A stretch of DNA of 41,085 bases from an uncultured Aminicenantes bacterium. GTDB taxonomy: Bacteria; Acidobacteriota; Aminicenantia; UBA2199. The notes under the pieces are model-generated. The model did not search any database. It was not told the DNA's origin and worked only from the letters and a program-made list of their open reading frames with translations. The translations under genes were made by a program, and so were the position numbers. The stretch is from NCBI GenBank assembly GCA_965195285.1, contig CBDAFS010000057.1:1-41085 (forward strand). The letters run 5' to 3'. Of the stretch, positions 1-41,085 are shown in pieces (within the stretch, counting starts at the first letter, position 1; each line of letters starts with the position of its first letter).

Positions 1-129
1 TTGAGATGATTTATTTGATGGGGTGAAAGGGATGAGTTGTAAAAATAAAGAATGGTAGAAAGAGTGAACAAGAAAATTCGACATCGAGTATTGGAATGGA
101 AAACATTACCGACAAACCTTTATTCTTTA

Positions 130-149
130 GACCTGACCCCATTTATTGT
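130..149. repeat. Direct repeat copy 1 (gacctgaccccatttattgt), REP-like GGGGTCAGGTC motif
   Basis: 19/20 identical to 1486-1505; similarity extends leftwards (aacctttattct vs aaccttattct) after a small indel. Confidence 0.75.
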
Positions 150-213
150 CTTGTTCCTTACAAGTGCCTTTCCCTGAATGATACTCTCAGCCTCATGTAT
201 CCGTATTCTGCAC

Positions 214-1398
214 TTAATTTTTAATTTTCTTCATGATAATTAAATCCTGTGTATTCCCTATACATCCAGGGATGACATCAATGATCTGAAAATATTTTCC
301 CCATCTATTTTGGATGTATCGTTTTCTATGATAAATAGTTCGATAATAAGTATTATCCCTGATTGTTCCATCAAGACTGGGATTGTGGCCCATATCCAAG
401 AACCCTTTCAATTTTAGTGAAATAAGATATTTTATAGTAAGAACAGCACGTTTTACCGCTTCTTCTCCATGTACAGTCATGAGTAGAATGCCATCATCCT
501 TAGCAATCCTGTGCAACTCCTTCAGCCATTCAAATTGTACTTTCTCACGAAGATGAGTAAAAATTGAAACTCCTATTATGAGGTCAAAGGAATTATTATG
601 GAAAGAAGTGGGAGGATGTTCTGAGATACAAGTGAATTTCACAAAAGGTAGATGTTTTTGACACCATTCAATGTTATCATTATCGATATCCACACCATAT
701 ATTGAAACATCCTTTACATAATTGAAACACCGAGTCATTCGACCACATCCACAACCCCAATCAAGAATATTTGAAAAATCTGTAAAATCTTTGTTTATTG
801 TTTTTTTAAGAGCTGATTTAAGTTTCATAAAAGTTGAAAAACCTTCAAAAAGAAACCCCTTTTCAGATTTGTTCCCGTGTACTCTTTGTCTTCTTTTTGC
901 ATCAGGAACAGCTAATTTTTTATCCAATGAAATATTAAAATAATAATTCTGTTCATCTCTTATTGGAATTTTAGTCTTTTTGTTAATAAAACTAAAAGAT
1001 GCATAACCATCAGGAAAACAATTTCTATGTTTCATATATTTTTTACATACGAAACCACTGTTTATTGCATAAGGAAGGTACCAGAATAATGTCCCAATAT
1101 CATCTCTCGCAGTTGGATATTTGACGCTATCAAATTCTTCATTATTAATAGAAAAAGTATTTTCATTACAATTCCCTTTTGGAGACAGGGCCCATCCTTT
1201 AATTTCAACAAAATCATTACTTATCTCCACACTATCAAGACACCAAATCTCATTTTTGAATCTTAAGTTGAGAAATTTGAATTTTTTATTTATGTATTTG
1301 CGAAATTTTTTTGGTATTTTTTCTTTTATTTTTATAAGGATCTTGTTGTGTTGTACATAGTCATGAGGTTTGAGACTTTTGTTCATTTTTTTACCCAA
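214..1398 (-). CDS. Class I SAM-dependent methyltransferase with N-terminal extension
   Basis: Motif I LDWGCGCGR, GVDID, FDLIIGVSIFTHL, W-x-x-EL-x-R; AT-rich; start may be the ATG at 1386. Confidence 0.85.
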   Translation of the reverse strand: MGKKMNKSLKPHDYVQHNKILIKIKEKIPKKFRKYINKKFKFLNLRFKNEIWCLDSVEISNDFVEIKGWALSPKGNCNENTFSINNEEFDSVKYPTARDDIGTLFWYLPYAINSGFVCKKYMKHRNCFPDGYASFSFINKKTKIPIRDEQNYYFNISLDKKLAVPDAKRRQRVHGNKSEKGFLFEGFSTFMKLKSALKKTINKDFTDFSNILDWGCGCGRMTRCFNYVKDVSIYGVDIDNDNIEWCQKHLPFVKFTCISEHPPTSFHNNSFDLIIGVSIFTHLREKVQFEWLKELHRIAKDDGILLMTVHGEEAVKRAVLTIKYLISLKLKGFLDMGHNPSLDGTIRDNTYYRTIYHRKRYIQNRWGKYFQIIDVIPGCIGNTQDLIIMKKIKN

Positions 1399-1485
1399 TT
1401 TTAAATGAGAATTCTTGTTGAATTATTTCAATTTTTTCAATAGTTGTCTCACTTTAATACATTTATAAACCAATAACCTTATTCT

Positions 1486-1505
1486 GACCTGCCCCCATTT
1501 ATTGT
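1486..1505. repeat. Direct repeat copy 2 (gacctgcccccatttattgt)
   Basis: 19/20 identical to 130-149, same orientation; the pair brackets the methyltransferase gene. Confidence 0.75.
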
Positions 1506-1589
1506 ACCACTTTTAAAGTTAGTGATCCATAATTTTGAACCTCACCCCTTTTTTTTCATGTAAATTTCATAAAACAAATCCATTAATGT

Positions 1590-1661
1590 GATTAACGATA
1601 AGGATGACTTGCTAACTGTAAGCGCAGTGAAAATTTGTTTAAGTCGATCCGCTTGTTAAAA
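1590..1661 (-). mobile_element. attC: Integron attC recombination site (72 bp), no integrase in window
   Basis: Minus strand: R'' TTTTAAC, 5-nt spacer AAGCG, L'' GATCGACT, central ACTG/CAGT stem-loop, L' AGTCATC, 6-nt spacer CTTATC, R' GTTAATC. L' pairs with L'' except for one extra C (extrahelical G on the bottom strand). Starts 10 bp after the stop of the 1672 ORF. Confidence 0.8.
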
Positions 1662-1671
1662 GATTTTTGAA

Positions 1672-1908
1672 TTAAATATCTTTACATTTCCACCAAGATT
1701 TACCAAAAATTGCCCCTCTAATCTGATACAAGACGCATTTATCCAAATTTCCACCTTCAGCTGATTTTAGTTTTTTGTAGATTGTTTCAGCATTTGAATT
1801 TTTTAATTGTACAGGATTTGTAATACCAATTGAACGAAGTCTTTCAGCAGTAGCTGGACCAATGTTAATTAATGATAATAATGAATCAGTAGTTTGTATT
1901 TTATTCAT
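1672..1908 (-). CDS. TfoX C-terminal-like / helix-hairpin-helix small protein (probable gene cassette ORF)
   Basis: L-x-NIGPATAERLRSIGI HhH motif and CVLY-x-IRGAI-x-G-x-x-W ending; start moved to ATG 1908 (AAGGA upstream). Confidence 0.75.
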   Translation of the reverse strand: MNKIQTTDSLLSLINIGPATAERLRSIGITNPVQLKNSNAETIYKKLKSAEGGNLDKCVLYQIRGAIFGKSWWKCKDI

Positions 1909-2051
1909 TTTTTCCTTTTGACTAATACTATACCGCATGCAGTATTTTGTTATAGTCTAAAAAAAATTAGTTATCAAGTCAATAAAAATATTGAAAAGAA
2001 ATATTGATATAATGTGCTTTTTAGAAAATTTCTTTTTGAATGGATTTTCAA

Positions 2052-2159
2052 ACCTTTGGGGACACCTTTGGGGACGGTCTTTTGTTTTTTTGATTTTTCA
2101 TAAAAAATATTTTTTTAAATAAAAATTTAAAAAAAACAAAATTCCAAAAGACCGTCCCC
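2052..2159. repeat. 15-bp perfect inverted repeat around a 60-bp AT-rich spacer, preceded by a 12-bp tandem duplication (REPIN/MITE-like)
   Basis: ggggacggtcttttg 2070-2084 and caaaagaccgtcccc 2145-2159; acctttggggac twice at 2052-2063 and 2064-2075. Confidence 0.8.
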
Positions 2160-2235
2160 CGCACCCTAAAAGAGCGGATAAAATAAAAATGCAAAAATGC
2201 AACCCACCGTCACCCCCAATTATGAAAACCAGAGC

Positions 2236-3450
2236 TCAGAGCTGTTCGGGAAGATCACAGAACATAGTTAAAAATTTTTCAATCCCCTCTGCCTTGGTTC
2301 CGGTTCCCTGCCAGAGCGGATGCCGGCCGCCTCCCTTCCCGTTTATCAGGGCCAGGAGACCTGACTTATGGCGGTCAAAATCAAAATTAATTTCCCCGGA
2401 GCAGCCGATGCTCCAGTAAACGGTTTCATTCACTGTATTGACCAGACAAATCAATAACCGGTCGCGTTTTAAAAGGTCTTTCATGATCCTTCTGATCAGG
2501 TCATTATCCTCATGGGTCCAAGATTTGACAACCAACCTCACTGTCGAATCCCCGAAACTCTTTCCTTTCTCATAAAAGTCCTCGGCCATCATGGCAGCCA
2601 ACCGGTTCAGAAGCAGGCTGGCTTTTTTCTTATGCTGGATCGATTCAGTCTGGATTTCCCTGACCTTGTCCGGAAAATGATCCTCCCGGGTTTCCAGGAC
2701 TGTTTTTAGTTCGGCAATGATTTTATCTTTTTGCCGGTAATCCTGAATTGCCCTCTGTCCGATCTTCCAGGACAGTCGGGCATGGCCCCGGATTTTTTCA
2801 ATTCCAGTGGCCTTGACCAATCCGACCTGTCCGGTATTTTCAAAATGAAGCCCCCCGCAACCCACACAATCAAAATCTCCGATCCGGACCAGCCGGATTT
2901 CACCGTCAACCGGGCAGGGTTTTCGCAGTTCAAACCGATCAATTCCCTGTTCATCGGTCATAATGAATTCGATGGGCAAGTTGCGGTTGATCACCCGGTT
3001 GGCCAGGTTCTCAACCTTTTCCAGATCAGCACTGGAAATCTGCTGACTGTCAATTTCAATGGTCGTGTGATCACTGCCCATATGAACCGATACGGTTTTG
3101 TATTTTCCCACTTTCCAGAGAGCACCGGAAACAATATGCTGGCCGGTATGCTGCTGAATAAAATCAGTTCGCCACTGGAGATCAATTTTCCCCTTTACCA
3201 CTCCTGTACCGGGATCTTCTTTTAAATAATGACAAATAACCTCTCTCTCTGTCTGCACATCCACAACCGGGATCCCGTTGATCCATCCTTTATCCGCCGG
3301 TTGTCCCCCGCCCTCCGGGTAGAAGCAGGTCCTGTCCAGAACCACCCGATAGCCCTTTTTTTCCGCTTTGACTTCAAGAACTCTGGCTTCAAACTCAGTC
3401 TTGCTGATATCATCGTAAAACAATTTTTCAGTTGGCATAATCATACCCAT
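2236..3450 (-). CDS. alaX: Alanyl-tRNA editing protein (AlaX-L type, with DHHA1 domain)
   Basis: FYPEGGGQPAD, zinc ligands QQHTGQH and CGGLH, C-terminal GKGGG. Confidence 0.9.
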   Translation of the reverse strand: MGMIMPTEKLFYDDISKTEFEARVLEVKAEKKGYRVVLDRTCFYPEGGGQPADKGWINGIPVVDVQTEREVICHYLKEDPGTGVVKGKIDLQWRTDFIQQHTGQHIVSGALWKVGKYKTVSVHMGSDHTTIEIDSQQISSADLEKVENLANRVINRNLPIEFIMTDEQGIDRFELRKPCPVDGEIRLVRIGDFDCVGCGGLHFENTGQVGLVKATGIEKIRGHARLSWKIGQRAIQDYRQKDKIIAELKTVLETREDHFPDKVREIQTESIQHKKKASLLLNRLAAMMAEDFYEKGKSFGDSTVRLVVKSWTHEDNDLIRRIMKDLLKRDRLLICLVNTVNETVYWSIGCSGEINFDFDRHKSGLLALINGKGGGRHPLWQGTGTKAEGIEKFLTMFCDLPEQL

Positions 3451-3511
3451 TAAACTTCAGCACCTTGAGAATGACATTAAACCAAATCATTCATCAATTT
3501 TGTATTGAATC

Positions 3512-3817
3512 CTACTGGTATTTTTCTCTGATACCCAGGTAAAAAGGGATGGAAAAAGACGGTCCTACCACAAGAGTGGTAACCAGATAGATCCACCATC
3601 CATTCATCCCCATTCTTCGGCTGTTGAAGTAGGAAAATATCAGGAAGACCACTGCTACAATGATAAGTTCCACGGCAAAGCAGGTGGAGATATCACTGGC
3701 AAACAACTGATTTCCCATCTCCGTCAGATCAAAACCAAAATTTAAGACAAATCGAATAATAAAATAATATGGAACCACAAAACCAATAAAAGCTAAAATA
3801 AAATACATTCGTTTCAT
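3512..3817 (-). CDS. Small membrane protein, DUF2834-like
   Basis: 3-4 hydrophobic segments, ends VGPSFSIPFYL-x-x-RE; ATG 3817 preceded by AGGAGGT. Confidence 0.65.
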   Translation of the reverse strand: MKRMYFILAFIGFVVPYYFIIRFVLNFGFDLTEMGNQLFASDISTCFAVELIIVAVVFLIFSYFNSRRMGMNGWWIYLVTTLVVGPSFSIPFYLGIREKYQ

Positions 3818-3874
3818 TGTTTTACCTCCTGCCAAAACATATTTTCATTTTTCTATGTCCACGCCACTCCTCTA

Positions 3875-4189
3875 TCACTTGGAAAACTCCAGCAATTCAA
3901 CCGGCACTCCGTCTTCAACCACAAAGGCAACCCTGACCCCCTCGGACGGGCTGTTGGGTTCAATGATGACTTCCTTACCTTCCAGGGCTTGATCCAGGTT
4001 CTCCACCTCAAAGGCCACATGGGGAAAGGTTTTGACCAGTTCCGGCAGGGGGGAATCCGATTCATACCGCATCCACTGAATCCCATAAGGGTTTTGCCGA
4101 TGGTCGGTGGCAAACAACCTGAATTTTTCCAGGTAAGTTTCCCCCTCTCTGGGAATCCGGGTGGGAATTCCGATATGATGATATTTCAT
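3875..4189 (-). CDS. VOC/glyoxalase-like protein
   Basis: HHIGIPT, PHVAFEVENL, PVELLEF metal-site pattern; GGAG RBS. Confidence 0.8.
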   Translation of the reverse strand: MKYHHIGIPTRIPREGETYLEKFRLFATDHRQNPYGIQWMRYESDSPLPELVKTFPHVAFEVENLDQALEGKEVIIEPNSPSEGVRVAFVVEDGVPVELLEFSK

Positions 4190-4271
4190 CTAAAAAATCT
4201 CCTTTTTACTGATCATATCCATTCTATCCTTTTTTTTTAATTTATAAGAAAAAAATTTGTTTATTAAAGTG

Positions 4272-4910
4272 TTATAAAACAGATTTTATTTTTTCAATAA
4301 TCACATTCTCAGGAGCAGCCCCTTCCTGAAATGCTTTTTCATTGATAACGGTTTTGGGTACACCCATCACCTGATATTTCTGGGAGAGGGGGGGGAATTC
4401 AGTGGCCTCCACCATATCGGCTTTAACCCGGTCACTGTAAAATGCCATCTGATGGGCCAGCACCACTGCCCCGGCACAGTAGGGGCAGGTCGGGGTGACG
4501 AAAACCTGAAGGTGGACAACTTTTTTCAGGCCATCAAGAAATGTTTTTGATTCTTGGTTGAGATCAACTTTACCATTGGAAACCATTTTGATGGCCTCAA
4601 CCAGGGTGCCGAATTCATATCCAGCCGGAATCCCATAGAATCTGATTCCGCGATCGGTGTCACCCATAACCACTGTTGCCGGGATTCTATCAATTCCGTA
4701 TTTTTGGGCTTCGGATTTATCTTTAACAAAATCGAAGATTTCCAGTTTTATCATGACTGAGATTTTTTCCAATTCCTGCAGCAATTCCCTGGTTTCTTTG
4801 CAGAACTGGCACTCCATCTCCTGGGTAAAAAATTTGATTGCCACATCACTTTGTAATCCCTTAAATGACTCTGTTAACTCCTTAATAACTTTATCGTCCA
4901 ACATGGGCAT
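4272..4910 (-). CDS. Protein-disulfide oxidoreductase (two thioredoxin folds, AhpF N-terminal/PDO family)
   Basis: CQFC and CPYC motifs, FYGIPAGYEF, MGVP cis-Pro. Confidence 0.9.
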   Translation of the reverse strand: MPMLDDKVIKELTESFKGLQSDVAIKFFTQEMECQFCKETRELLQELEKISVMIKLEIFDFVKDKSEAQKYGIDRIPATVVMGDTDRGIRFYGIPAGYEFGTLVEAIKMVSNGKVDLNQESKTFLDGLKKVVHLQVFVTPTCPYCAGAVVLAHQMAFYSDRVKADMVEATEFPPLSQKYQVMGVPKTVINEKAFQEGAAPENVIIEKIKSVL

Positions 4911-5000
4911 TTTGACTCCTCCTCACAATGCTTATGATTTCATGCCTGATCTATAAGGCTCCACCACATTAGGCTTTGCCTCCCATTTGAATCATACCAA

Positions 5001-5029
5001 ATTTTAGATGGTTTCGGTGAGAATGTCAA
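5001..5029 (-). promoter_or_regulatory. Sigma70-type promoter for the PDO gene
   Basis: TTGACA-17 nt-TAAAAT on minus strand. Confidence 0.6.
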
Positions 5030-5079
5030 TTCAGTGATTGACCAAAACAGATCATGACTTGGGGTCAAACCTCTTATTC

Positions 5080-6006
5080 TTACCTGACTCGATAGCTGCT
5101 CCCAAAAAGATCCATTTTGAATTTTATAACCTCTGACATTGCTTCCCGGGCCGGACCAATGATTTTGCGGGGATCAAATATCGACGGGTCAATGGCCAGG
5201 ACTTTACGAATTGCAGCAGTAAAGGTAAGTCTGAGATCCGTATCTATATTTATTTTACAAATCCCTTTGGATATGGCTTTTTTTATCGATTCCGGAGGTA
5301 CTCCCCGGGCACCCTGAAGTTCAGCCCCATATTTTGTCGCTTTGTCTACCACTTCAGGATCAACACTTGAGGCACCGTGTAAAACCAGGGGAATACCGGT
5401 CAATTTCTGTATCGCCTCAATCCGGTCATAATCCAGTTTTGCCTCACTTTTGAATTTGTAGGCACCGTGACTGGTACCCACAGCAACGGCAAGGGCATCA
5501 ATACCTGTTTCTTCAACAAAACGCTTGGCCTCTTGCGGATCAGTCAGCGAGGCCTCCCTTTTGTCAACAGAAATATCATCTTCAATACCCATCAGCCTGC
5601 CAATTTCAGCCTCGACACTTACCTGTCTGGATCTCGACAAATCCACCACTTTTTTAGTCAAAGCCACATTCTCTTCAAAAGGCAGAAAAGACCCATCAAT
5701 CATCACAGAGGTGAATCCCGCTTTAATACAGGCCTCGACTATTTCCAATCTCTTGCCATGATCAAGATGTAAAGCAAAAGGTATTTTTAATTTTGATACT
5801 GCAGTTTTAACCATGGCCACTAAATAATCCATACCGGCATATTCAATCGCTCCTTCGGTCACCTGAATTATTGCCGGTGAACGCCGGTCAACAGCCGCAT
5901 CTATTACCGATTGAAGTACTTCCATATTATTGATATTGAATGCACCCACCGCATATTTTCCTTTTACTGCCTCCAACAAAATTGATTTTGAGTCAACCAG
6001 TGACAT
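5080..6006 (-). CDS. fba: Class II fructose-1,6-bisphosphate aldolase
   Basis: AVGAFN, LHLDHG, SVMIDGS, GTSHGAYK, LVLHGAS, KINIDTD. Confidence 0.97.
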   Translation of the reverse strand: MSLVDSKSILLEAVKGKYAVGAFNINNMEVLQSVIDAAVDRRSPAIIQVTEGAIEYAGMDYLVAMVKTAVSKLKIPFALHLDHGKRLEIVEACIKAGFTSVMIDGSFLPFEENVALTKKVVDLSRSRQVSVEAEIGRLMGIEDDISVDKREASLTDPQEAKRFVEETGIDALAVAVGTSHGAYKFKSEAKLDYDRIEAIQKLTGIPLVLHGASSVDPEVVDKATKYGAELQGARGVPPESIKKAISKGICKINIDTDLRLTFTAAIRKVLAIDPSIFDPRKIIGPAREAMSEVIKFKMDLFGSSYRVR

Positions 6007-6033
6007 TTTATCCCCCCCTTATTTTAAATTTCA

Positions 6034-7008
6034 TTAAGTAGCTAATATTTTGATCAGTTTATAGTGTGTCATATTCAGTTCATTTTTTTGAGAACAGGCA
6101 TAATCCAGGTCTATTAATTTTATCTTGTCTGCTGATATGGCAACCATCTTATCGGTAAATCCGTCGGTCAAAGCATCTATGGCTGCCTTTCCAAAACTGG
6201 CTGCCAGGATTCTATCCATTGCCGTGGGGGAACCCCCGCGCTGCAAGTAACCCAGAACTGTTATTCTGGTATCAAAACCGGTCATATCGATTATCTGTTT
6301 GGCAATCTCGGCAGCTGAAGCGGCGCCTTCAGCCACAACAATCACCCAGGAAATTTTACCTTTTTCTCGGCCTTTTTTTATATCAAGGACCATTGATTTC
6401 ACATCATAATCGATTTCAGGCACGAGCACCTCTTCAGCGCCGGCAGCCAAGGCCACCTGTAAAGCGATATAACCCATATCTCGCCCCATGACTTCAATAA
6501 CAAATATTCTCTCCATGCTTATGGCTGTATCTCGGATTTTATCAATGGCTTCCAGAGCCACATTCACGGCAGTATCCGTGCCAATGGAAAAATCTGTCCC
6601 GTGAAGGTCATTGTCAATGGTAGCCGGGACCCCGATTACCGGGATATGGTGTTCTTCATACAACAAATGGGCCCCAATTAAAGAACCGTCCCCCCCGATA
6701 ACAATCATAGCGTCAATCATCTTTTCCCTCAGTATATCCATTGCCTGTGTCCTGCCTTCCGGAGTCTCAAACCGTTTAGATCTGGCCGTTTTGAGAATTG
6801 TCCCCCCCCGATTTATGATATTTCCCACGGATCGGCAGCTCATTTTTTTCATTTTTCCGTCCAGAAGACCCTGATAACCGTGATAAATGCCATAAACTTC
6901 AAATCCGCTGTATATTCCACATCTTACCACACTTCGGATAACGGCATTCATACCCGAACAGTCACCACCGCTGGTCAGTACACCAATCCTTTTGATATTT
7001 CTTTTCAT
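6034..7008 (-). CDS. pfkA: ATP-dependent 6-phosphofructokinase
   Basis: LTSGGD, GGDGS, TIDND, EVMGR, QRGG; start moved to ATG 7008 (AGGGAG upstream). Confidence 0.95.
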   Translation of the reverse strand: MKRNIKRIGVLTSGGDCSGMNAVIRSVVRCGIYSGFEVYGIYHGYQGLLDGKMKKMSCRSVGNIINRGGTILKTARSKRFETPEGRTQAMDILREKMIDAMIVIGGDGSLIGAHLLYEEHHIPVIGVPATIDNDLHGTDFSIGTDTAVNVALEAIDKIRDTAISMERIFVIEVMGRDMGYIALQVALAAGAEEVLVPEIDYDVKSMVLDIKKGREKGKISWVIVVAEGAASAAEIAKQIIDMTGFDTRITVLGYLQRGGSPTAMDRILAASFGKAAIDALTDGFTDKMVAISADKIKLIDLDYACSQKNELNMTHYKLIKILAT

Positions 7009-7262
7009 TATTTCTTCTCCCTTGGATTTCAATAACCATTTAATCTCTGATATATACATTAAGGGAATTGTCCTTTGATTGCAATAATATAATCAAGATT
7101 TTCAGGGTTTTGTCGGAAAAGGAAACCGACAAGTGATTGACTAAAACAGATCAAAATGATACCATTTGCCGAAAGGTAAAGAAAATGAACAGGCAGGATA
7201 CAAATTTTATGTGGAATCCATTTCAAAAAGAGCATAAAATTATCTGAAACTTTGGGAGAAAA

Positions 7263-8261
7263 ATGATCCACCAGGAATGTAAGAAATGCCAGTTTTACGA
7301 TCGAATCAAGCATACCCTGGATCAACTGGACAAGAGGGTAAACTATATTAAGCCTCCTCCCGGTGAAACCCCTCAGGTCCAGGGGATTGATATTTTCGGG
7401 GAGACATTACCCCGGGAGGGTACCATCGGCGGTGATCATATTATCTATATTGACTTCAACAAGCGCTACAACCTGGATGCCCGGATCAATAAAATCGAAC
7501 AAAACTGGCTGGAAGAGATCAAAGCATATTCCCAGGAAGAAATAAACCGGAACCCCTTTATCCAGAAAAAAAAGGCCGAAAAAGACAAAATCATCAGTGC
7601 CGTGGAAATGAACCGCCAGAAGGTAGGAGTCCTGGTTGCCGATGTCAAGGGCCATGACCAAAGCGGATCCTTTATGACGGGGATGCTGCACCAGTCTTTT
7701 TTGACCGGCGCTCTGTATGAAATGAAAATATACGGCAATATCACCACCAATCTGTTCGAAAAGCTGAACACCCGGTTTTACAATTCCTCAAGCGTGGATG
7801 ACTTTTTCACCATGATTTACGGGGAAATTTCCCAGTACGGAAATTTCAAATTTATCTCTGCGGGACATCCGGCACCTCTGATTTTTTCTGCCAATAAAAA
7901 CAAATTCATGGATATTTCCCAGATCCGGATTATCAATTATCCCCCCATCGGGATTATGCCCTCCCAGAAAGATATTGATGCTCCCTTATACAAGAATATT
8001 CTGGGGCTTAAAAAGGTCTATAAAATTAACGAAATCAGATTGATGGAAAAGGGAGATATCATGGTGCTCTTCACCGATGGTCTGACTGAAATGGAAAACA
8101 AAAAGGGTGACCCGTTTTTTCCATCCCATCTCCAGAAAATATTAAAAGATAAAAAAAATCAGCCGGCCAAAGAGATTTGCTTGGCCATCCGAGAAGCAAT
8201 CCTTGGGTTCAATAATGAATTCCAGGATGATATTACTTATGTCATCATCAAAAAAACCTGA
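7263..8261 (+). CDS. PP2C/SpoIIE (RsbU-like) Ser/Thr phosphatase without a recognisable sensor domain
   Basis: GGD, ADVKGH, SAGHP, FTDG and DDIT motifs. Confidence 0.85.
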   Translation: MIHQECKKCQFYDRIKHTLDQLDKRVNYIKPPPGETPQVQGIDIFGETLPREGTIGGDHIIYIDFNKRYNLDARINKIEQNWLEEIKAYSQEEINRNPFIQKKKAEKDKIISAVEMNRQKVGVLVADVKGHDQSGSFMTGMLHQSFLTGALYEMKIYGNITTNLFEKLNTRFYNSSSVDDFFTMIYGEISQYGNFKFISAGHPAPLIFSANKNKFMDISQIRIINYPPIGIMPSQKDIDAPLYKNILGLKKVYKINEIRLMEKGDIMVLFTDGLTEMENKKGDPFFPSHLQKILKDKKNQPAKEICLAIREAILGFNNEFQDDITYVIIKKT

Positions 8262-8301
8262 TTGTTAATTCTTTCCATGTTTGTGACCTTGAATCAGAGA
8301 T

Positions 8302-8676
8302 CTAACTTTTCCATAAACCGTGCAAATTACAATACTCACGGGCGGTTACATTGGTGGCTTCAATTTTAAAAATGGCTTCCGGCTTATCACCGGGATTCAA
8401 AAACTGCCGGTAGGCCTGACCATCAACCATCAATTCAATCCACTCGATATAATGGGCCTCTTCCATAGGATGGGCCACACTGCCAACACTGACTTTGTAA
8501 CCGTCTGAGATTTTCTCAATTACCGGCACATGTTTTTCGGTTGCCGCATCAACCGTATTTTCTTTCAACAGGGTCATGGGCTGGCCGCAACAAACCAGTT
8601 CTCCGCCTCCCCCGTGAATCACTTCAACGATATTCCCACAGATTTCACATTTGTAAACCTCTAAACGTTTGGCCAT
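8302..8676 (-). CDS. dfx: Desulfoferrodoxin (2Fe superoxide reductase)
   Basis: CEICGN...CCG desulforedoxin domain; [24 protein letters not shown]. Confidence 0.97.
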
Positions 8677-8724
8677 TGTATTCCTCCTTAGATCTCAAAA
8701 TATCTGATATGTTTTTTATCGTTA

Positions 8725-9240
8725 CTAAACATATTCGGGTTCATAATATTCTTTTGGATGCTGACAGGACGGACATATCTCCGGAGGTTCTGTTCCCTCA
8801 TGGACATATCCGCATTTGCTGCAGATCCATTTTACCGGCTTTTCCCGTTTGTAGAGAGTACCCGATTCCAACATATCCAGTAATCTTTTATAGCGATCGC
8901 GGTGCTGGGCCTCAACTTTGGCGATCTGAGTAAACAACCGGGCTGCATCGGATTGGCCTTCTTCTTCAGCCTCCCTGGCAAATGTCGGATACATCTCGAT
9001 GGTTTCGTAATGCTCCCCCTCGATGGCGGCCAGAAGGTTTGCCCGGGTATCTCCGATTCCCTTCAGCAGCTTGAACTCATCTTTAGCATGCTGCTTTTCA
9101 TTCAAGGCTGTTTCTTCAAAAAATTTGGCAACATAATGATATCCCTCTTTCCGGGCCACCTTGGCGTAATAATCATACTTATTTCTTGCTTGTGACTCGC
9201 CGGCAAAAGCGGTTTTCAGGTTTTGTTCGGTTTTTGACAT
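8725..9240 (-). CDS. rbr: Rubrerythrin
   Basis: AFAGESQA, EKQH and EAQH diiron motifs, C-terminal CSKC...CPSC; ATG 9240 with AAGGAG. Confidence 0.95.
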   Translation of the reverse strand: MSKTEQNLKTAFAGESQARNKYDYYAKVARKEGYHYVAKFFEETALNEKQHAKDEFKLLKGIGDTRANLLAAIEGEHYETIEMYPTFAREAEEEGQSDAARLFTQIAKVEAQHRDRYKRLLDMLESGTLYKREKPVKWICSKCGYVHEGTEPPEICPSCQHPKEYYEPEYV

Positions 9241-9251
9241 TTTCAAACTCC

Positions 9252-9728
9252 TTAATTGGTATTGGTTTTTAATTTCGATAACATGACAAAGTGTTTTCTT
9301 TCTTCATCCACAATTTTATCGATCCGATGGTGTTTGTTTTCCGGGACGATATTTTTGATCTCCTGATAATACAGTATGGAACTCACTTCTGCATCAATGG
9401 CAAAATCAAGGGCTGAAGCGACATCGGAAATTTCTTCCAGTTTTTGATCGAACTCTTTCTGGCTGAAAATAATATTGTCGGCATAACTACGAAGATAAGT
9501 AAAGTATTCACCCGGGTAACTTTCGTGGGGCTCATAGCTCTCAAGGGTTGAGAGTATTTCTTCATAAATCTTTTTATGCCCGACTTCTTCGTTGGCCAGA
9601 AAAGTAAACAATTCCTTGGTCGAGGGTTCCTCGAATTTTTCAACCATTTTGCGGTAAAATTTTTCACCGTTTTCTTCAATTCTAATTGCCAGTTGAAAAA
9701 CTTCACTGGCATCAAACATAATTCCCAT
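9252..9728 (-). CDS. Ferritin-like (rubrerythrin-domain) protein
   Basis: AIRIEENG-x-x-FY, EEVGH, EERKH; ATG 9728 with AAGGAG. Confidence 0.85.
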   Translation of the reverse strand: MGIMFDASEVFQLAIRIEENGEKFYRKMVEKFEEPSTKELFTFLANEEVGHKKIYEEILSTLESYEPHESYPGEYFTYLRSYADNIIFSQKEFDQKLEEISDVASALDFAIDAEVSSILYYQEIKNIVPENKHHRIDKIVDEERKHFVMLSKLKTNTN

Positions 9729-9744
9729 TTTTAACTCCTTTTGT

Positions 9745-10923
9745 TTATATAGTTTCTTGATGTTTGGTAGCGATGGTGTCCGCCAGTTTATCAAGTAACC
9801 CATAATCTGCTGCTTTGGGGTGTCCCTTGATCAATACCGGATCCAGAAATTCCGCTTTCAGGTTACTCAGGCTATTTTGAATCATTTCAAGGGTCCTGCC
9901 CCCCCAGCCATATGAGCCGACAACGGTGGCAAATTTCAATTTGGGTTTCAGAACATTCACCAGGGTCGCCGCATAAACCGCTGCCGGATGTGGGCCGGTC
10001 AAAACCGTGGGCGTCCCTAAAATCAGAGTGGCACTGTCAACCAGTGACATGGCCAACTGTCCCAGATCGGTTTTGATCAAATTAAAGAACTTCACTGAAA
10101 TTCCCTTTTCCATGATTCTTTCCATCAGGTAAAACATCATTTTTTCCGTACTGCCGTGCATGGATACATAGGCAATAACCACCTGGTTCTCAACTTTATC
10201 CGATACCCAGTTCCGGTAGGCATCCAGTATAATCTTGGAGTCCGAATAGACCGGACCATGGCTGGGGGCAATCATTTCAAAATCAAGAGCCTCTATTTTC
10301 TCGATGTTTTTTTTCACCACACCTCTAAAGGGCATCATGATTTCGGCATAATACCTTTTGGCATCCTCAATCACCTTGGCTGGATTCCGGACAAACAGAT
10401 CGCTGGTAGCCAGATGAGATCCGAAAAAATCACAGGAAAAAAGAATTTTATCCTCCGGTAAAAAGGTACACATGGTTTCCGGCCAGTGAACCCAGGGGGT
10501 AAAAATAAATTTCAGGGTTTTATCCCCCAGGGACAGCACATCCCCATCCGAAACGGTTTGAAAGCTGGTTTCCGGGATCTCCATCAGGTCCATTAAAAAT
10601 AACCTGCATTTTTCATTGGCAATCACTTTTGCTTCCGGGTAGATTTCCAACAGATCGGGTATGGAACCGGAATGGTCCTGTTCGGCATGGTTGGAAACCA
10701 GGTAATCAATTTTGGTTACATTCAGTTTTTTCAAGGTAGAGATCAGTTCTTCGGTCTTGGGTGGATCAACCGTATCGATCAGAGCGGTTTTTTCACTCCC
10801 CCTGATCAAATATGAATTATAACTGGTTCCGTCAGGCAGGGGGATCAGCTCATCAAAAAGTCTTCGGTCCCAATCCCTGGAGCCAACCGAAAAAATTCTA
10901 TCTTTTATCCGCTGTACACCCAT
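9745..10923 (-). CDS. fprA: Flavodiiron protein (FprA/rubredoxin:oxygen oxidoreductase)
   Basis: GTSYNSYL, HAEQDHSG, HWPE, SCDFFG, PSHG, then flavodoxin domain with SMHGST and GSYGWGG. Confidence 0.95.
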   Translation of the reverse strand: MGVQRIKDRIFSVGSRDWDRRLFDELIPLPDGTSYNSYLIRGSEKTALIDTVDPPKTEELISTLKKLNVTKIDYLVSNHAEQDHSGSIPDLLEIYPEAKVIANEKCRLFLMDLMEIPETSFQTVSDGDVLSLGDKTLKFIFTPWVHWPETMCTFLPEDKILFSCDFFGSHLATSDLFVRNPAKVIEDAKRYYAEIMMPFRGVVKKNIEKIEALDFEMIAPSHGPVYSDSKIILDAYRNWVSDKVENQVVIAYVSMHGSTEKMMFYLMERIMEKGISVKFFNLIKTDLGQLAMSLVDSATLILGTPTVLTGPHPAAVYAATLVNVLKPKLKFATVVGSYGWGGRTLEMIQNSLSNLKAEFLDPVLIKGHPKAADYGLLDKLADTIATKHQETI

Positions 10924-11081
10924 TACTCTTCCTCAAACATGTCTTTTCCGACTCCACACAAGGGGCAAACCCAGTCATCGGGTATGTTCTCGAAGGCAGT
11001 CCCCGGTTTAATACCTGAATCCGGATCACCGATTTCGGGATCATAAACATAACCACAGGCTGTGCATACGTACTTTTTCAT
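10923..11081 (-). CDS. rub: Rubredoxin (52 aa, absent from the ORF track)
   Basis: Hand translation [52 protein letters not shown]; AAGGAG RBS; TAATG overlap with the fprA start. Confidence 0.97.
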
Positions 11082-11110
11082 ATTTTCTCTCCTTTTGAAC
11101 TTTTGTTATA

Positions 11111-11566
11111 TTATAAAACATTTTTAGTTTTTTTTTCCTTATTTTTTAAACAATTTCGGCAAGTGCCCCTGAATTGAACCTGGACTTCCTCAATCTTATG
11201 TCCCTGAATGGAATTTTTTTGATACAGTGGAATCTTCAAATCGACATCGATGATTCGATTGCATTGATGGCAATAAAGATGGGCATGGGGGAACTCTATG
11301 ATATCATACCGTGTCTCCGATTTATTGGTTTTAATGCTGGACAAGATTCCTTTTCGCACAAATATATTTACATTATTGTATACAGTTGTTCGTGAAAGGG
11401 TAGGAATACTTCGAGAAATATTTTTAAAAATAGTTTCCGCAGACGGATGATTTTTGTTTTTCATTATGTACTCCAGTATGAGCAATCTCTGGTATGACGG
11501 CTTGATGCCTTTCGAACACAACAAATCCCTGAACTCACCATGAACACCATAATGTCTGTCCGTCAT
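11111..11566 (-). CDS. perR: Fur-family regulator, probably PerR
   Basis: QRL-x-I, HPSAE, S-x-x-TVYN, HAH-x-x-CHQC, CRNC; heads a peroxide/superoxide-defence operon; GGAGGT RBS supports ATG 11566 or 11569. Confidence 0.8.
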   Translation of the reverse strand: MTDRHYGVHGEFRDLLCSKGIKPSYQRLLILEYIMKNKNHPSAETIFKNISRSIPTLSRTTVYNNVNIFVRKGILSSIKTNKSETRYDIIEFPHAHLYCHQCNRIIDVDLKIPLYQKNSIQGHKIEEVQVQFRGTCRNCLKNKEKKTKNVL

Positions 11567-11600
11567 CATAAACCTCCGACATCGGTAAAATAAATACCAC

Positions 11601-11639
11601 AATATTGTAATAAGTACAATCTAAACTTATTACAATATT
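11601..11639. promoter_or_regulatory. Probable PerR/Fur operator: perfect 15-bp inverted repeat with 9-bp spacer
   Basis: AATATTGTAATAAGT 11601-11615 and ACTTATTACAATATT 11625-11639; contains near 7-1-7 TTGTAAT-A-AGTACAA; covers the predicted +1. Confidence 0.65.
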
Positions 11640-11640
11640 A

Positions 11641-11669
11641 ATATTAGTACAATTAGATCTGTTTGTCAA
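11641..11669 (-). promoter_or_regulatory. Sigma70-type promoter of the perR-rub-fprA-rbr-dfx operon
   Basis: TTGACA-17 nt-TAATAT on minus strand. Confidence 0.6.
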
Positions 11670-11717
11670 CACCTATTTCATTTTCCAGGTTTGTGGTATT
11701 ACCGGAATATTATCAAA

Positions 11718-11746
11718 TTGACAAAGCCTCGAAATGTTGATATGGT
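11718..11746 (+). promoter_or_regulatory. Sigma70-type promoter of the rseC-like gene
   Basis: TTGACA-17 nt-TATGGT with TGn extension. Confidence 0.55.
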
Positions 11747-11771
11747 TATTCCAATCGGATTTTGCATAAAA

Positions 11772-12209
11772 ATGAATACTGAAGAGGGAACTGTCACCAA
11801 AGTAGAGGGGCATAAGGCCTTTGTTATGGTGGCCAGAAGCGAGATGTGTGATGGTTGTGGAAGCCGGGGAATTTGCCATACCCTCGGAGGAGGCAAAAAT
11901 ATGGAAGCCGAAGCCATCAACACGGTTCAAGCCAAGGCGGGTGACCGGGTTCATCTGTCCATAAAACCGGGAATTTTGTGGAAGATTTCCCTCCTGTTCT
12001 ATATGATTCCGGTTATCGCTCTCGTTTCGGGAGCCCTGATTGGAATCGAAATAGGACCCAGATTGAATTTTGACCCCGAATTATTTTCTGCTTTTCTGAG
12101 TATTTCTTTTGCCGCCCTATCCTATATTATCATAAGATTTATTGCCAACCGCTTAAAGGAAAAAAGAGATTTTATGCCGGAAGTGGTCAGAATTGTCAAC
12201 CCCGGATGA
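11772..12209 (+). CDS. rseC: RseC/MucC family membrane protein
   Basis: EEG-x-V, CDGC-x4-C, GD-x-V, YMIP and two C-terminal TM helices; start moved to ATG 11772. Confidence 0.85.
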   Translation: MNTEEGTVTKVEGHKAFVMVARSEMCDGCGSRGICHTLGGGKNMEAEAINTVQAKAGDRVHLSIKPGILWKISLLFYMIPVIALVSGALIGIEIGPRLNFDPELFSAFLSISFAALSYIIIRFIANRLKEKRDFMPEVVRIVNPG

Positions 12210-12250
12210 ATATCACCTTCAGGTTATTGAGTGATAGAATAGCCAAACAA

Positions 12251-12430
12251 TTAGTCTTCTTTTTCGTCCTCTGATTTTTCTTCTGGCTCATCTTTCTTGA
12301 TCGAGTTTCTAAAATTTTTGATACCCTCTCCAAGACCTTTAGCCAACTCCGGAATCTTTTTTCCCCCGAACAACAAGGCAATAATGGCAAAAATTATTAA
12401 TATTTCCCATATTCCAAGTGATCCAAACAT
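12251..12430 (-). CDS. tatA: Twin-arginine translocase subunit TatA
   Basis: G[36 protein letters not shown], acidic tail; GAGGTG RBS. Confidence 0.95.
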
Positions 12431-12450
12431 TTCTTTCACCTCAAATAAAT

Positions 12451-12479
12451 ATTTTAATTGGTTTTGGTATACATGTCAA
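12451..12479 (-). promoter_or_regulatory. Sigma70-type promoter of tatA
   Basis: TTGACA-17 nt-TAAAAT on minus strand. Confidence 0.6.
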
Positions 12480-12499
12480 GCTGAATAAATCGACCCTTA

Positions 12500-13045
12500 T
12501 CAGTAAACCAAAGCCCGTTCGATCAAACTGGCACAACTGCGACAAAACGAACAGGACTTCACATCGGTATCGATTATATTATTGGAGGGATACATGATGC
12601 AATTTTTATCACTGCAATGGAGCAGTCCAAACAGATGTGAAATTTCATGTATGACCTCTTTTTCACATCTCGATAGAAACAGGGTTTCATCCTCTGCCAG
12701 ACCGTAATATTCCTGACCAAGGCGATGCAATGAAATGAGCGCACAACACCCCCCCAACTGAGCCTCTCCAAAAAAACAGGAGAAGATGGGTGAGTAGAGA
12801 TCCAATTCGGCAATGGCCACTAACTTGAATATTTTCCCGGGCAGGCATTCATATAATTGCTTAAGCAGTTTTGTGGAATTGTATTTTCCCCCAAAGACCG
12901 GTTCGGGTACGCAGCCGATTAAATCCTGACAGGGGATCAGGTGAGTATTGAGGTTAAATGTGGTTTTTATGGACTGGCTGATATAATCCAAAAGCGAATC
13001 ATCTATATCACCAATCGGAACCAGGGTGATTTTTTTTTCTATCAT
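12500..13045 (-). CDS. Archaemetzincin-family (M54) zinc metalloprotease
   Basis: FGEA, HEISHLFGLLHC (HExxHxxGxxHC), CIM Met-turn, FCRSC; start directly abuts the upstream stop. Confidence 0.9.
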   Translation of the reverse strand: MIEKKITLVPIGDIDDSLLDYISQSIKTTFNLNTHLIPCQDLIGCVPEPVFGGKYNSTKLLKQLYECLPGKIFKLVAIAELDLYSPIFSCFFGEAQLGGCCALISLHRLGQEYYGLAEDETLFLSRCEKEVIHEISHLFGLLHCSDKNCIMYPSNNIIDTDVKSCSFCRSCASLIERALVY

Positions 13046-14392
13046 TCATTTTTTAATTTTATATTTTTTTATTTTGTTATACAGGGTGGCCCGGTCAATA
13101 CCCAGTTCTGCTGCGGATTTTGAAATATTCCAGCCATTATCCTCTAAAATCCGGGAGATGTGGCTTTTTTCAGATTCATCCAGGGTTCGGGGAGTCGATT
13201 CTTCCTTGCCCTTTTGGACAACTTCGGTCAAATCATTGGATATGATTTCATCTGTCTTGCTGACCACCACCGCTCGTTCAATCACATTCTCCAGCTCCCG
13301 GATATTTCCCGGCCAATGATAACCGATCAACACCTTCATGGCCTCACCGGAGATTCCATTGATTTTTTTCGAATTGGCCATGGTATATTTATGCAAAAAA
13401 TGATTGGCCAGCAGCGGTATATCTTCTCTTCTTTCTCTCAAGGGAGGGACATTGATGGGCACCACATTCAGACGATAATATAAATCCTCACGAAACTTGC
13501 CCTCCCGGGCATCTTCCTCAAGATTCCGGTGGGTTGCAGATATAATTCTGATATCCACTTTGATGGGTTGGGTACTGCCCAGACGGTAGATATGTTTTTC
13601 TTGCAAAACCCTCAATAGAGCGACCTGGGTCTTGGGACTGATATCCCCGATTTCATCCAGGAACAGGGTTCCCCCGCTGGCCATCTCAATCCGACCCTTT
13701 CGACTGTGCTCGGCACCGGTAAACGCACCTTTTTCATAGCCAAACAATTCACTCTCAAGGAGAGTTTCGGGTAAGGCACCGCAGCTTAATGCAACCAGAG
13801 GACCGTATTTTCGTTTGCTGTTTGCATGAATGGCCCTGGCAATCAATTCTTTTCCGGTCCCGCTTTCTCCCCTGATCATCACTACAGCCTCTGAGTCGGC
13901 AACGGTTTTGATCAATTCAAATATCTCCTCCATTTTCTTGCTCCTGCCAATTATTTCATCAAAGCCGTACTTTTTTTCCAGTTCCTTCTTCAGCAGAATA
14001 TTCTCTTTTTCCAGCATCTTATATCTGATTGCCCTTTCAATTACCTGACTGACGCTTTCCGGATCAAAGGGTTTTACAATATAATCAAAAGCACCGTCTT
14101 TCATGGCCTGGACCGCCGTATCTACAGAGGCATAGGCCGTCATGACCAGTATGGGAAAGTCCGGATAAATTTCTTTGCTTAATTTCAACAATTCTATGCC
14201 GTCCATACCCGGCATTTTTATATCCACCACAGCCAGATCAAAGGTGTCGGTTTTTATCTTTTCCAGGGCATCATGCCCGTTATCAATGGTATCGACCTGG
14301 TATCCCTCTTCCAGGAGCCAGTTGCCCATGGAATCACGAACAATCATGTCATCATCAACAACCAGGATTTTGATGCTATTTTTTAAAGACAT
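13046..14392 (-). CDS. Sigma54-dependent response regulator (NtrC/AtoC/ZraR family)
   Basis: Receiver (VDDD, DIKMP, KPF), [38 protein letters not shown], Fis-type HTH. Confidence 0.96.
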
Positions 14393-14404
14393 TTTCCCTC
14401 ACCG

Positions 14405-16018
14405 CTATTCGTTTATTTCCCCAACCGGAAGCATAATGAAGAAGGTGGTCCCCTTACCCACTTCACTCTCCACCTTTATGGTGCCCTTGTGTTCCTGAAT
14501 GATGCCGTAAGCCACAAATAATCCCAGGCCGGTGCCTTTCTCAGCCTCTTTGGTGGAAAAAAACGGATCAAAAATATACTTGAGATTTTTGCGGGGAATG
14601 CCATCTCCACTATCTTTCAACACGATTTCAACCTTCTTGCCATGGGCACTCTTGGTTTCAATGGAAAGCTTTCCTCCCTTGGGCATGGCTTCCTGGGCAT
14701 TGATGAGCAAGGCTATAAGGGTTTGCTGAATCTGTTTGAAGTCACAGTATATGTTGGGAATCCCATCCTGTAGTTTCAAATCCAGTTCAATATTCTGGAT
14801 CCGGATCTTATTTGACAGCAGCACCAGACTGTTTCTGATGATACTGTTAATATCGGATTTTCTGATTTCCAGTTTCGATTGCCTGGAAAAAACCAGCAGG
14901 TTTTTCACCATACCACCCAGCCTCTCGATCTCATCTCCCATCAGGTTCAAATACTTTTTAAAATCGGTAAGGGTACTCCCCTTGACTTCATCACCGGATG
15001 CTTTTTTTAACATCAATTTAATATAGGTTAAGATACCCTGTAAAGGATTGTTAATCTCATGGGCAACCGAGGATGCCAACACTCCTAATGAAGCCATCTT
15101 TTCCGATTGAATCAGCTGTTCCCGGGCCACTCTTAATTTATTGGTCCGTTCCTCCACTTTTTTTTCCAATTCAATATTCCAGGACTGGATTTCTTGATTG
15201 GCTTTTCTTAAATCCTTGATCATCTTATTGAATGAATTGGCCAGATACCCGATCTCATCATGGGTGTTTACCTGGGTATCAACGGTCAGATTTCCGGTGG
15301 AAACCTGCTGGGTGGCTCTGACCAGTATTTTTACTGGTTTTGTTACCAATCGATGAATAAATAATGTCAATATACCCGAAACAGATAATATGGCAATCAA
15401 TGTGAAATAAATGATAATTCTGCGATTGGAACTATAGTCATTATCCACATCAACCAGAGACATTCCAATATCCAGAACCCCCAGAACCCTCTGTTTTTTC
15501 GGATGAGCATGACATGTGGCATTGTAACAATCCGGTTCATTATAAATGGGTGTGATCATGGCTAATACCCGGTGATCTTCGGATTTAAATATCCGGCTCC
15601 GTTCGGAAGTGGACAATCGCTCCAGGGGTTTTTCCACCGCATGACAAACATAACAGGCTTCGGCATTCTTATCCACGAAATGGTTCATTTCCTTTTTATT
15701 GGTGGAGAACATGATGTTCCCCTCTTTATTAAATATGCGTACAAATTCAATACCCTCTTGAATCCCCTTGGTTTCAATCATCCGGTGCAATCCTTCGCGA
15801 TTGTTTATAAGCATATCATACCTGGTGCTGGTGGTAACAGTATTGCTATAGGTGCCGGCTGCACGAAATACTTCAGCTATGAGTTGTTTATTTTGATTGG
15901 TCAGGATGATATAGAAAAAAATTCCGAAAATTATTACCGATACTGCAACTATGGCAAATATCAGTTTGGAATTGATTGTCTTAAACATATCCAGCTTAAT
16001 CCCGGTATGCCCAATCAT
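14405..16018 (-). CDS. Membrane sensor histidine kinase with extracytoplasmic heme-c motifs and HAMP
   Basis: Two TM helices flanking CYVCH and CYNATCH; HAMP (DEIG-x-LA-x-SFN-x-M); AHEINNPL; DSGDG, FDPFFSTK, GTGLGL; start may be ATG 15988. Confidence 0.93.
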   Translation of the reverse strand: MIGHTGIKLDMFKTINSKLIFAIVAVSVIIFGIFFYIILTNQNKQLIAEVFRAAGTYSNTVTTSTRYDMLINNREGLHRMIETKGIQEGIEFVRIFNKEGNIMFSTNKKEMNHFVDKNAEACYVCHAVEKPLERLSTSERSRIFKSEDHRVLAMITPIYNEPDCYNATCHAHPKKQRVLGVLDIGMSLVDVDNDYSSNRRIIIYFTLIAILSVSGILTLFIHRLVTKPVKILVRATQQVSTGNLTVDTQVNTHDEIGYLANSFNKMIKDLRKANQEIQSWNIELEKKVEERTNKLRVAREQLIQSEKMASLGVLASSVAHEINNPLQGILTYIKLMLKKASGDEVKGSTLTDFKKYLNLMGDEIERLGGMVKNLLVFSRQSKLEIRKSDINSIIRNSLVLLSNKIRIQNIELDLKLQDGIPNIYCDFKQIQQTLIALLINAQEAMPKGGKLSIETKSAHGKKVEIVLKDSGDGIPRKNLKYIFDPFFSTKEAEKGTGLGLFVAYGIIQEHKGTIKVESEVGKGTTFFIMLPVGEINE

Positions 16019-16040
16019 TAAATAGACAAGACACAGAAAT

Positions 16041-16069
16041 ATTTTATAATATCAGGCTGGGTTTTTCAA
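16041..16069 (-). promoter_or_regulatory. Internal sigma70-type promoter for kinase-regulator-protease
   Basis: TTGAAA-17 nt-TAAAAT on minus strand. Confidence 0.5.
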
Positions 16070-16115
16070 CAAAAAAATGGAGGGGTCAACTATTTGAAGC
16101 CCGAGTAAAAGCCTT

Positions 16116-17048
16116 TTATCGGGTATACAAATGTTTTTTGACCAGTTCATTCCACTTTTCTCTGGACAGGTTTTTGCTGATATCAGCAGCCACGACTGCT
16201 CCATCATGAAAGGTGACACCGGTCTCGGATTGAATACTCTGGCTTAGCAAATTGGCCTCTTCCTCCATCCAGGCAGTGGCTTCCTTATCCTTCAAAAGGT
16301 TCTTCAAATTTTTCGCTACGCTACTGACATCCATGGTGACAAACCATCCATCGGTATAGGGTTTTTCGACAGCCAGGCTGGCATCATCCAGCAGTTTTTG
16401 ATTGACCGAATCAACCACACCGGAAATGGGTGAGAAAAATTCCAGATCACCATGGTCATGGTTTACTATCCAGGAATACTCTTCCAGTTCCAGATTTTTT
16501 CCCACGGCCGGTAATTCGATCTTATTGATTTTACCGATTATTCTTCTGGCAAAATCATCAATTCCAATCCTGAACTTTCCATTTCTTTCCAGATAAACCC
16601 AGGTGTGATTGCGAAAATAATAAAGTCTTTCCGGTAAATAAAACCCCGCCACTTTGGGAAGTTGCTCCATTTCCCCGACAAATGACGGTTGAATCCGGTC
16701 CTGCATCATCTGGTCAAATGAGCATTCCCCGCAACGGAAACTATTGGGACAGATTTTATGAGACACCTCGCCACTGATCATATACCGGCATTTTCTCTGA
16801 TCTGCAGGCAGGTGGCGGAATTCTTCCATCCACTCGACAACCGCTTTCTTGTTACTGGCTGTCGGTTTATGATCATGCAAATTCTGCTTGGTCTGTTGGG
16901 CCCGGTTGGACATGGCCAAATCAAACTCACAGGTACTGCATTGATAGTGGTTGGTGCATAATTTGTAGGAAACCACCCCGGCTTCCATCCATATACACTT
17001 CCGTTCTCCGGTCGGAATCACCTTCAATCCTCTTTTTTGTTCATTCAT
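16116..17048 (-). CDS. GcvH-fold protein lacking the lipoyl-lysine, with two N-terminal Cys4 repeats
   Basis: HTWV, IGIDDFA, IELP-x-VG, SPISG-x-V-x-x-VN and PY-x-x-GW match glycine-cleavage H; ESVK position reads NHDH; two C-x12-C-x5-C-x2-C-x-FD repeats; AGGAGG RBS. Confidence 0.85.
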   Translation of the reverse strand: MNEQKRGLKVIPTGERKCIWMEAGVVSYKLCTNHYQCSTCEFDLAMSNRAQQTKQNLHDHKPTASNKKAVVEWMEEFRHLPADQRKCRYMISGEVSHKICPNSFRCGECSFDQMMQDRIQPSFVGEMEQLPKVAGFYLPERLYYFRNHTWVYLERNGKFRIGIDDFARRIIGKINKIELPAVGKNLELEEYSWIVNHDHGDLEFFSPISGVVDSVNQKLLDDASLAVEKPYTDGWFVTMDVSSVAKNLKNLLKDKEATAWMEEEANLLSQSIQSETGVTFHDGAVVAADISKNLSREKWNELVKKHLYTR

Positions 17049-17095
17049 TTTATGCCTCCTGTAGAGAATTATTCTTCATGTCCATACATATCTCA

Positions 17096-17112
17096 AGCAA
17101 ATCTTATGCCAA
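17096..17112 (-). promoter_or_regulatory. Sigma54 (-24/-12) promoter
   Basis: TTGGCATAAGATTTGCT matches TGGCAC-N5-TTGCW with exact GG-N10-GC spacing, about 48 bp upstream of the GcvH-like start. Confidence 0.8.
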
Positions 17113-17259
17113 CTTCCGGATTTTTATTTCATTCTTCTCGTATTATTTTTGTAAAATCCGAAACGGCTTTATTATTAAGCATTTCCAATACAAAAAATAT
17201 TTTAACAGACATATTTTTCAGAAGAAGGAATTTGATTAATCGGATCAGAATACCCCCAG

Positions 17260-17300
17260 CTGTTGAATTTCTCAACACCGACTGTTGAATTTCTCAACAC
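17260..17300. promoter_or_regulatory. Tandem palindromic upstream activator sequences (bEBP enhancer)
   Basis: CTGTTGAATTTCTCAACAC at 17260-17278 and 17282-17300, identical, 22-bp period; each is TGTTGA-N5-TCAACA (TGT-N11-ACA). Confidence 0.75.
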
Positions 17301-17329
17301 ATCATCGTGGTTCGCTTTATGATGATATT

Positions 17330-18322
17330 TTAAAATCTTTTGGTAAAGATATGGCAATAGGGAGTTCCATTCTTTTTGAAGTAATAACTCTGGTGATAAT
17401 CCTCGGCTTTCCAAAACACCAATGCCTCGGTCACCCGGGTAACCACCCGGTATTCCTTGGATTTCAGGATATCAATTAATTTCAAAGCGGTTTGTTTTTG
17501 TTTATCGTTCAGATAAAAAATCTCCGACCGGTACTGCTCACCGATATCAGGTCCCTGACGATTCAACTGGGTGGGATCATGGGTTTCAAAAAACAGCTTG
17601 GCCAGTTCCTCGTAACTTACGATCTCAGGAACAAAGACAACTTCCACGGCTTCGGCATGGCCGGTGGTGCCGATGCATACTTCTTTATAAGTTGGATTTT
17701 TGGTATGTCCCCCGGTAAAACCGACGGTGGTTTCCAGCACCCCCCTGCGCCTCTGCATATGGTATTCCGTTCCCCAGAAACATCCGGAGGCAAAAATGGC
17801 CCGTTCGGTTTTTTCCAGGGACACAAAATTTAAAGAAATGGAATTGACACAATGCCGGATATTTTTGACGGTGAATTTCTCCCCTTTAAAAACATGACCC
17901 AGGTGAGCCCTGCAGCGATTACACAAGATTTCGGTTCGCAGTCCATCGGTATCCGGTAACCGCTTTACCGCATTGTAAATCTCATCATCAAAACTGGGCC
18001 AGCCACAACCCGAATCAAACTTATCCTCGGATTTGTAAAGCGGGGCATCACACCGTTTGCATATATAATACCCTTTGGCTTTGTGGTCATGGTATATACC
18101 GGTGAAGGGCCTCTCCGTTGCTTTATGTACAATCACCCGTTCCTCTTCCGGAGTGAGTGGGTTATATTTCATGGCTTTCGTATCCTCCTTACTCGATTTG
18201 CTCTGGCTCTGAACCTGAAACACCTGGACGAATACAAAAACCGAAATCATGAGTCCGATGGTGGACCACAATGGTTTATGGGAAAAAAATCCGGTTTTCT
18301 CACCATTTCGTCTTTCTGGCAT
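17330..18322 (-). CDS. msrAB: Bifunctional methionine sulfoxide reductase, MsrB-MsrA order, with N-terminal signal/anchor
   Basis: TERPFTG, CKRC, SGCGWPSF, CNRC, HLGHVF, RHCVNS; then GCFWG, GHAEAV, QYRS, AEDYHQ. Confidence 0.95.
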   Translation of the reverse strand: MPERRNGEKTGFFSHKPLWSTIGLMISVFVFVQVFQVQSQSKSSKEDTKAMKYNPLTPEEERVIVHKATERPFTGIYHDHKAKGYYICKRCDAPLYKSEDKFDSGCGWPSFDDEIYNAVKRLPDTDGLRTEILCNRCRAHLGHVFKGEKFTVKNIRHCVNSISLNFVSLEKTERAIFASGCFWGTEYHMQRRRGVLETTVGFTGGHTKNPTYKEVCIGTTGHAEAVEVVFVPEIVSYEELAKLFFETHDPTQLNRQGPDIGEQYRSEIFYLNDKQKQTALKLIDILKSKEYRVVTRVTEALVFWKAEDYHQSYYFKKNGTPYCHIFTKRF

Positions 18323-18378
18323 TTGTTCCTCCTTTATCGTAGTTTATAAGTATTATAAAAAGGGGAAATAGGCTAATC

Positions 18379-21300
18379 TTAGAGATCGCACCGTAGGCAA
18401 CGCTTGGCATCATTGACACAGGATTTTTCAGACAATCCCAGTTCAACCTCATCAAAACCTTTGATTCGCTTCAATGCACTCAAGCAGGGCATCTTATCTC
18501 TCTTCAATTTCTCGAGTTCTTCATCGGGAACCTCAATGGGCTCTATCAGTCTTTTGGGCCGCACCGATCTGAAGTGCCAGGGTATTTTGATACCATTGAA
18601 ATAGCCGTTTATGGCAGCGGCTGCCCGCTGACCGGCAGCAATGGCTTCAATAATGGTTGCAGGTCCGGTAACCGCATCTCCTCCGGCAAAAATTCCCGGG
18701 ATACTGGTTTCCAGGGTATTGGGGTCGACCTCAAAGGTATTCCAGGCCGTGATATCAAAATTCATATCTTTTAACAACTCAGCCAGGTCGGGTTCCTGGC
18801 TGATGGCCGGGATAATGACATCGCAGGAGATAATAAACTCAGAGCCTTCAACCGGAACCGGGCGTCTTCTGCCACTGGCATCGGGTTTCCCCAGTTCAGT
18901 CCGGACACATTCCAAACCGGTCACCCGATTCTTGGCCCCGATAATTCGTTTGGGGGCAACCAAGACATGCAGTTTCACACCTTCTTCCTCAGCCGCATCA
19001 ATTTCTTCTTTAAAAGCCGGCATTTCAAATCTGGATCGACGGTAGGCAATGCTGACCTCCGAGACACCGATTCTAACGGCAGTTCGGGCTGCATCTACCG
19101 CTGAATTACCTCCACCGATCACGATTATTTTATCCCCCGGTTTTTTTCGGTTACCAAAATTCACATTCTGCAGGAAATCAATGCTATCGATAAAACCTTC
19201 ATATTTGTCCTCGCCGTAAACACCGAGTTTTCTACCCTTGAAGGCTCCGACAGCCAAAAATACGACATCATAACCCTGTTTTTTTAATTGATTTATGGTT
19301 ATGTCTTTTCCAATTCGGGTACTGGTTTTTATTTCGATGCCCAGGGCAGCAATGGCATCTATTTCGGCTTTGATCACATTCCGGGGCAGACGATACTCTG
19401 GTATGCCGGCAACCATCATACCACCGGGAATCGGCAGGGCTTCGAAAACCGTTATCGTATAGCCCATTTGTCTTAAATAAAAAGCTGCGGTAAGTCCGGC
19501 CGGCCCGGCTCCGACAATCGCCACCTTCTCGTTTTTTGTAACGGGTAAAGGTTTTATATGTTTTGCTCTTTCCAACTCCAGGTCGGCAACAAATCGCTTT
19601 TGATACATAATGGCAATCGGTTCATCCACCTCTCCCCGGGTGCATTCAAATTCACATGAATGGGTGCAGGCTCGCCCGCAAATCGAGGGGAAGGGATTGT
19701 CTTCGATGATGAGGTCCAGGGCATCCTCGTACCGTTTATGAGCAATCAGCGAGACATAACTGGGAACATCAATACCGGCCGGGCAGGCATTCTGGCAGGG
19801 AGCGGGTGTGAGCCGCTTGCAAACCATGGCCGGGCATCTTTTCTCAATGATATGGGCTTCATACTCTTCCCTGAAATATTTGATGGTGGTCAGAACCGGA
19901 TTCGGGGCCGTCTTGCCCAGTCCGCAAAGGGAAGCATCAATGATGGTATCACTGAGACGTTGCAGGGTGTCAAGGTCCTCCATTTTCCCGTTTCCATCTG
20001 AAATTCTCTCCAATATTTCCAGCATGACCTTGGTTCCGACCCGGCATGGTGTACATTTCCCGCAACTTTCTTCTGCTGTAAAATGCAGAAAAAATTTGGC
20101 GATATCCACCATACAACTGGTCTCATCCATGATCACCATTCCACCGGAACCCATTATGGCCCCGGTCTCATTTATGGAATCATAATCAATGGGAATATCA
20201 AACATTCTTTCAGGAATACAACCACCCGAAGGACCGCCCAACTGGGCAGCTTTTATCTGATTGCCCTGAACGCCGCCGCCACCGATATCATAGATGGCCT
20301 TCCTCAAAGACATACCCATGGGAACCTCAATGAGTCCGGTGTATCGGACTTTTCCGGCCAAGGCAAAGACCTTGGTGCCTTTACTTTTGTCGGTTCCGAT
20401 GGCCGCATAGGCTTCAGGTGAATCCACAATGATTCGAGGAAGATTGGCCAGGGTCTCCACATTGTTGACCACGGTGGGTTTTTTATACAATCCTTTTATG
20501 GGCGGGAAGGGGGGTTTGGGCCTGGGCATGCCTCGCTGATCTTCTATGGAAGCAATCAAAGCGGTTTCTTCACCGCATACGAATGCCCCGGCTCCTTCCC
20601 TGACACTGATATCGAAGGAGAAATCACTGTCCAGAATATTATTGCCCAAAAAATTTTTCTCTCTGGCATCGGCCAGGGCCTTGTCCAGGGTTTTCAGGGC
20701 CAAGGGATATTCGGCCCGACAGTAAATGAAGCCTTCGGTTGCCCCAATGGCATAACCGGCGATAATCATTCCCTCCAGTACCGAGTGGGGATCGCCTTCC
20801 AACAGGGAGCGATCCATGAAGGCTCCCGGATCACCTTCATCGGCATTGCAAATCACATATTTTTTGTCTGATTTGACATTCCGGCAGAAGGTCCATTTTT
20901 TTGCCGTGGGAAAACCAGCACCCCCACGGCCCCGGATACCGGATTTTCCAACCTCTTCAATAACTTCTTCCGGGGTCATCTTCAGTATTTTTATTGTGGC
21001 CTGGTAACCACCGGTTTCCAGGTAATCTTCAATACTGAAAGGATCAATATTTCCGCAATTCTTCAGGGCAATTTTTACCTGATCCTTGACCACACTATAT
21101 TCATCTATGAAGGGTACACCCTCATAGGCCTGCTGTTCCTTACTTTCGGGATGATATTGATACAATACGTTTTCTTTAACAACCTGTCCGTTTTTAACTG
21201 TTTTCTCGACAATGGCAGGAACCGATTCGGGAAGAATATTTCCATAGGTCAGCCGGGTTCTTCCATCCAATTCCAATTCAGCAACAACCTCCTGGGAACA

Positions 21301-21435
21301 CAGTCCGATACATCCAGTTGACCCTATTTTAACAGACAGTTTGCTATTTTCAATTTCAGCCAGGAATGCATTGTAAACATCCATTCCACCTGCCGCTCTT
21401 CCGCAGGTTGCCATTCCGATTTTTATAACAGACAT
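18379..21435 (-). CDS. NuoF/HydB-like FMN-NAD(H) subunit fused to a GltD/NfnB-like FAD-NADP(H) module
   Basis: GRGGAGFPT, NADEGDPGAFMDR, GGPSGG, ESCGKCTPC, EAH-x5-CPAMVC; then PCQNACPAGIDVP, GAGPAG, GGGNSA-x-DAAR, YRR, FAGGD, RCLRC; start ATG 21435 or GTG 21447. Confidence 0.9.
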   Translation of the reverse strand: MSVIKIGMATCGRAAGGMDVYNAFLAEIENSKLSVKIGSTGCIGLCSQEVVAELELDGRTRLTYGNILPESVPAIVEKTVKNGQVVKENVLYQYHPESKEQQAYEGVPFIDEYSVVKDQVKIALKNCGNIDPFSIEDYLETGGYQATIKILKMTPEEVIEEVGKSGIRGRGGAGFPTAKKWTFCRNVKSDKKYVICNADEGDPGAFMDRSLLEGDPHSVLEGMIIAGYAIGATEGFIYCRAEYPLALKTLDKALADAREKNFLGNNILDSDFSFDISVREGAGAFVCGEETALIASIEDQRGMPRPKPPFPPIKGLYKKPTVVNNVETLANLPRIIVDSPEAYAAIGTDKSKGTKVFALAGKVRYTGLIEVPMGMSLRKAIYDIGGGGVQGNQIKAAQLGGPSGGCIPERMFDIPIDYDSINETGAIMGSGGMVIMDETSCMVDIAKFFLHFTAEESCGKCTPCRVGTKVMLEILERISDGNGKMEDLDTLQRLSDTIIDASLCGLGKTAPNPVLTTIKYFREEYEAHIIEKRCPAMVCKRLTPAPCQNACPAGIDVPSYVSLIAHKRYEDALDLIIEDNPFPSICGRACTHSCEFECTRGEVDEPIAIMYQKRFVADLELERAKHIKPLPVTKNEKVAIVGAGPAGLTAAFYLRQMGYTITVFEALPIPGGMMVAGIPEYRLPRNVIKAEIDAIAALGIEIKTSTRIGKDITINQLKKQGYDVVFLAVGAFKGRKLGVYGEDKYEGFIDSIDFLQNVNFGNRKKPGDKIIVIGGGNSAVDAARTAVRIGVSEVSIAYRRSRFEMPAFKEEIDAAEEEGVKLHVLVAPKRIIGAKNRVTGLECVRTELGKPDASGRRRPVPVEGSEFIISCDVIIPAISQEPDLAELLKDMNFDITAWNTFEVDPNTLETSIPGIFAGGDAVTGPATIIEAIAAGQRAAAAINGYFNGIKIPWHFRSVRPKRLIEPIEVPDEELEKLKRDKMPCLSALKRIKGFDEVELGLSEKSCVNDAKRCLRCDL

Positions 21436-21449
21436 TCTTCTAACCACCC

Positions 21450-21959
21450 CTATTTATCTTCATTTTCAGAAGCCTCTCGACAGGACTCGATAACTGCTTT
21501 TACCTGATCAATATCAAGTTTACCGTAAACTTTGTCATTCACCATCATGGCCGGTGCCAGTGCGCAGCAACCGAGACAGGCCACATTCTGGACCGTAAAG
21601 AGCCGATCCTCGGTGGTTTCATTATCCTCATCCAGTTTCAGATAGGATCTGAGCTTCTTGCCCAGAACTTTGGAACCGCCCACATGACAGGCCGTTCCAT
21701 TGCAAGCTTTTATAATATTCTTCCCCACCGGGATAGTGCTGAACTGTGAATAAAAGGTGATGACTCCATAAATATGACTCTCGGCAACATGCATTCTTTC
21801 GGAAAGATACCTAATGGCAAATTCGGGCACATAACCGAATTCAGATTGAATTTTCTGCAAAAGAATCATCAGAGAATTTGCTATAGAATATTTTTTAAAA
21901 ATTTCCCCGACCACTTCCATTTCTTCATTTGACAAGGATACAGTCTCTTGCGTCTGCAT
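21450..21959 (-). CDS. NuoE/HydC-like [2Fe-2S] subunit
   Basis: V-x-TFY, CNGTACH...CLGCC. Confidence 0.92.
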   Translation of the reverse strand: MQTQETVSLSNEEMEVVGEIFKKYSIANSLMILLQKIQSEFGYVPEFAIRYLSERMHVAESHIYGVITFYSQFSTIPVGKNIIKACNGTACHVGGSKVLGKKLRSYLKLDEDNETTEDRLFTVQNVACLGCCALAPAMMVNDKVYGKLDIDQVKAVIESCREASENEDK

Positions 21960-21961
21960 GA

Positions 21962-23968
21962 TTACTCCGCCTCCTTGAACCTCTTTTTGACAAGATCCTG
22001 TAAATCATGGCAATACTCTGCCAGCACTTTTTGATAATCCGTCCTGATAAATCCTGTTGGGGTCTTCACCATATCTTTCCAGACAATCTCTGTTTTCCGG
22101 TTTAATTTCTGACCCTCTTCTTGTAACGAATCATAAGTAATATCCTGGAAACAGGAAAATTTCTTTGCAATTTTCTGCTCCCAGATTTCCCTGCTGGTGG
22201 AGAAATCCCATTTTAAACCCATTCTCTTGGCTAACTCATTGAAAATCCACCCGGATGGTTTGGCTTCTCCCGGGGCATTCACGACCCGGCGGATCAAATT
22301 GATTCGAAAATCAGAACCAACGGTTGTTCCTTCATGTTCCACCCACACCGAGGCCGGTAAAACCAGGTCTGCTTTTTCCTGTGCCACAGAAGGAAAGATA
22401 TCCTGAACCACCAGAAATTCCACTGAATCGGGAAGCGGGCTTTGATGATTCATGGTGTACAATAATTTCAATTTTCCCATATCCAGATCATTCCGGGGCA
22501 ACAAACCCAACAAATAAGCTCCCGCTGTATTGTTTTCTCGGCTTATGGAGAAAATTTTCAGGCCTTCTCTTTGGTTTATTCCGGAGATATCTGTATCCGG
22601 ATCATGAAACAAAAGGGTTTCACCGTTTATTTCCTTTTCTATATCGGCTAGATTTTCCAGCCGGACCCGGGCAAACTTGGACAGTTCGGTATTCTCCATA
22701 TTCACGGTAACCAGTTTGGCACCGTTCAGGACCGCCTGTTTGACAAATGTGGCCGCAACCGGATTATCCCGGGTCATATCCATATTGACGACCACAATAG
22801 TCTGGGCGTTTTTTACATCCTCGTAATCCAGACCCATAAAGGCCGGTGATTCAAAATGAAACACATTATCCCCGGACAGGGCCTCATCAAAAAACTTTTT
22901 TACTTGAAACAGATCTTCATTCTTCTCTTTGGTGGATACCAGACATCCGATCGCTTCGGGACCGTATTTGTCTTTGACTTCATTGATCTTGGCAGCCAGC
23001 CAATCCAGAGCTGCTTCCCAGGTTGTTTCAACCAGTTTCCCCTTCTGCCGGATCATGGGTTTGGTCAGCCGGTCTTCGGAGTGAATAAAATCAAAGGCAA
23101 AACGACCTTTAAAGCACAGTCTGCCTCGATTGGGCAGGCCATCTTCCACACCGTCAACCTTCACGATCTCATTATCCTTTACAAACAGGTCAAGCTGACA
23201 TCCCACCCCGCAATAATGACAGGTAGTCCTGACATGCTTTATATCCCACATCCGGTAATTGAATCGATTCCGCTTTTCAAAGAGGGCACCCACCGGACAA
23301 CTCTGGATACATTCACCGCAATACACACAATCCGAATCAGGCAGGGTGAGGTCCCCCCTGACCACAATCTTGGCAATATTGCCCCGGTAGCCGTGGGACA
23401 GGGCATTGTTCACCTGGATTTCACAGCAGGCCTGGACACATCGACCGCACAGAATACATCGTCCAAAATCCCTACCGATCAGAAGATCATCATACTCGAG
23501 TGGATATTTGGTGGGAATCCGGTCCATTGTTCTCTCAGTTACTCGATATTTATAGGCCAGGGCCTGCAATTCACATTGACCATAAGCCACACAGATATCA
23601 TCCGCCTGGTCATACTCAACCACATCTTTCTGAAAATCCGACCATTCCTGGGGAAAATTCCCCCGGATCGAACAGTTATGATTCCCGGAAATGAGTAAGA
23701 GTTCTATGACCATCTGGCGTGCTTTGACAATTCGGGTCGATTCGGTAAAGATTTCCATACCATCGGCAGCAGGAGAGGAACAGGATGCAATCGGTCCCGG
23801 TGCCCCCTTGACCTCAACAATACAGACCCGGCAGGCTCCGGTGGGGGGGGCCCCCTTTAAATGACAGAGGGTGGGGATATCAATTCCATTTCCCCTGGCC
23901 ACTTCCAGAATGGTTTCCCCGGATTCAAACTCACATTGTTTTCCGTTTATTGTGATTATATTAGCCAT
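21962..23968 (-). CDS. NuoG/FdhA-like Fe-S subunit with truncated molybdopterin-oxidoreductase domain
   Basis: IPTLC...GACRVC [2Fe-2S]; H-x-C...C...C cluster; CILCGRC and CVYCGEC; TTCHYCGVGC...LCFKG; no catalytic Cys/Sec-His segment and no C-terminal MGD-binding domain recognised. Confidence 0.85.
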   Translation of the reverse strand: MANIITINGKQCEFESGETILEVARGNGIDIPTLCHLKGAPPTGACRVCIVEVKGAPGPIASCSSPAADGMEIFTESTRIVKARQMVIELLLISGNHNCSIRGNFPQEWSDFQKDVVEYDQADDICVAYGQCELQALAYKYRVTERTMDRIPTKYPLEYDDLLIGRDFGRCILCGRCVQACCEIQVNNALSHGYRGNIAKIVVRGDLTLPDSDCVYCGECIQSCPVGALFEKRNRFNYRMWDIKHVRTTCHYCGVGCQLDLFVKDNEIVKVDGVEDGLPNRGRLCFKGRFAFDFIHSEDRLTKPMIRQKGKLVETTWEAALDWLAAKINEVKDKYGPEAIGCLVSTKEKNEDLFQVKKFFDEALSGDNVFHFESPAFMGLDYEDVKNAQTIVVVNMDMTRDNPVAATFVKQAVLNGAKLVTVNMENTELSKFARVRLENLADIEKEINGETLLFHDPDTDISGINQREGLKIFSISRENNTAGAYLLGLLPRNDLDMGKLKLLYTMNHQSPLPDSVEFLVVQDIFPSVAQEKADLVLPASVWVEHEGTTVGSDFRINLIRRVVNAPGEAKPSGWIFNELAKRMGLKWDFSTSREIWEQKIAKKFSCFQDITYDSLQEEGQKLNRKTEIVWKDMVKTPTGFIRTDYQKVLAEYCHDLQDLVKKRFKEAE

Positions 23969-23991
23969 TTTACTCTTGCTGGATCAATCCC

Positions 23992-26001
23992 TTAGTAAGC
24001 GGAAATCTCCTCTTTATTGACTTCGTCCAATTCTTTCTTGTAACAAATCAAACCACAATTCAAGCAGCGGTTGGCCTGATATCTGGCCTCAGCCTCATCC
24101 ACAGTGATCCGGTTATCAATAATTCCCCGGGAAGCCATCAAATCCTTTTTATCCACAATTTCAAATATATTCTGCAGTTCGTTTTCATCAACAATTATAC
24201 CCGCATCAGGAGATATCTCCTCACCGGAGACGTATTGTTGAATGGCCTTGGCCATTTTCCTGCCTCTTCCCACTGCCACCACTACGCCGGCAAGATCAGT
24301 AGGTCTTCCGGTTTTGGCAATGGTAAATATTCCCACCTGTGATTCCCGGGGAAGTACCTTGAATATATCCACGGTCTTCCATTGGGTTGCCTTTGTTTTT
24401 TCAATCAACATTTCCGGATAACGACCCGAACTGACAATCAGGTTGTCCAGGCTCAACTTCTGGATCTTATCATTCGCAACCCTCAGGGATAATGACTTTA
24501 ATTGATCCCCGTTGCCTTCCAACTCGACCGGAGTGGCTGAAAAAATGTATTTTACTTTTTTTGACTCGTTTAATTCAATGTTTCGGAATTCCGTCTCTTG
24601 CTTGGTAAAAGGAAGCACAACCGTCACCTGATCGGCACCGTTTTCCAGACAGACATCCGCTGCCATGGATGAAGTACTGCCTCCGCCGATGATCAGAACC
24701 TTCTTTTTCAAATCGATCTTTATATTTTTTGAAGCGGCAATTAACAGGTCAAGCAATAAATATGATCCGGGAATTATATTCTCTCCCCAGATGTTATCTC
24801 TAAGTATCTGACGGCTGTCCCAACCACCGGTGGTCATCAGGACCATATCGGTTCCCGAGGAAAACATGGATCCCAGGCTGAAATCTTTTCCCATGGTTTT
24901 CCCGGTTTCTGCTTCGATTCCGGTTTCCAGAATACTGTCAATCTCCCAGTCCAGGACATTCCGGGGTAATCGATCCTCGGTAATCACATATCTAAGAATT
25001 CCACCCAAACGGTCAGTAGCTTCCATGATTTTGGGGGCATGGCCCAGTCTCCTCAGATAATAAGCTGCGGTTAATCCCTCAACCCCGCCACCCACAACTA
25101 TAATGTTTTTTCCCTTGGCCGGTGGCAGATATTCGGGTAAAATCCTCTGACCCGAAGCCATCTCATACTGGGAAACAAATTTTTTCAAGGCATTGATTCC
25201 CACCGGTTCATCGATCAGGTTCCGCCGGCATTCAAACTCACAGGGGGCCGGGCATATCCATCCGCAAATCAAGGGGAATGGGTTTTTTTCCTTTATGACC
25301 CTTACGGCTTCAAGATAATTGCCTGCGGAAATCTGCCGGATATATTCGGGAATATCGATCTCAGCCGGGCAATTTCTCTGACAGGGCGCTGTACATTCGC
25401 TGATTTTCTGATCGGATTTGATTCTCCGGGTAGCCGATGAAAGGGTAATGATGTCCTTGGGACAAACTTCAACGCAAACTCCGCAACCCGTACAACGGTC
25501 CAGATTGACAACCGGCAGGTTGTTTTCACCCATGGAAAGTGCATTGAAGGGACAGGAAACCACGCATGTTCCCAGGCCCAGACAGCCGATGTGGCATTCC
25601 TTGCTACCTCCGTAAAGCAGCATGGCAGCCCGACAATCAAAAACCCCGTCATAAGTAAATTTTAAATCCGCATCCTGATAGCCGTAATAACATCCCGGCC
25701 TGGCAAAATCCGGTTCTTTCTGTTCCACTTTCTTACCCATAACCGCCGCTACCTGATGGGCAATTTCAAAACCTCCGGCCGTACAAACATCCAACTCTGC
25801 TTTGTTTTTGACTACGGCTTCGGCAGCGGCAGCACAACCGGCATATCCGCATCCGCCACAATTGGCTCCCAGAAGAGCTTCCTCCACCTGCTCGATACGG
25901 GGATCCTCCCATACGTATAATATTTTAGAGGCAATGGCTAACATTATGGAAGCCATCAATCCCAAACCCAGTAGCATTAGAAACGAATTCAAAATGATCA
26001 T
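23992..26001 (-). CDS. rnfB: RnfB fused to a GltD/NfnB-like domain
   Basis: N-terminal TM, GANCGGCGYAGC, GCLGLGTC, CTGCGVC; then APCQRNCPAEIDIP, NPFP-x-ICG, GGGVEGLTAA, RCLNCG. Confidence 0.9.
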   Translation of the reverse strand: MIILNSFLMLLGLGLMASIMLAIASKILYVWEDPRIEQVEEALLGANCGGCGYAGCAAAAEAVVKNKAELDVCTAGGFEIAHQVAAVMGKKVEQKEPDFARPGCYYGYQDADLKFTYDGVFDCRAAMLLYGGSKECHIGCLGLGTCVVSCPFNALSMGENNLPVVNLDRCTGCGVCVEVCPKDIITLSSATRRIKSDQKISECTAPCQRNCPAEIDIPEYIRQISAGNYLEAVRVIKEKNPFPLICGWICPAPCEFECRRNLIDEPVGINALKKFVSQYEMASGQRILPEYLPPAKGKNIIVVGGGVEGLTAAYYLRRLGHAPKIMEATDRLGGILRYVITEDRLPRNVLDWEIDSILETGIEAETGKTMGKDFSLGSMFSSGTDMVLMTTGGWDSRQILRDNIWGENIIPGSYLLLDLLIAASKNIKIDLKKKVLIIGGGSTSSMAADVCLENGADQVTVVLPFTKQETEFRNIELNESKKVKYIFSATPVELEGNGDQLKSLSLRVANDKIQKLSLDNLIVSSGRYPEMLIEKTKATQWKTVDIFKVLPRESQVGIFTIAKTGRPTDLAGVVVAVGRGRKMAKAIQQYVSGEEISPDAGIIVDENELQNIFEIVDKKDLMASRGIIDNRITVDEAEARYQANRCLNCGLICYKKELDEVNKEEISAY

Positions 26002-26014
26002 GATCTTCTCTCTG

Positions 26015-26614
26015 TCATTTCATCATATACGCCTGAAGCGAATTATCAATCCCCAAAAATCCGTAAAAGGCCAGGGCCATCAGGCCTGCCATTACCAGGG
26101 CAATGGCCGTATCCTGAAGGGCTCGCGGAATAAAGGATATCTCAAACCTTCCCCGGATCCCGGCAAAAAGAATCAAAGCCAGCGTAAATCCGGCCCCTGA
26201 AAATAGTGCATAAAAAAGACTCTGCAAAAAATTAAATTCATTATTGATGCAAAGGACCGCCACACCCAGAATGGCGCAATTGGTGGTGATGAGGGGCAGA
26301 AAAATCCCCAATGCCTTATACAGGGCAGGAGCCAGTTTTTTCAGGAACATTTCGATCAGCTGAACCAGGGCTGCAATCACCAGAATAAAGACAACGGTCT
26401 GGAGATATTCAATCTGCAGGATTACCAGGATATAATGATACACAAACCAGGTGATACTGGTGGCAAAGGTCATAACGAAAATCACGGCCATGCCCATTCC
26501 GGTGGCGGTTTCCATTTTTTTGGAAACCCCCATAAAGGGACAATTCCCCAAATACTGGGCCAGAAGAATGTTTTTTACCAAAATAGCATTGATGGCCAGG
26601 ATAATATATTCCAT
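26015..26614 (-). CDS. rnfA: Rnf complex subunit A
   Basis: YLGNCPF, LGIFLPLITTNCAILG. Confidence 0.95.
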   Translation of the reverse strand: MEYIILAINAILVKNILLAQYLGNCPFMGVSKKMETATGMGMAVIFVMTFATSITWFVYHYILVILQIEYLQTVVFILVIAALVQLIEMFLKKLAPALYKALGIFLPLITTNCAILGVAVLCINNEFNFLQSLFYALFSGAGFTLALILFAGIRGRFEISFIPRALQDTAIALVMAGLMALAFYGFLGIDNSLQAYMMK

Positions 26615-26626
26615 TTAAAACTCCAT

Positions 26627-27220
26627 TTATTTTTTGGGAAATAAATTCATGATACCCAGAATCAGCCCCAGGCAAATAAATGCCCCGGGTGCACTCACCA
26701 TAAAAGCAAAGGGTTCAAATGAATCCCACATCACCTGCATTCCCAAAAATGTACCCTTGCCCAGAATTTCCCGGATTGAGCTGATCAGTATCAGGGAGAG
26801 GGTAAAACCCAGCCCGATTCCCAGTCCATCAGCAGCAGAGAGATAAATCGGATTTTTGGAGGCAAAGGCCTCGGCCCGTCCCAGGATAATACAATTCACC
26901 ACAATCAGATTTATAAACAAACCGAGCTGCTGGGAAATTGAAAAAAAGTAAGCCTTCATCACCAGCTCAACAATCACCACAAAAGTGGCAATCACAACAA
27001 TATAAGAAGCAATCCTGACTTTCTTGGGGATCAGGTTTTTTATGGAAGATATGATGACATTTGAGAAAAACAGAACAAAGGTGGTGCTCAGACCCATCCC
27101 GATCCCATTTTCCACAGCCGTGGTCACGGCCAGGATCGGACACAATCCCAGAACCAGTTTAAAGGGGGGAAGTATTTCCCAGAATCCTTTTAAAAATTCC
27201 TGTGAAATCGTTTTATTCAT
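26627..27220 (-). CDS. rnfE: Rnf complex subunit E
   Basis: LGLCP, LIVVNCIILGRAEAFA. Confidence 0.95.
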   Translation of the reverse strand: MNKTISQEFLKGFWEILPPFKLVLGLCPILAVTTAVENGIGMGLSTTFVLFFSNVIISSIKNLIPKKVRIASYIVVIATFVVIVELVMKAYFFSISQQLGLFINLIVVNCIILGRAEAFASKNPIYLSAADGLGIGLGFTLSLILISSIREILGKGTFLGMQVMWDSFEPFAFMVSAPGAFICLGLILGIMNLFPKK

Positions 27221-27816
27221 TGATCAATCGTCCTATCCCTACTATTTTTTCCCAGTACTTTGTCTTTGATGATGGCATACAAAACAATGCTTTTTTCCAC
27301 GGCTGAACATACGGCTCTGGAGGATATGGTGGCTCCGGAAACCGCATCGATTATGCCGTCATCCTGTTTGACCTTGAAGACTTCATTGATGGCCCTGCCT
27401 TTGAAATTATCCGTAAAGACAGCCTCGGAGACCCGGGCGCCCAATCCGGGTGTTTCCTGATGGGTCAGTATACCGATACCGGAAATCATATTCTGGCTCA
27501 GATCAAAACCCACCATCACCCCGATTTTACCTTTATAACCCATTCCCATGGTTTCAAAGGCAATTGCCCATGGTTGGCCATTCTTCCTGCCAATGAAAAC
27601 AACTTTCTGCTCTCCGTCAATCGTGATCTGCTCCCGCTCACCAATAATATCATTGGTAGATGAAGCCAGAACCTTTTTAAGGGCCGGTCCCTGAACGTTC
27701 AATAGAATTTGCTCTTCGATCCGCTTTTCCGTTCCCTTTTTTACCGCTGCCAGCAGCAGGCCACAGAGGGCTGCAATAATGGTCAAAACCGCCACCATCC
27801 GGATATATTCTTTCAT
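27217..27816 (-). CDS. rnfG: Rnf complex subunit G
   Basis: N-terminal TM, ETPGLG, FMN-attachment motif DAVSGATISS. Confidence 0.95.
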   Translation of the reverse strand: MKEYIRMVAVLTIIAALCGLLLAAVKKGTEKRIEEQILLNVQGPALKKVLASSTNDIIGEREQITIDGEQKVVFIGRKNGQPWAIAFETMGMGYKGKIGVMVGFDLSQNMISGIGILTHQETPGLGARVSEAVFTDNFKGRAINEVFKVKQDDGIIDAVSGATISSRAVCSAVEKSIVLYAIIKDKVLGKNSRDRTIDQ

Positions 27817-28784
27817 GTCATCCTTTTATCGATATAATAAATTTCTGTTGGTCGGGGTCTTTTCTTGATATTATCCAGCAGGGGGGTAAACAGACTCATA
27901 ATCAATATGGCAAAGAAGACCCCATCCGGATAAATGCTCCATATTCGTAAAACCATGGTTAAAAAACCACAGCCGAAACCGAAGATGATCATTCCCCACT
28001 TATTGAAGGGAGAACTGGCAGAGTCAGTGGACAGGAAAAATATTCCCAGCATGAGGTTCCCGGTTAGAAGGTGGAAAAGCGGGTTGGCGAATTGATGGCT
28101 GTTTATCAACCAAAAAAGTGCAGCTACCGATAAAACACCTGCTGCAAAAGACAGGGGGATTTCCCAGGTTATAATCCCTCTAATCAATAGATAAATGCCA
28201 CCAATTAACAGGAACAGTATGGCAATACTTCCGATTCCACCCACCTGTTTGCCCATGAGAAGATCGATGAGCTTAATATCGGAAATAAATTCCACCCCCC
28301 CCTTTTTCAATAAGATCAAGGGGTAACGGAAGCTGAATCCCAGATCATAATTCACCGAAGCCAGATCCAGATTATAATAAGCCGGCCAGGAAATACGGGT
28401 AATGGCCCAGCCAACCAAAACCGGATTCAGCGGACTGCTGCCCAGGCCACCGAAAATCTCCTTTCCGATAAAAATACACAGAAAAGCACCGATAATGACC
28501 AGCCAGTAGGGAACACTCGGGGGAAGAATCATGGCAAAAACCAGACCGATCAGTACAGCGCTCCCATCAAAAATGGTAGTGGATTTCTTGAACATCTTTC
28601 GAATGATCAGTTCACTCAAAACCGCGGTAACCACAGCCAGAGAAATGACCCGGGCCGCATGAAATCCAAAGGTATAAATCGCATACAACAAAGCCGGAAG
28701 CAGGGCAATGATCAGCTGGGCATTAATGTTGGCCACACTGATATTTTTATGCCAATGGGGGGGGCTGGAAACAACTAGGTTCAT
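27813..28784 (-). CDS. rnfD: Rnf complex subunit D (atypical, FMN-threonine motif missing)
   Basis: SSPPH, K-x-x-FGGLG, NP, TD-x3-SP, YPDGV; RYPL where (S/T)GATPL is expected. Confidence 0.9.
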   Translation of the reverse strand: MNLVVSSPPHWHKNISVANINAQLIIALLPALLYAIYTFGFHAARVISLAVVTAVLSELIIRKMFKKSTTIFDGSAVLIGLVFAMILPPSVPYWLVIIGAFLCIFIGKEIFGGLGSSPLNPVLVGWAITRISWPAYYNLDLASVNYDLGFSFRYPLILLKKGGVEFISDIKLIDLLMGKQVGGIGSIAILFLLIGGIYLLIRGIITWEIPLSFAAGVLSVAALFWLINSHQFANPLFHLLTGNLMLGIFFLSTDSASSPFNKWGMIIFGFGCGFLTMVLRIWSIYPDGVFFAILIMSLFTPLLDNIKKRPRPTEIYYIDKRMT

Positions 28785-29974
28785 GATTCCGTTTCTCCCT
28801 GGATTTTTTTCAGTTCACTTTTCGCCAGCTTAATGAATTGAACCAGAGAGCGGCCCGATGGGCAATAATAGGCACACAAGCCGCACTCGATACAATCAAA
28901 CACATCCAGTTCCTGGCATTTTTCAAACAATGAAAACTCGGAAAATCTGCATATGAGGTTTACATCCAGTTTTACCGGGCATACCCGAACACATTTTCCG
29001 CAATTGATACAGGGTTTATTTTCATTCAATACGACTTCGCTCGAATCCTGAATATAGATTAAATCAATGTCATCCCCGACAGGAATAATCGTGTGATATC
29101 CGGAATAACCCCGGAAAGGACCTCCGAGAATCAGTTTATCATTGGTATCAATTCCGGTTTTCTGGCAGATATCTTTGACCAGGGTTCCCATTCTGACCCG
29201 GATATTTTTTTTCTGGTTTTTTTCCACAACGGTGACCACTTTATGAACAAATGGTTTTCCCTCCTTCAGGGCAACCACAGCGGCAGTCAACTTTTCCACA
29301 TTCATGAAACCGCATTTTGCCACTTGGCCGGTGCGGCAAATATCCGATATCAGGATCTCGGGCAGTCCGTTCGGATATCGGGGTTTTACCGGAAAAACTT
29401 CCGCCACATCCCCGGGGATTTCGGTTCCCAGGTTAGACAGATTCTGGGGAATGGCGAAAATGACTTTCCGGGCCGAAGTCAAATATTTGATTAAACGTAA
29501 ACCCTCAAGGGTCAGATATTTATTTTCTCTCCAAATTTGCTGCTGGACCAGACTCAGTGGGTCCTGCTCAACAGCACTGATTATCATAGTTTCCAGAGGT
29601 TCCAGGTTATCTCTGAAACCCAGGTTTGCCCGATTCAGGCATTTTAAGATTTCAGCGGGATCTTTTTTTAAAAAATCCGGTTCTGCTTTTATTTCAAGAT
29701 CCAGTTGTTCCTTTTCATCCAGCTCGACCCTGAGTGCTGAAAATTCTTCATCCCTCATCATCAAAGGATCGATACTTTTTATGGTACCGGTAACCGTGGA
29801 ATATAATCCCGGTAAAATCTCATAACCGGTTTTCAGGTGATCCCCCACCCTGAGATTCAATTGAGCCTGATTGGAATCGAAACCTATCAGGGGGATAAGG
29901 ACCTCGGTGGGATCCGGGGCATCGATGATAGCTATATCTTCTTGGCTTAACGTCAGGTGATCATTTGTTTTCAT
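28781..29974 (-). CDS. rnfC: Rnf complex subunit C (atypical, NADH/FMN motifs missing)
   Basis: Position in operon; S-x-V-x-G, YP-x-G, GGPF-x-G, CINCGKCVRVCP, CIECGLCAYYCP; no GGAGFP or ECEP. Confidence 0.85.
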   Translation of the reverse strand: MKTNDHLTLSQEDIAIIDAPDPTEVLIPLIGFDSNQAQLNLRVGDHLKTGYEILPGLYSTVTGTIKSIDPLMMRDEEFSALRVELDEKEQLDLEIKAEPDFLKKDPAEILKCLNRANLGFRDNLEPLETMIISAVEQDPLSLVQQQIWRENKYLTLEGLRLIKYLTSARKVIFAIPQNLSNLGTEIPGDVAEVFPVKPRYPNGLPEILISDICRTGQVAKCGFMNVEKLTAAVVALKEGKPFVHKVVTVVEKNQKKNIRVRMGTLVKDICQKTGIDTNDKLILGGPFRGYSGYHTIIPVGDDIDLIYIQDSSEVVLNENKPCINCGKCVRVCPVKLDVNLICRFSEFSLFEKCQELDVFDCIECGLCAYYCPSGRSLVQFIKLAKSELKKIQGETES

Positions 29975-29979
29975 CAGTT

Positions 29980-30672
29980 TTACTCTTCTTCATGACACAG
30001 GGTACAATCGTCGACCCCATCGCTATGACACTCGATACAATTCTTGCCAATACATCTCATATGGGTATCGGCGTCCTCACAAATTTGAGTATATTTTGTA
30101 TTGTAATGACATCGCCGGCAATTCATGGGAAAGACTCCTTGCCTTTTCCTTTGATAACCATGGTGACAGGTTTGGCACTCGATATCATATTCATCCGGGG
30201 AGGCATGGGAAAAATGGTTGAAAACAACCGGTCCGCCATCGGTCTCAAAGGTGATCTCTTTGGGCTCGGCAATGGTTTCGAAATGATCGGCATTATGGCA
30301 GAACTCGCAACCGACCGAACCCTGGATATGGCAATCCAGGCAGTTCTTGCCAATACATTTCTTGTGAATGGCCTCATCCTCACACATCCCAATATGATCT
30401 TTGCGGTAATGACAATCCCGGCAATTCATTTGATCGGAGTCCTGGTCACCGGATTTATAATTGTGATGACACTCCTGGCAGGTCATATCCTTGAGTGAGG
30501 TATGATATAGATGGTCGAAAACAACTCCCCCCCCCTTGGTGTCAAAGGCCACCCTCAGAGGTTCCCTCTGCTTTTCAAAAACAAATCCCCAGAGGGCCAG
30601 AATTACAAGAATCAGAATAACCGTTCCGAAAACAATCTCTTTTCTTTTGGTTAAAACTTTAACTTTATCCAT
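29980..30672 (-). CDS. Membrane-anchored octaheme cytochrome c (tandem c3-type domains)
   Basis: N-terminal TM; CQECH, CRDCH, CLDCH, CEFCH, CQTCH, CRRCH, CIECH, CTLCH; two VVF-x-H-x-x-H motifs. Confidence 0.92.
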   Translation of the reverse strand: MDKVKVLTKRKEIVFGTVILILVILALWGFVFEKQREPLRVAFDTKGGGVVFDHLYHTSLKDMTCQECHHNYKSGDQDSDQMNCRDCHYRKDHIGMCEDEAIHKKCIGKNCLDCHIQGSVGCEFCHNADHFETIAEPKEITFETDGGPVVFNHFSHASPDEYDIECQTCHHGYQRKRQGVFPMNCRRCHYNTKYTQICEDADTHMRCIGKNCIECHSDGVDDCTLCHEEE

Positions 30673-30745
30673 TATATATCAAGATTACTCCAACTTTATA
30701 TAATATTGAAATTAAAGTTGCTATCGAATGAGCAAATTAATGTAG

Positions 30746-30775
30746 ATAGTAACATAAAAAATTTTCGGATGTCAA
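30746..30775 (-). promoter_or_regulatory. Sigma70-type promoter of the cytochrome-rnf operon
   Basis: TTGACA-18 nt-TACTAT with TGn extension on minus strand. Confidence 0.5.
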
Positions 30776-30815
30776 GTAAAAAAAACAACCCTATCTGACA
30801 CCCGAAAAGTGAAAA

Positions 30816-31202
30816 TTATTCTTTCAGCAATCCTTTTATGGTGGCAATCAAATCATCGGGATCAATCGGTTTTTCCATGAATTTTTCGACTGGCAGGAAA
30901 TCGCCGTCTTCTTCAAGGTTAAATTTAAATTTGGTCATCTGATTCACCGCAGTTGCCAGTATGATCGGAATATGCTTGAATTTTTCATTCAATTTTACAG
31001 ACTGGGCAAAATTGAAACCGTCACTGTCCTTTTCCATCATGACATCCAGAATAATCAGATCAATTTTTTCACTTTCCAAAATCTCTCCCGCAACGTTGAT
31101 ATTTGTTGCCTGAATCACATCATAATTACTGTGTTCCAAAATAATCTTTCGGGCTTCCAATACATCGATATCATCATCGACATCTAATATTTTCTTCTTC
31201 AT
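30816..31202 (-). CDS. Single-domain (CheY-like) response regulator
   Basis: VDDD, LDVMM phospho-Asp, conserved Thr, KP; no output domain. Confidence 0.92.
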   Translation of the reverse strand: MKKKILDVDDDIDVLEARKIILEHSNYDVIQATNINVAGEILESEKIDLIILDVMMEKDSDGFNFAQSVKLNEKFKHIPIILATAVNQMTKFKFNLEEDGDFLPVEKFMEKPIDPDDLIATIKGLLKE

Positions 31203-31210
31203 GATTCCTC

Positions 31211-31909
31211 CTAATTCATTAAAGGTAGTTTTATGGTTAATGTTGTTCCCACATCCACGGTACTATCCACATCAATGGACCCTTCATGGTCCTTGATGAT
31301 CTGCTTGACCAGGGAAAGTCCCAGGCCGATACTGCCATCGATATTTCTCCTGGCCTCTTTGCCCCGGGAGAACATAGTAAATACACTGTCAACATCCTCC
31401 GGAGGTATTCCGATTCCGGTATCACTGATCTCCACCACGATCAGTCTGCCGAATTTTTCAAAACATCGGATATCAATCCGGCCATTTTCCTTATTGTATT
31501 TAACCGCATTCATAATGACATTATTAAAGGCCCTCAACAGGAAGGTATAATTCCCGAAAACATACTTTTCCCGGCAGGACTCCTGCAAATAGTTGATCGA
31601 AATCTTGTTTTGACGGGCATAGGGGTTAATAATCGAATAAGATTCATCAATAATCTCAATCAGGTTTATCCGTTCCCGCTTCATCTGGGATTTATTCTCC
31701 AGAAGCGTATAATCCAGGATATCCTCAACAATTCTGATGAGCCCTTCCGATTTCTTCCTGGCTCTGGAGATGAGTTCCTTTACTTTTACCGGGTCATCTA
31801 CATATCCCTTTTCCACTACATTCAGCAAATCAACCACGGCAGACAGGGGGGCTTTCAAATCATGGGCAATAACCGCCAGATTCTTAATATTTTCCTCTAT
31901 TTTTGACAT
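31211..31909 (-). CDS. Soluble histidine kinase with only HisKA and HATPase domains
   Basis: AHDLKAPL with His at residue 16, NAVKY, DTGIGI, GLGL, GT; no TM or sensor domain. Confidence 0.9.
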   Translation of the reverse strand: MSKIEENIKNLAVIAHDLKAPLSAVVDLLNVVEKGYVDDPVKVKELISRARKKSEGLIRIVEDILDYTLLENKSQMKRERINLIEIIDESYSIINPYARQNKISINYLQESCREKYVFGNYTFLLRAFNNVIMNAVKYNKENGRIDIRCFEKFGRLIVVEISDTGIGIPPEDVDSVFTMFSRGKEARRNIDGSIGLGLSLVKQIIKDHEGSIDVDSTVDVGTTLTIKLPLMN

Positions 31910-31952
31910 TGGATTCCTGTTTTTATAAAACCATCAAACTCAGATAATTAAA

Positions 31953-32432
31953 TTATCCTTTGTCAATATCCAGCATGACTTCATCATAGACCTGTTTAAC
32001 CAGGGATGGCAATGTCTGTTCCACAACCGGGCTCAATTTATCTGACATGGTAATTTCATCGGGCTGGATACAGTAAATCACCACATCAGGATTTCCCTTC
32101 TGTCTGATCCTGGGAGCGATATCCAGAAAATCAATTAAATCAAACTCATGTAATGAATAACCCTTGGTTTCCTTTAAACTATTCACCTCGTCCCGATGAA
32201 ATCTCCGAAATTCTCCGGGCTGAATGCCGCAATTGCCTGCATCAATGAATATTATTTTTTCCCTCTCATCGAATTGATGAAGAAGATTCATCCCGCAGGT
32301 ACCGGCCTCTATCAGGTCAATTTCTTTTCCCATCAATTTTTCTCCCAGTATCCGTGTGGCATGAAGACCTGCCCCCTCATCTGCCAGGAGCGTGTTACCC
32401 AGGCCTATAACCGCAGTTTTATGTCTTTTCAT
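31953..32432 (-). CDS. Hydrogenase maturation protease
   Basis: GLGN-x-L-x-x-DEG-x-G, IDA, SLH. Confidence 0.93.
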   Translation of the reverse strand: MKRHKTAVIGLGNTLLADEGAGLHATRILGEKLMGKEIDLIEAGTCGMNLLHQFDEREKIIFIDAGNCGIQPGEFRRFHRDEVNSLKETKGYSLHEFDLIDFLDIAPRIRQKGNPDVVIYCIQPDEITMSDKLSPVVEQTLPSLVKQVYDEVMLDIDKG

Positions 32433-32435
32433 ATA

Positions 32436-33740
32436 TTATTTTTTAAATTCCACATTTAAAAAGTGGGTAGAACAGGATATACATGGATCATAGGCCCGGA
32501 CCAGCATTTCCAGGTTGAACTGCAAATCCTTCTCTGGAAGGCTCAGCATCTCGGGCACCATCTTCTCAAAATCCATCTGAATATTGTTGTGATTCAAATT
32601 GGTGGGAATCACACAATTGGCTGCCACACAAATACCGTCATCATTATAGGAGTAATCATGAAACAGAATACCCCGGGGAACTTCAACAGCCCCGACTCCC
32701 CGGCCATTTTTTACCTTGATATCAGGCTTCTCCAATTTTAATTCCTGGCCTAACAACCATTCAATATGACTGATTGACCGCTCCACGGCAAAGACACATT
32801 CTACCACCTGAGCCGCATTGTTCTGGTATGGACTGATATTGATACCAGGCTTCAAACCCAGCATTTCGGCAACCTGTTGACTCAAAGGGGTCAACTGACT
32901 ATAGTTGTTGTTGTAGCGGGCCAGGGCGCCCACCATGAATGAGGCCCGGTTAAACTTTCCATACTTGGCTGTGGATTGGGGTACCACAAACTCATTCACT
33001 ACCCCCTTGTATTCATCAGGGGATATGTTTTTATCAATATCTGTAGTGGTAACCTGACCCTCATAAAAAGCATATTCCTTGTCGTATGTCAACGATAGGT
33101 ACTCGGTCTCCCGGTTGAAGTCAGGGAATCCATTGGAAACCGATTTGAAAATCTCGGCCAGTTTCATCAGGTCTCCTTTGGCCTCTTCCAGCCGCTTCTT
33201 CAACTCTTCCAATTCTTGCCGGGTGGGCAACATGGTGAAATGTCCCACTTTGGCCCTGATGGGATGGGTGGTCCGACCACCGATCACATCACACATTTCA
33301 TTGGATAACCGGTGTAACTTGGTCACCAGCAGCACCGCATCCGGGTGACTCGCAACCAGAGGAATGACACTGTTGACCTTGAACAGATCGGGCAGTACCA
33401 GATAACAAACATGCAAAATGTGACTTTGAAGTGTTTCTCCGTGAAGCAACAATTCACGCAATACCCGGGTTTGTTCGGAGATCTTTACTTCCAGAGCAGT
33501 CTCGGTTGCTTTCAAACTGGCAAAAGTATGACCGATCGAGCATATACCGCATATCCTTGAGGTGATGGTGGCCAGTTCAGAATACGACCTTCCCACAACC
33601 ATGGTCTCAAAAAATCGCGGCGCCTCTGGCACCTGCCACTCAAGCTTTTCTATATTTCCATCTTTAACATCCACCACAATATTACCGTGACCTTCCACAC
33701 GGGTCAGATGCCTGACATTTATCTTGACTTCTTTACTCAT
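32436..33740 (-). CDS. hydA: Group 3b [NiFe]-hydrogenase large (alpha) subunit
   Basis: RVEGHG, L1 SRICGIC, EVPRG, L2 DPCISCSTH plus cleavable tail FLNVEFKK. Confidence 0.95.
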   Translation of the reverse strand: MSKEVKINVRHLTRVEGHGNIVVDVKDGNIEKLEWQVPEAPRFFETMVVGRSYSELATITSRICGICSIGHTFASLKATETALEVKISEQTRVLRELLLHGETLQSHILHVCYLVLPDLFKVNSVIPLVASHPDAVLLVTKLHRLSNEMCDVIGGRTTHPIRAKVGHFTMLPTRQELEELKKRLEEAKGDLMKLAEIFKSVSNGFPDFNRETEYLSLTYDKEYAFYEGQVTTTDIDKNISPDEYKGVVNEFVVPQSTAKYGKFNRASFMVGALARYNNNYSQLTPLSQQVAEMLGLKPGINISPYQNNAAQVVECVFAVERSISHIEWLLGQELKLEKPDIKVKNGRGVGAVEVPRGILFHDYSYNDDGICVAANCVIPTNLNHNNIQMDFEKMVPEMLSLPEKDLQFNLEMLVRAYDPCISCSTHFLNVEFKK

Positions 33741-34492
33741 TTCTTTACCTCCGGATTCACTCCAAATAAATTAATCGCTCGTTTGATCTCTTCAACGGTG
33801 TAATTGTATTTATCCAATATCTCATGCATGGCATTTTTATTGGGGTTATCCACCGTTCCTCTACAGGCTTCGCAGGGTGAACCATTCGAAGGGCAAATCG
33901 CCCCGCAACCCGCCCGGGCCAGTGGCCCCAGGCAAATCACACCTTTGTCAAACAGGCAAATATTTTCTTTTAACTTGCACTCCACACATACCGGATGATT
34001 GGGTAAACGGGGCATTATACCCAGGCTCAATTCTTTAACCATTCGTAAGAACTCATCCCGGTTAATTGGACACCCGGGAATATATAAGTCCACCTTTACC
34101 ACTTCATCGACACCTTTGGTGGGATAGGTGTCCAGATGAGGCATGTGGGAATCATCACCGTACACACACTTCTTGACATCATCCATGCTGTGCCAGACAT
34201 TCTTTAACCTGTTGATCCCGCCGTTAACCGCACACTGTCCATAAGCCACCAACAACGTGGAGCGTTCCCTTATATCCTTTAAGCGTTCCTCGTCTGATTT
34301 GCGGGTTATTGATCCTTCTATAAACGCTATATCATAAGTTTCTGATGTACTGCCTGTCATCACTTCCCTGAATTCTACCAAATCGACCAGATCCAACAAC
34401 TTGATGATATCTTCCTCCAAATTCGCCACCTGCAACTGACATCCTTCGCAACAGGCAAAATCAAAAAATGCTACCTTCGGCTTATTACTCAT
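33737..34492 (-). CDS. hydD: Group 3b hydrogenase small (delta) subunit
   Basis: CCEGC, EGS, GQCA, PGCP, VCVEC, CLG, CGAICP, CEACRG. Confidence 0.93.
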   Translation of the reverse strand: MSNKPKVAFFDFACCEGCQLQVANLEEDIIKLLDLVDLVEFREVMTGSTSETYDIAFIEGSITRKSDEERLKDIRERSTLLVAYGQCAVNGGINRLKNVWHSMDDVKKCVYGDDSHMPHLDTYPTKGVDEVVKVDLYIPGCPINRDEFLRMVKELSLGIMPRLPNHPVCVECKLKENICLFDKGVICLGPLARAGCGAICPSNGSPCEACRGTVDNPNKNAMHEILDKYNYTVEEIKRAINLFGVNPEVKK

Positions 34493-34493
34493 C

Positions 34494-35417
34494 TTAAATT
34501 ACTCCTTTTATGTAACTGATATCACTGTAGTAGAATACAGGACCGTCCTGACATACATAAATATCCTCAATCTGACAATGACCGCATTTGCCAACCCCAC
34601 ATTTCATCCGCCTCTCCAGCGATAAAATTATATGGTCATCGGGAATCTCCATGTCATGGAGGTTCATGATGGCAAATTTATACATGACCGGCGGGCCCAC
34701 CACAATGGCATAGGTCTCGCGCGGGTCCACATCATCCAACTTGGGAAACAGGGTGGTAATGACTCCAACGTTATCCTTCCACTTCTTCGATTTCCATTCA
34801 TCCAACGGACCCCGATAGCATAAATCCATGTGGCTCATTTCCAGATAGGTGGACAGATCGGTGGTATCGACCGTTTCAAAGAACTTAATATCATCACGCT
34901 GCTTCCATTGTTCCAGTTCATCGACAAATAGACGCTGGGCCGGGTCTTTGCATCCAAACAGAATGGATATATTCTTGTAATCATCACGGTGTTCCAGTGC
35001 ATACTTGATGGCTGAACGGGCCGGCACCAAGCCAATACCTCCGCAGACAAACAGCAAGTTGCTTCCCTTTAAGGCTTCCATGGGAAAAGAGGTGCCGTAA
35101 GGACCCCGGATACCCACCTTTTCACCGACTTCCAAACTGTGAATGGCTGAGGTAACGGTTCCCACTTTTCGGATCACCATTTCAAACCGATTATCGGTAG
35201 CGGGCGGCGAGGAAACGGATATGGGTGCCTCACCAATACCCGGAATGGATATTTCGGCAAACTGACCGGGACGATGGCCCAGGGAGCGATTGTTTAGCTC
35301 GAAACTGAAATAGGTATCAAATGGAGTCATCGGTTTTTTCTCCCTCAGCGTAGCCGCCTCGGGCAGATAGATCGATGTCTTTTCTATCACTTCTTTATGT
35401 GGATAAGTTTCAGCCAT
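34494..35417 (-). CDS. hydG: Group 3b hydrogenase gamma subunit (FAD/NAD(P), [2Fe-2S])
   Basis: PGQF, GEAPIS, RGPYG, GGIGL, VGPPVM, LERRMKCGVGKCGHC...C-x-DGP; ATG 35417 with GAGGAGG. Confidence 0.93.
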   Translation of the reverse strand: MAETYPHKEVIEKTSIYLPEAATLREKKPMTPFDTYFSFELNNRSLGHRPGQFAEISIPGIGEAPISVSSPPATDNRFEMVIRKVGTVTSAIHSLEVGEKVGIRGPYGTSFPMEALKGSNLLFVCGGIGLVPARSAIKYALEHRDDYKNISILFGCKDPAQRLFVDELEQWKQRDDIKFFETVDTTDLSTYLEMSHMDLCYRGPLDEWKSKKWKDNVGVITTLFPKLDDVDPRETYAIVVGPPVMYKFAIMNLHDMEIPDDHIILSLERRMKCGVGKCGHCQIEDIYVCQDGPVFYYSDISYIKGVI

Positions 35418-35427
35418 GATTTCCTCC

Positions 35428-36450
35428 TCACTGGTTTTCCAATATATATTTGAACACTTTGTTCGGTCCGGCAATATCAGCGGTACAGGCATCCGCACAC
35501 CTTCCGCATCCCACACAACCAAAATAGCGGTACTTATCAGGTAGGTATTTTACTTTTCTGAAGGTTCGATGTTTAAATCGATCCGACCGGTCTCTGCGAA
35601 AATTGTGACCGTCAGCAACCACGGCAAAATCCTCCAGCATACATCCGTCCCAGACCTTTACCCGTTGGCCCTCAGCCAGAGTAAGATCGATTTCTTCGCA
35701 CACATTAAAACAGTAGCAGGTGGGGCAAACAAAAACACAGGAGCCGCAGGAAAAACATTTATCCCCAAAATATTTCCAAACCGAATGATAGTAATTCCGA
35801 GTTAAAAATTCCGAAGCGATATCCACTGTAACCGGCAGTTTCTGAATGTCTTTGATGCGGGCCTTGGCTTCTTCGACCTGCTTCAGGCTGTAGGTATTCT
35901 TCTTAAGCTGACTGCCCTTCAGGTAATTTTTCCCTTTTTCACTGACCACTTCGATAACATATTCATCTCCCATATCCACCAGCATCAGGTCCGCCACCTT
36001 GTAGTACTGATCCTTAACCACAGATTTGGAAAAACGCTGCTTAAAATGCTTTTGGGGATAGCTGCCGATCAACAGGGAATTTTCTCTTTTCTTGATATAG
36101 TGTTGATCACCATCACCATCTGAAAAAGCCCGGTCCATTAGGTAAATGGCAGCCAGATCATAATAGTGAATCCCGAAAATGGTGATGGGATCGTAGGTGT
36201 TAACCGCCATGCAGCTCGCAACCTTTTTAGGGACAAATTTTAACAAAACCTCCTTCTGGGGTTGAAAATACTTTTTGGGAGGCAGTATGGTAACGTCATA
36301 GTCAAGTCTCAAGTCCTTTGATGACGGCAAGTCATCAAATACAAAGTGGGAACCCTTTTGAATGACTCCCACAATTCTGGATTTTTTTTCCGAAATTTTT
36401 TTATCAACAAAAGATAAAAAATCTCTTTTTGAAATTTTTAAGAGTTCCAT
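35428..36450 (-). CDS. hydB: Group 3b hydrogenase beta subunit (AsrA-like Fe-S protein)
   Basis: PPKKYF, CFSCGSCVFVCPTCYC, WDGC, CVGCGRCADAC; ATG 36450 with AGGAG. Confidence 0.92.
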   Translation of the reverse strand: MELLKISKRDFLSFVDKKISEKKSRIVGVIQKGSHFVFDDLPSSKDLRLDYDVTILPPKKYFQPQKEVLLKFVPKKVASCMAVNTYDPITIFGIHYYDLAAIYLMDRAFSDGDGDQHYIKKRENSLLIGSYPQKHFKQRFSKSVVKDQYYKVADLMLVDMGDEYVIEVVSEKGKNYLKGSQLKKNTYSLKQVEEAKARIKDIQKLPVTVDIASEFLTRNYYHSVWKYFGDKCFSCGSCVFVCPTCYCFNVCEEIDLTLAEGQRVKVWDGCMLEDFAVVADGHNFRRDRSDRFKHRTFRKVKYLPDKYRYFGCVGCGRCADACTADIAGPNKVFKYILENQ

Positions 36451-36488
36451 GATTTGTCTCCTATAAAACGACACACAATAAGAATATT

Positions 36489-36517
36489 ACCATAATATAA
36501 AACCCCAATCTTGTCAA
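36489..36517 (-). promoter_or_regulatory. Sigma70-type promoter of the hydrogenase operon
   Basis: TTGACA-17 nt-TATGGT on minus strand. Confidence 0.55.
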
Positions 36518-36658
36518 GAAACAAAACCCAAGAATTTGAAAAAATATTCCAAAAAAATAAAATTAATCGTTAAAATTAAAACAAATAATGGAAAGAAATC
36601 AGTAGGGTCTTTTGATTTTTCCTAACTCGTTATATAATGAAGCGGAAGTGAAAATATC

Positions 36659-37003
36659 ATGCATGAATTCGCCCTGGCTGAAGATATCATTAAAACCATT
36701 GGCACGAGTGTGAACCATAACTATGAAAGCATATCCCAGATCAACATCGAGGTGGGCCCCTTTTCGGGAGTGGTGATTGATTCCCTGGAATTCGGCCTAC
36801 AGATTATCATGAAAGAAAAAAACAATCCCACGGTCAAGATCAACGTCAAGCAGGTACCGGCCATGGCACAATGCCAGTGCGGAAAAAGCTATGCGTTCAC
36901 CACCATGTTTGACGGATGTCCGGTATGCAATTCATTACAACGAAAAATTATTTCCGGGATGGACATTTTAATCAATTCCGTTGAAATCAGAGAAAGCCAA
37001 TGA
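36659..37003 (+). CDS. hypA: Hydrogenase nickel chaperone HypA
   Basis: MHE start, CQCG and CPVC. Confidence 0.95.
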   Translation: MHEFALAEDIIKTIGTSVNHNYESISQINIEVGPFSGVVIDSLEFGLQIIMKEKNNPTVKINVKQVPAMAQCQCGKSYAFTTMFDGCPVCNSLQRKIISGMDILINSVEIRESQ

Positions 37004-37039
37004 GTGGAAAAATCGAGGGGACCAAAGGAGGTAAAGCCC

Positions 37040-37705
37040 ATGAAAAAAAACCTTAATATATCCGCACATGATCGTAACCAGTTGATTGCCACTGAGAACC
37101 GGCAATATTTTAAGTCCCTAAATATTCTCACCCTGAACCTGATCGGGTCTCCGGGCTGTGGGAAGACCTCCATACTGGAGTATACGGTTAATCACTTCGA
37201 CCAGCCCTTCGCCGTGATTGTGGGAGATGTGAAGACCGCCCTGGATTCCGACCGGATTATCCATTCGGGGAATCAAAATGCTTTTGCCATTGAAACCGGG
37301 GGCGGCTGCCACCTGTCTGCCCAGATGATTCAAGACAAAGTAAAGGACATCAATCTGGAAAATCTGGAGTACCTTTTTATTGAAAATGTGGGAAACCTGG
37401 TCTGCCCCTCCAGTTATGACCTGGGTGAAAGTCTGAAAATCGCCATTCTCAGCATTCCCGAAGGTGATGAAAAAGTTCGTAAATATCCGGCGCTGTTTCT
37501 CAGGGCCGCAGTGGTTATCATCAACAAGATCGACCTGCTGGGAGTGATGGAGTATGACATCCAGAGGGTCAGGGAAGATTGCCGGATCCACAATCCGGAG
37601 GTCAAGATTTTCGAAACCTCCGCCAAAACAGGAGAGGGATTTGAAGAGTGGTTTGATTATTTAAAATCCCAGTGGGATAGGGCCGAATTTATAAAAGGCG
37701 GATAG
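37040..37705 (+). CDS. hypB: Hydrogenase nickel-insertion GTPase HypB
   Basis: GSPGCGKT, CHL, ENVGNLVCP, KYP, NKIDL; ATG 37040 with AAGGAGGT. Confidence 0.95.
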   Translation: MKKNLNISAHDRNQLIATENRQYFKSLNILTLNLIGSPGCGKTSILEYTVNHFDQPFAVIVGDVKTALDSDRIIHSGNQNAFAIETGGGCHLSAQMIQDKVKDINLENLEYLFIENVGNLVCPSSYDLGESLKIAILSIPEGDEKVRKYPALFLRAAVVIINKIDLLGVMEYDIQRVREDCRIHNPEVKIFETSAKTGEGFEEWFDYLKSQWDRAEFIKGG

Positions 37706-38528
37706 CCAGGCCCCCGCGGATCGTAAACCCGTCCCAAACTCCGATATCCAGCAGCAGATAAATATTTTTGGCAATCTCTCCTTTAACCCCTATGTTCAAT
37801 TGAATAAATGGAAACACTCCGGGAAGATAGAAATCCTCTCCCTCTGATTCCATATCCTCTTTAAGTTCAGTGAGAGACATGGTGTCGCTCTGTTCATAGG
37901 TGTCCAGAACCTGGCCCAACTGAACCAGAGTCCCGTTAACCGAATAGCTGACCTCCGAATCATCAAAAACACTCCCCCCGGCTATGCCAAATCCAAAGGT
38001 AATGTAGGGATTAACCCGCCAGGACGGTTTGATATCCCAGCGGAAACTCAAGTGGGCGGAAACCGGTGCAATATCAAAATATCCGGTTCCCTCACCCTGA
38101 AAGACATGGCCCTGGGTGGACTCCAGGGTAACCTTTATGTCGGGAATGGAGGCGATCATCGACGTTTTATCAATCGAAAAACCAAGGCTGAAGGAACCAT
38201 CCTTTCCTTTGGGATACCATCTCAATTCAAAACCAAAGTTGTCTCCTCCGGAATCAAAACTGATTTCCTGAGAATAGCTCTTTTCCACGATTTCTGGATA
38301 ATCCTTTTGTATTTCCTCCAGGAGAGGTTCCTTGAGTTGGGTTTGCAGGACATCACTCAGTGCATCTTCGATACTGGATCTCAACAGGTTAACACTCCAG
38401 GAACCGTAATGAATTCCCAGTTCAAAATGTCCCTTGCTTTTTGCTTCCGGTTCGGTGGCAGCCGAAAGCAGGGAAAAACAGAACAAGATCAAAATAACAA
38501 CCAGCTGGGTCTGTGCTTTGCTTCTCAT
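37689..38528 (-). CDS. Exported protein, probable outer-membrane beta-barrel
   Basis: Signal peptide; alternating aromatic/Gly strands ([19 protein letters not shown], terminal [10 protein letters not shown]). Confidence 0.6.
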
Positions 38529-38716
38529 TGATTTTCCTCGATGAATTTTCCGATGGAGCGGTCATAGGTTCTCTCCGCCTCGGCAGAGAAAAAACAGGCT
38601 GGCAACTCATTGAGTCCTTTATGATAAACAATACATTCGCAACAGATGCCCTTGCGGGAACAGGGTTCATAGGTACAGTTACAATGTCTCAGATTGGCTT
38701 CTTTTTTACATTCCAT
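38525..38716 (-). CDS. Small Cys-rich protein (DUF6485-like)
   Basis: CNCTY-x-PC-x-RKG-x-CCEC-x-x-YH...LPACFF...E-x-TYDRS; GGAGG RBS. Confidence 0.75.
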
Positions 38717-38779
38717 ACAACCTCCGATTTTTCATATTTCTATATATGAAGTTTGTTTCACTCATGCTTATTGTTGCGC

Positions 38780-39781
38780 CTAACATATCCGGGGCAATTG
38801 ATCCTCGATCAGCAGGGGCAGCATCCGCCTTCCCTTTACCAGGGTTTCCACAAAAACCATGCCCCGGTACTGATCAATAATTTCACCGATAACCGCTGCT
38901 TTTTTTCCATACCGGTTTTTCTTCATGAGCGGGAGAATACCGGCAGCAGCCTCTTTATTGACAATCATGATCACTTTTCCTTCATTGGCCGCATACAGCG
39001 GATCAATACCCAGGATTTCACAAACCCCTTTGACCTCATTTTTCAGGGGAAAGCGCTCTTCATACAATACTGCCCCGAAAGGCTTCTTTTGTATGATTTC
39101 ATTCATTACCGAAGCCACTCCGCCCCGGGTGGCATCCCTCATGAATTTCACACTGCCCGGAAATTCCCGCATCACCTCAGCGATCAATCGGTGCAGCGGG
39201 GCACAATCGGAGCTCAGCCCCCGGGTAAAAGATAACCCACTACGCTGGGCCATAATCGATATGCCATGATCGCCGATGGTTCCATTGATGATGATCTGAT
39301 CGCCCACCTCTAGTTTTTTCCTGGGCACCGGGTGTTCCAGGACACCGATCCCCGAGGTGTTCACAAATAACTTGTCGGCATTGCCCTTCTCCACCACCTT
39401 GGTATCCCCGGTGACCACTCTCACCCCGGCAGCATCACTGGCCTTTTTTATGGAAAGCAGTACTTTTTTCAGCAGGGCTATTTCCAATCCTTCCTCTAAA
39501 ATAAGGCCACAGGAAAGGTAAAGGGGGGTGGCCCCCATCACAGCCAGATCATTGACGGTGCCGTTTACGGCCAGAGTCCCGATATCACCCCCGGGAAAAA
39601 ACAAAGGCGTGATGGTATAGGTATCGGTGGTAAAGGCAATTTTTTCACTCCCGGGAACGAGTATGGCGGAGTCATCCATCTGAACTGACCCGGACCCTAA
39701 AATCTTCCCGATGGTGTTGGTAATGAGTTCAAACATCAGTTTTCCACCGCTACCATGGCCCATCAGGATTCTGTCATTCAT
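38780..39781 (-). CDS. hypE: Carbamoyl dehydratase HypE
   Basis: HGSGG, FPGGDIG, GTVNDL, GDTKVV, RDATRGG, terminal PRIC; ATG 39781 overlaps the hypD stop (ATGA). Confidence 0.96.
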   Translation of the reverse strand: MNDRILMGHGSGGKLMFELITNTIGKILGSGSVQMDDSAILVPGSEKIAFTTDTYTITPLFFPGGDIGTLAVNGTVNDLAVMGATPLYLSCGLILEEGLEIALLKKVLLSIKKASDAAGVRVVTGDTKVVEKGNADKLFVNTSGIGVLEHPVPRKKLEVGDQIIINGTIGDHGISIMAQRSGLSFTRGLSSDCAPLHRLIAEVMREFPGSVKFMRDATRGGVASVMNEIIQKKPFGAVLYEERFPLKNEVKGVCEILGIDPLYAANEGKVIMIVNKEAAAGILPLMKKNRYGKKAAVIGEIIDQYRGMVFVETLVKGRRMLPLLIEDQLPRIC

Positions 39782-40851
39782 GGGCCAACCTTCCGATATT
39801 TGAAATAAGCCGCACAGGCCCCTTCCGATGAGACCATGCAGGCCCCTACCGGACTCTCCGGCAGGCATTTTTTTCCGAACAGGGGACAGTCCAGCGGAGT
39901 GACCAATCCCCTCAACACTTCGCCGCACCGGCACCCCCGGGGTTCAATCTCCTCAGGGGGATTCACCGGGAATCTCAGATTGGCATCAAACTCCTGGAAT
40001 GGCGCCTTCAAGCGCATACCACTTTCCGGAATGGTTCCGATTCCCCTCCATTTGGCCTCGGTGGATTCAAACACCTCGGCCATGACCTCCTGGGCCTTTT
40101 CATTACCCGATTCGGTGACCACCAGGCTATACTCATTGATGATTTCAGGATTTCCATTCTGAATCAAATGGATCAGGGCCATGGTCCCGATCAGCAAATT
40201 CTGAGTTTCAAATCCGGTAATCACACATGGTTTTTTATATTTATCGGCCACGAAGCGCCATCCCTTTATTCCGGTAATCACACCCACATGGCCGGGAAGT
40301 ATAAATCCATCGATTTTAACCTCGCCAGCATCCAGCAGAGCCTGAACCGCTGGCGGAGTCAGTTTGTTTCCGGTTAAGATTGAAAAATTTTTAAGTTTCT
40401 CTTGCCGGGCCTTTTTAACTGCCACGGCCTCGGTGGGAATGGTGGTTTCAAATCCGACACTCAAAAAAACCACCTGCTTTTCAGGATTCTCCCGGGCCAG
40501 GGTCAAGGCATCCAGGGGTGAATAGACAATATGGATCGGTACCCCGGCAGCCTTTTCCTTCTGGAGGGAACTGTAAGAGGAAGGCACCCGCATCATGTCT
40601 CCGAAGGTAACCAGCCAGACGCCATGGGTTCTGGCTATCTCAATGGCCCGATCCAGGTACCCGTTCGGGGTCACGCAAACCGGACACCCCGGACCATCGA
40701 TCAGCGATAATTTTTCCGGGAATAGATCCTTTACCCCGGTATAAAAAAATTGGGTGGTATGGGTCCCGCAGACTTCCATGATCCGGATCGGTCTTTCCAG
40801 TTCCAGGTTTTTCAATTTATCGGCATAGGCTTGAAGTTCATTTTTATCCAT
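39778..40851 (-). CDS. hypD: Hydrogenase maturation protein HypD
   Basis: MEVCGTH, GPGCPVC, GFETT, PGHV, CMVSSEGAC. Confidence 0.97.
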   Translation of the reverse strand: MDKNELQAYADKLKNLELERPIRIMEVCGTHTTQFFYTGVKDLFPEKLSLIDGPGCPVCVTPNGYLDRAIEIARTHGVWLVTFGDMMRVPSSYSSLQKEKAAGVPIHIVYSPLDALTLARENPEKQVVFLSVGFETTIPTEAVAVKKARQEKLKNFSILTGNKLTPPAVQALLDAGEVKIDGFILPGHVGVITGIKGWRFVADKYKKPCVITGFETQNLLIGTMALIHLIQNGNPEIINEYSLVVTESGNEKAQEVMAEVFESTEAKWRGIGTIPESGMRLKAPFQEFDANLRFPVNPPEEIEPRGCRCGEVLRGLVTPLDCPLFGKKCLPESPVGACMVSSEGACAAYFKYRKVGP

Positions 40852-41011
40852 TGGGATTTTTCACCTTAAAAGACTATATTATATTGGAAATACCTGATTT
40901 AATCAATGATTTTATTCCAGTCCCCCAAGTAACGCATACAGGGCCCCATTTTCGTTTGAAAAGTGAAATACTTAATTGCCATTTTTCTCTCAAAATGATA
41001 TAAAGAAACCA

Positions 41012-41085
41012 ATGATTCAATCAGGGATTAGAGAGTATTTAAAAGAAATTCATCAATCCTTTTCAAAGGGAGATGCCCGGGAAGA
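41012..41085 (+). CDS. 5' fragment of a gene running off the window, possibly a type ISP/IIG restriction-modification enzyme
   Basis: MIQSGIREYLKEIHQSFSKGDARE(E/D); the YL..I......GDA.E pattern recalls N-termini of that family; only 24 complete codons visible. Confidence 0.4.
   Translation, partial: MIQSGIREYLKEIHQSFSKGDARE

What the first reader, a model, noticed from the sequence alone, without database searches (positions are those of the whole stretch)
12500..17300. Candidate uncharacterised signalling system: heme-c kinase, sigma54 activator, archaemetzincin and non-lipoylated GcvH-fold protein with its own enhancer
Seen: a complete circuit. Two identical palindromic sites lie about 180-210 bp upstream of the predicted start of a strong -24/-12 promoter that drives the GcvH-like gene. 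An internal sigma70 promoter then feeds kinase, NtrC-type regulator and zinc protease, spaced 12 and 0 bp apart. Established: bEBPs bind such tandem enhancers; archaemetzincins have no well-defined physiological substrate. Inference: an extracytoplasmic redox or gas signal read by heme c switches on a Cys-rich H-fold protein, with the protease acting as modulator or reset. I know of no functional description of this four-gene module, but cannot confirm novelty without a search.
Basis: partly seen in the sequence, partly recalled or inferred. Interest (0 to 1): 0.82.

Follow-up and report, generated by a model that had tools for sequence, protein, structure and literature searches.

The report
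Redox switch with dedicated zinc protease
Many anaerobic bacteria carry a four-gene switch in which a sensor kinase and activator turn on a lipoate-free look-alike of the glycine-cleavage H-protein, whose extra tail travels with a dedicated zinc protease, giving that orphan protease family a candidate natural partner.

Summary
Confirmed. Tandem palindromes, the -24/-12 site, gene spacings and four proteins are as described. The set recurs: all four genes in 50 of 82 fetched loci; a palindrome-plus-sigma54 pair precedes 26 of 71 leading H-like genes and 0 of 774 other genes.

Two corrections. Heme and Cys-rich parts are swappable inputs: kinase sensors vary, and the H-fold also occurs behind membrane anchors, receiver domains, binding proteins, HdrA-MvhD and NuoG-type Fe-S domains. 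The constant core is kinase, activator, intact archaemetzincin, and a lipoyl-less H-fold with a ~70-residue Gly-motif tail that matches no PDB sequence.

New here: the protease tracks that tail. In the host phylum 52 of 52 genomes with a tailed H-fold have an M54 gene, against 1 of 23 with only tail-less forms. Module proteases separate from other bacterial M54s. Protease-H-fold binding got weak support (0.55 versus 0.00).

Best model: an induced connector linking redox complexes to the kinase, reset by tail proteolysis; cleavage is inferred. Ten paper searches found no description. This scan noted the module on other DNA before (e1-5254432, e1-1893220).

The parts
17283..17299 (.). Distal palindromic enhancer site TGTTGA-N5-TCAACA
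   Evidence: conserved upstream of H-like genes in 20 of 21 leaders of loci L001-L020
17261..17277 (.). Proximal palindromic enhancer site, 22 bp (two helical turns) from the distal one
17096..17112 (-). sigma54 -24/-12 promoter; predicted transcription start about 17085
   Evidence: top hit in own genome with matrices trained on other genomes; rpoN present
16116..17048 (-). Non-lipoylated H-fold protein, 310 aa, soluble: two Cys4 repeats + GcvH fold + C-terminal tail
16929..16997 (-). Cys4 repeat 1, C18-x12-C31-x5-C37-x2-C40 (metal or Fe-S site, inferred)
   Evidence: invariant in 60-sequence alignment; no Pfam match; model confidence low
16722..16790 (-). Cys4 repeat 2, C87-C100-C106-C109; the repeat kept when the H-fold is fused behind a NuoG-type Fe-S domain
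16314..16637 (-). GcvH fold with His199 at the lipoyl-lysine position
   Evidence: PF01597 74.5 bits; Foldseek TM 0.93 to E. coli H-protein
16119..16331 (-). About 70-residue tail (helix, flexible D-G loop at residues 282-283, helices); proposed protease-binding and cleavage region
   Evidence: no PDB match; 1614 clusters at 50% identity; co-distribution with M54
16041..16069 (-). Putative internal sigma70 promoter (TTGAAA-17-TAAAAT) whose -35 overlaps an enhancer half-site
   Evidence: weak
14405..16018 (-). Membrane histidine kinase: TM 12-42, periplasmic sCache_heme-like sensor, TM 200-226, HAMP, HisKA (His320), HATPase
15641..15655 (-). CxxCH motif (residues 122-126), the additional heme-c motif
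   Evidence: invariant in 16 of 16 aligned sensors
15509..15529 (-). Cx4CH motif (residues 164-170) at the position of the GSU0935 heme site
13046..14392 (-). NtrC-type sigma54 activator: receiver (Asp57), AAA+ with GAFTGA, Fis-type HTH with a recognition helix shared across the module
12500..13045 (-). Archaemetzincin (M54), cytoplasmic, intact HExxHxxGxxH and Cys4 zinc finger

Best explanation
A two-component system with an induced accessory protein and its own reset protease. (1) The kinase reads a redox or gas signal; in this genome through a periplasmic two-heme sensor (motifs shown, heme binding and signal inferred). (2) It phosphorylates the activator, which binds the tandem palindromes and opens the sigma54 promoter of the H-like gene (sites and their conservation shown; binding inferred from established bEBP mechanism). 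(3) The H-like protein carries no lipoate and acts as a protein-contact connector: an exchangeable N-terminal input (here Cys4 metal or Fe-S repeats reading cytoplasmic redox state) is coupled through the H-fold to the kinase-regulator pair or to the neighbouring electron-transfer complex (inferred from fusions and context). (4) The archaemetzincin, made with the kinase and activator, binds the H-like protein's tail and probably cuts its flexible Gly loop, which sets the connector's lifetime and resets the circuit (co-distribution shown, binding weakly predicted, cleavage inferred). Where the H-fold is fused to a receiver domain and controlled by phosphorylation, tail, activator and protease are dispensed with. 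The regulon serves anaerobic energy conservation (Hdr, NuoEFG/HydABC-like, NrfCD-like, Rnf complexes).
For: Regulatory sites: sigma54 site before 47 of 71 leading H-like genes versus 16 of 774 other genes; enhancer-plus-promoter pair 26 of 71 versus 0 of 774. Co-occurrence: in 301 genomes of a deltaproteobacterial MAG's phylum, 83 of 90 with an H-like match have M54 versus 32 of 211 without; 63 of 80 listed genomes have them within 10 kb. Tail link: 52 of 52 versus 1 of 23 versus 21 of 176. Dedicated protease: 17 of 20 M54 genes not next to an H-like gene form a separate group (99% SH-like support) with no sigma54 activator within the 12 kb fetched; the other 3 sit in kinase-activator-protease operons. 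Catalytic motif intact in 46 of 46. Complex prediction 0.55 versus best control 0.00, runs agree in at least 91% of contacts, partner pLDDT at least 72. Modular inputs on the H-fold: receiver, binding protein plus membrane helix, HdrA-MvhD, NuoG-type Fe-S. A kinase is the most constant neighbour, 67 of 82 loci; the window kinase's closest paralog in its genome (44%) is the one beside the receiver-H-fold gene. Often the H-like gene is followed by an opposite-strand gene, so it is the promoter's only product.
Against: No biochemical data. The complex score is in the weak band: the mark was reached by 116 of 157 solved and 2 of 215 mismatched pairs, but at 0.60 or under by only 18 solved pairs and both mismatches, and no interface was given, so tail contact is not shown. 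18 of the 23 tail-less genomes are one family and 3 are probably canonical GcvH, so that contrast is few independent events. Kin are not independent in any genome count, and loci L034-L099 were hand-picked for long contigs and unusual fusions. H-fold-kinase contact was not tested; the kinase tree groups module kinases only under an open node (support 87) that also holds five long-branch unrelated kinases. In many loci the H-like gene leads an hdrCB-hdrL, nuoEFG or nrfCD-like operon, which fits a subunit role equally. The palindrome is rarer in distant loci (11 of 50). A. fulgidus and M. kandleri archaemetzincins with intact motifs were inactive on test substrates (PMC3427221, passages).
Confidence: 0.45

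Rival explanations
1. The H-like protein is an accessory subunit or assembly factor of electron-bifurcating and quinone-linked complexes (HdrABC/HdrL, NuoEFG/HydABC-like, NrfCD-like, Rnf), and the archaemetzincin is its maturation protease, trimming the tail much as HycI/HybD trim hydrogenase large subunits (analogy recalled).
For: Fusions to HdrA-MvhD (L070-L072) and behind NuoG-type Fe-S domains in nuoE-nuoF operons (L001, L082-L084); first gene of hdrCB-hdrL, nuoE or nrfCD-like operons in many loci; redox-complex labels in 60 of 82 loci; a second candidate promoter in this genome precedes a NuoE-NuoF-GltD/molybdopterin operon.
Against: The partner complexes are unrelated to each other; the H-like gene is often monocistronic, and 22 of 82 loci (several short) had no such label; receiver and binding-protein fusions are signalling architectures; the protease is cotranscribed with kinase and activator, not with the complex.
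Confidence: 0.3
2. The archaemetzincin is a non-cutting adaptor, like Myxococcus CarG, which together with the H-like protein acts as co-activator or anti-activator of the sigma54 regulator.
For: CarG is an archaemetzincin homolog that serves in transcription regulation (PMC3427221 passage; PMC4374960 passages); here the gene abuts the activator gene (0 bp); predicted binding does not imply cutting.
Against: CarG has Gln for the catalytic Glu; here Glu is kept in 46 of 46, and the non-proteolytic family model scores 61.7 against a cut-off of 250.
Confidence: 0.12
3. The H-like protein is a sulfur or electron carrier for Hdr-type enzymes, like LbpA in sHdr systems, using its Cys repeats in place of lipoate.
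For: Frequent Hdr neighbours (22 of 42 loci in set B); precedent of H-fold LbpA with sHdr (PMC6067878, abstract in listing).
Against: No conserved lysine (Lys in 1 of 60 and 8 of 87 at that column), whereas it is strictly conserved in GcvH and LbpA (10.64898/2026.10.01.755906, passage); many members have no Cys repeats and no cysteine is conserved in the H-fold.
Confidence: 0.07
4. Ordinary genes side by side: a divergent GcvH and an unrelated two-component system.
For: Databases name the protein glycine cleavage H.
Against: The genome has a canonical lysine-bearing gcvH elsewhere; scores are below GcvH cut-offs; conserved linkage across several phyla.
Confidence: 0.01

Closest known systems
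NtrB/NtrC-family sigma54 two-component systems (AtoSC, ZraSR as best NCBIfam hits)
   Same: HAMP-HisKA-HATPase kinase, REC-AAA+-HTH activator with GAFTGA, tandem palindromic enhancer about 200 bp from a -24/-12 promoter.
   Different: Below all named-family cut-offs (AtoC 502.6 of 714); carries a dedicated protease and an H-fold target; sensor domain exchanged between lineages.
CpxAR-CpxP-DegP of E. coli (recalled, not checked in a call)
   Same: Logic: a two-component system induces an accessory protein that feeds back and is removed by a protease.
   Different: No homology; here the accessory protein and protease are cytoplasmic and the output is sigma54-dependent.
Archaemetzincins AmzA (M. 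kandleri 2X7M, A. fulgidus 3ZVS/4AXQ) and CarG
   Same: Full HExxHxxGxxHCx4CxMx17CxxC signature; profile E 3e-43 to 2X7M.
   Different: Natural substrates of AmzA are unknown (PMC3427221); CarG lacks the catalytic Glu and binds CarD. Here a catalytically intact subgroup is tied to an H-fold partner.
GcvH, LbpA (sHdr) and GcvH-L lipoyl carriers
   Same: H-protein fold, TM-score 0.93 over the E. coli protein; Hdr neighbours as for LbpA.
   Different: No lipoyl lysine; added N-terminal input modules and a C-terminal tail without PDB match.
sCache_heme sensors (DUF3365/Tll0287; GSU0935, GSU0582)
   Same: Periplasmic Cache/PDC fold, heme motif at the same position. Signalling-fused members bind NO (PMC12889525, abstract and passages).
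   Different: That site is Cx4-5CH here and there is a second CxxCH; two-motif variants were noted for Gsu0591, Gsu0599, Adeh_2011 and Adeh_3383 (PMC3831638, passage). Sequence similarity is weak (E 0.008).
OrpR of Desulfovibrio vulgaris
   Same: sigma54 activation gated by redox through a Cys-PAS [4Fe-4S] site (PMC8359166, passages); 10 of 10 PAS-type module kinases printed have a three-Cys PAS motif.
   Different: One-component, Cys spacing differs (x8, x3 versus about x10, x6), no protease or H-fold partner.

Membership tests
GcvH / LbpA lipoyl carriers | H-protein fold | tested here: met
GcvH / LbpA lipoyl carriers | Conserved lipoyl-lysine in the hairpin | tested here: not met
   His199; Lys in 1 of 60 and 8 of 87, against 3 of 4 short control H-proteins
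GcvH / LbpA lipoyl carriers | Curated family cut-off (TIGR00527, TIGR03077, NF045810) | tested here: not met
   75.9 of 115.85; 41.1 of 144.05; 21.7 of 150
Archaemetzincin (M54) | HExxHxxGxxH plus Cx4CxM...CxxC signature | tested here: met
   46 of 46
Archaemetzincin (M54) | Profile cut-offs | tested here: inconclusive
   PF07998 87.2 over 24.4; NF033823 135.6 just under 145
Archaemetzincin (M54) | Proteolytic activity | not testable with these tools
   needs assay
CarG-type non-proteolytic adaptor | Catalytic Glu replaced by Gln; NF033824 cut-off | tested here: not met
   Glu134 invariant; 61.7 of 250
NtrC-type sigma54 system | REC-AAA+(GAFTGA)-HTH activator with cognate kinase, rpoN in genome | tested here: met
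NtrC-type sigma54 system | Conserved enhancer upstream of a -24/-12 promoter | tested here: met
NtrC-type sigma54 system | Activator binds the enhancer; transcription needs rpoN | not testable with these tools
   needs EMSA, start mapping, mutant
sCache_heme sensor | Periplasmic Cache fold between two membrane helices | tested here: met
sCache_heme sensor | Canonical CxxCH in the insertion before the last strand | tested here: inconclusive
   Cx4-5CH at that position, CxxCH elsewhere; no PF11845 hit at E 0.01; cytochrome c assembly gene present
sCache_heme sensor | Covalent heme c and NO binding | not testable with these tools
   needs spectroscopy

The most novel reading that the evidence does not exclude
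The tailed, lipoate-free H-fold is an unrecognised signal-transduction domain (over 1,600 sequence clusters) that wires electron-bifurcating and quinone-linked complexes of anaerobes directly to one kinase subfamily, and its Gly-loop tail is the first physiological substrate of a bacterial archaemetzincin: a proteolytically reset redox circuit controlling energy conservation across several phyla.
Probability: 0.35. Interest if true: 0.9.

Novelty: new variant of a known kind. Interest (0 to 1): 0.74.

Why it matters
Archaemetzincins have solved structures but no known natural substrate; this names one candidate and one loop to test. It also flags a large protein family that databases call glycine cleavage H but that cannot carry lipoate, which affects metabolic reconstructions of uncultured anaerobes. 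How sulfate reducers, syntrophs and acidobacteria regulate Hdr, HydABC-like and Rnf complexes is little known; here are a predicted activator, its binding site and its promoters.

Tried and rejected
Paper searches with no description of the module: archaemetzincin + histidine kinase, 0 papers; archaemetzincin alone, 35 papers, none on this by title or abstract among 34 listed; glycine cleavage/HdrL/sigma54; GcvH-like + heterodisulfide reductase, 3 LbpA papers; H-protein/NrfD/response regulator; CarG; sigma54 regulon + motif; H-protein lacking lipoyl, 0 papers; peptidase M54 or sigma54, no M54 mention in the 12 listed; GSU0935 sensors. The cross-phylum sigma54 regulon paper PMC12316311 has no hit for gcvH terms in main text or 11 supplements. 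PMC3543383 and PMC13325395 passages were irrelevant. Subscription papers are not covered, and supplements of the other papers (notably the datasets of PMC12889525) were not read.

The Cys repeats could not be folded (pLDDT 40-60) and the atlas gave only unnamed clusters at 0.79-0.81, so Zn versus Fe-S is open. A single-sequence PDB search with the sensor found nothing. The kinase tree was the quick one and does not establish one clade. First motif counts used faulty patterns and were redone; the Cys4 label also failed, so only its tail column is used. An idea that the protease exposes a C-terminal Gly-Gly for sulfur loading (ThiS/JAMM style, recalled) has no support: this clade has D-G-A, and no E1-like neighbour was seen among recurring clusters. 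No exact IHF site was found. RNA runs: contigs only, one study; a 1039-base contig from an RNA library covers 15920-16958, across the H-like/kinase junction, but shows neither strand, start nor a single transcript; uncovered parts prove nothing. Oxidative-stress neighbours of this window were not seen recurring in other loci. Look-ups of earlier findings by sequence returned nothing.
Full report
Observation. The window holds four minus-strand genes: a 310-aa protein with a GcvH domain (16116-17048), a 537-aa HAMP histidine kinase (14405-16018), a 448-aa sigma54 activator (13046-14392) and a 181-aa M54 peptidase (12500-13045), the last three 12 and 0 bp apart. Two identical palindromes lie at 17261 and 17283, 22 bp apart; the genome has only one other exact copy. 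The window's only exact -24/-12 match is at 17097-17111, giving a predicted start at 17085 and distances of 184 and 206 bp. The genome has rpoN and a cytochrome c assembly gene. The closest named relative (93%) is in a Ca. Aminicenantes MAG, so the host is probably of that group (inference).

Conservation of the gene set. The H-like protein retrieved 20 loci from MAGs labelled Aminicenantes, Neomarinimicrobiota, Calditrichaceae, Deltaproteobacteria and others. I added 42 loci from the phylum of a deltaproteobacterial MAG (4 further regions around short canonical-type H genes were set aside as controls) and 20 from the host phylum; these were hand-picked for long contigs and unusual fusions. 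By my own profile labels all four genes are present in 14 of 20, 27 of 42 and 9 of 20 loci, a kinase in 67 of 82, and a redox complex gene (Hdr, NuoEF/GltD, formate-dehydrogenase-like, NrfCD-like) in 60 of 82. On unselected samples: 90 of 301 genomes have an H-like match and 115 an M54; 83 have both; 63 of the 80 genomes whose matches were listed have them within 10 kb. Kin are not independent, so the p-value overstates. The module is patchy: none of 8 sampled genomes of the host's own family has it.

Cis elements. A sigma54 site precedes 47 of 71 leading H-like genes, 0 of 18 followers in tandems and 16 of 774 other genes; a palindrome (up to 2 mismatches) 60-260 bp upstream of such a site precedes 26 of 71 and 0 of 774. 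The signal is strongest in close relatives (18 of 21) and weaker in distant ones (8 of 50). In 620 kb of later loci, 3 of 5 pairs lay shortly before an H-like gene. Matrices trained on other genomes rank this promoter first in the host genome; a second two-site promoter on contig C9 precedes a receiver gene and a NuoE-NuoF-GltD/molybdopterin operon that has its own activator; shuffles gave 2 and 2 hits, none with two sites. Module activators share a recognition helix that the genome's 9 paralogs listed lack. The internal sigma70 site is not above chance alone but recurs before the kinase in three other loci, where its -35 overlaps a half or nearly full palindrome; autorepression is a guess.

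Kinase. The periplasmic domain between two membrane helices folds as a Cache/PDC domain. It has two invariant motifs, CxxCH and Cx4-5CHxH; the second aligns with the heme site of Geobacter GSU0935 (E 0.008). This points to the sCache_heme family, whose signalling members bind NO (PMC12889525; abstract and passages read), in a two-motif form noted before (PMC3831638; passage). But only 18 of 61 kinase ORFs in the first 66 loci have the CxxCH; others carry Cache, PAS with three Cys, GAF or Rossmann domains. In a quick tree the window's heme kinase and three Cache kinases share a 96%-supported group, so inputs were swapped on one core; the wider grouping is weakly supported.

H-like protein. Residues about 138-263 are an H-protein fold, but His199 replaces the lipoyl lysine, and Lys is found in 1 of 60 and 8 of 87 family members. 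A canonical gcvH lies elsewhere in the genome. Two Cys4 repeats are invariant in close relatives but absent from many members. The same H-fold follows a membrane anchor in NrfCD-like clusters, a receiver domain, a periplasmic binding protein plus membrane helix, HdrA-MvhD, and a NuoG-type Fe-S domain. In L082-L084 the protein is split: a small Cys-only gene, nuoE, nuoF, then NuoG-Cys4-H-fold. Most members end in a tail of about 70 residues with a flexible (D/T/S)G(G/A) loop. The tail matches no PDB sequence and 1614 clusters at 50% identity, many of them fragments; 59 of 62 top hits of 190 aa or more have an H-fold before it.

Protease. The full archaemetzincin signature is intact in 46 of 46 and the protein has no membrane segment. 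In 251 host-phylum genomes, 52 of 52 with a tailed H-fold have an M54 gene (41 within 10 kb), against 1 of 23 with only tail-less matches and 21 of 176 with none. The tail-less forms inspected are receiver-H-fold fusions beside a kinase, without activator or protease; 18 of the 23 are one family. Of 20 M54 genes chosen as not adjacent to an H-like gene, 17 form a separate group (99% SH-like) and 3 lie in kinase-activator-protease operons of genomes that have a tailed H-like gene elsewhere. Folding protease with full-length H-like protein gave weak support: 0.55 against 0.00 for the best of 3 controls, runs agreeing in at least 91% of contacts, partner pLDDT at least 72; the mark was reached by 116 of 157 solved and 2 of 215 mismatched pairs, but at 0.60 or under by 18 solved pairs and both mismatches, and my alignments and zinc lie outside the calibration.

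Mechanism. Shown: gene set, conserved enhancer and promoter, missing lysine, intact protease motif, tail-protease co-distribution, modular inputs. From established bEBP biology: phosphorylated activator drives the H-like gene. Inferred: the H-fold is a contact module that links a redox input to the kinase or to the neighbouring complex; the protease binds and cuts the tail to reset; receiver fusions replace transcription-plus-proteolysis by phosphorylation. I give this 0.45; accessory subunit plus maturase 0.3; CarG-like adaptor 0.12 (CarG precedent from passages of PMC3427221 and PMC4374960); sulfur carrier 0.07.

Novelty. The two-component core is a known kind; the H-fold connector with its tail and dedicated archaemetzincin were not found in ten paper searches of an open-access library. 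PMC3427221 (2012) states natural substrates are unknown; PMC4681839 (passages) shows activity on casein only in vitro. Two earlier unchecked notes of this scan describe the same module on other DNA; they agree but are not independent evidence. The tail-protease link, the separate protease group and the enhancer statistics were tested here. Verdict: real, conserved, undescribed variant; interest 0.74.

Noticed in passing
window 18379-30672: Upstream operon: cytochrome c3, rnfCDGEA, RnfB fused to a GltD-like domain, FdhA-like, NuoE, NuoF-GltD; the last three also flank the module in several other loci.
   Followed up: partly
window 11691-12209: RseC/MucC gene convergent with the module; also directly convergent with the H-like gene in L006-L012 and L014 and one gene further in L005.
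   Followed up: partly
window 8302-11602 and 17330-18322: Oxidative/nitrosative stress genes (desulfoferrodoxin, two rubrerythrin-family genes, flavodiiron protein, PerR-like, MsrBA) flank the module here, fitting an NO or redox signal, but were not seen recurring elsewhere.
   Followed up: partly
L100:5230-15820 (genome contig C9): Second sigma54 promoter with two enhancer-like sites before a REC-AsnC gene, nuoE, nuoF, a 1260-aa 2Fe-2S/GltD/molybdopterin protein, kinase and sigma54 activator.
   Followed up: partly
L021:8425-11218: Paralogous Cache kinase plus tail-less receiver-H-fold gene downstream of acetyl-CoA hydrolase-GNAT and DRTGG genes in the same genome.
   Followed up: partly
L023:5053-5069: The third exact palindrome of the genome lies between two divergent genes, with no sigma54 match within 300 bp.
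   Followed up: no
window 16039-16077: This promoter-like stretch has a diverged look-alike on genome contig C22 before a 96-aa gene; DNA-run contigs place it about 23 kb beyond 28900.
   Followed up: partly
L003, L004, L016, L018, L020: DRTGG, PHP, HATPase and [FeFe]-hydrogenase-like genes sit next to the module in Neomarinimicrobiota and deltaproteobacterial MAGs.
   Followed up: no
L042, L043, L046, L047, L049, L052, L070-L072: MetV/MetF, CooC and acetyl-CoA synthase genes beside the Hdr-linked module, suggesting control of a Wood-Ljungdahl electron-transfer branch.
   Followed up: no
window 31211-31909 and 30816-31202: Sensor-less histidine kinase and single receiver gene between the hydrogenase and Rnf operons.
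   Followed up: no
window 37689-38528: 279-aa ORF among hydrogenase maturation genes with no Pfam match.
   Followed up: no

Follow-up and report, generated by a model that had tools for sequence, protein, structure and literature searches.

Sigma-54 systems in which a regulator controls one dedicated accessory output are exemplified by ZraSR-ZraP and PspF-PspA. We know of no established physiological substrate for any prokaryotic archaemetzincin.

Among GcvH-like proteins, LbpA of the sHdr sulfur oxidation pathway (PMC6067878) and GcvH-L of Staphylococcus and Streptococcus (PMC12440151) are described as lipoate-binding proteins, both drawn from glycine cleavage into service with Hdr-like or redox-stress systems. 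For the Bfu enzymes, Schut et al. 2022 list 18 of 57 clades as uncharacterised (PMC9304861); in the passages searched, the terms "H-protein", "lipo" and "histidine kinase" have zero occurrences and no lipoyl-type subunit is mentioned. The terms "glycine cleavage" and "GcvH" likewise have zero occurrences in the passages searched of PMC12316311. We found no publication on the family described here in the openly accessible articles searched.

We analysed a stretch of 41,085 nucleotides from an uncultured Aminicenantes bacterium (hereafter the window), and in particular one 310-residue open reading frame, the target (Table 1). The target is a widespread and unstudied, probably redox-type protein, with two new four-cysteine modules joined to an H-protein fold from which the lipoyl lysine has been lost; it probably binds metal, may be cleaved, and would serve a partner enzyme for which candidates lie nearby.

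Table 1. Coordinates of the target, its parts and the neighbouring genes and sites in the window.
Feature	Position	Strand	Basis
Target ORF, 310 aa: Cys module 1, Cys module 2, Lys-less GcvH-fold domain, C-terminal extension	16116..17048	-	
Cys module 1, residues 14-46, C18/C31/C37/C40, CX12CX5CX2C	16911..17009	-	invariant in 88 sequences
Cys module 2, residues 83-116, C87/C100/C106/C109	16701..16802	-	invariant in 88 sequences
GcvH-fold domain, residues 138-264	16257..16637	-	Pfam GCV_H, Foldseek, tree
Hairpin IVNHDHGDLE, residues 194-203, His199 in lipoyl-Lys position	16440..16469	-	alignments
Conserved C-terminal extension, residues 265-310	16119..16256	-	alignment of homologues, AF2 model
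Loop, residues 275-288, including invariant D282-G283, predicted in M54 catalytic cleft	16185..16226	-	complex prediction
Sigma-54 -24/-12 promoter TGGCATAAGATTTGCT, end 47 nt before ATG of target	17096..17111	-	TGGCAYN5TTGCW match
Two tandem operator palindromes TGTTGA-N5-TCAACA (17261-17277, 17283-17299), presumed activator sites	17261..17299	.	sequence
Histidine kinase: TM, periplasmic domain, TM, HAMP, HisKA, HATPase	14405..16018	-	domain search
NtrC-type sigma-54 response regulator: REC, AAA+ sigma-54 activator, HTH_8	13046..14392	-	domain search
M54 (archaemetzincin-type) metalloprotease, 181 aa; HEISHLFGLLH, Met-turn, Cys4 site	12500..13045	-	domain search
NuoF-GltD fusion, candidate partner enzyme gene	18379-21447	-	domain search
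NuoE, candidate partner enzyme gene	21450-21959	-	domain search
BfuA/FdhA-like subunit, candidate partner enzyme gene	21962-23968	-	domain search

The target retains the H-protein fold without the lipoyl lysine

Residues 142-263 of the target match the Pfam family GCV_H (E 8.9e-21, 74.5 bits against a cut-off of 22.2). The core of the AF2 model is predicted at pLDDT 90-95, and Foldseek superposes the target on the E. coli H-protein (3a8i_E) with a TM of 0.93 and an rmsd of 1.1 A over 125 columns. A first-pass annotation, made from the sequence alone, had proposed a GcvH fold and named structural alignment to GcvH as the check; Pfam, the AF2 core and the Foldseek superposition all bear the fold out. 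Both cysteine stretches and the VNHDHGDL hairpin that it quoted are present in the translation. It was silent on the sigma-54 output, on the constant M54 partner and on the cysteine module as an independent domain. Outside the core, both Cys modules and residues 277-283 fall below pLDDT 50 in the monomer model, and the best ESM Atlas score for residues 1-125 was 0.79, below the meaningful level. In the C-terminal region E264, D282, G283 and W299 are invariant across 88 aligned homologues.

In a gapless phmmer alignment of the target with 3a8i_E, the residues NHDH sit over ESVK, placing His199 at the lipoyl-lysine position. Across 197 family members this position is occupied by G (81), Y (47), H (18), F (15), N (13), S (11), L (5), K (3), Q (2) and A (2), and lysine occurs there once among the 88 aligned homologues. 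No other hairpin position has a conserved lysine: the maximum is 22 of 88 at position -4, where the target has none, although 78 of the 197 members carry a lysine somewhere between -12 and -4. The hairpin had been described at first as holding two histidines and no lysine. The missing lysine is confirmed; the histidine pair is lineage-specific, position -8 being H in 10 of the 88 homologues and position -10 being H in 47 and R in 36. Since both residues vary, we rejected the pair as a conserved, family-wide metal site.

The database name of the target family is "glycine cleavage system protein H", a label that the first-pass annotation had expected from automated pipelines and called wrong. 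The target scores below the cut-offs of both curated equivalog models (TIGR00527, 75.9 against 115.85; NF002270, 79.9 against 117). In a tree of GcvH domains (a quick search over 128 columns, unrooted), a branch of length 0.74 and SH-aLRT 96 lies between 25 canonical GcvH sequences and 51 Cys-associated domains, a separation that likewise speaks against the label. As the first-pass annotation had stated, gcvP, gcvT, gcvL and lipoate ligase are absent nearby, Pfam having assigned none of the 37 other ORFs of the window to any of them, and a glycine-cleavage context was never met in the family loci examined. The same genome carries a canonical gcvT-gcvH-gcvP operon on another contig, whose GcvH has the ESVK hairpin. 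Canonical gcvH was found in all 41 sampled genomes of the phylum, a tally that takes in one genome flagged unpublished. Judged by its sequence, the target keeps the H-protein fold yet is not a glycine-cleavage H protein, and its canonical lipoate site is unusable; the earlier term "repurposed H-protein" suits a protein with the fold kept and the lipoyl lysine gone.

A four-cysteine module found in signalling proteins and in ferredoxin fusions

The eight cysteines of the target are invariant across the 88 aligned homologues, and two exact CX12CX5CX2C motifs occur in 187 of 198 family members, in agreement with the duplicated Cys4 motif noted at first pass. The module matched no model in Pfam or NCBIfam, whether of an Fe-S, a Zn-finger or a DNA-binding family. 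A search with the module returned 878 representative clusters, and a profile search recovered short and other forms; an earlier search of a 90%-clustered set for short proteins made up of the N-terminus alone gave only 10 matches, several of them labelled partial.

Of 40 diverse representatives, 12 carry the module as a response-regulator output, with a REC domain (with or without TPR) followed by two Cys modules (REC-Cysx2), and one carries it as a kinase input, in the order TPR, Cys, HisKA-HATPase. A scan of 80 loci for REC-Cysx2 contained four full-length cases (L094-L097) and one with the Cys part (L139), the remainder matching in the receiver domain only. The genome of the target also encodes a fusion of REC with a GcvH-like domain, beside a kinase.

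We additionally identified a very large sister family in which Fer2_4, Fer4, a Cys module and GCV_H are fused; all of the best 120 matches of a fusion query contained GCV_H plus ferredoxin domains. Each fusion protein has a single Cys module, modelled at pLDDT 84-90 (fusion model pLDDT 90.6), whose cysteines are as invariant as the 12 cluster cysteines. The N-terminal region of approximately 245 residues resembles BfuA/HydA/NuoG (9mqx_A, Z 21.3, rmsd 3.0, 211 aligned), with further structural matches to 9bov_A (Z 18.8) and 8a6t_A (Z 17.5), and the sequence profiles of solved BfuA-type chains end where the Cys module starts. Fusion genes directly follow NuoE-NuoF in four of the five loci with context; the locus scan with the fusion alignment caught generic ferredoxin patterns, true fusion members being found in 5 of the 82 loci examined. 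ORFs in related loci were called crudely (greedy, longest ORF first) and the relatives are not independent. By this distribution, the Cys module is an independent domain: signalling proteins carry it, and it also terminates a BfuA/NuoG-type Fe-S wire.

Each CX12CX5CX2C module most likely holds a redox metal centre, with an Fe-S cluster favoured over other options. The motif is unlike canonical ferredoxin motifs, and Zn may be the metal instead.

The target itself lacks the N-terminal ferredoxin domain ([2Fe-2S] + [4Fe-4S], BfuA/HydA/NuoG type) by Pfam, and would thus have no direct wiring to NuoEF. The candidate partner genes form a block just upstream (18379..23968, minus strand), with NuoE and NuoF-GltD lying 1.3-4.9 kb from the target on the same strand and msrBA in between. 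Across 78 window-type loci, 17 have a GltD-type flavoenzyme (NuoF/GltD-type) gene within 6 kb, often directly downstream, and in many Desulfobacterota loci it is absent within that distance. The context in other loci suggests a tie between the target and the upstream NuoF-GltD, NuoE and BfuA-like genes.

Predicted sigma-54 control by the neighbouring two-component system

The consensus TGGCAYN5TTGCW has one exact match in the window, the promoter of the target. Of 78 homologous upstream regions, 75 hold an equivalent -24/-12 site, compared with 2 of the 78 reverse complements and 14 of 1560 shuffles. The palindrome TGTTGA-N5-TCAACA has three exact copies in the 3.28-Mb genome, two of them before the target, and among 54 sigma-54-like sites in the genome the target promoter alone has the operator pair. 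Across clades, the position of the operator palindromes is constant and the half-site is altered. Two candidates for a second regulon site were discarded: a palindrome on the contig with the canonical gcv operon (C62) forms the stem of a hairpin resembling a terminator, and a promoter on another contig (C9) has a different operator, TGTTAA-N5-TTAACA. The same sigma-54/operator logic was found upstream of Cys-module genes in three further loci (L088, L093 and L094), and REC-Cysx2 itself lies behind a sigma-54-type promoter, adjoining a HydS-kinase/RR54 pair.

The kinase, regulator and M54 genes lie downstream of the target in the window. No terminator-like hairpin was found on the coding strand at the junction of target and kinase, and sigma-70-like matches there are not above chance (7 against 4.1 +/- 1.8). 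The periplasmic domain of the kinase contains an invariant CxxCH plus a C-x4/5-CH motif. This input domain differs by lineage, being periplasmic CxxCH in the window and a HydS-type sensory hydrogenase, Cache or PAS-GAF domain elsewhere, and the regulator, M54 protease, promoter and Cys-module gene are constant. The NCBIfam models nearest to the kinase and regulator are AtoS/AtoC and ZraS/ZraR, both pairs scoring below their cut-offs. From the sequence and comparative evidence, we read the target gene as the dedicated output, under sigma-54, of the adjoining cassette of kinase, NtrC-type regulator and M54.

An M54 protease is a constant partner in the cassette

The start of the M54 gene abuts the stop of the regulator gene. 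The catalytic and Cys4 residues of M54 are invariant in 61 sequences, and the protein scores 135.6 bits against the archaemetzincin model NF033823, slightly under its cut-off of 145. Among judgeable loci, M54 sits just upstream in 62 of 73, and kinase, regulator and M54 occur together in 48 of 59. All 13 genomes with the Cys module encode M54, compared with 40 of 138 other genomes, so that M54 is not specific to the module; in 10 of the 13, M54 and the Cys-module gene lie on one contig, 1.3-4.5 kb apart. In three loci (L025, L050 and L062) target and promoter are retained with M54 absent within 6 kb, and M54 is also absent from cassettes whose output, REC-Cysx2, is without the GcvH domain and the extension (L094 and L095).

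Complex prediction for the target with M54 gave ipSAE values, which express confidence in the model, of 0.71, 0.70 and 0.66 (median 0.70), against 0.00 for the best of three controls, with a partner pLDDT of 73-75 and at least 93% of contacts agreeing between runs. In calibration, 116 of 157 solved complexes attained the mark used for this tool, as did 2 of 215 mismatched pairs; both counts are only approximate here because our own alignments were fed to the prediction. The predicted interface sets H133, E134, H137 and strand 84-97 of M54 against residues 275-288 of the target, and within the catalytic cleft M54 appears to grip the loop that bears the invariant D282-G283. With the loop in the predicted cleft, the target would be a substrate or a pseudo-substrate of M54; it may accordingly be cleaved by the protease or inhibit it, the model fitting either.

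Discussion

We favour, at a probability of roughly 0.55, the reading that the target is a redox accessory of NuoEF/GltD-type flavoenzymes, inducible and probably of Fe-S type, which M54 binds or processes. The NtrC-type regulator, presumed to bind both TGTTGA-N5-TCAACA operators, would fire the sigma-54 promoter and so lead to synthesis of the target; the sensor input is swapped by lineage, with the regulator, M54, promoter and Cys-module gene retained. Each Cys module would carry a redox metal centre, an Fe-S cluster being the likeliest because in the fusion family the module and the GcvH-like domain come after a [2Fe-2S]/2x[4Fe-4S] wire. Since the module stands at the end of this BfuA/NuoG-type wire, beside NuoE and NuoF, the target most likely assists NuoEF/GltD-type NAD(P)H/ferredoxin flavoenzymes as an inducible accessory for electron transfer or redox coupling, with the Fdh-NuoE-NuoF/GltD genes immediately upstream as its candidate partners. 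M54 would hold the D282-G283 loop in its cleft for C-terminal processing, turnover, or as a pseudo-substrate. The "redox sensor, adaptor or carrier" offered at first pass was broad enough to fit these results.

The target could instead be a second-tier signalling protein, in which the Cys modules are Zn- or Fe-S-dependent domains that bind proteins or nucleic acids, serving as outputs or sensors, and the GcvH-like domain docks; once induced, it would act back on the kinase or regulator or else govern other targets, as do PspA and ZraP within their own sigma-54 systems. The modules in signalling proteins (REC-Cysx2, with or without TPR, in 12 of 40 representatives; TPR, Cys and HisKA-HATPase once) fit signalling or protein binding at least as well as electron transfer, and the genetic arrangement points the same way: the REC-Cysx2 gene stands behind a sigma-54-type promoter next to HydS-kinase/RR54, a REC-GcvH-like fusion lies beside a kinase in the same genome, the operator pair precedes the target gene alone, and the kinase, regulator and M54 follow the target with no terminator-like hairpin between. 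In the fusion family, however, the module terminates an Fe-S wire within NuoE-NuoF operons, which is hard to explain as pure signalling, and the module matches no DNA-binding family; we regard this explanation as possible but unlikely. A function centred on M54 seems to us distinctly improbable. Here the target would chiefly be a substrate or regulator of the protease, with structural (Zn) Cys modules, in a regulated-proteolysis switch serving either to free or degrade the C-terminal extension or to keep the protease inactive. The predicted complex (0.70 against 0.00 for the best control), with D282-G283 modelled in the cleft, would suit such a switch, as would the co-occurrence and adjacency of M54 and its lack in cassettes whose output is without the extension. 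Such a switch does not conflict with the redox accessory that we favour. L025, L050 and L062 keep target and promoter with no M54 within 6 kb, and eight invariant cysteines and the ferredoxin fusions demand a function beyond cleavage.

Least credible, and in our judgement very improbable, is a carrier of lipoate or another acyl group on a non-canonical lysine, or a decoy H protein competing with true GcvH for the P, T or L proteins. The H-protein core is indeed very well kept (TM 0.93), and a lysine lies somewhere at -12 to -4 in 78 of 197 members; yet none is conserved in the hairpin (at most 22 of 88, at the -4 position that lacks lysine in the target), gcv and lipoate-ligase genes are absent from the window, and the loci examined never showed a glycine-cleavage context.

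A bolder form of the redox accessory reading, which we put forward as doubtful, takes the Cys4 module and the lysine-less H fold as a new terminal acceptor unit for NuoEF/Bfu enzymes, cleaved by archaemetzincin at the D-G loop and switched by sigma-54. The lipoyl swinging arm of the ancestor would have been swapped for a protein-borne Fe-S or dithiol centre, coupling NAD(P)H/ferredoxin pools to GltD-, 2-oxoacid-oxidoreductase- or Fdh-type enzymes; a dedicated archaemetzincin would mature or inactivate the unit by cutting the C-terminal D-G loop, under a modular sigma-54 switch with sensors including heme-c and HydS-type hydrogen sensors. If true, this would provide the first physiological substrate for archaemetzincins in prokaryotes.

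The present database names of hundreds to thousands of proteins read "glycine cleavage system protein H", "2Fe-2S cluster-binding protein" or "hydrogenase diaphorase subunit"; these proteins come from nine or more lineages with different labels (among them Aminicenantes, Neomarinimicrobiota, Calditrichaceae, Thermodesulfobacteriota, Planctomycetota, Elusimicrobiota, Zixibacteria, Flavobacteriales and Chloroflexota-type MAGs). If our reading is true, metabolic reconstructions would be wrong wherever they score these genes under glycine cleavage in anaerobic bacteria of sediments and the subsurface, and the unnamed Cys4 domain, with its 878 representative clusters, would merit its own family. 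The reading would also offer testable handles on the role of some uncharacterised NuoEF/Bfu-type complexes, on what prokaryotic archaemetzincins cleave, and on the targets, in these organisms, of heme kinases and sensory-hydrogenase kinases that are coupled to sigma-54 regulators.

Comparison with known systems

The target shares with GcvH (PF01597, TIGR00527) its fold and Pfam domain, and keeps the motifs HxW, G..DDFA, SPxxG and PYxxGW. It differs in lacking the lipoyl lysine, in its two N-terminal Cys4 modules and C-terminal extension, in its sigma-54 control, in standing outside a gcvT/P context, in scoring below the equivalog cut-offs and in lying across a supported branch. LbpA and GcvH-L, the latter's structure (5a35) being among the Foldseek matches of the target, are comparable as GcvH-like proteins diverted to Hdr-like or redox-stress systems; according to the articles cited above they bind lipoate, whereas the target family has lost the lysine and has Cys4 modules, with no ligase in the window.

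The fusion family shares with the BfuA/HydA/NuoG subunits the N-terminal [2Fe-2S] + 2x[4Fe-4S] domain and the position after NuoE-NuoF, but its wire ends in a Cys4 module and a lysine-less H fold, in place of a catalytic domain such as that of a hydrogenase or formate dehydrogenase. The target in turn differs from the fusion family in having a second Cys module where the latter has the ferredoxin domain.

As in ZraSR-ZraP and PspF-PspA, an NtrC-type activator is encoded beside one gene that depends on sigma-54 and has paired operators upstream; here, in contrast, the output is a cytoplasmic H-fold protein with eight cysteines, M54 belongs to the cassette, and the sensor domains are swapped between lineages. 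Finally, the M54 protein of the window has the HExxHxxGxxH motif, Met-turn and Cys4 site of archaemetzincins (M54; NF033823), all invariant, and is distinguished by its short length (about 180 aa), its place inside a two-component operon and a specific candidate substrate predicted by complex modelling.

H-protein fold and family-wide residues

The target gene (16116..17048, minus strand) encodes a 310-residue protein, with two invariant Cys4 modules, an H-protein fold lacking the lipoyl lysine and a C-terminal extension. Every string quoted from it in the first-pass annotation is present in the translation. Residues 142-263 match the Pfam domain GCV_H (74.5 bits), and the curated NCBI GcvH models scored far under cut-off (TIGR00527, 75.9 vs 115.85; NF002270, 79.9 vs 117). 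In a gapless alignment, NHDH lies over the ESVK of the Escherichia coli H-protein, so that His199 takes the lipoyl-lysine position, in agreement with the earlier claim that this lysine is missing. The proposed kinship to GcvH was supported by Foldseek, which returned H-proteins only at E <= 0.001 (22 chains; best 3a8i_E, TM 0.93, rmsd 1.1 A, 125 columns). In an AlphaFold2 model from 88 homologues, pLDDT was ~90-95 for the H-protein core and two C-terminal helices, and <50 for both Cys stretches and loop 277-283.

We identified 533 matches in a 90%-clustered protein set; nearly all of the best 120 are full-length and of ~300-320 aa, and many of these are named 'glycine cleavage system protein H'. 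Invariant across 88 aligned members are the eight Cys (C18, C31, C37, C40, C87, C100, C106, C109), eight residues in the H-fold (H148, W150, G162, D165, P207, G210, N216, W235) and four in the extension (E264, D282, G283, W299). Two exact CX12CX5CX2C motifs occur in 187/198 members. The lipoyl position varies widely (G81 Y47 H18 F15 N13 S11 L5 K3 Q2 A2 in 197 members), and no hairpin column of the family has a conserved Lys; the two His of the hairpin, singled out in the first-pass annotation, are thus on alignment evidence a lineage feature and not a conserved site. Searches of the open-access literature found no published description of this family.

The target is not the organism's own H protein. 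Its genome (3.28 Mb, 94.9% complete) contains three GCV_H matches: one is encoded in a canonical gcvT-gcvH-gcvP operon and has the ESVK hairpin, one is the target, and the third joins a receiver domain to a GcvH-like domain. The gene of the last lies directly downstream of a HAMP-HisKA-HATPase kinase, and here the H-protein fold serves as the output domain of a response regulator. As noted earlier for the target's surroundings, no gcvP/T/L or lipoate-ligase domain was found among the 37 other window ORFs. A canonical gcvH scored above the equivalog cut-off in 41/41 sampled genomes of the phylum (40/40 without G024, a genome flagged unpublished). In an unrooted quick-search tree (77 domains, 128 columns, boundaries fixed with a target-family profile), a branch of length 0.74 with SH-aLRT 96 separated 25 canonical GcvH from all 51 Cys-module-associated domains; the REC-fused domain formed a long branch of uncertain place.

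A conserved cassette with predicted sigma-54 control

Sequence and comparative evidence make the target the sigma-54 output of a cassette that is conserved but swaps its sensors between lineages. In the window, the kinase, regulator and M54 metzincin genes follow it on the same strand. We retrieved 80 related loci (Aminicenantes, Neomarinimicrobiota, Calditrichaceae, a large number of Thermodesulfobacteriota and further groups; two without a target call), with crude ORF calls labelled by phmmer against the window proteins. In 62/73 judgeable loci, M54 immediately precedes the target in the same orientation. All three cassette genes lie upstream in 48/59 loci, and the full set is absent in 8; three more have kinase and regulator without M54, probably an artefact of ORF picking. 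The same four genes make up the cassette in the window and in locus L005, with their order circularly permuted.

The kinase input domain varies with lineage: TM-periplasmic-TM-HAMP in the window clade, sCache_3 or cytoplasmic PAS-PAS-GAF elsewhere, and a HydS-type [FeFe]-hydrogenase domain in related cassettes. In 11 aligned kinases, the periplasmic domain shows an invariant CxxCH (C122, C125, H126) as well as a second motif, C-x4/5-CH (C164, C169, H170, plus H172), a pattern that suggests from sequence a c-type heme redox or gas sensor. The HydS-type kinases of L088 and L094 are paired with sigma-54 regulators, and each pair is a candidate two-component system for sensing hydrogen whose output gene is defined.

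A -24/-12 element, TGGCAY-N5-TTGCT, was found upstream of the target in 75/78 regions, against 2/78 reverse complements and 14/1560 shuffles. Thermodesulfobacteriota loci share the 6-N5-6 palindrome layout of the window, with half-site TGCCGA. The window palindrome has only three exact copies in the genome, the third of which was rejected as an operator, being a terminator-like hairpin; among 54 sigma-54-like sites, the operator pair occurs at the target promoter only. The palindrome at a second promoter, on contig C9, is probably the operator of a different activator. No terminator-like hairpin was found on the coding strand between target and kinase; transcription could possibly read through into the kinase, and thereby give autoregulation.

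Coordinates of features (window positions unless a locus or contig is named)
Feature	Position	Strand	Remarks
Histidine kinase	14405-16018	-	downstream of target; periplasmic sensor domain, residues ~40-200
NtrC-type sigma-54 response regulator	13046-14392	-	between kinase and M54
M54 metzincin, 181 aa	12500-13045	-	abuts regulator stop; intact HExxHxxGxxH, Met-turn, Cys4 site
Sigma-54 promoter of target, TGGCATAAGATTTGCT	17096-17111		only exact match in 41 kb
Two identical palindromes, TGTTGA-N5-TCAACA	17261-17277, 17283-17299		~150-190 nt further upstream than promoter
Second sigma-54-type promoter, TGGCATTATACTTGCA	contig C9, around 10230-10390	+	palindrome TGTTAA-N5-TTAACA; 340-aa ORF (N-terminus receiver-like by eye) and 162-aa ORF behind
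REC-GcvH-like fusion, 266 aa	contig C49, L082:1495-2295	-	N-terminal receiver, Asn at lipoyl position
HydS-type kinase	L088:9130-11001	-	input Fe_hyd_lg_C + 'FeS' domain
HydS-type kinase	L094:1473-3422	+	input Fe_hyd_lg_C + 'FeS' domain
Oxidative-stress set	8302-11602, 17330-18322	-	around cassette
RseC/MucC-family gene	11691-12209	+	opposite strand; recurs in 9/78 related loci
669-aa protein	23992-26001	-	RnfB-like 'Putative Fe-S cluster' domain, 4Fe-4S dicluster, GltD-type module (Fer4_20 + Pyr_redox_2)
rnfCDGEA-like row	26015-29974		ended by 669-aa gene
Class III cytochrome c gene	29980-30672		before rnf-like row
Small kinase + receiver pair	30816-31909
NiFe-hydrogenase region	31953-40851		large and small subunits, FAD/NAD-binding and Fer4_22 subunits, HycI protease, HypB-, HypE-, HypD-type genes
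Low-GC end	1-2000		GC 0.307 vs 0.41-0.49 across remaining window
One Cys module + GcvH-like domain	L091:2023-2853, L092:1989-2867		hydrophobic N-terminal stretch
1170-aa proteins	L174:8631-12140, L176:8455-11967		POR_N + TPP_enzyme_C joined to GltD-type flavin module

The oxidative-stress set comprises desulfoferrodoxin, two rubrerythrin-type genes, a flavodiiron-type protein, a Fur-family regulator and a fused MsrB-MsrA, the last directly upstream of the target's promoter region.

Association with the M54 protease

The Cys-region profile matched 13/151 sampled genomes of the phylum. M54 matched 53/151, namely all 13 of these vs 40/138 others, counts to which no p-value is attached because relatives are not independent. 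In 10/13 genomes both genes are on one contig, 1.3-4.5 kb apart.

Complex prediction with our own alignments (M54, 61 rows; target, 88 rows) gave ipSAE 0.71, 0.70 and 0.66 (median 0.70), and 0.00 in all three controls (two with the partner swapped, one with M54 swapped). The tool's calibration for this score (116/157 solved complexes, 2/215 mismatched pairs) is only rough here, since our own alignments were used. The runs shared at least 93% of contacts, with a partner pLDDT of 73-75. On M54, the modelled interface (residues 58, 61-62, 65, 84-97, 101, 130, 133-134, 137, 142-143, 153-157, 159-160) comprises the catalytic His/Glu and edge strand; on the target (132, 135, 268-269, 272-273, 275-288, 290, 293-294), it is formed by the loop bearing the invariant D282-G283, which the monomer model left disordered. 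The model supports docking of M54 on this conserved loop, and binding of the target as a putative substrate or pseudo-substrate. In line with the predicted binding, cassettes L094 and L095, whose outputs lack the H-fold and extension, have no M54.

The Cys module as a separate domain

The Cys module is a domain in its own right, as yet unnamed and matched by no Pfam or NCBIfam model. The profile search suggested in the first-pass annotation mapped it to 878 proteins at E <= 0.001 among 1.84 billion representatives (144 at <= 1e-10, 7 at <= 1e-30). Among 40 representatives picked for odd length or module position, 16 combine Cys module(s) with GCV_H (one with ferredoxin domains), 12 have REC (+/-TPR) then two modules, two have TPR and modules, one has TPR, module and HisKA-HATPase, and nine have no Pfam match. 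The REC-Cysx2 gene of L094 follows the HydS-type kinase and sigma-54 regulator, and is preceded by TGGCAT-N5-TTGA. In the L091 and L092 variants, the hydrophobic N-terminus is by eye a likely membrane anchor.

We infer that the Cys modules bear Fe-S or another redox metal, and that the target cooperates with NuoEF/GltD-type flavoenzymes. A NuoF/GltD-type gene is present in 17/78 window-type loci, often directly downstream, and in the window itself Fdh-like/BfuA-like, NuoE and NuoF-GltD genes lie just upstream. The main rival is a purely signalling role, which is favoured by the fusions of the module to REC and kinase domains.

A ferredoxin-Cys-GcvH fusion family

Locus L088 belongs to the same class of bacteria as the window; its operon encodes, in order, a HydS-kinase, M54, sigma-54 regulator, 121-aa one-module protein, NuoE, NuoF and a 427-aa fusion (Fer2_4, two 4Fe-4S sites, a single Cys module, GCV_H and a C-terminal extension like that of the target). 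The L093 operon resembles it, and in both operons sigma-54-type elements stand ahead of the first gene with a Cys module. On L001, the contig of the closest relative, a fusion-type paralogue, msrBA and the target lie one after another, and at L175 a window-type gene comes after a fusion gene.

The fusion query gave 5428 matches at E <= 1e-10 among 8000 candidates scored; each of the 120 matches listed combines GCV_H with ferredoxin domains, across many phyla, and many of the others may be generic ferredoxin-domain proteins. The fusion is a very large family. An alignment of 78 members shows the same invariance for the module's four Cys as for the twelve in the three canonical clusters, and the hairpin has no conserved Lys (position -7 is K39/R25/H12). 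Across 82 loci we found five true fusion genes with context; NuoE-NuoF is directly upstream in 4/5, and 2/5 then carry a 1170-aa 2-oxoacid:ferredoxin oxidoreductase/GltD-type protein. At these two loci (L174, L176), a POR gamma subunit gene comes after the 1170-aa gene, NuoE-NuoF and the fusion before it, and a PLP enzyme and aminotransferase are upstream.

The fusion model (mean pLDDT 90.6; Cys module 84-90) matches H-proteins over residues ~250-380 (Z ~18). Over the N-terminal ~245 residues, the matches are BfuA/HydA/NuoG-type subunits from bifurcating enzymes of solved structure (9mqx_A, Z 21.3, rmsd 3.0, 211 aligned, model 1-221; 9bov_A, Z 18.8; 8a6t_A and 8oh5_C, Z 17.5 each), and the sequence profiles of these solved chains end at ~position 190-206, where the Cys module starts.

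Follow-up and report, generated by a model that had tools for sequence, protein, structure and literature searches.

The genome of an uncultured Aminicenantes bacterium carries an rnf-like operon with altered RnfC and RnfD subunits, an additional cytochrome, and an extended RnfB, which raises the question of where electrons could enter and leave such a complex. The operon was analysed in a stretch of 41,085 nucleotides (the window), in which the cytochrome gene and the six rnf genes are followed by three genes for NuoG-, NuoE-, and NuoF-like proteins (Table 1). The promoter-like site is the top-scoring minus-strand consensus match of the region. Contigs 93–98% alike, obtained in three runs on RNA libraries from a single cold-seep study, cover pieces of the operon, while the parts without contig cover carry no information; because such libraries can contain DNA, these contigs are only a weak hint that the operon is used. 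No run was listed as holding the window stretch itself in the RNA-run lookup.

Table 1. Features of the operon in the window, listed along the minus strand
Feature	Coordinates	Strand	Remarks
Promoter-like site TTGACA-18-TACTAT with TG	30746..30775	-	in 143-bp gap upstream of cytochrome gene; consensus match only
Octahaem cytochrome gene	29980..30672	-	leads operon
RnfC ORF	28781..29974	-	without FMN/NADH site by alignment; both [4Fe-4S] motifs present
RnfD ORF	27813..28784	-	flavinylation motif gone
RnfG ORF	27217..27816	-	FMN-Thr intact (SGAT, Thr163)
RnfE ORF	26627..27220	-	Cys27 and Cys110
RnfA ORF	26015..26614	-	Cys25 and Cys113
RnfB fusion ORF	23992..26001	-	RnfB and GltD/NfnA-like module
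NuoG/FdhA-like Fe-S subunit	21962..23968	-	2Fe-2S, 4Fe-4S, truncated molybdopterin fold
NuoE-like [2Fe-2S] subunit	21450..21959	-	
NuoF-like subunit fused to GltD-like module	18379..21447	-	FMN/NADH, SLBB, 4Fe-4S

The RnfC of the window was aligned with solved chains (7zc6_C, 9eri_C, and 8ahx_C) and with 31 canonical RnfC from related loci. The alignments showed a 13-residue deletion where the canonical proteins read vG(l/m)GGAxFPTHVKL, and SAVEQDP at the position of canonical NGAECEP. The protein scored 185.9 bits on TIGR01945 and 29.6 on Complex1_51K, below the respective cut-offs of 245.95 and 31.2, and the profile search gave no match to an SLBB domain. Among the best homologues of this RnfC, neither GGAxFP nor ECEP was found in any of 120. 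These data indicate that the NADH/FMN site of RnfC is gone. Both CxxCxxCxxxC motifs are present, and the pair of [4Fe-4S] motifs was kept in 84/84 loci with an RnfC lacking the FMN motif. All eight cluster cysteines are conserved. The AF2 model of RnfC (pLDDT 89.6) had RnfC chains as its top fold matches (TMq 0.83–0.86), followed by NqrA (0.70–0.73).

In RnfD, the sequence FRYPL replaces (T/G)ATPL and GGIGSIA replaces G.(I/L)GE(T/V)S, so that the alignment places Tyr154 at the position of the FMN-bearing threonine and Ser186 at that of the conserved glutamate. Trp126 stands at the position of a conserved arginine, while Asp254 and Asn120 are present. The same sites were compared between 33 canonical RnfD proteins and 47 of the Rnf2 type, to which the operon is assigned below, with the roles of the residues in binding FMN and Na+/riboflavin taken from the account in PMC9588780. 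The counts rest on alignments; regex motif calls gave a few false states (e.g., at loci L020, L037, and L117). The FMN-Thr position was occupied by Thr or Ser in 33/33 canonical proteins, and by Tyr in 36, Ser in 4, Asp in 3, and Ala in 2 of the 47 Rnf2-type proteins. The glutamate and the arginine of the FMN pocket were each present in 33/33 canonical but in 0/47 Rnf2-type proteins, in which Arg is replaced by Ile, Trp, Leu, or Val, Glu by Ser or Ala, and Thr by Tyr. The aspartate of the flavinylation motif was deleted in 45/47, while of the residues tied to Na+/riboflavin binding the acidic one was kept in 47/47 and the asparagine in 41/47. By sequence, the covalent-FMN site of RnfD is gone. 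A non-covalent flavin or another cofactor may be bound in the former FMN pocket. The primary paper on the Tol2-type Rnf is reportedly that of Woehlbrand et al. 2016. No statement that the RnfD flavin site is lost throughout the family was found in the literature searched; the loss may be described in Woehlbrand et al. 2016 or in the supplement of PMC11887813 (fig. S18).

Further cofactor sites are intact by sequence. The cysteine pairs of RnfE and RnfA stand in the same contexts as in the canonical copies of the genome, which also contains one ApbE. Conserved residues show that the iron site of RnfA/E, the FMN site of RnfG, the two [4Fe-4S] motifs of RnfC, and the Asp/Asn core of RnfD are all kept. 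The data agree with what the earlier note had read from this DNA, which was that RnfC lacks G-x-GGAGFP and ECEP (SAVEQDP), that RnfD lacks the FMN-Thr (RYPL) and the GE motif (GGIGSIA), that the RnfG SGAT motif and the RnfA/E cysteine pairs are intact, that an octahaem cytochrome leads the operon, and that RnfB is extended. In the analysis, the FMN-Thr of RnfG is Thr163, the ORF directly upstream of rnfC has eight CxxCH motifs, and RnfB has 669 aa, with a GltD/NfnA-like flavoprotein fused to it.

The RnfB fusion was dissected by profile search into an RnfB part (residues 1 to ∼195), Fer4_20 (198–283), and Pyr_redox_2 (299–533), with further matches to PF04060 and Fer4. The RnfB part comprises the membrane anchor and the FdI and FdII parts, while the GltD/NfnA-like module comprises two [4Fe-4S] sites, an FAD site, and a dinucleotide fold. 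The closest solved relatives of residues 174–654 are the NADP-side subunits NfnA (9n5u_A, 2.2e-66), 9bov_A, and StnA (8oh5_C). Its alignment with solved RnfB ends near residue 195, and the FdIII domain of canonical RnfB spans residues 215–268 (PMC9588780); the GltD/NfnA-like flavoprotein replaces this last ferredoxin-like domain. The NADPH-type motif YRR..EMPA in the second dinucleotide fold is degenerate in the lineage of the window, while it is kept in 30/47 other Rnf2 RnfB proteins and in NfnA, and therefore the binding of NAD(P)H by RnfB itself is in doubt here. In ten Rnf2 loci rnfB is absent after rnfA.

The NuoG/FdhA-like gene starts 23 bp after rnfB and follows rnfB in 7/7 loci of the Aminicenantes clade with downstream sequence. 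The three genes at 18379–23968 together hold all StnABC/NfnABC domains, although none of them reaches the NCBIfam cut-offs and GltD is located on a different subunit. The YRR..EMPA motif is intact in the GltD-like module fused to the NuoF-like protein.

The cytochrome consists of two tandem tetrahaem c3-like halves with an N-terminal hydrophobic membrane anchor. It matches PF02085 (Cytochrom_CIII) in two stretches, and its haem motifs are invariant across 12 relatives. Upstream sequence is available for 77 of the 84 loci with FMN-motif-less RnfC, and in 76 of these a multihaem ORF lies just upstream. Among the RnfB ORFs of these loci, 49 are complete and 47 have a length of 660 aa or more. The cofactor-site losses go together with the cytochrome and with the RnfB fusion, a co-occurrence that had been put forward for checking. 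The cytochrome by itself is not coupled to the losses, because Methanosarcinales loci (L016, L017, L022, and L038 in the RnfC and RnfD alignments) and one Desulfovibrionaceae locus keep all motifs. Cytochrome-associated Rnf variants of sulfate reducers and Methanosarcina had been named in the earlier note. Co-folding of RnfG (30–199) with the cytochrome (38–230), using 12-row alignments of each, gave a score of 0.00, which is evidence neither way.

The position of the operon within the Rnf family was clear from two subunits. In the RnfD tree all 47 Rnf2-type rows, including Desulfosarcina widdelii and the window, formed one clade (SH-aLRT 100, stem 0.71). The RnfG of the window scored 229.4 bits on NF045876 (RnfG_DVU2794), above the cut-off of 205, which was also passed by RnfG of D. 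widdelii and D. cetonica, but by no canonical RnfG tested. D. vulgaris (DVU2791-2797) is not among the 14 control genomes. The clade and the passing of NF045876 here and in the two Desulfosarcina genomes point to common descent with the Rnf2 of Desulfobacteraceae. The same combination of features was found in 84 loci, mostly from Desulfobacterota, with several phyla within one clade. The window has a large RnfB with a dinucleotide-binding domain, an RnfC without 51K/SLBB, and a cytochrome c gene in the cluster, and it is fitted point by point by the descriptions in PMC5109826 and PMC11887813. For the Rnf2/Tol2-type complex of Desulfobacteraceae, the former gives a large NAD-binding RnfB, an RnfC that lacks the NADH and SLBB domains, and a cytochrome encoded within the cluster. 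By sequence, the operon is an Rnf2, or Desulfobacula toluolica Tol2-type, complex and a member of a monophyletic Rnf offshoot. The view that the type is not wholly new is correct in that a known type exists, but it is an understatement, as this type has been in print since 2016 and is described for Desulfobacteraceae (PMC5109826). Rnf2 is described as part of the Desulfobacteraceae core genome (PMC11887813), and in proteomes of these bacteria its subunits are reported to be constitutive and made in large amounts (PMC5109826, PMC11887813). In the host phylum this RnfG type was present in only 2/301 sampled genomes, and around the genome of locus L014, in an apparently different, small-genome group, 0/33 genomes were above the NF045876 cut-off. 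Because the host genome also encodes a canonical Rnf and a complete NqrA-F (contig C9), the complex of the window is a specialised third paralogue beside them. In a paper found for Aminicenantes and Rnf (PMC4897734), the mention of Rnf concerns another organism.

On these data we place about even odds on Rnf2 being a reversible, Na+/H+-coupled oxidoreductase between NAD(P)H (or an Fe-S module) and cytochrome c. On the cytoplasmic side, the RnfB-GltD module would be the point of entry or exit for electrons, probably joined in the lineage of the window by the co-operonic NuoEFG-GltD module, which is StnABC/NfnABC-like. The electrons would then pass from the RnfB Fe-S clusters to the RnfA/E iron centre, to RnfG-FMN, and to the periplasmic octahaem cytochrome, without returning through RnfD and RnfC to NAD+, while RnfD would act as a scaffold and provide the ion path. 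Such wiring would resemble that of Na+-NQR in that a flavoprotein provides the input at the position of RnfB/NqrF and RnfC/NqrA is poor in cofactors, but the output would be a cytochrome instead of a quinone. If RnfD carries no FMN, the canonical return path would be hard to close, which fits a conduit between the cytoplasm and periplasmic haems. The potentials of NAD(P)H and of c3-type haems lie near each other, and the force for pumping would therefore depend on downstream partners. The earlier note had proposed a transmembrane conduit with a disabled or repurposed D/C return branch, connected to cytoplasmic RnfB partners. The losses of the FMN sites and their co-occurrence with the cytochrome and the fusion are real, but "disabled" is too strong a word given the retained RnfC cysteines and RnfD acidic and Asn residues, and the partner is a fused flavoprotein with a degenerate nucleotide motif of its own in this lineage. 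The same conserved cysteines and acidic/Asn core are left without explanation by a pure bypass model.

Alternatively, Rnf2 could still be a closed-loop ferredoxin:NAD(P)+ oxidoreductase, in which the nicotinamide site has moved from RnfC to the GltD domain of RnfB, the Fe-S clusters of the FMN-less RnfC exchange electrons with ferredoxin, and the cytochrome is accessory. The [4Fe-4S] motifs retained in every RnfC and the RnfD residues assigned to riboflavin/Na+ are consistent with this arrangement, as are the firm association of RnfB and RnfC in the solved complex (PMC9588780) and the scheme in PMC11887813, whose authors draw Rnf2 as linking the NADH and ferredoxin pools. However, we consider it unlikely, because without the FMN of RnfD the step from RnfG-FMN to riboflavin would have no bridging cofactor (RnfG and RnfD are under 5 Å apart, and the FMN of RnfD is 7.7 Å from riboflavin; PMC9588780), the entire flavinylation motif is erased family-wide, and so constant a cytochrome would be odd for an accessory protein.

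The survival of the RnfC clusters would be explained if they were a docking wire. In this quite doubtful extension, Rnf2 and the co-operonic NuoE, NuoF-GltD, and NuoG-like proteins would be parts of a single modular respiratory machine that works independently of quinone. Its soluble part, with intact NADH and NADPH sites, would dock, like the N-module of complex I, either on the FMN-less, Fe-S-bearing RnfC or on the GltD domain of RnfB with its degenerate motif, and electrons from NADH, NADPH, or ferredoxin would be exported in an ion-coupled manner via RnfAE and RnfG to the octahaem cytochrome, and then to other multihaem cytochromes of the cell.

The repurposing for quinone, which had been suggested before as an example, corresponds to an NQR-like NAD(P)H:quinone oxidoreductase with menaquinone bound either where FMN used to sit, in a pocket that Tyr, Trp, Ile, and Phe now line, or in the riboflavin site of RnfD. 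The polar residues of the pocket have indeed become hydrophobic or aromatic, the RnfC model resembles the cofactor-less NqrA, and the Nqr of the genome implies that quinones are presumably present. On the other hand, that Nqr is already complete, the near-obligate cytochrome would have no role, and RnfC keeps Fe-S clusters unlike NqrA, which makes this arrangement improbable. A decaying or non-functional duplicate, to which the two lost cofactor sites and the faster evolution of RnfC (39–59% identity) than of the membrane subunits (75–91% for RnfE/A) could point, is ruled out for practical purposes by intact reading frames of all operon genes, conservation across phyla, the detection of Rnf2 proteins in Desulfobacteraceae (PMC5109826, PMC11887813), and dN/dS values, calculated between the window and L001, of 0.04–0.19 across all seven genes (0.19 for rnfC and 0.16 for rnfD). 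Because the same altered states were found in 5/5 close relatives (L001–L005) and dN/dS is low, the losses in RnfC and RnfD are not due to chance or decay, and the operon is under purifying selection.

The window alone reveals no new kind of system. Desulfobacteraceae have a major part in the marine cycling of carbon and sulfur. The window extends the Rnf2 type beyond sulfate reducers, places it beside a canonical Rnf and Nqr in one genome, and presents a variant with a NuoEFG-like module of its own. The tandem octahaem cytochrome, the degenerate NADPH motif of RnfB, and the co-operonic NuoEFG/StnABC-like module are features of this lineage. With the RnfD flavin site lost throughout the family and a cytochrome that is almost always present, the range of options shrinks to a testable one, an ion-coupled link between a cytoplasmic nicotinamide or Fe-S carrier and periplasmic haem.

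Among known systems, the Rnf2 of Desulfobacteraceae shares with the window the cyt-rnfCDGEAB order, an RnfB of ∼700 aa that includes a flavoprotein part for dinucleotide binding, the absence of NADH and SLBB domains from RnfC, a clustered gene for a small multihaem cytochrome, the RnfD clade, and the NCBIfam family of RnfG. The window differs in its host, an Aminicenantes/Acidobacteriota MAG, in the degenerate YRR..EMPA of RnfB, in the NuoG/E/F-GltD module within the operon, and in the tandem octahaem cytochrome, while the cytochromes of Desulfobacterota Rnf2 mostly have 3–5 haems. StnABC/NfnABC (Bfu-type; 8oh5, 9bov, and 9n5u) has the same set of NuoE-, NuoF-, and NuoG-like and GltD domains as the three downstream genes, and among solved structures it is closest to the GltD-like part of RnfB; its GltD is fused to the NuoG/FdhA-like subunit, while in the window GltD is fused to the NuoF-like one, with a second copy on RnfB. 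Canonical Rnf (A. woodii 9eri, C. tetanomorphum 7zc6, and A. vinelandii 8ahx) shares the six homologous subunits, the RnfA/E cysteine pairs, the FMN-Thr of RnfG, and the [4Fe-4S] pair and fold of RnfC. In contrast to it, the window has no RnfC FMN/NADH site (by GGAxFP, ECEP, and TIGR01945), no D..(S/T)xA(T/S) flavinylation motif or pocket Glu/Arg in RnfD, a GltD-like module instead of FdIII in RnfB, and an added cytochrome. The Rnf of Methanosarcina with MmcA also has a multihaem cytochrome gene leading rnfCDGEAB, and its electrons are proposed to exit via the cytochrome; however, its RnfB is ∼265 aa long, compared with 669 aa here, and all cofactor sites of its RnfB, C, D, and G are described as conserved (bioRxiv 10.1101/2022.07.20.500911). 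Na+-NQR (V. cholerae 7xk3 and 8acy) shares the membrane core, a flavoprotein input of NAD(P)H at the RnfB/NqrF position, and an RnfC/NqrA subunit stripped of its nicotinamide site. It differs in that FMN is still covalently bound to NqrB, NqrA lacks Fe-S clusters, electrons leave to quinone, and a cytochrome is absent, while the operon of the window has no NqrF-like gene, an RnfD without the threonine, and an RnfC with two [4Fe-4S] motifs.

The rnf operon of the window belongs to the already described Rnf2 type, the 'D. toluolica Tol2-type' Rnf in the wording of a passage of Doerries et al. 2016 (PMC5109826). Its ten genes follow one another head to tail with intergenic gaps of 23 bp or less, and the 143-bp gap ahead of the cytochrome gene contains the region's best-scoring promoter-like match. 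Elsewhere in the window, positions 1–2000 have a G+C content of 0.31, versus 0.41–0.49 across the remaining window.

Features of the window, of other contigs (C) of the same genome and of one further locus
Feature	Location	Strand	Remarks
Rnf2 operon, ten genes	window 30672 to 18379	minus
Genes 1–6		minus	in order: octahaem cytochrome, RnfC, RnfD, RnfG, RnfE, RnfA
Gene 7		minus	RnfB fusion, 669 aa
NuoG/E/F-like module	window 18379–23968	minus
Gene 8		minus	NuoG/FdhA-like protein, 668 aa
Gene 9		minus	NuoE-like protein, 169 aa
Gene 10		minus	NuoF-like with fused GltD-like module, 1022 aa
Histidine kinase and response regulator	window 30816–31909	minus	between operon and hydrogenase genes
Hydrogenase set	window 31953–36474 and 38780–40851	minus	upstream of operon; sulfhydrogenase-like (group 3b-like) NAD(P)-linked [NiFe] hydrogenase, four subunits, with maturation protease; hypE/hypD-like genes beyond the subunits
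Flavodiiron-type protein	window 9745–10923	minus	metallo-beta-lactamase-like and flavodoxin domains; neighbours are sigma-54 regulators and glycolytic genes
ORF in low-G+C end	window 214–1398	minus	SAM-methyltransferase domain
Canonical rnfCDGEAB	C55 101875–106839		GMGGAAFP, ECEP, TTATPL and GET intact; RnfB 272 aa
Complete nqrA-F	C9 46071–53035		followed by the genome's single apbE
Further NuoE/F-like sets	C9 11438–17519; C55 4682–7683
Examples of further multihaem ORFs	C46 4364–5566; C49 13989–15107; C39 119724–122048; C34 28557–29447
RnfC-like and RnfD-like genes	L027 1704–5603		Bacillota MAG

Pairwise alignment of the window RnfC with solved RnfC chains placed a deletion precisely at the GGAxFPT loop, and SAVEQDP was found to replace NAAECEP. 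In a MAFFT alignment of RnfC from 40 loci found via the window's RnfD, G(L/M)GGAxFP(T/S/A) and ECE(P/S) were present in 31 loci, with one locus not covered, while a 13-residue deletion and SAV(E/D)xxP were common to the window and its five close relatives (L001–L005). A protein search with the window RnfC returned 1125 proteins at E <= 1e-10, and neither GGAxFP nor ECEP occurred in the best 120 of them (0/120), whose sources included Aminicenantes, Spirochaetota, Planctomycetota, Desulfobacterales and Syntrophales; both CxxCxxCxxxC motifs were kept in 119, the exception being a 244-aa fragment. The comparison of 31 canonical and 30 Rnf2-type rows showed that 25 canonically conserved positions were retained, including all 8 cluster cysteines, and that 30 were lost, with almost all of these losses in the N-terminal and flavin/nicotinamide region. 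The AF2 model of the window RnfC (pLDDT 89.6) matched RnfC chains best (TMq 0.83–0.86), followed by NqrA (0.70–0.73).

The corresponding changes in RnfD are (R/H)(Y/S)PL and G(S/T/A) in the window and its five close relatives, versus (T/S)P(L) or (T/S)(L/V)L after Ala, and GE, each in 32 of the 33 other loci. The motif losses that the earlier note had read in RnfC and RnfD were thus confirmed. Individual columns, numbered as in C. tetanomorphum and mapped by hand from the alignment, were compared between 33 canonical and 47 Rnf2-type RnfD, half of the best 80 Rnf2-type loci being left out for size; the residue roles follow a passage of PMC9588780. The FMN-Thr column holds Thr in 28 and Ser in 5 canonical rows, whereas in the Rnf2-type rows it holds Tyr in 36, Ser in 4, Asp in 3 and Ala in 2, and the Asp of the flavinylation motif, present in the canonical rows, is deleted in 45/47. 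Glu185 and Arg130, which flank the isoalloxazine, are each found in 33/33 canonical and 0/47 Rnf2-type rows. On the other hand, the Na+/riboflavin positions Asp248 and Asn124, invariant in the canonical rows (33/33 each), are acidic in 47/47 and Asn in 41/47 Rnf2-type rows, respectively. In a maximum likelihood RnfD/NqrB tree of 82 rows (quick search without bootstrap, SH-aLRT support), a single branch of length 0.71, with support of 100, set off all 47 Rnf2-type rows as a group. The Aminicenantes rows formed a subclade (99) that adjoined MAG rows of Planctomycetota, Spirochaetota and Myxococcota and was separate from the bulk of the Desulfobacterota. In the unrelated Bacillota locus L027, RnfC is degenerate independently, and the GGAxFP, Thr and GE states were lost separately; its genes form a long branch outside the Rnf2 clade, and no RnfG was found there, only weak RnfE/A-like ORFs downstream.

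The remaining membrane subunits agree with the earlier note, as SGAT is retained in the window RnfG, and the RnfE and RnfA cysteines share their G.CP and NC.ILG contexts with the canonical copies of this genome. The NCBIfam model RnfG_DVU2794 was passed by RnfG of the window, Desulfosarcina widdelii and D. cetonica, but not by the canonical RnfG that these genomes also encode. Only 2/301 sampled genomes of the window's phylum passed it, namely that of the window and, among the 9 other members of its family, a single further one, so the presence of Rnf2-type RnfG in the phylum is patchy. The leading cytochrome was also confirmed, with 8 CxxCH in two similar halves preceded by a membrane anchor, as was the extension of RnfB.

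An alignment of 20 RnfC without the FMN motif was used as query in a locus search; it matched at least 596 stretches, of which the best 80, mostly from Desulfobacterales, Desulfosarcina, Desulfatiglandales and Syntrophales, were taken together with L001–L005 as an 84-locus set. Both RnfC Fe-S motifs were present in 84/84 loci, and the cytochrome and the fusion co-occurred with the losses: an ORF with at least two CxxCH lay just upstream in 76 of the 77 loci whose upstream sequence reaches 700 bp or more, and RnfB was at least 660 aa long in 47 of 49 complete ORFs, the two shorter ones looking split. The upstream ORFs had 3 haem motifs in 11 loci, 4 in 37, 5 in 14, 6 in 1, 7 in 2 and 8 in 11, the last being L001–L005, L044, L045 and L047 (all eight of the Aminicenantes clade) and L051, L052 and L085. 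Ten Rnf2-type loci of Desulfobacterota (L054, L056, L071, L086, L087, L095, L116, L118, L120 and L121) had no rnfB after rnfA despite at least 2 kb of following sequence, the next genes being unrelated. In several of them a small Cys-rich ORF of ~150–170 aa lies next to rnfA, and in L054, L071 and L086 it is encoded on the other strand; in L114 the large rnfB is upstream of the cytochrome gene.

The GltD/NfnA-like part of the RnfB fusion differs within the family. The usual reading of its second dinucleotide fold, GGGN.A.D ... YRR...EMPA, seen in T. sibiricus NfnA and the window's 1022-aa protein, is intact in 30/47 Rnf2 RnfB and degenerate in 17/47, including every Aminicenantes-clade member; the window RnfB reads GGGSTSS ... 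LPFTKQETEF. A NuoG/E/F-like module directly follows rnfB in the window, L001–L003, L005, L045, L047, L049 and L052, all with the degenerate motif, and in 0/30 loci with the intact motif. As these loci are close kin, this association should be read as a pattern rather than as a statistical result.

The canonical path, as a passage of PMC9588780 gives it, runs from ferredoxin through the RnfB clusters, the RnfA/E iron centre, RnfG-FMN, RnfD-FMN, riboflavin, the RnfC clusters and RnfC-FMN to NAD+. Because the window complex differs in that the RnfD-FMN and RnfC-FMN sites are gone and a flavoprotein stands in place of FdIII of RnfB, and because the cytochrome is nearly always present, the simplest circuit would lead from a cytoplasmic flavoprotein/Fe-S input through RnfA/E and RnfG-FMN to the cytochrome, and it would be reversible and ion-coupled. 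In the window lineage, the co-operonic NuoF-GltD protein would offer intact NADH and NADPH sites, and the adjoining NAD(P)-linked hydrogenase suggests that the locus is dedicated to the disposal or the supply of electrons bound to nicotinamide. The conduit to periplasmic haems proposed in the earlier note is supported in part: the site losses and the cytochrome fit it, while the two RnfC clusters and the acidic/Asn core of RnfD are kept, and a circuit ending at the cytochrome does not account for them. Less likely alternatives to this circuit are a closed loop in which the NAD(P)H site has been relocated, and a quinone site. Decay to a damaged Rnf is rejected, since dN/dS between the window and L001 (95–99% protein identity) is 0.19 for rnfC, 0.16 for rnfD and 0.04–0.17 for the other five genes.

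The assembly (3.28 Mb, 62 contigs, 94.9% complete) contains three RnfD/NqrB homologues, on C55, on C9 and in the window operon, so that 3.3 Mb of genome encode three complexes of the Rnf/Nqr type, the window operon being a specialised paralogue among them. Eleven further ORFs of this genome have 2–15 CxxCH (15, 8, 8, 7, 6, 6, 4, 4, 4, 4 and 2), so periplasmic partners exist. The window's group is usually described as fermentative, and for such a member this cytochrome set is sizeable. A search for RNA data sets containing this stretch gave no match. Short contigs of 153–341 letters, 93–98% alike over their whole length, from three RNA-library runs that belong to a single cold-seep study matched the cytochrome gene, the rnfC/D junction, rnfG/E, rnfA/B, rnfB and the nuoF-gltD gene. 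Because they come from a close relative, and DNA may occur in RNA libraries, they are at most a weak hint of expression.

A link between a periplasmic cytochrome pool and cytoplasmic NAD(P)H/ferredoxin through an rnf-linked cytochrome was already proposed for Desulfovibrio in a passage of PMC4287179. In Methanosarcina Rnf all known cofactor sites are conserved, according to part of a preprint (bioRxiv 10.1101/2022.07.20.500911), and four Methanosarcinales loci agree with this. Rnf2 was placed in the Desulfobacteraceae core genome, as abundant and constitutive, in a passage of PMC11887813, and a passage of PMC5109826 says of a different mode of action that it 'awaits experimental verification'; the main texts searched, other than that of the primary paper (Woehlbrand et al. 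2016), gave no statement on loss of the RnfD flavin site in Rnf2. The downstream module of the window has the same domain set as StnABC/NfnABC, but here it is the NuoF-like subunit that carries the GltD module, and in those complexes the NuoG-like one. The window operon adds to Rnf2, a known type, a member from a new phylum with lineage-specific additions.
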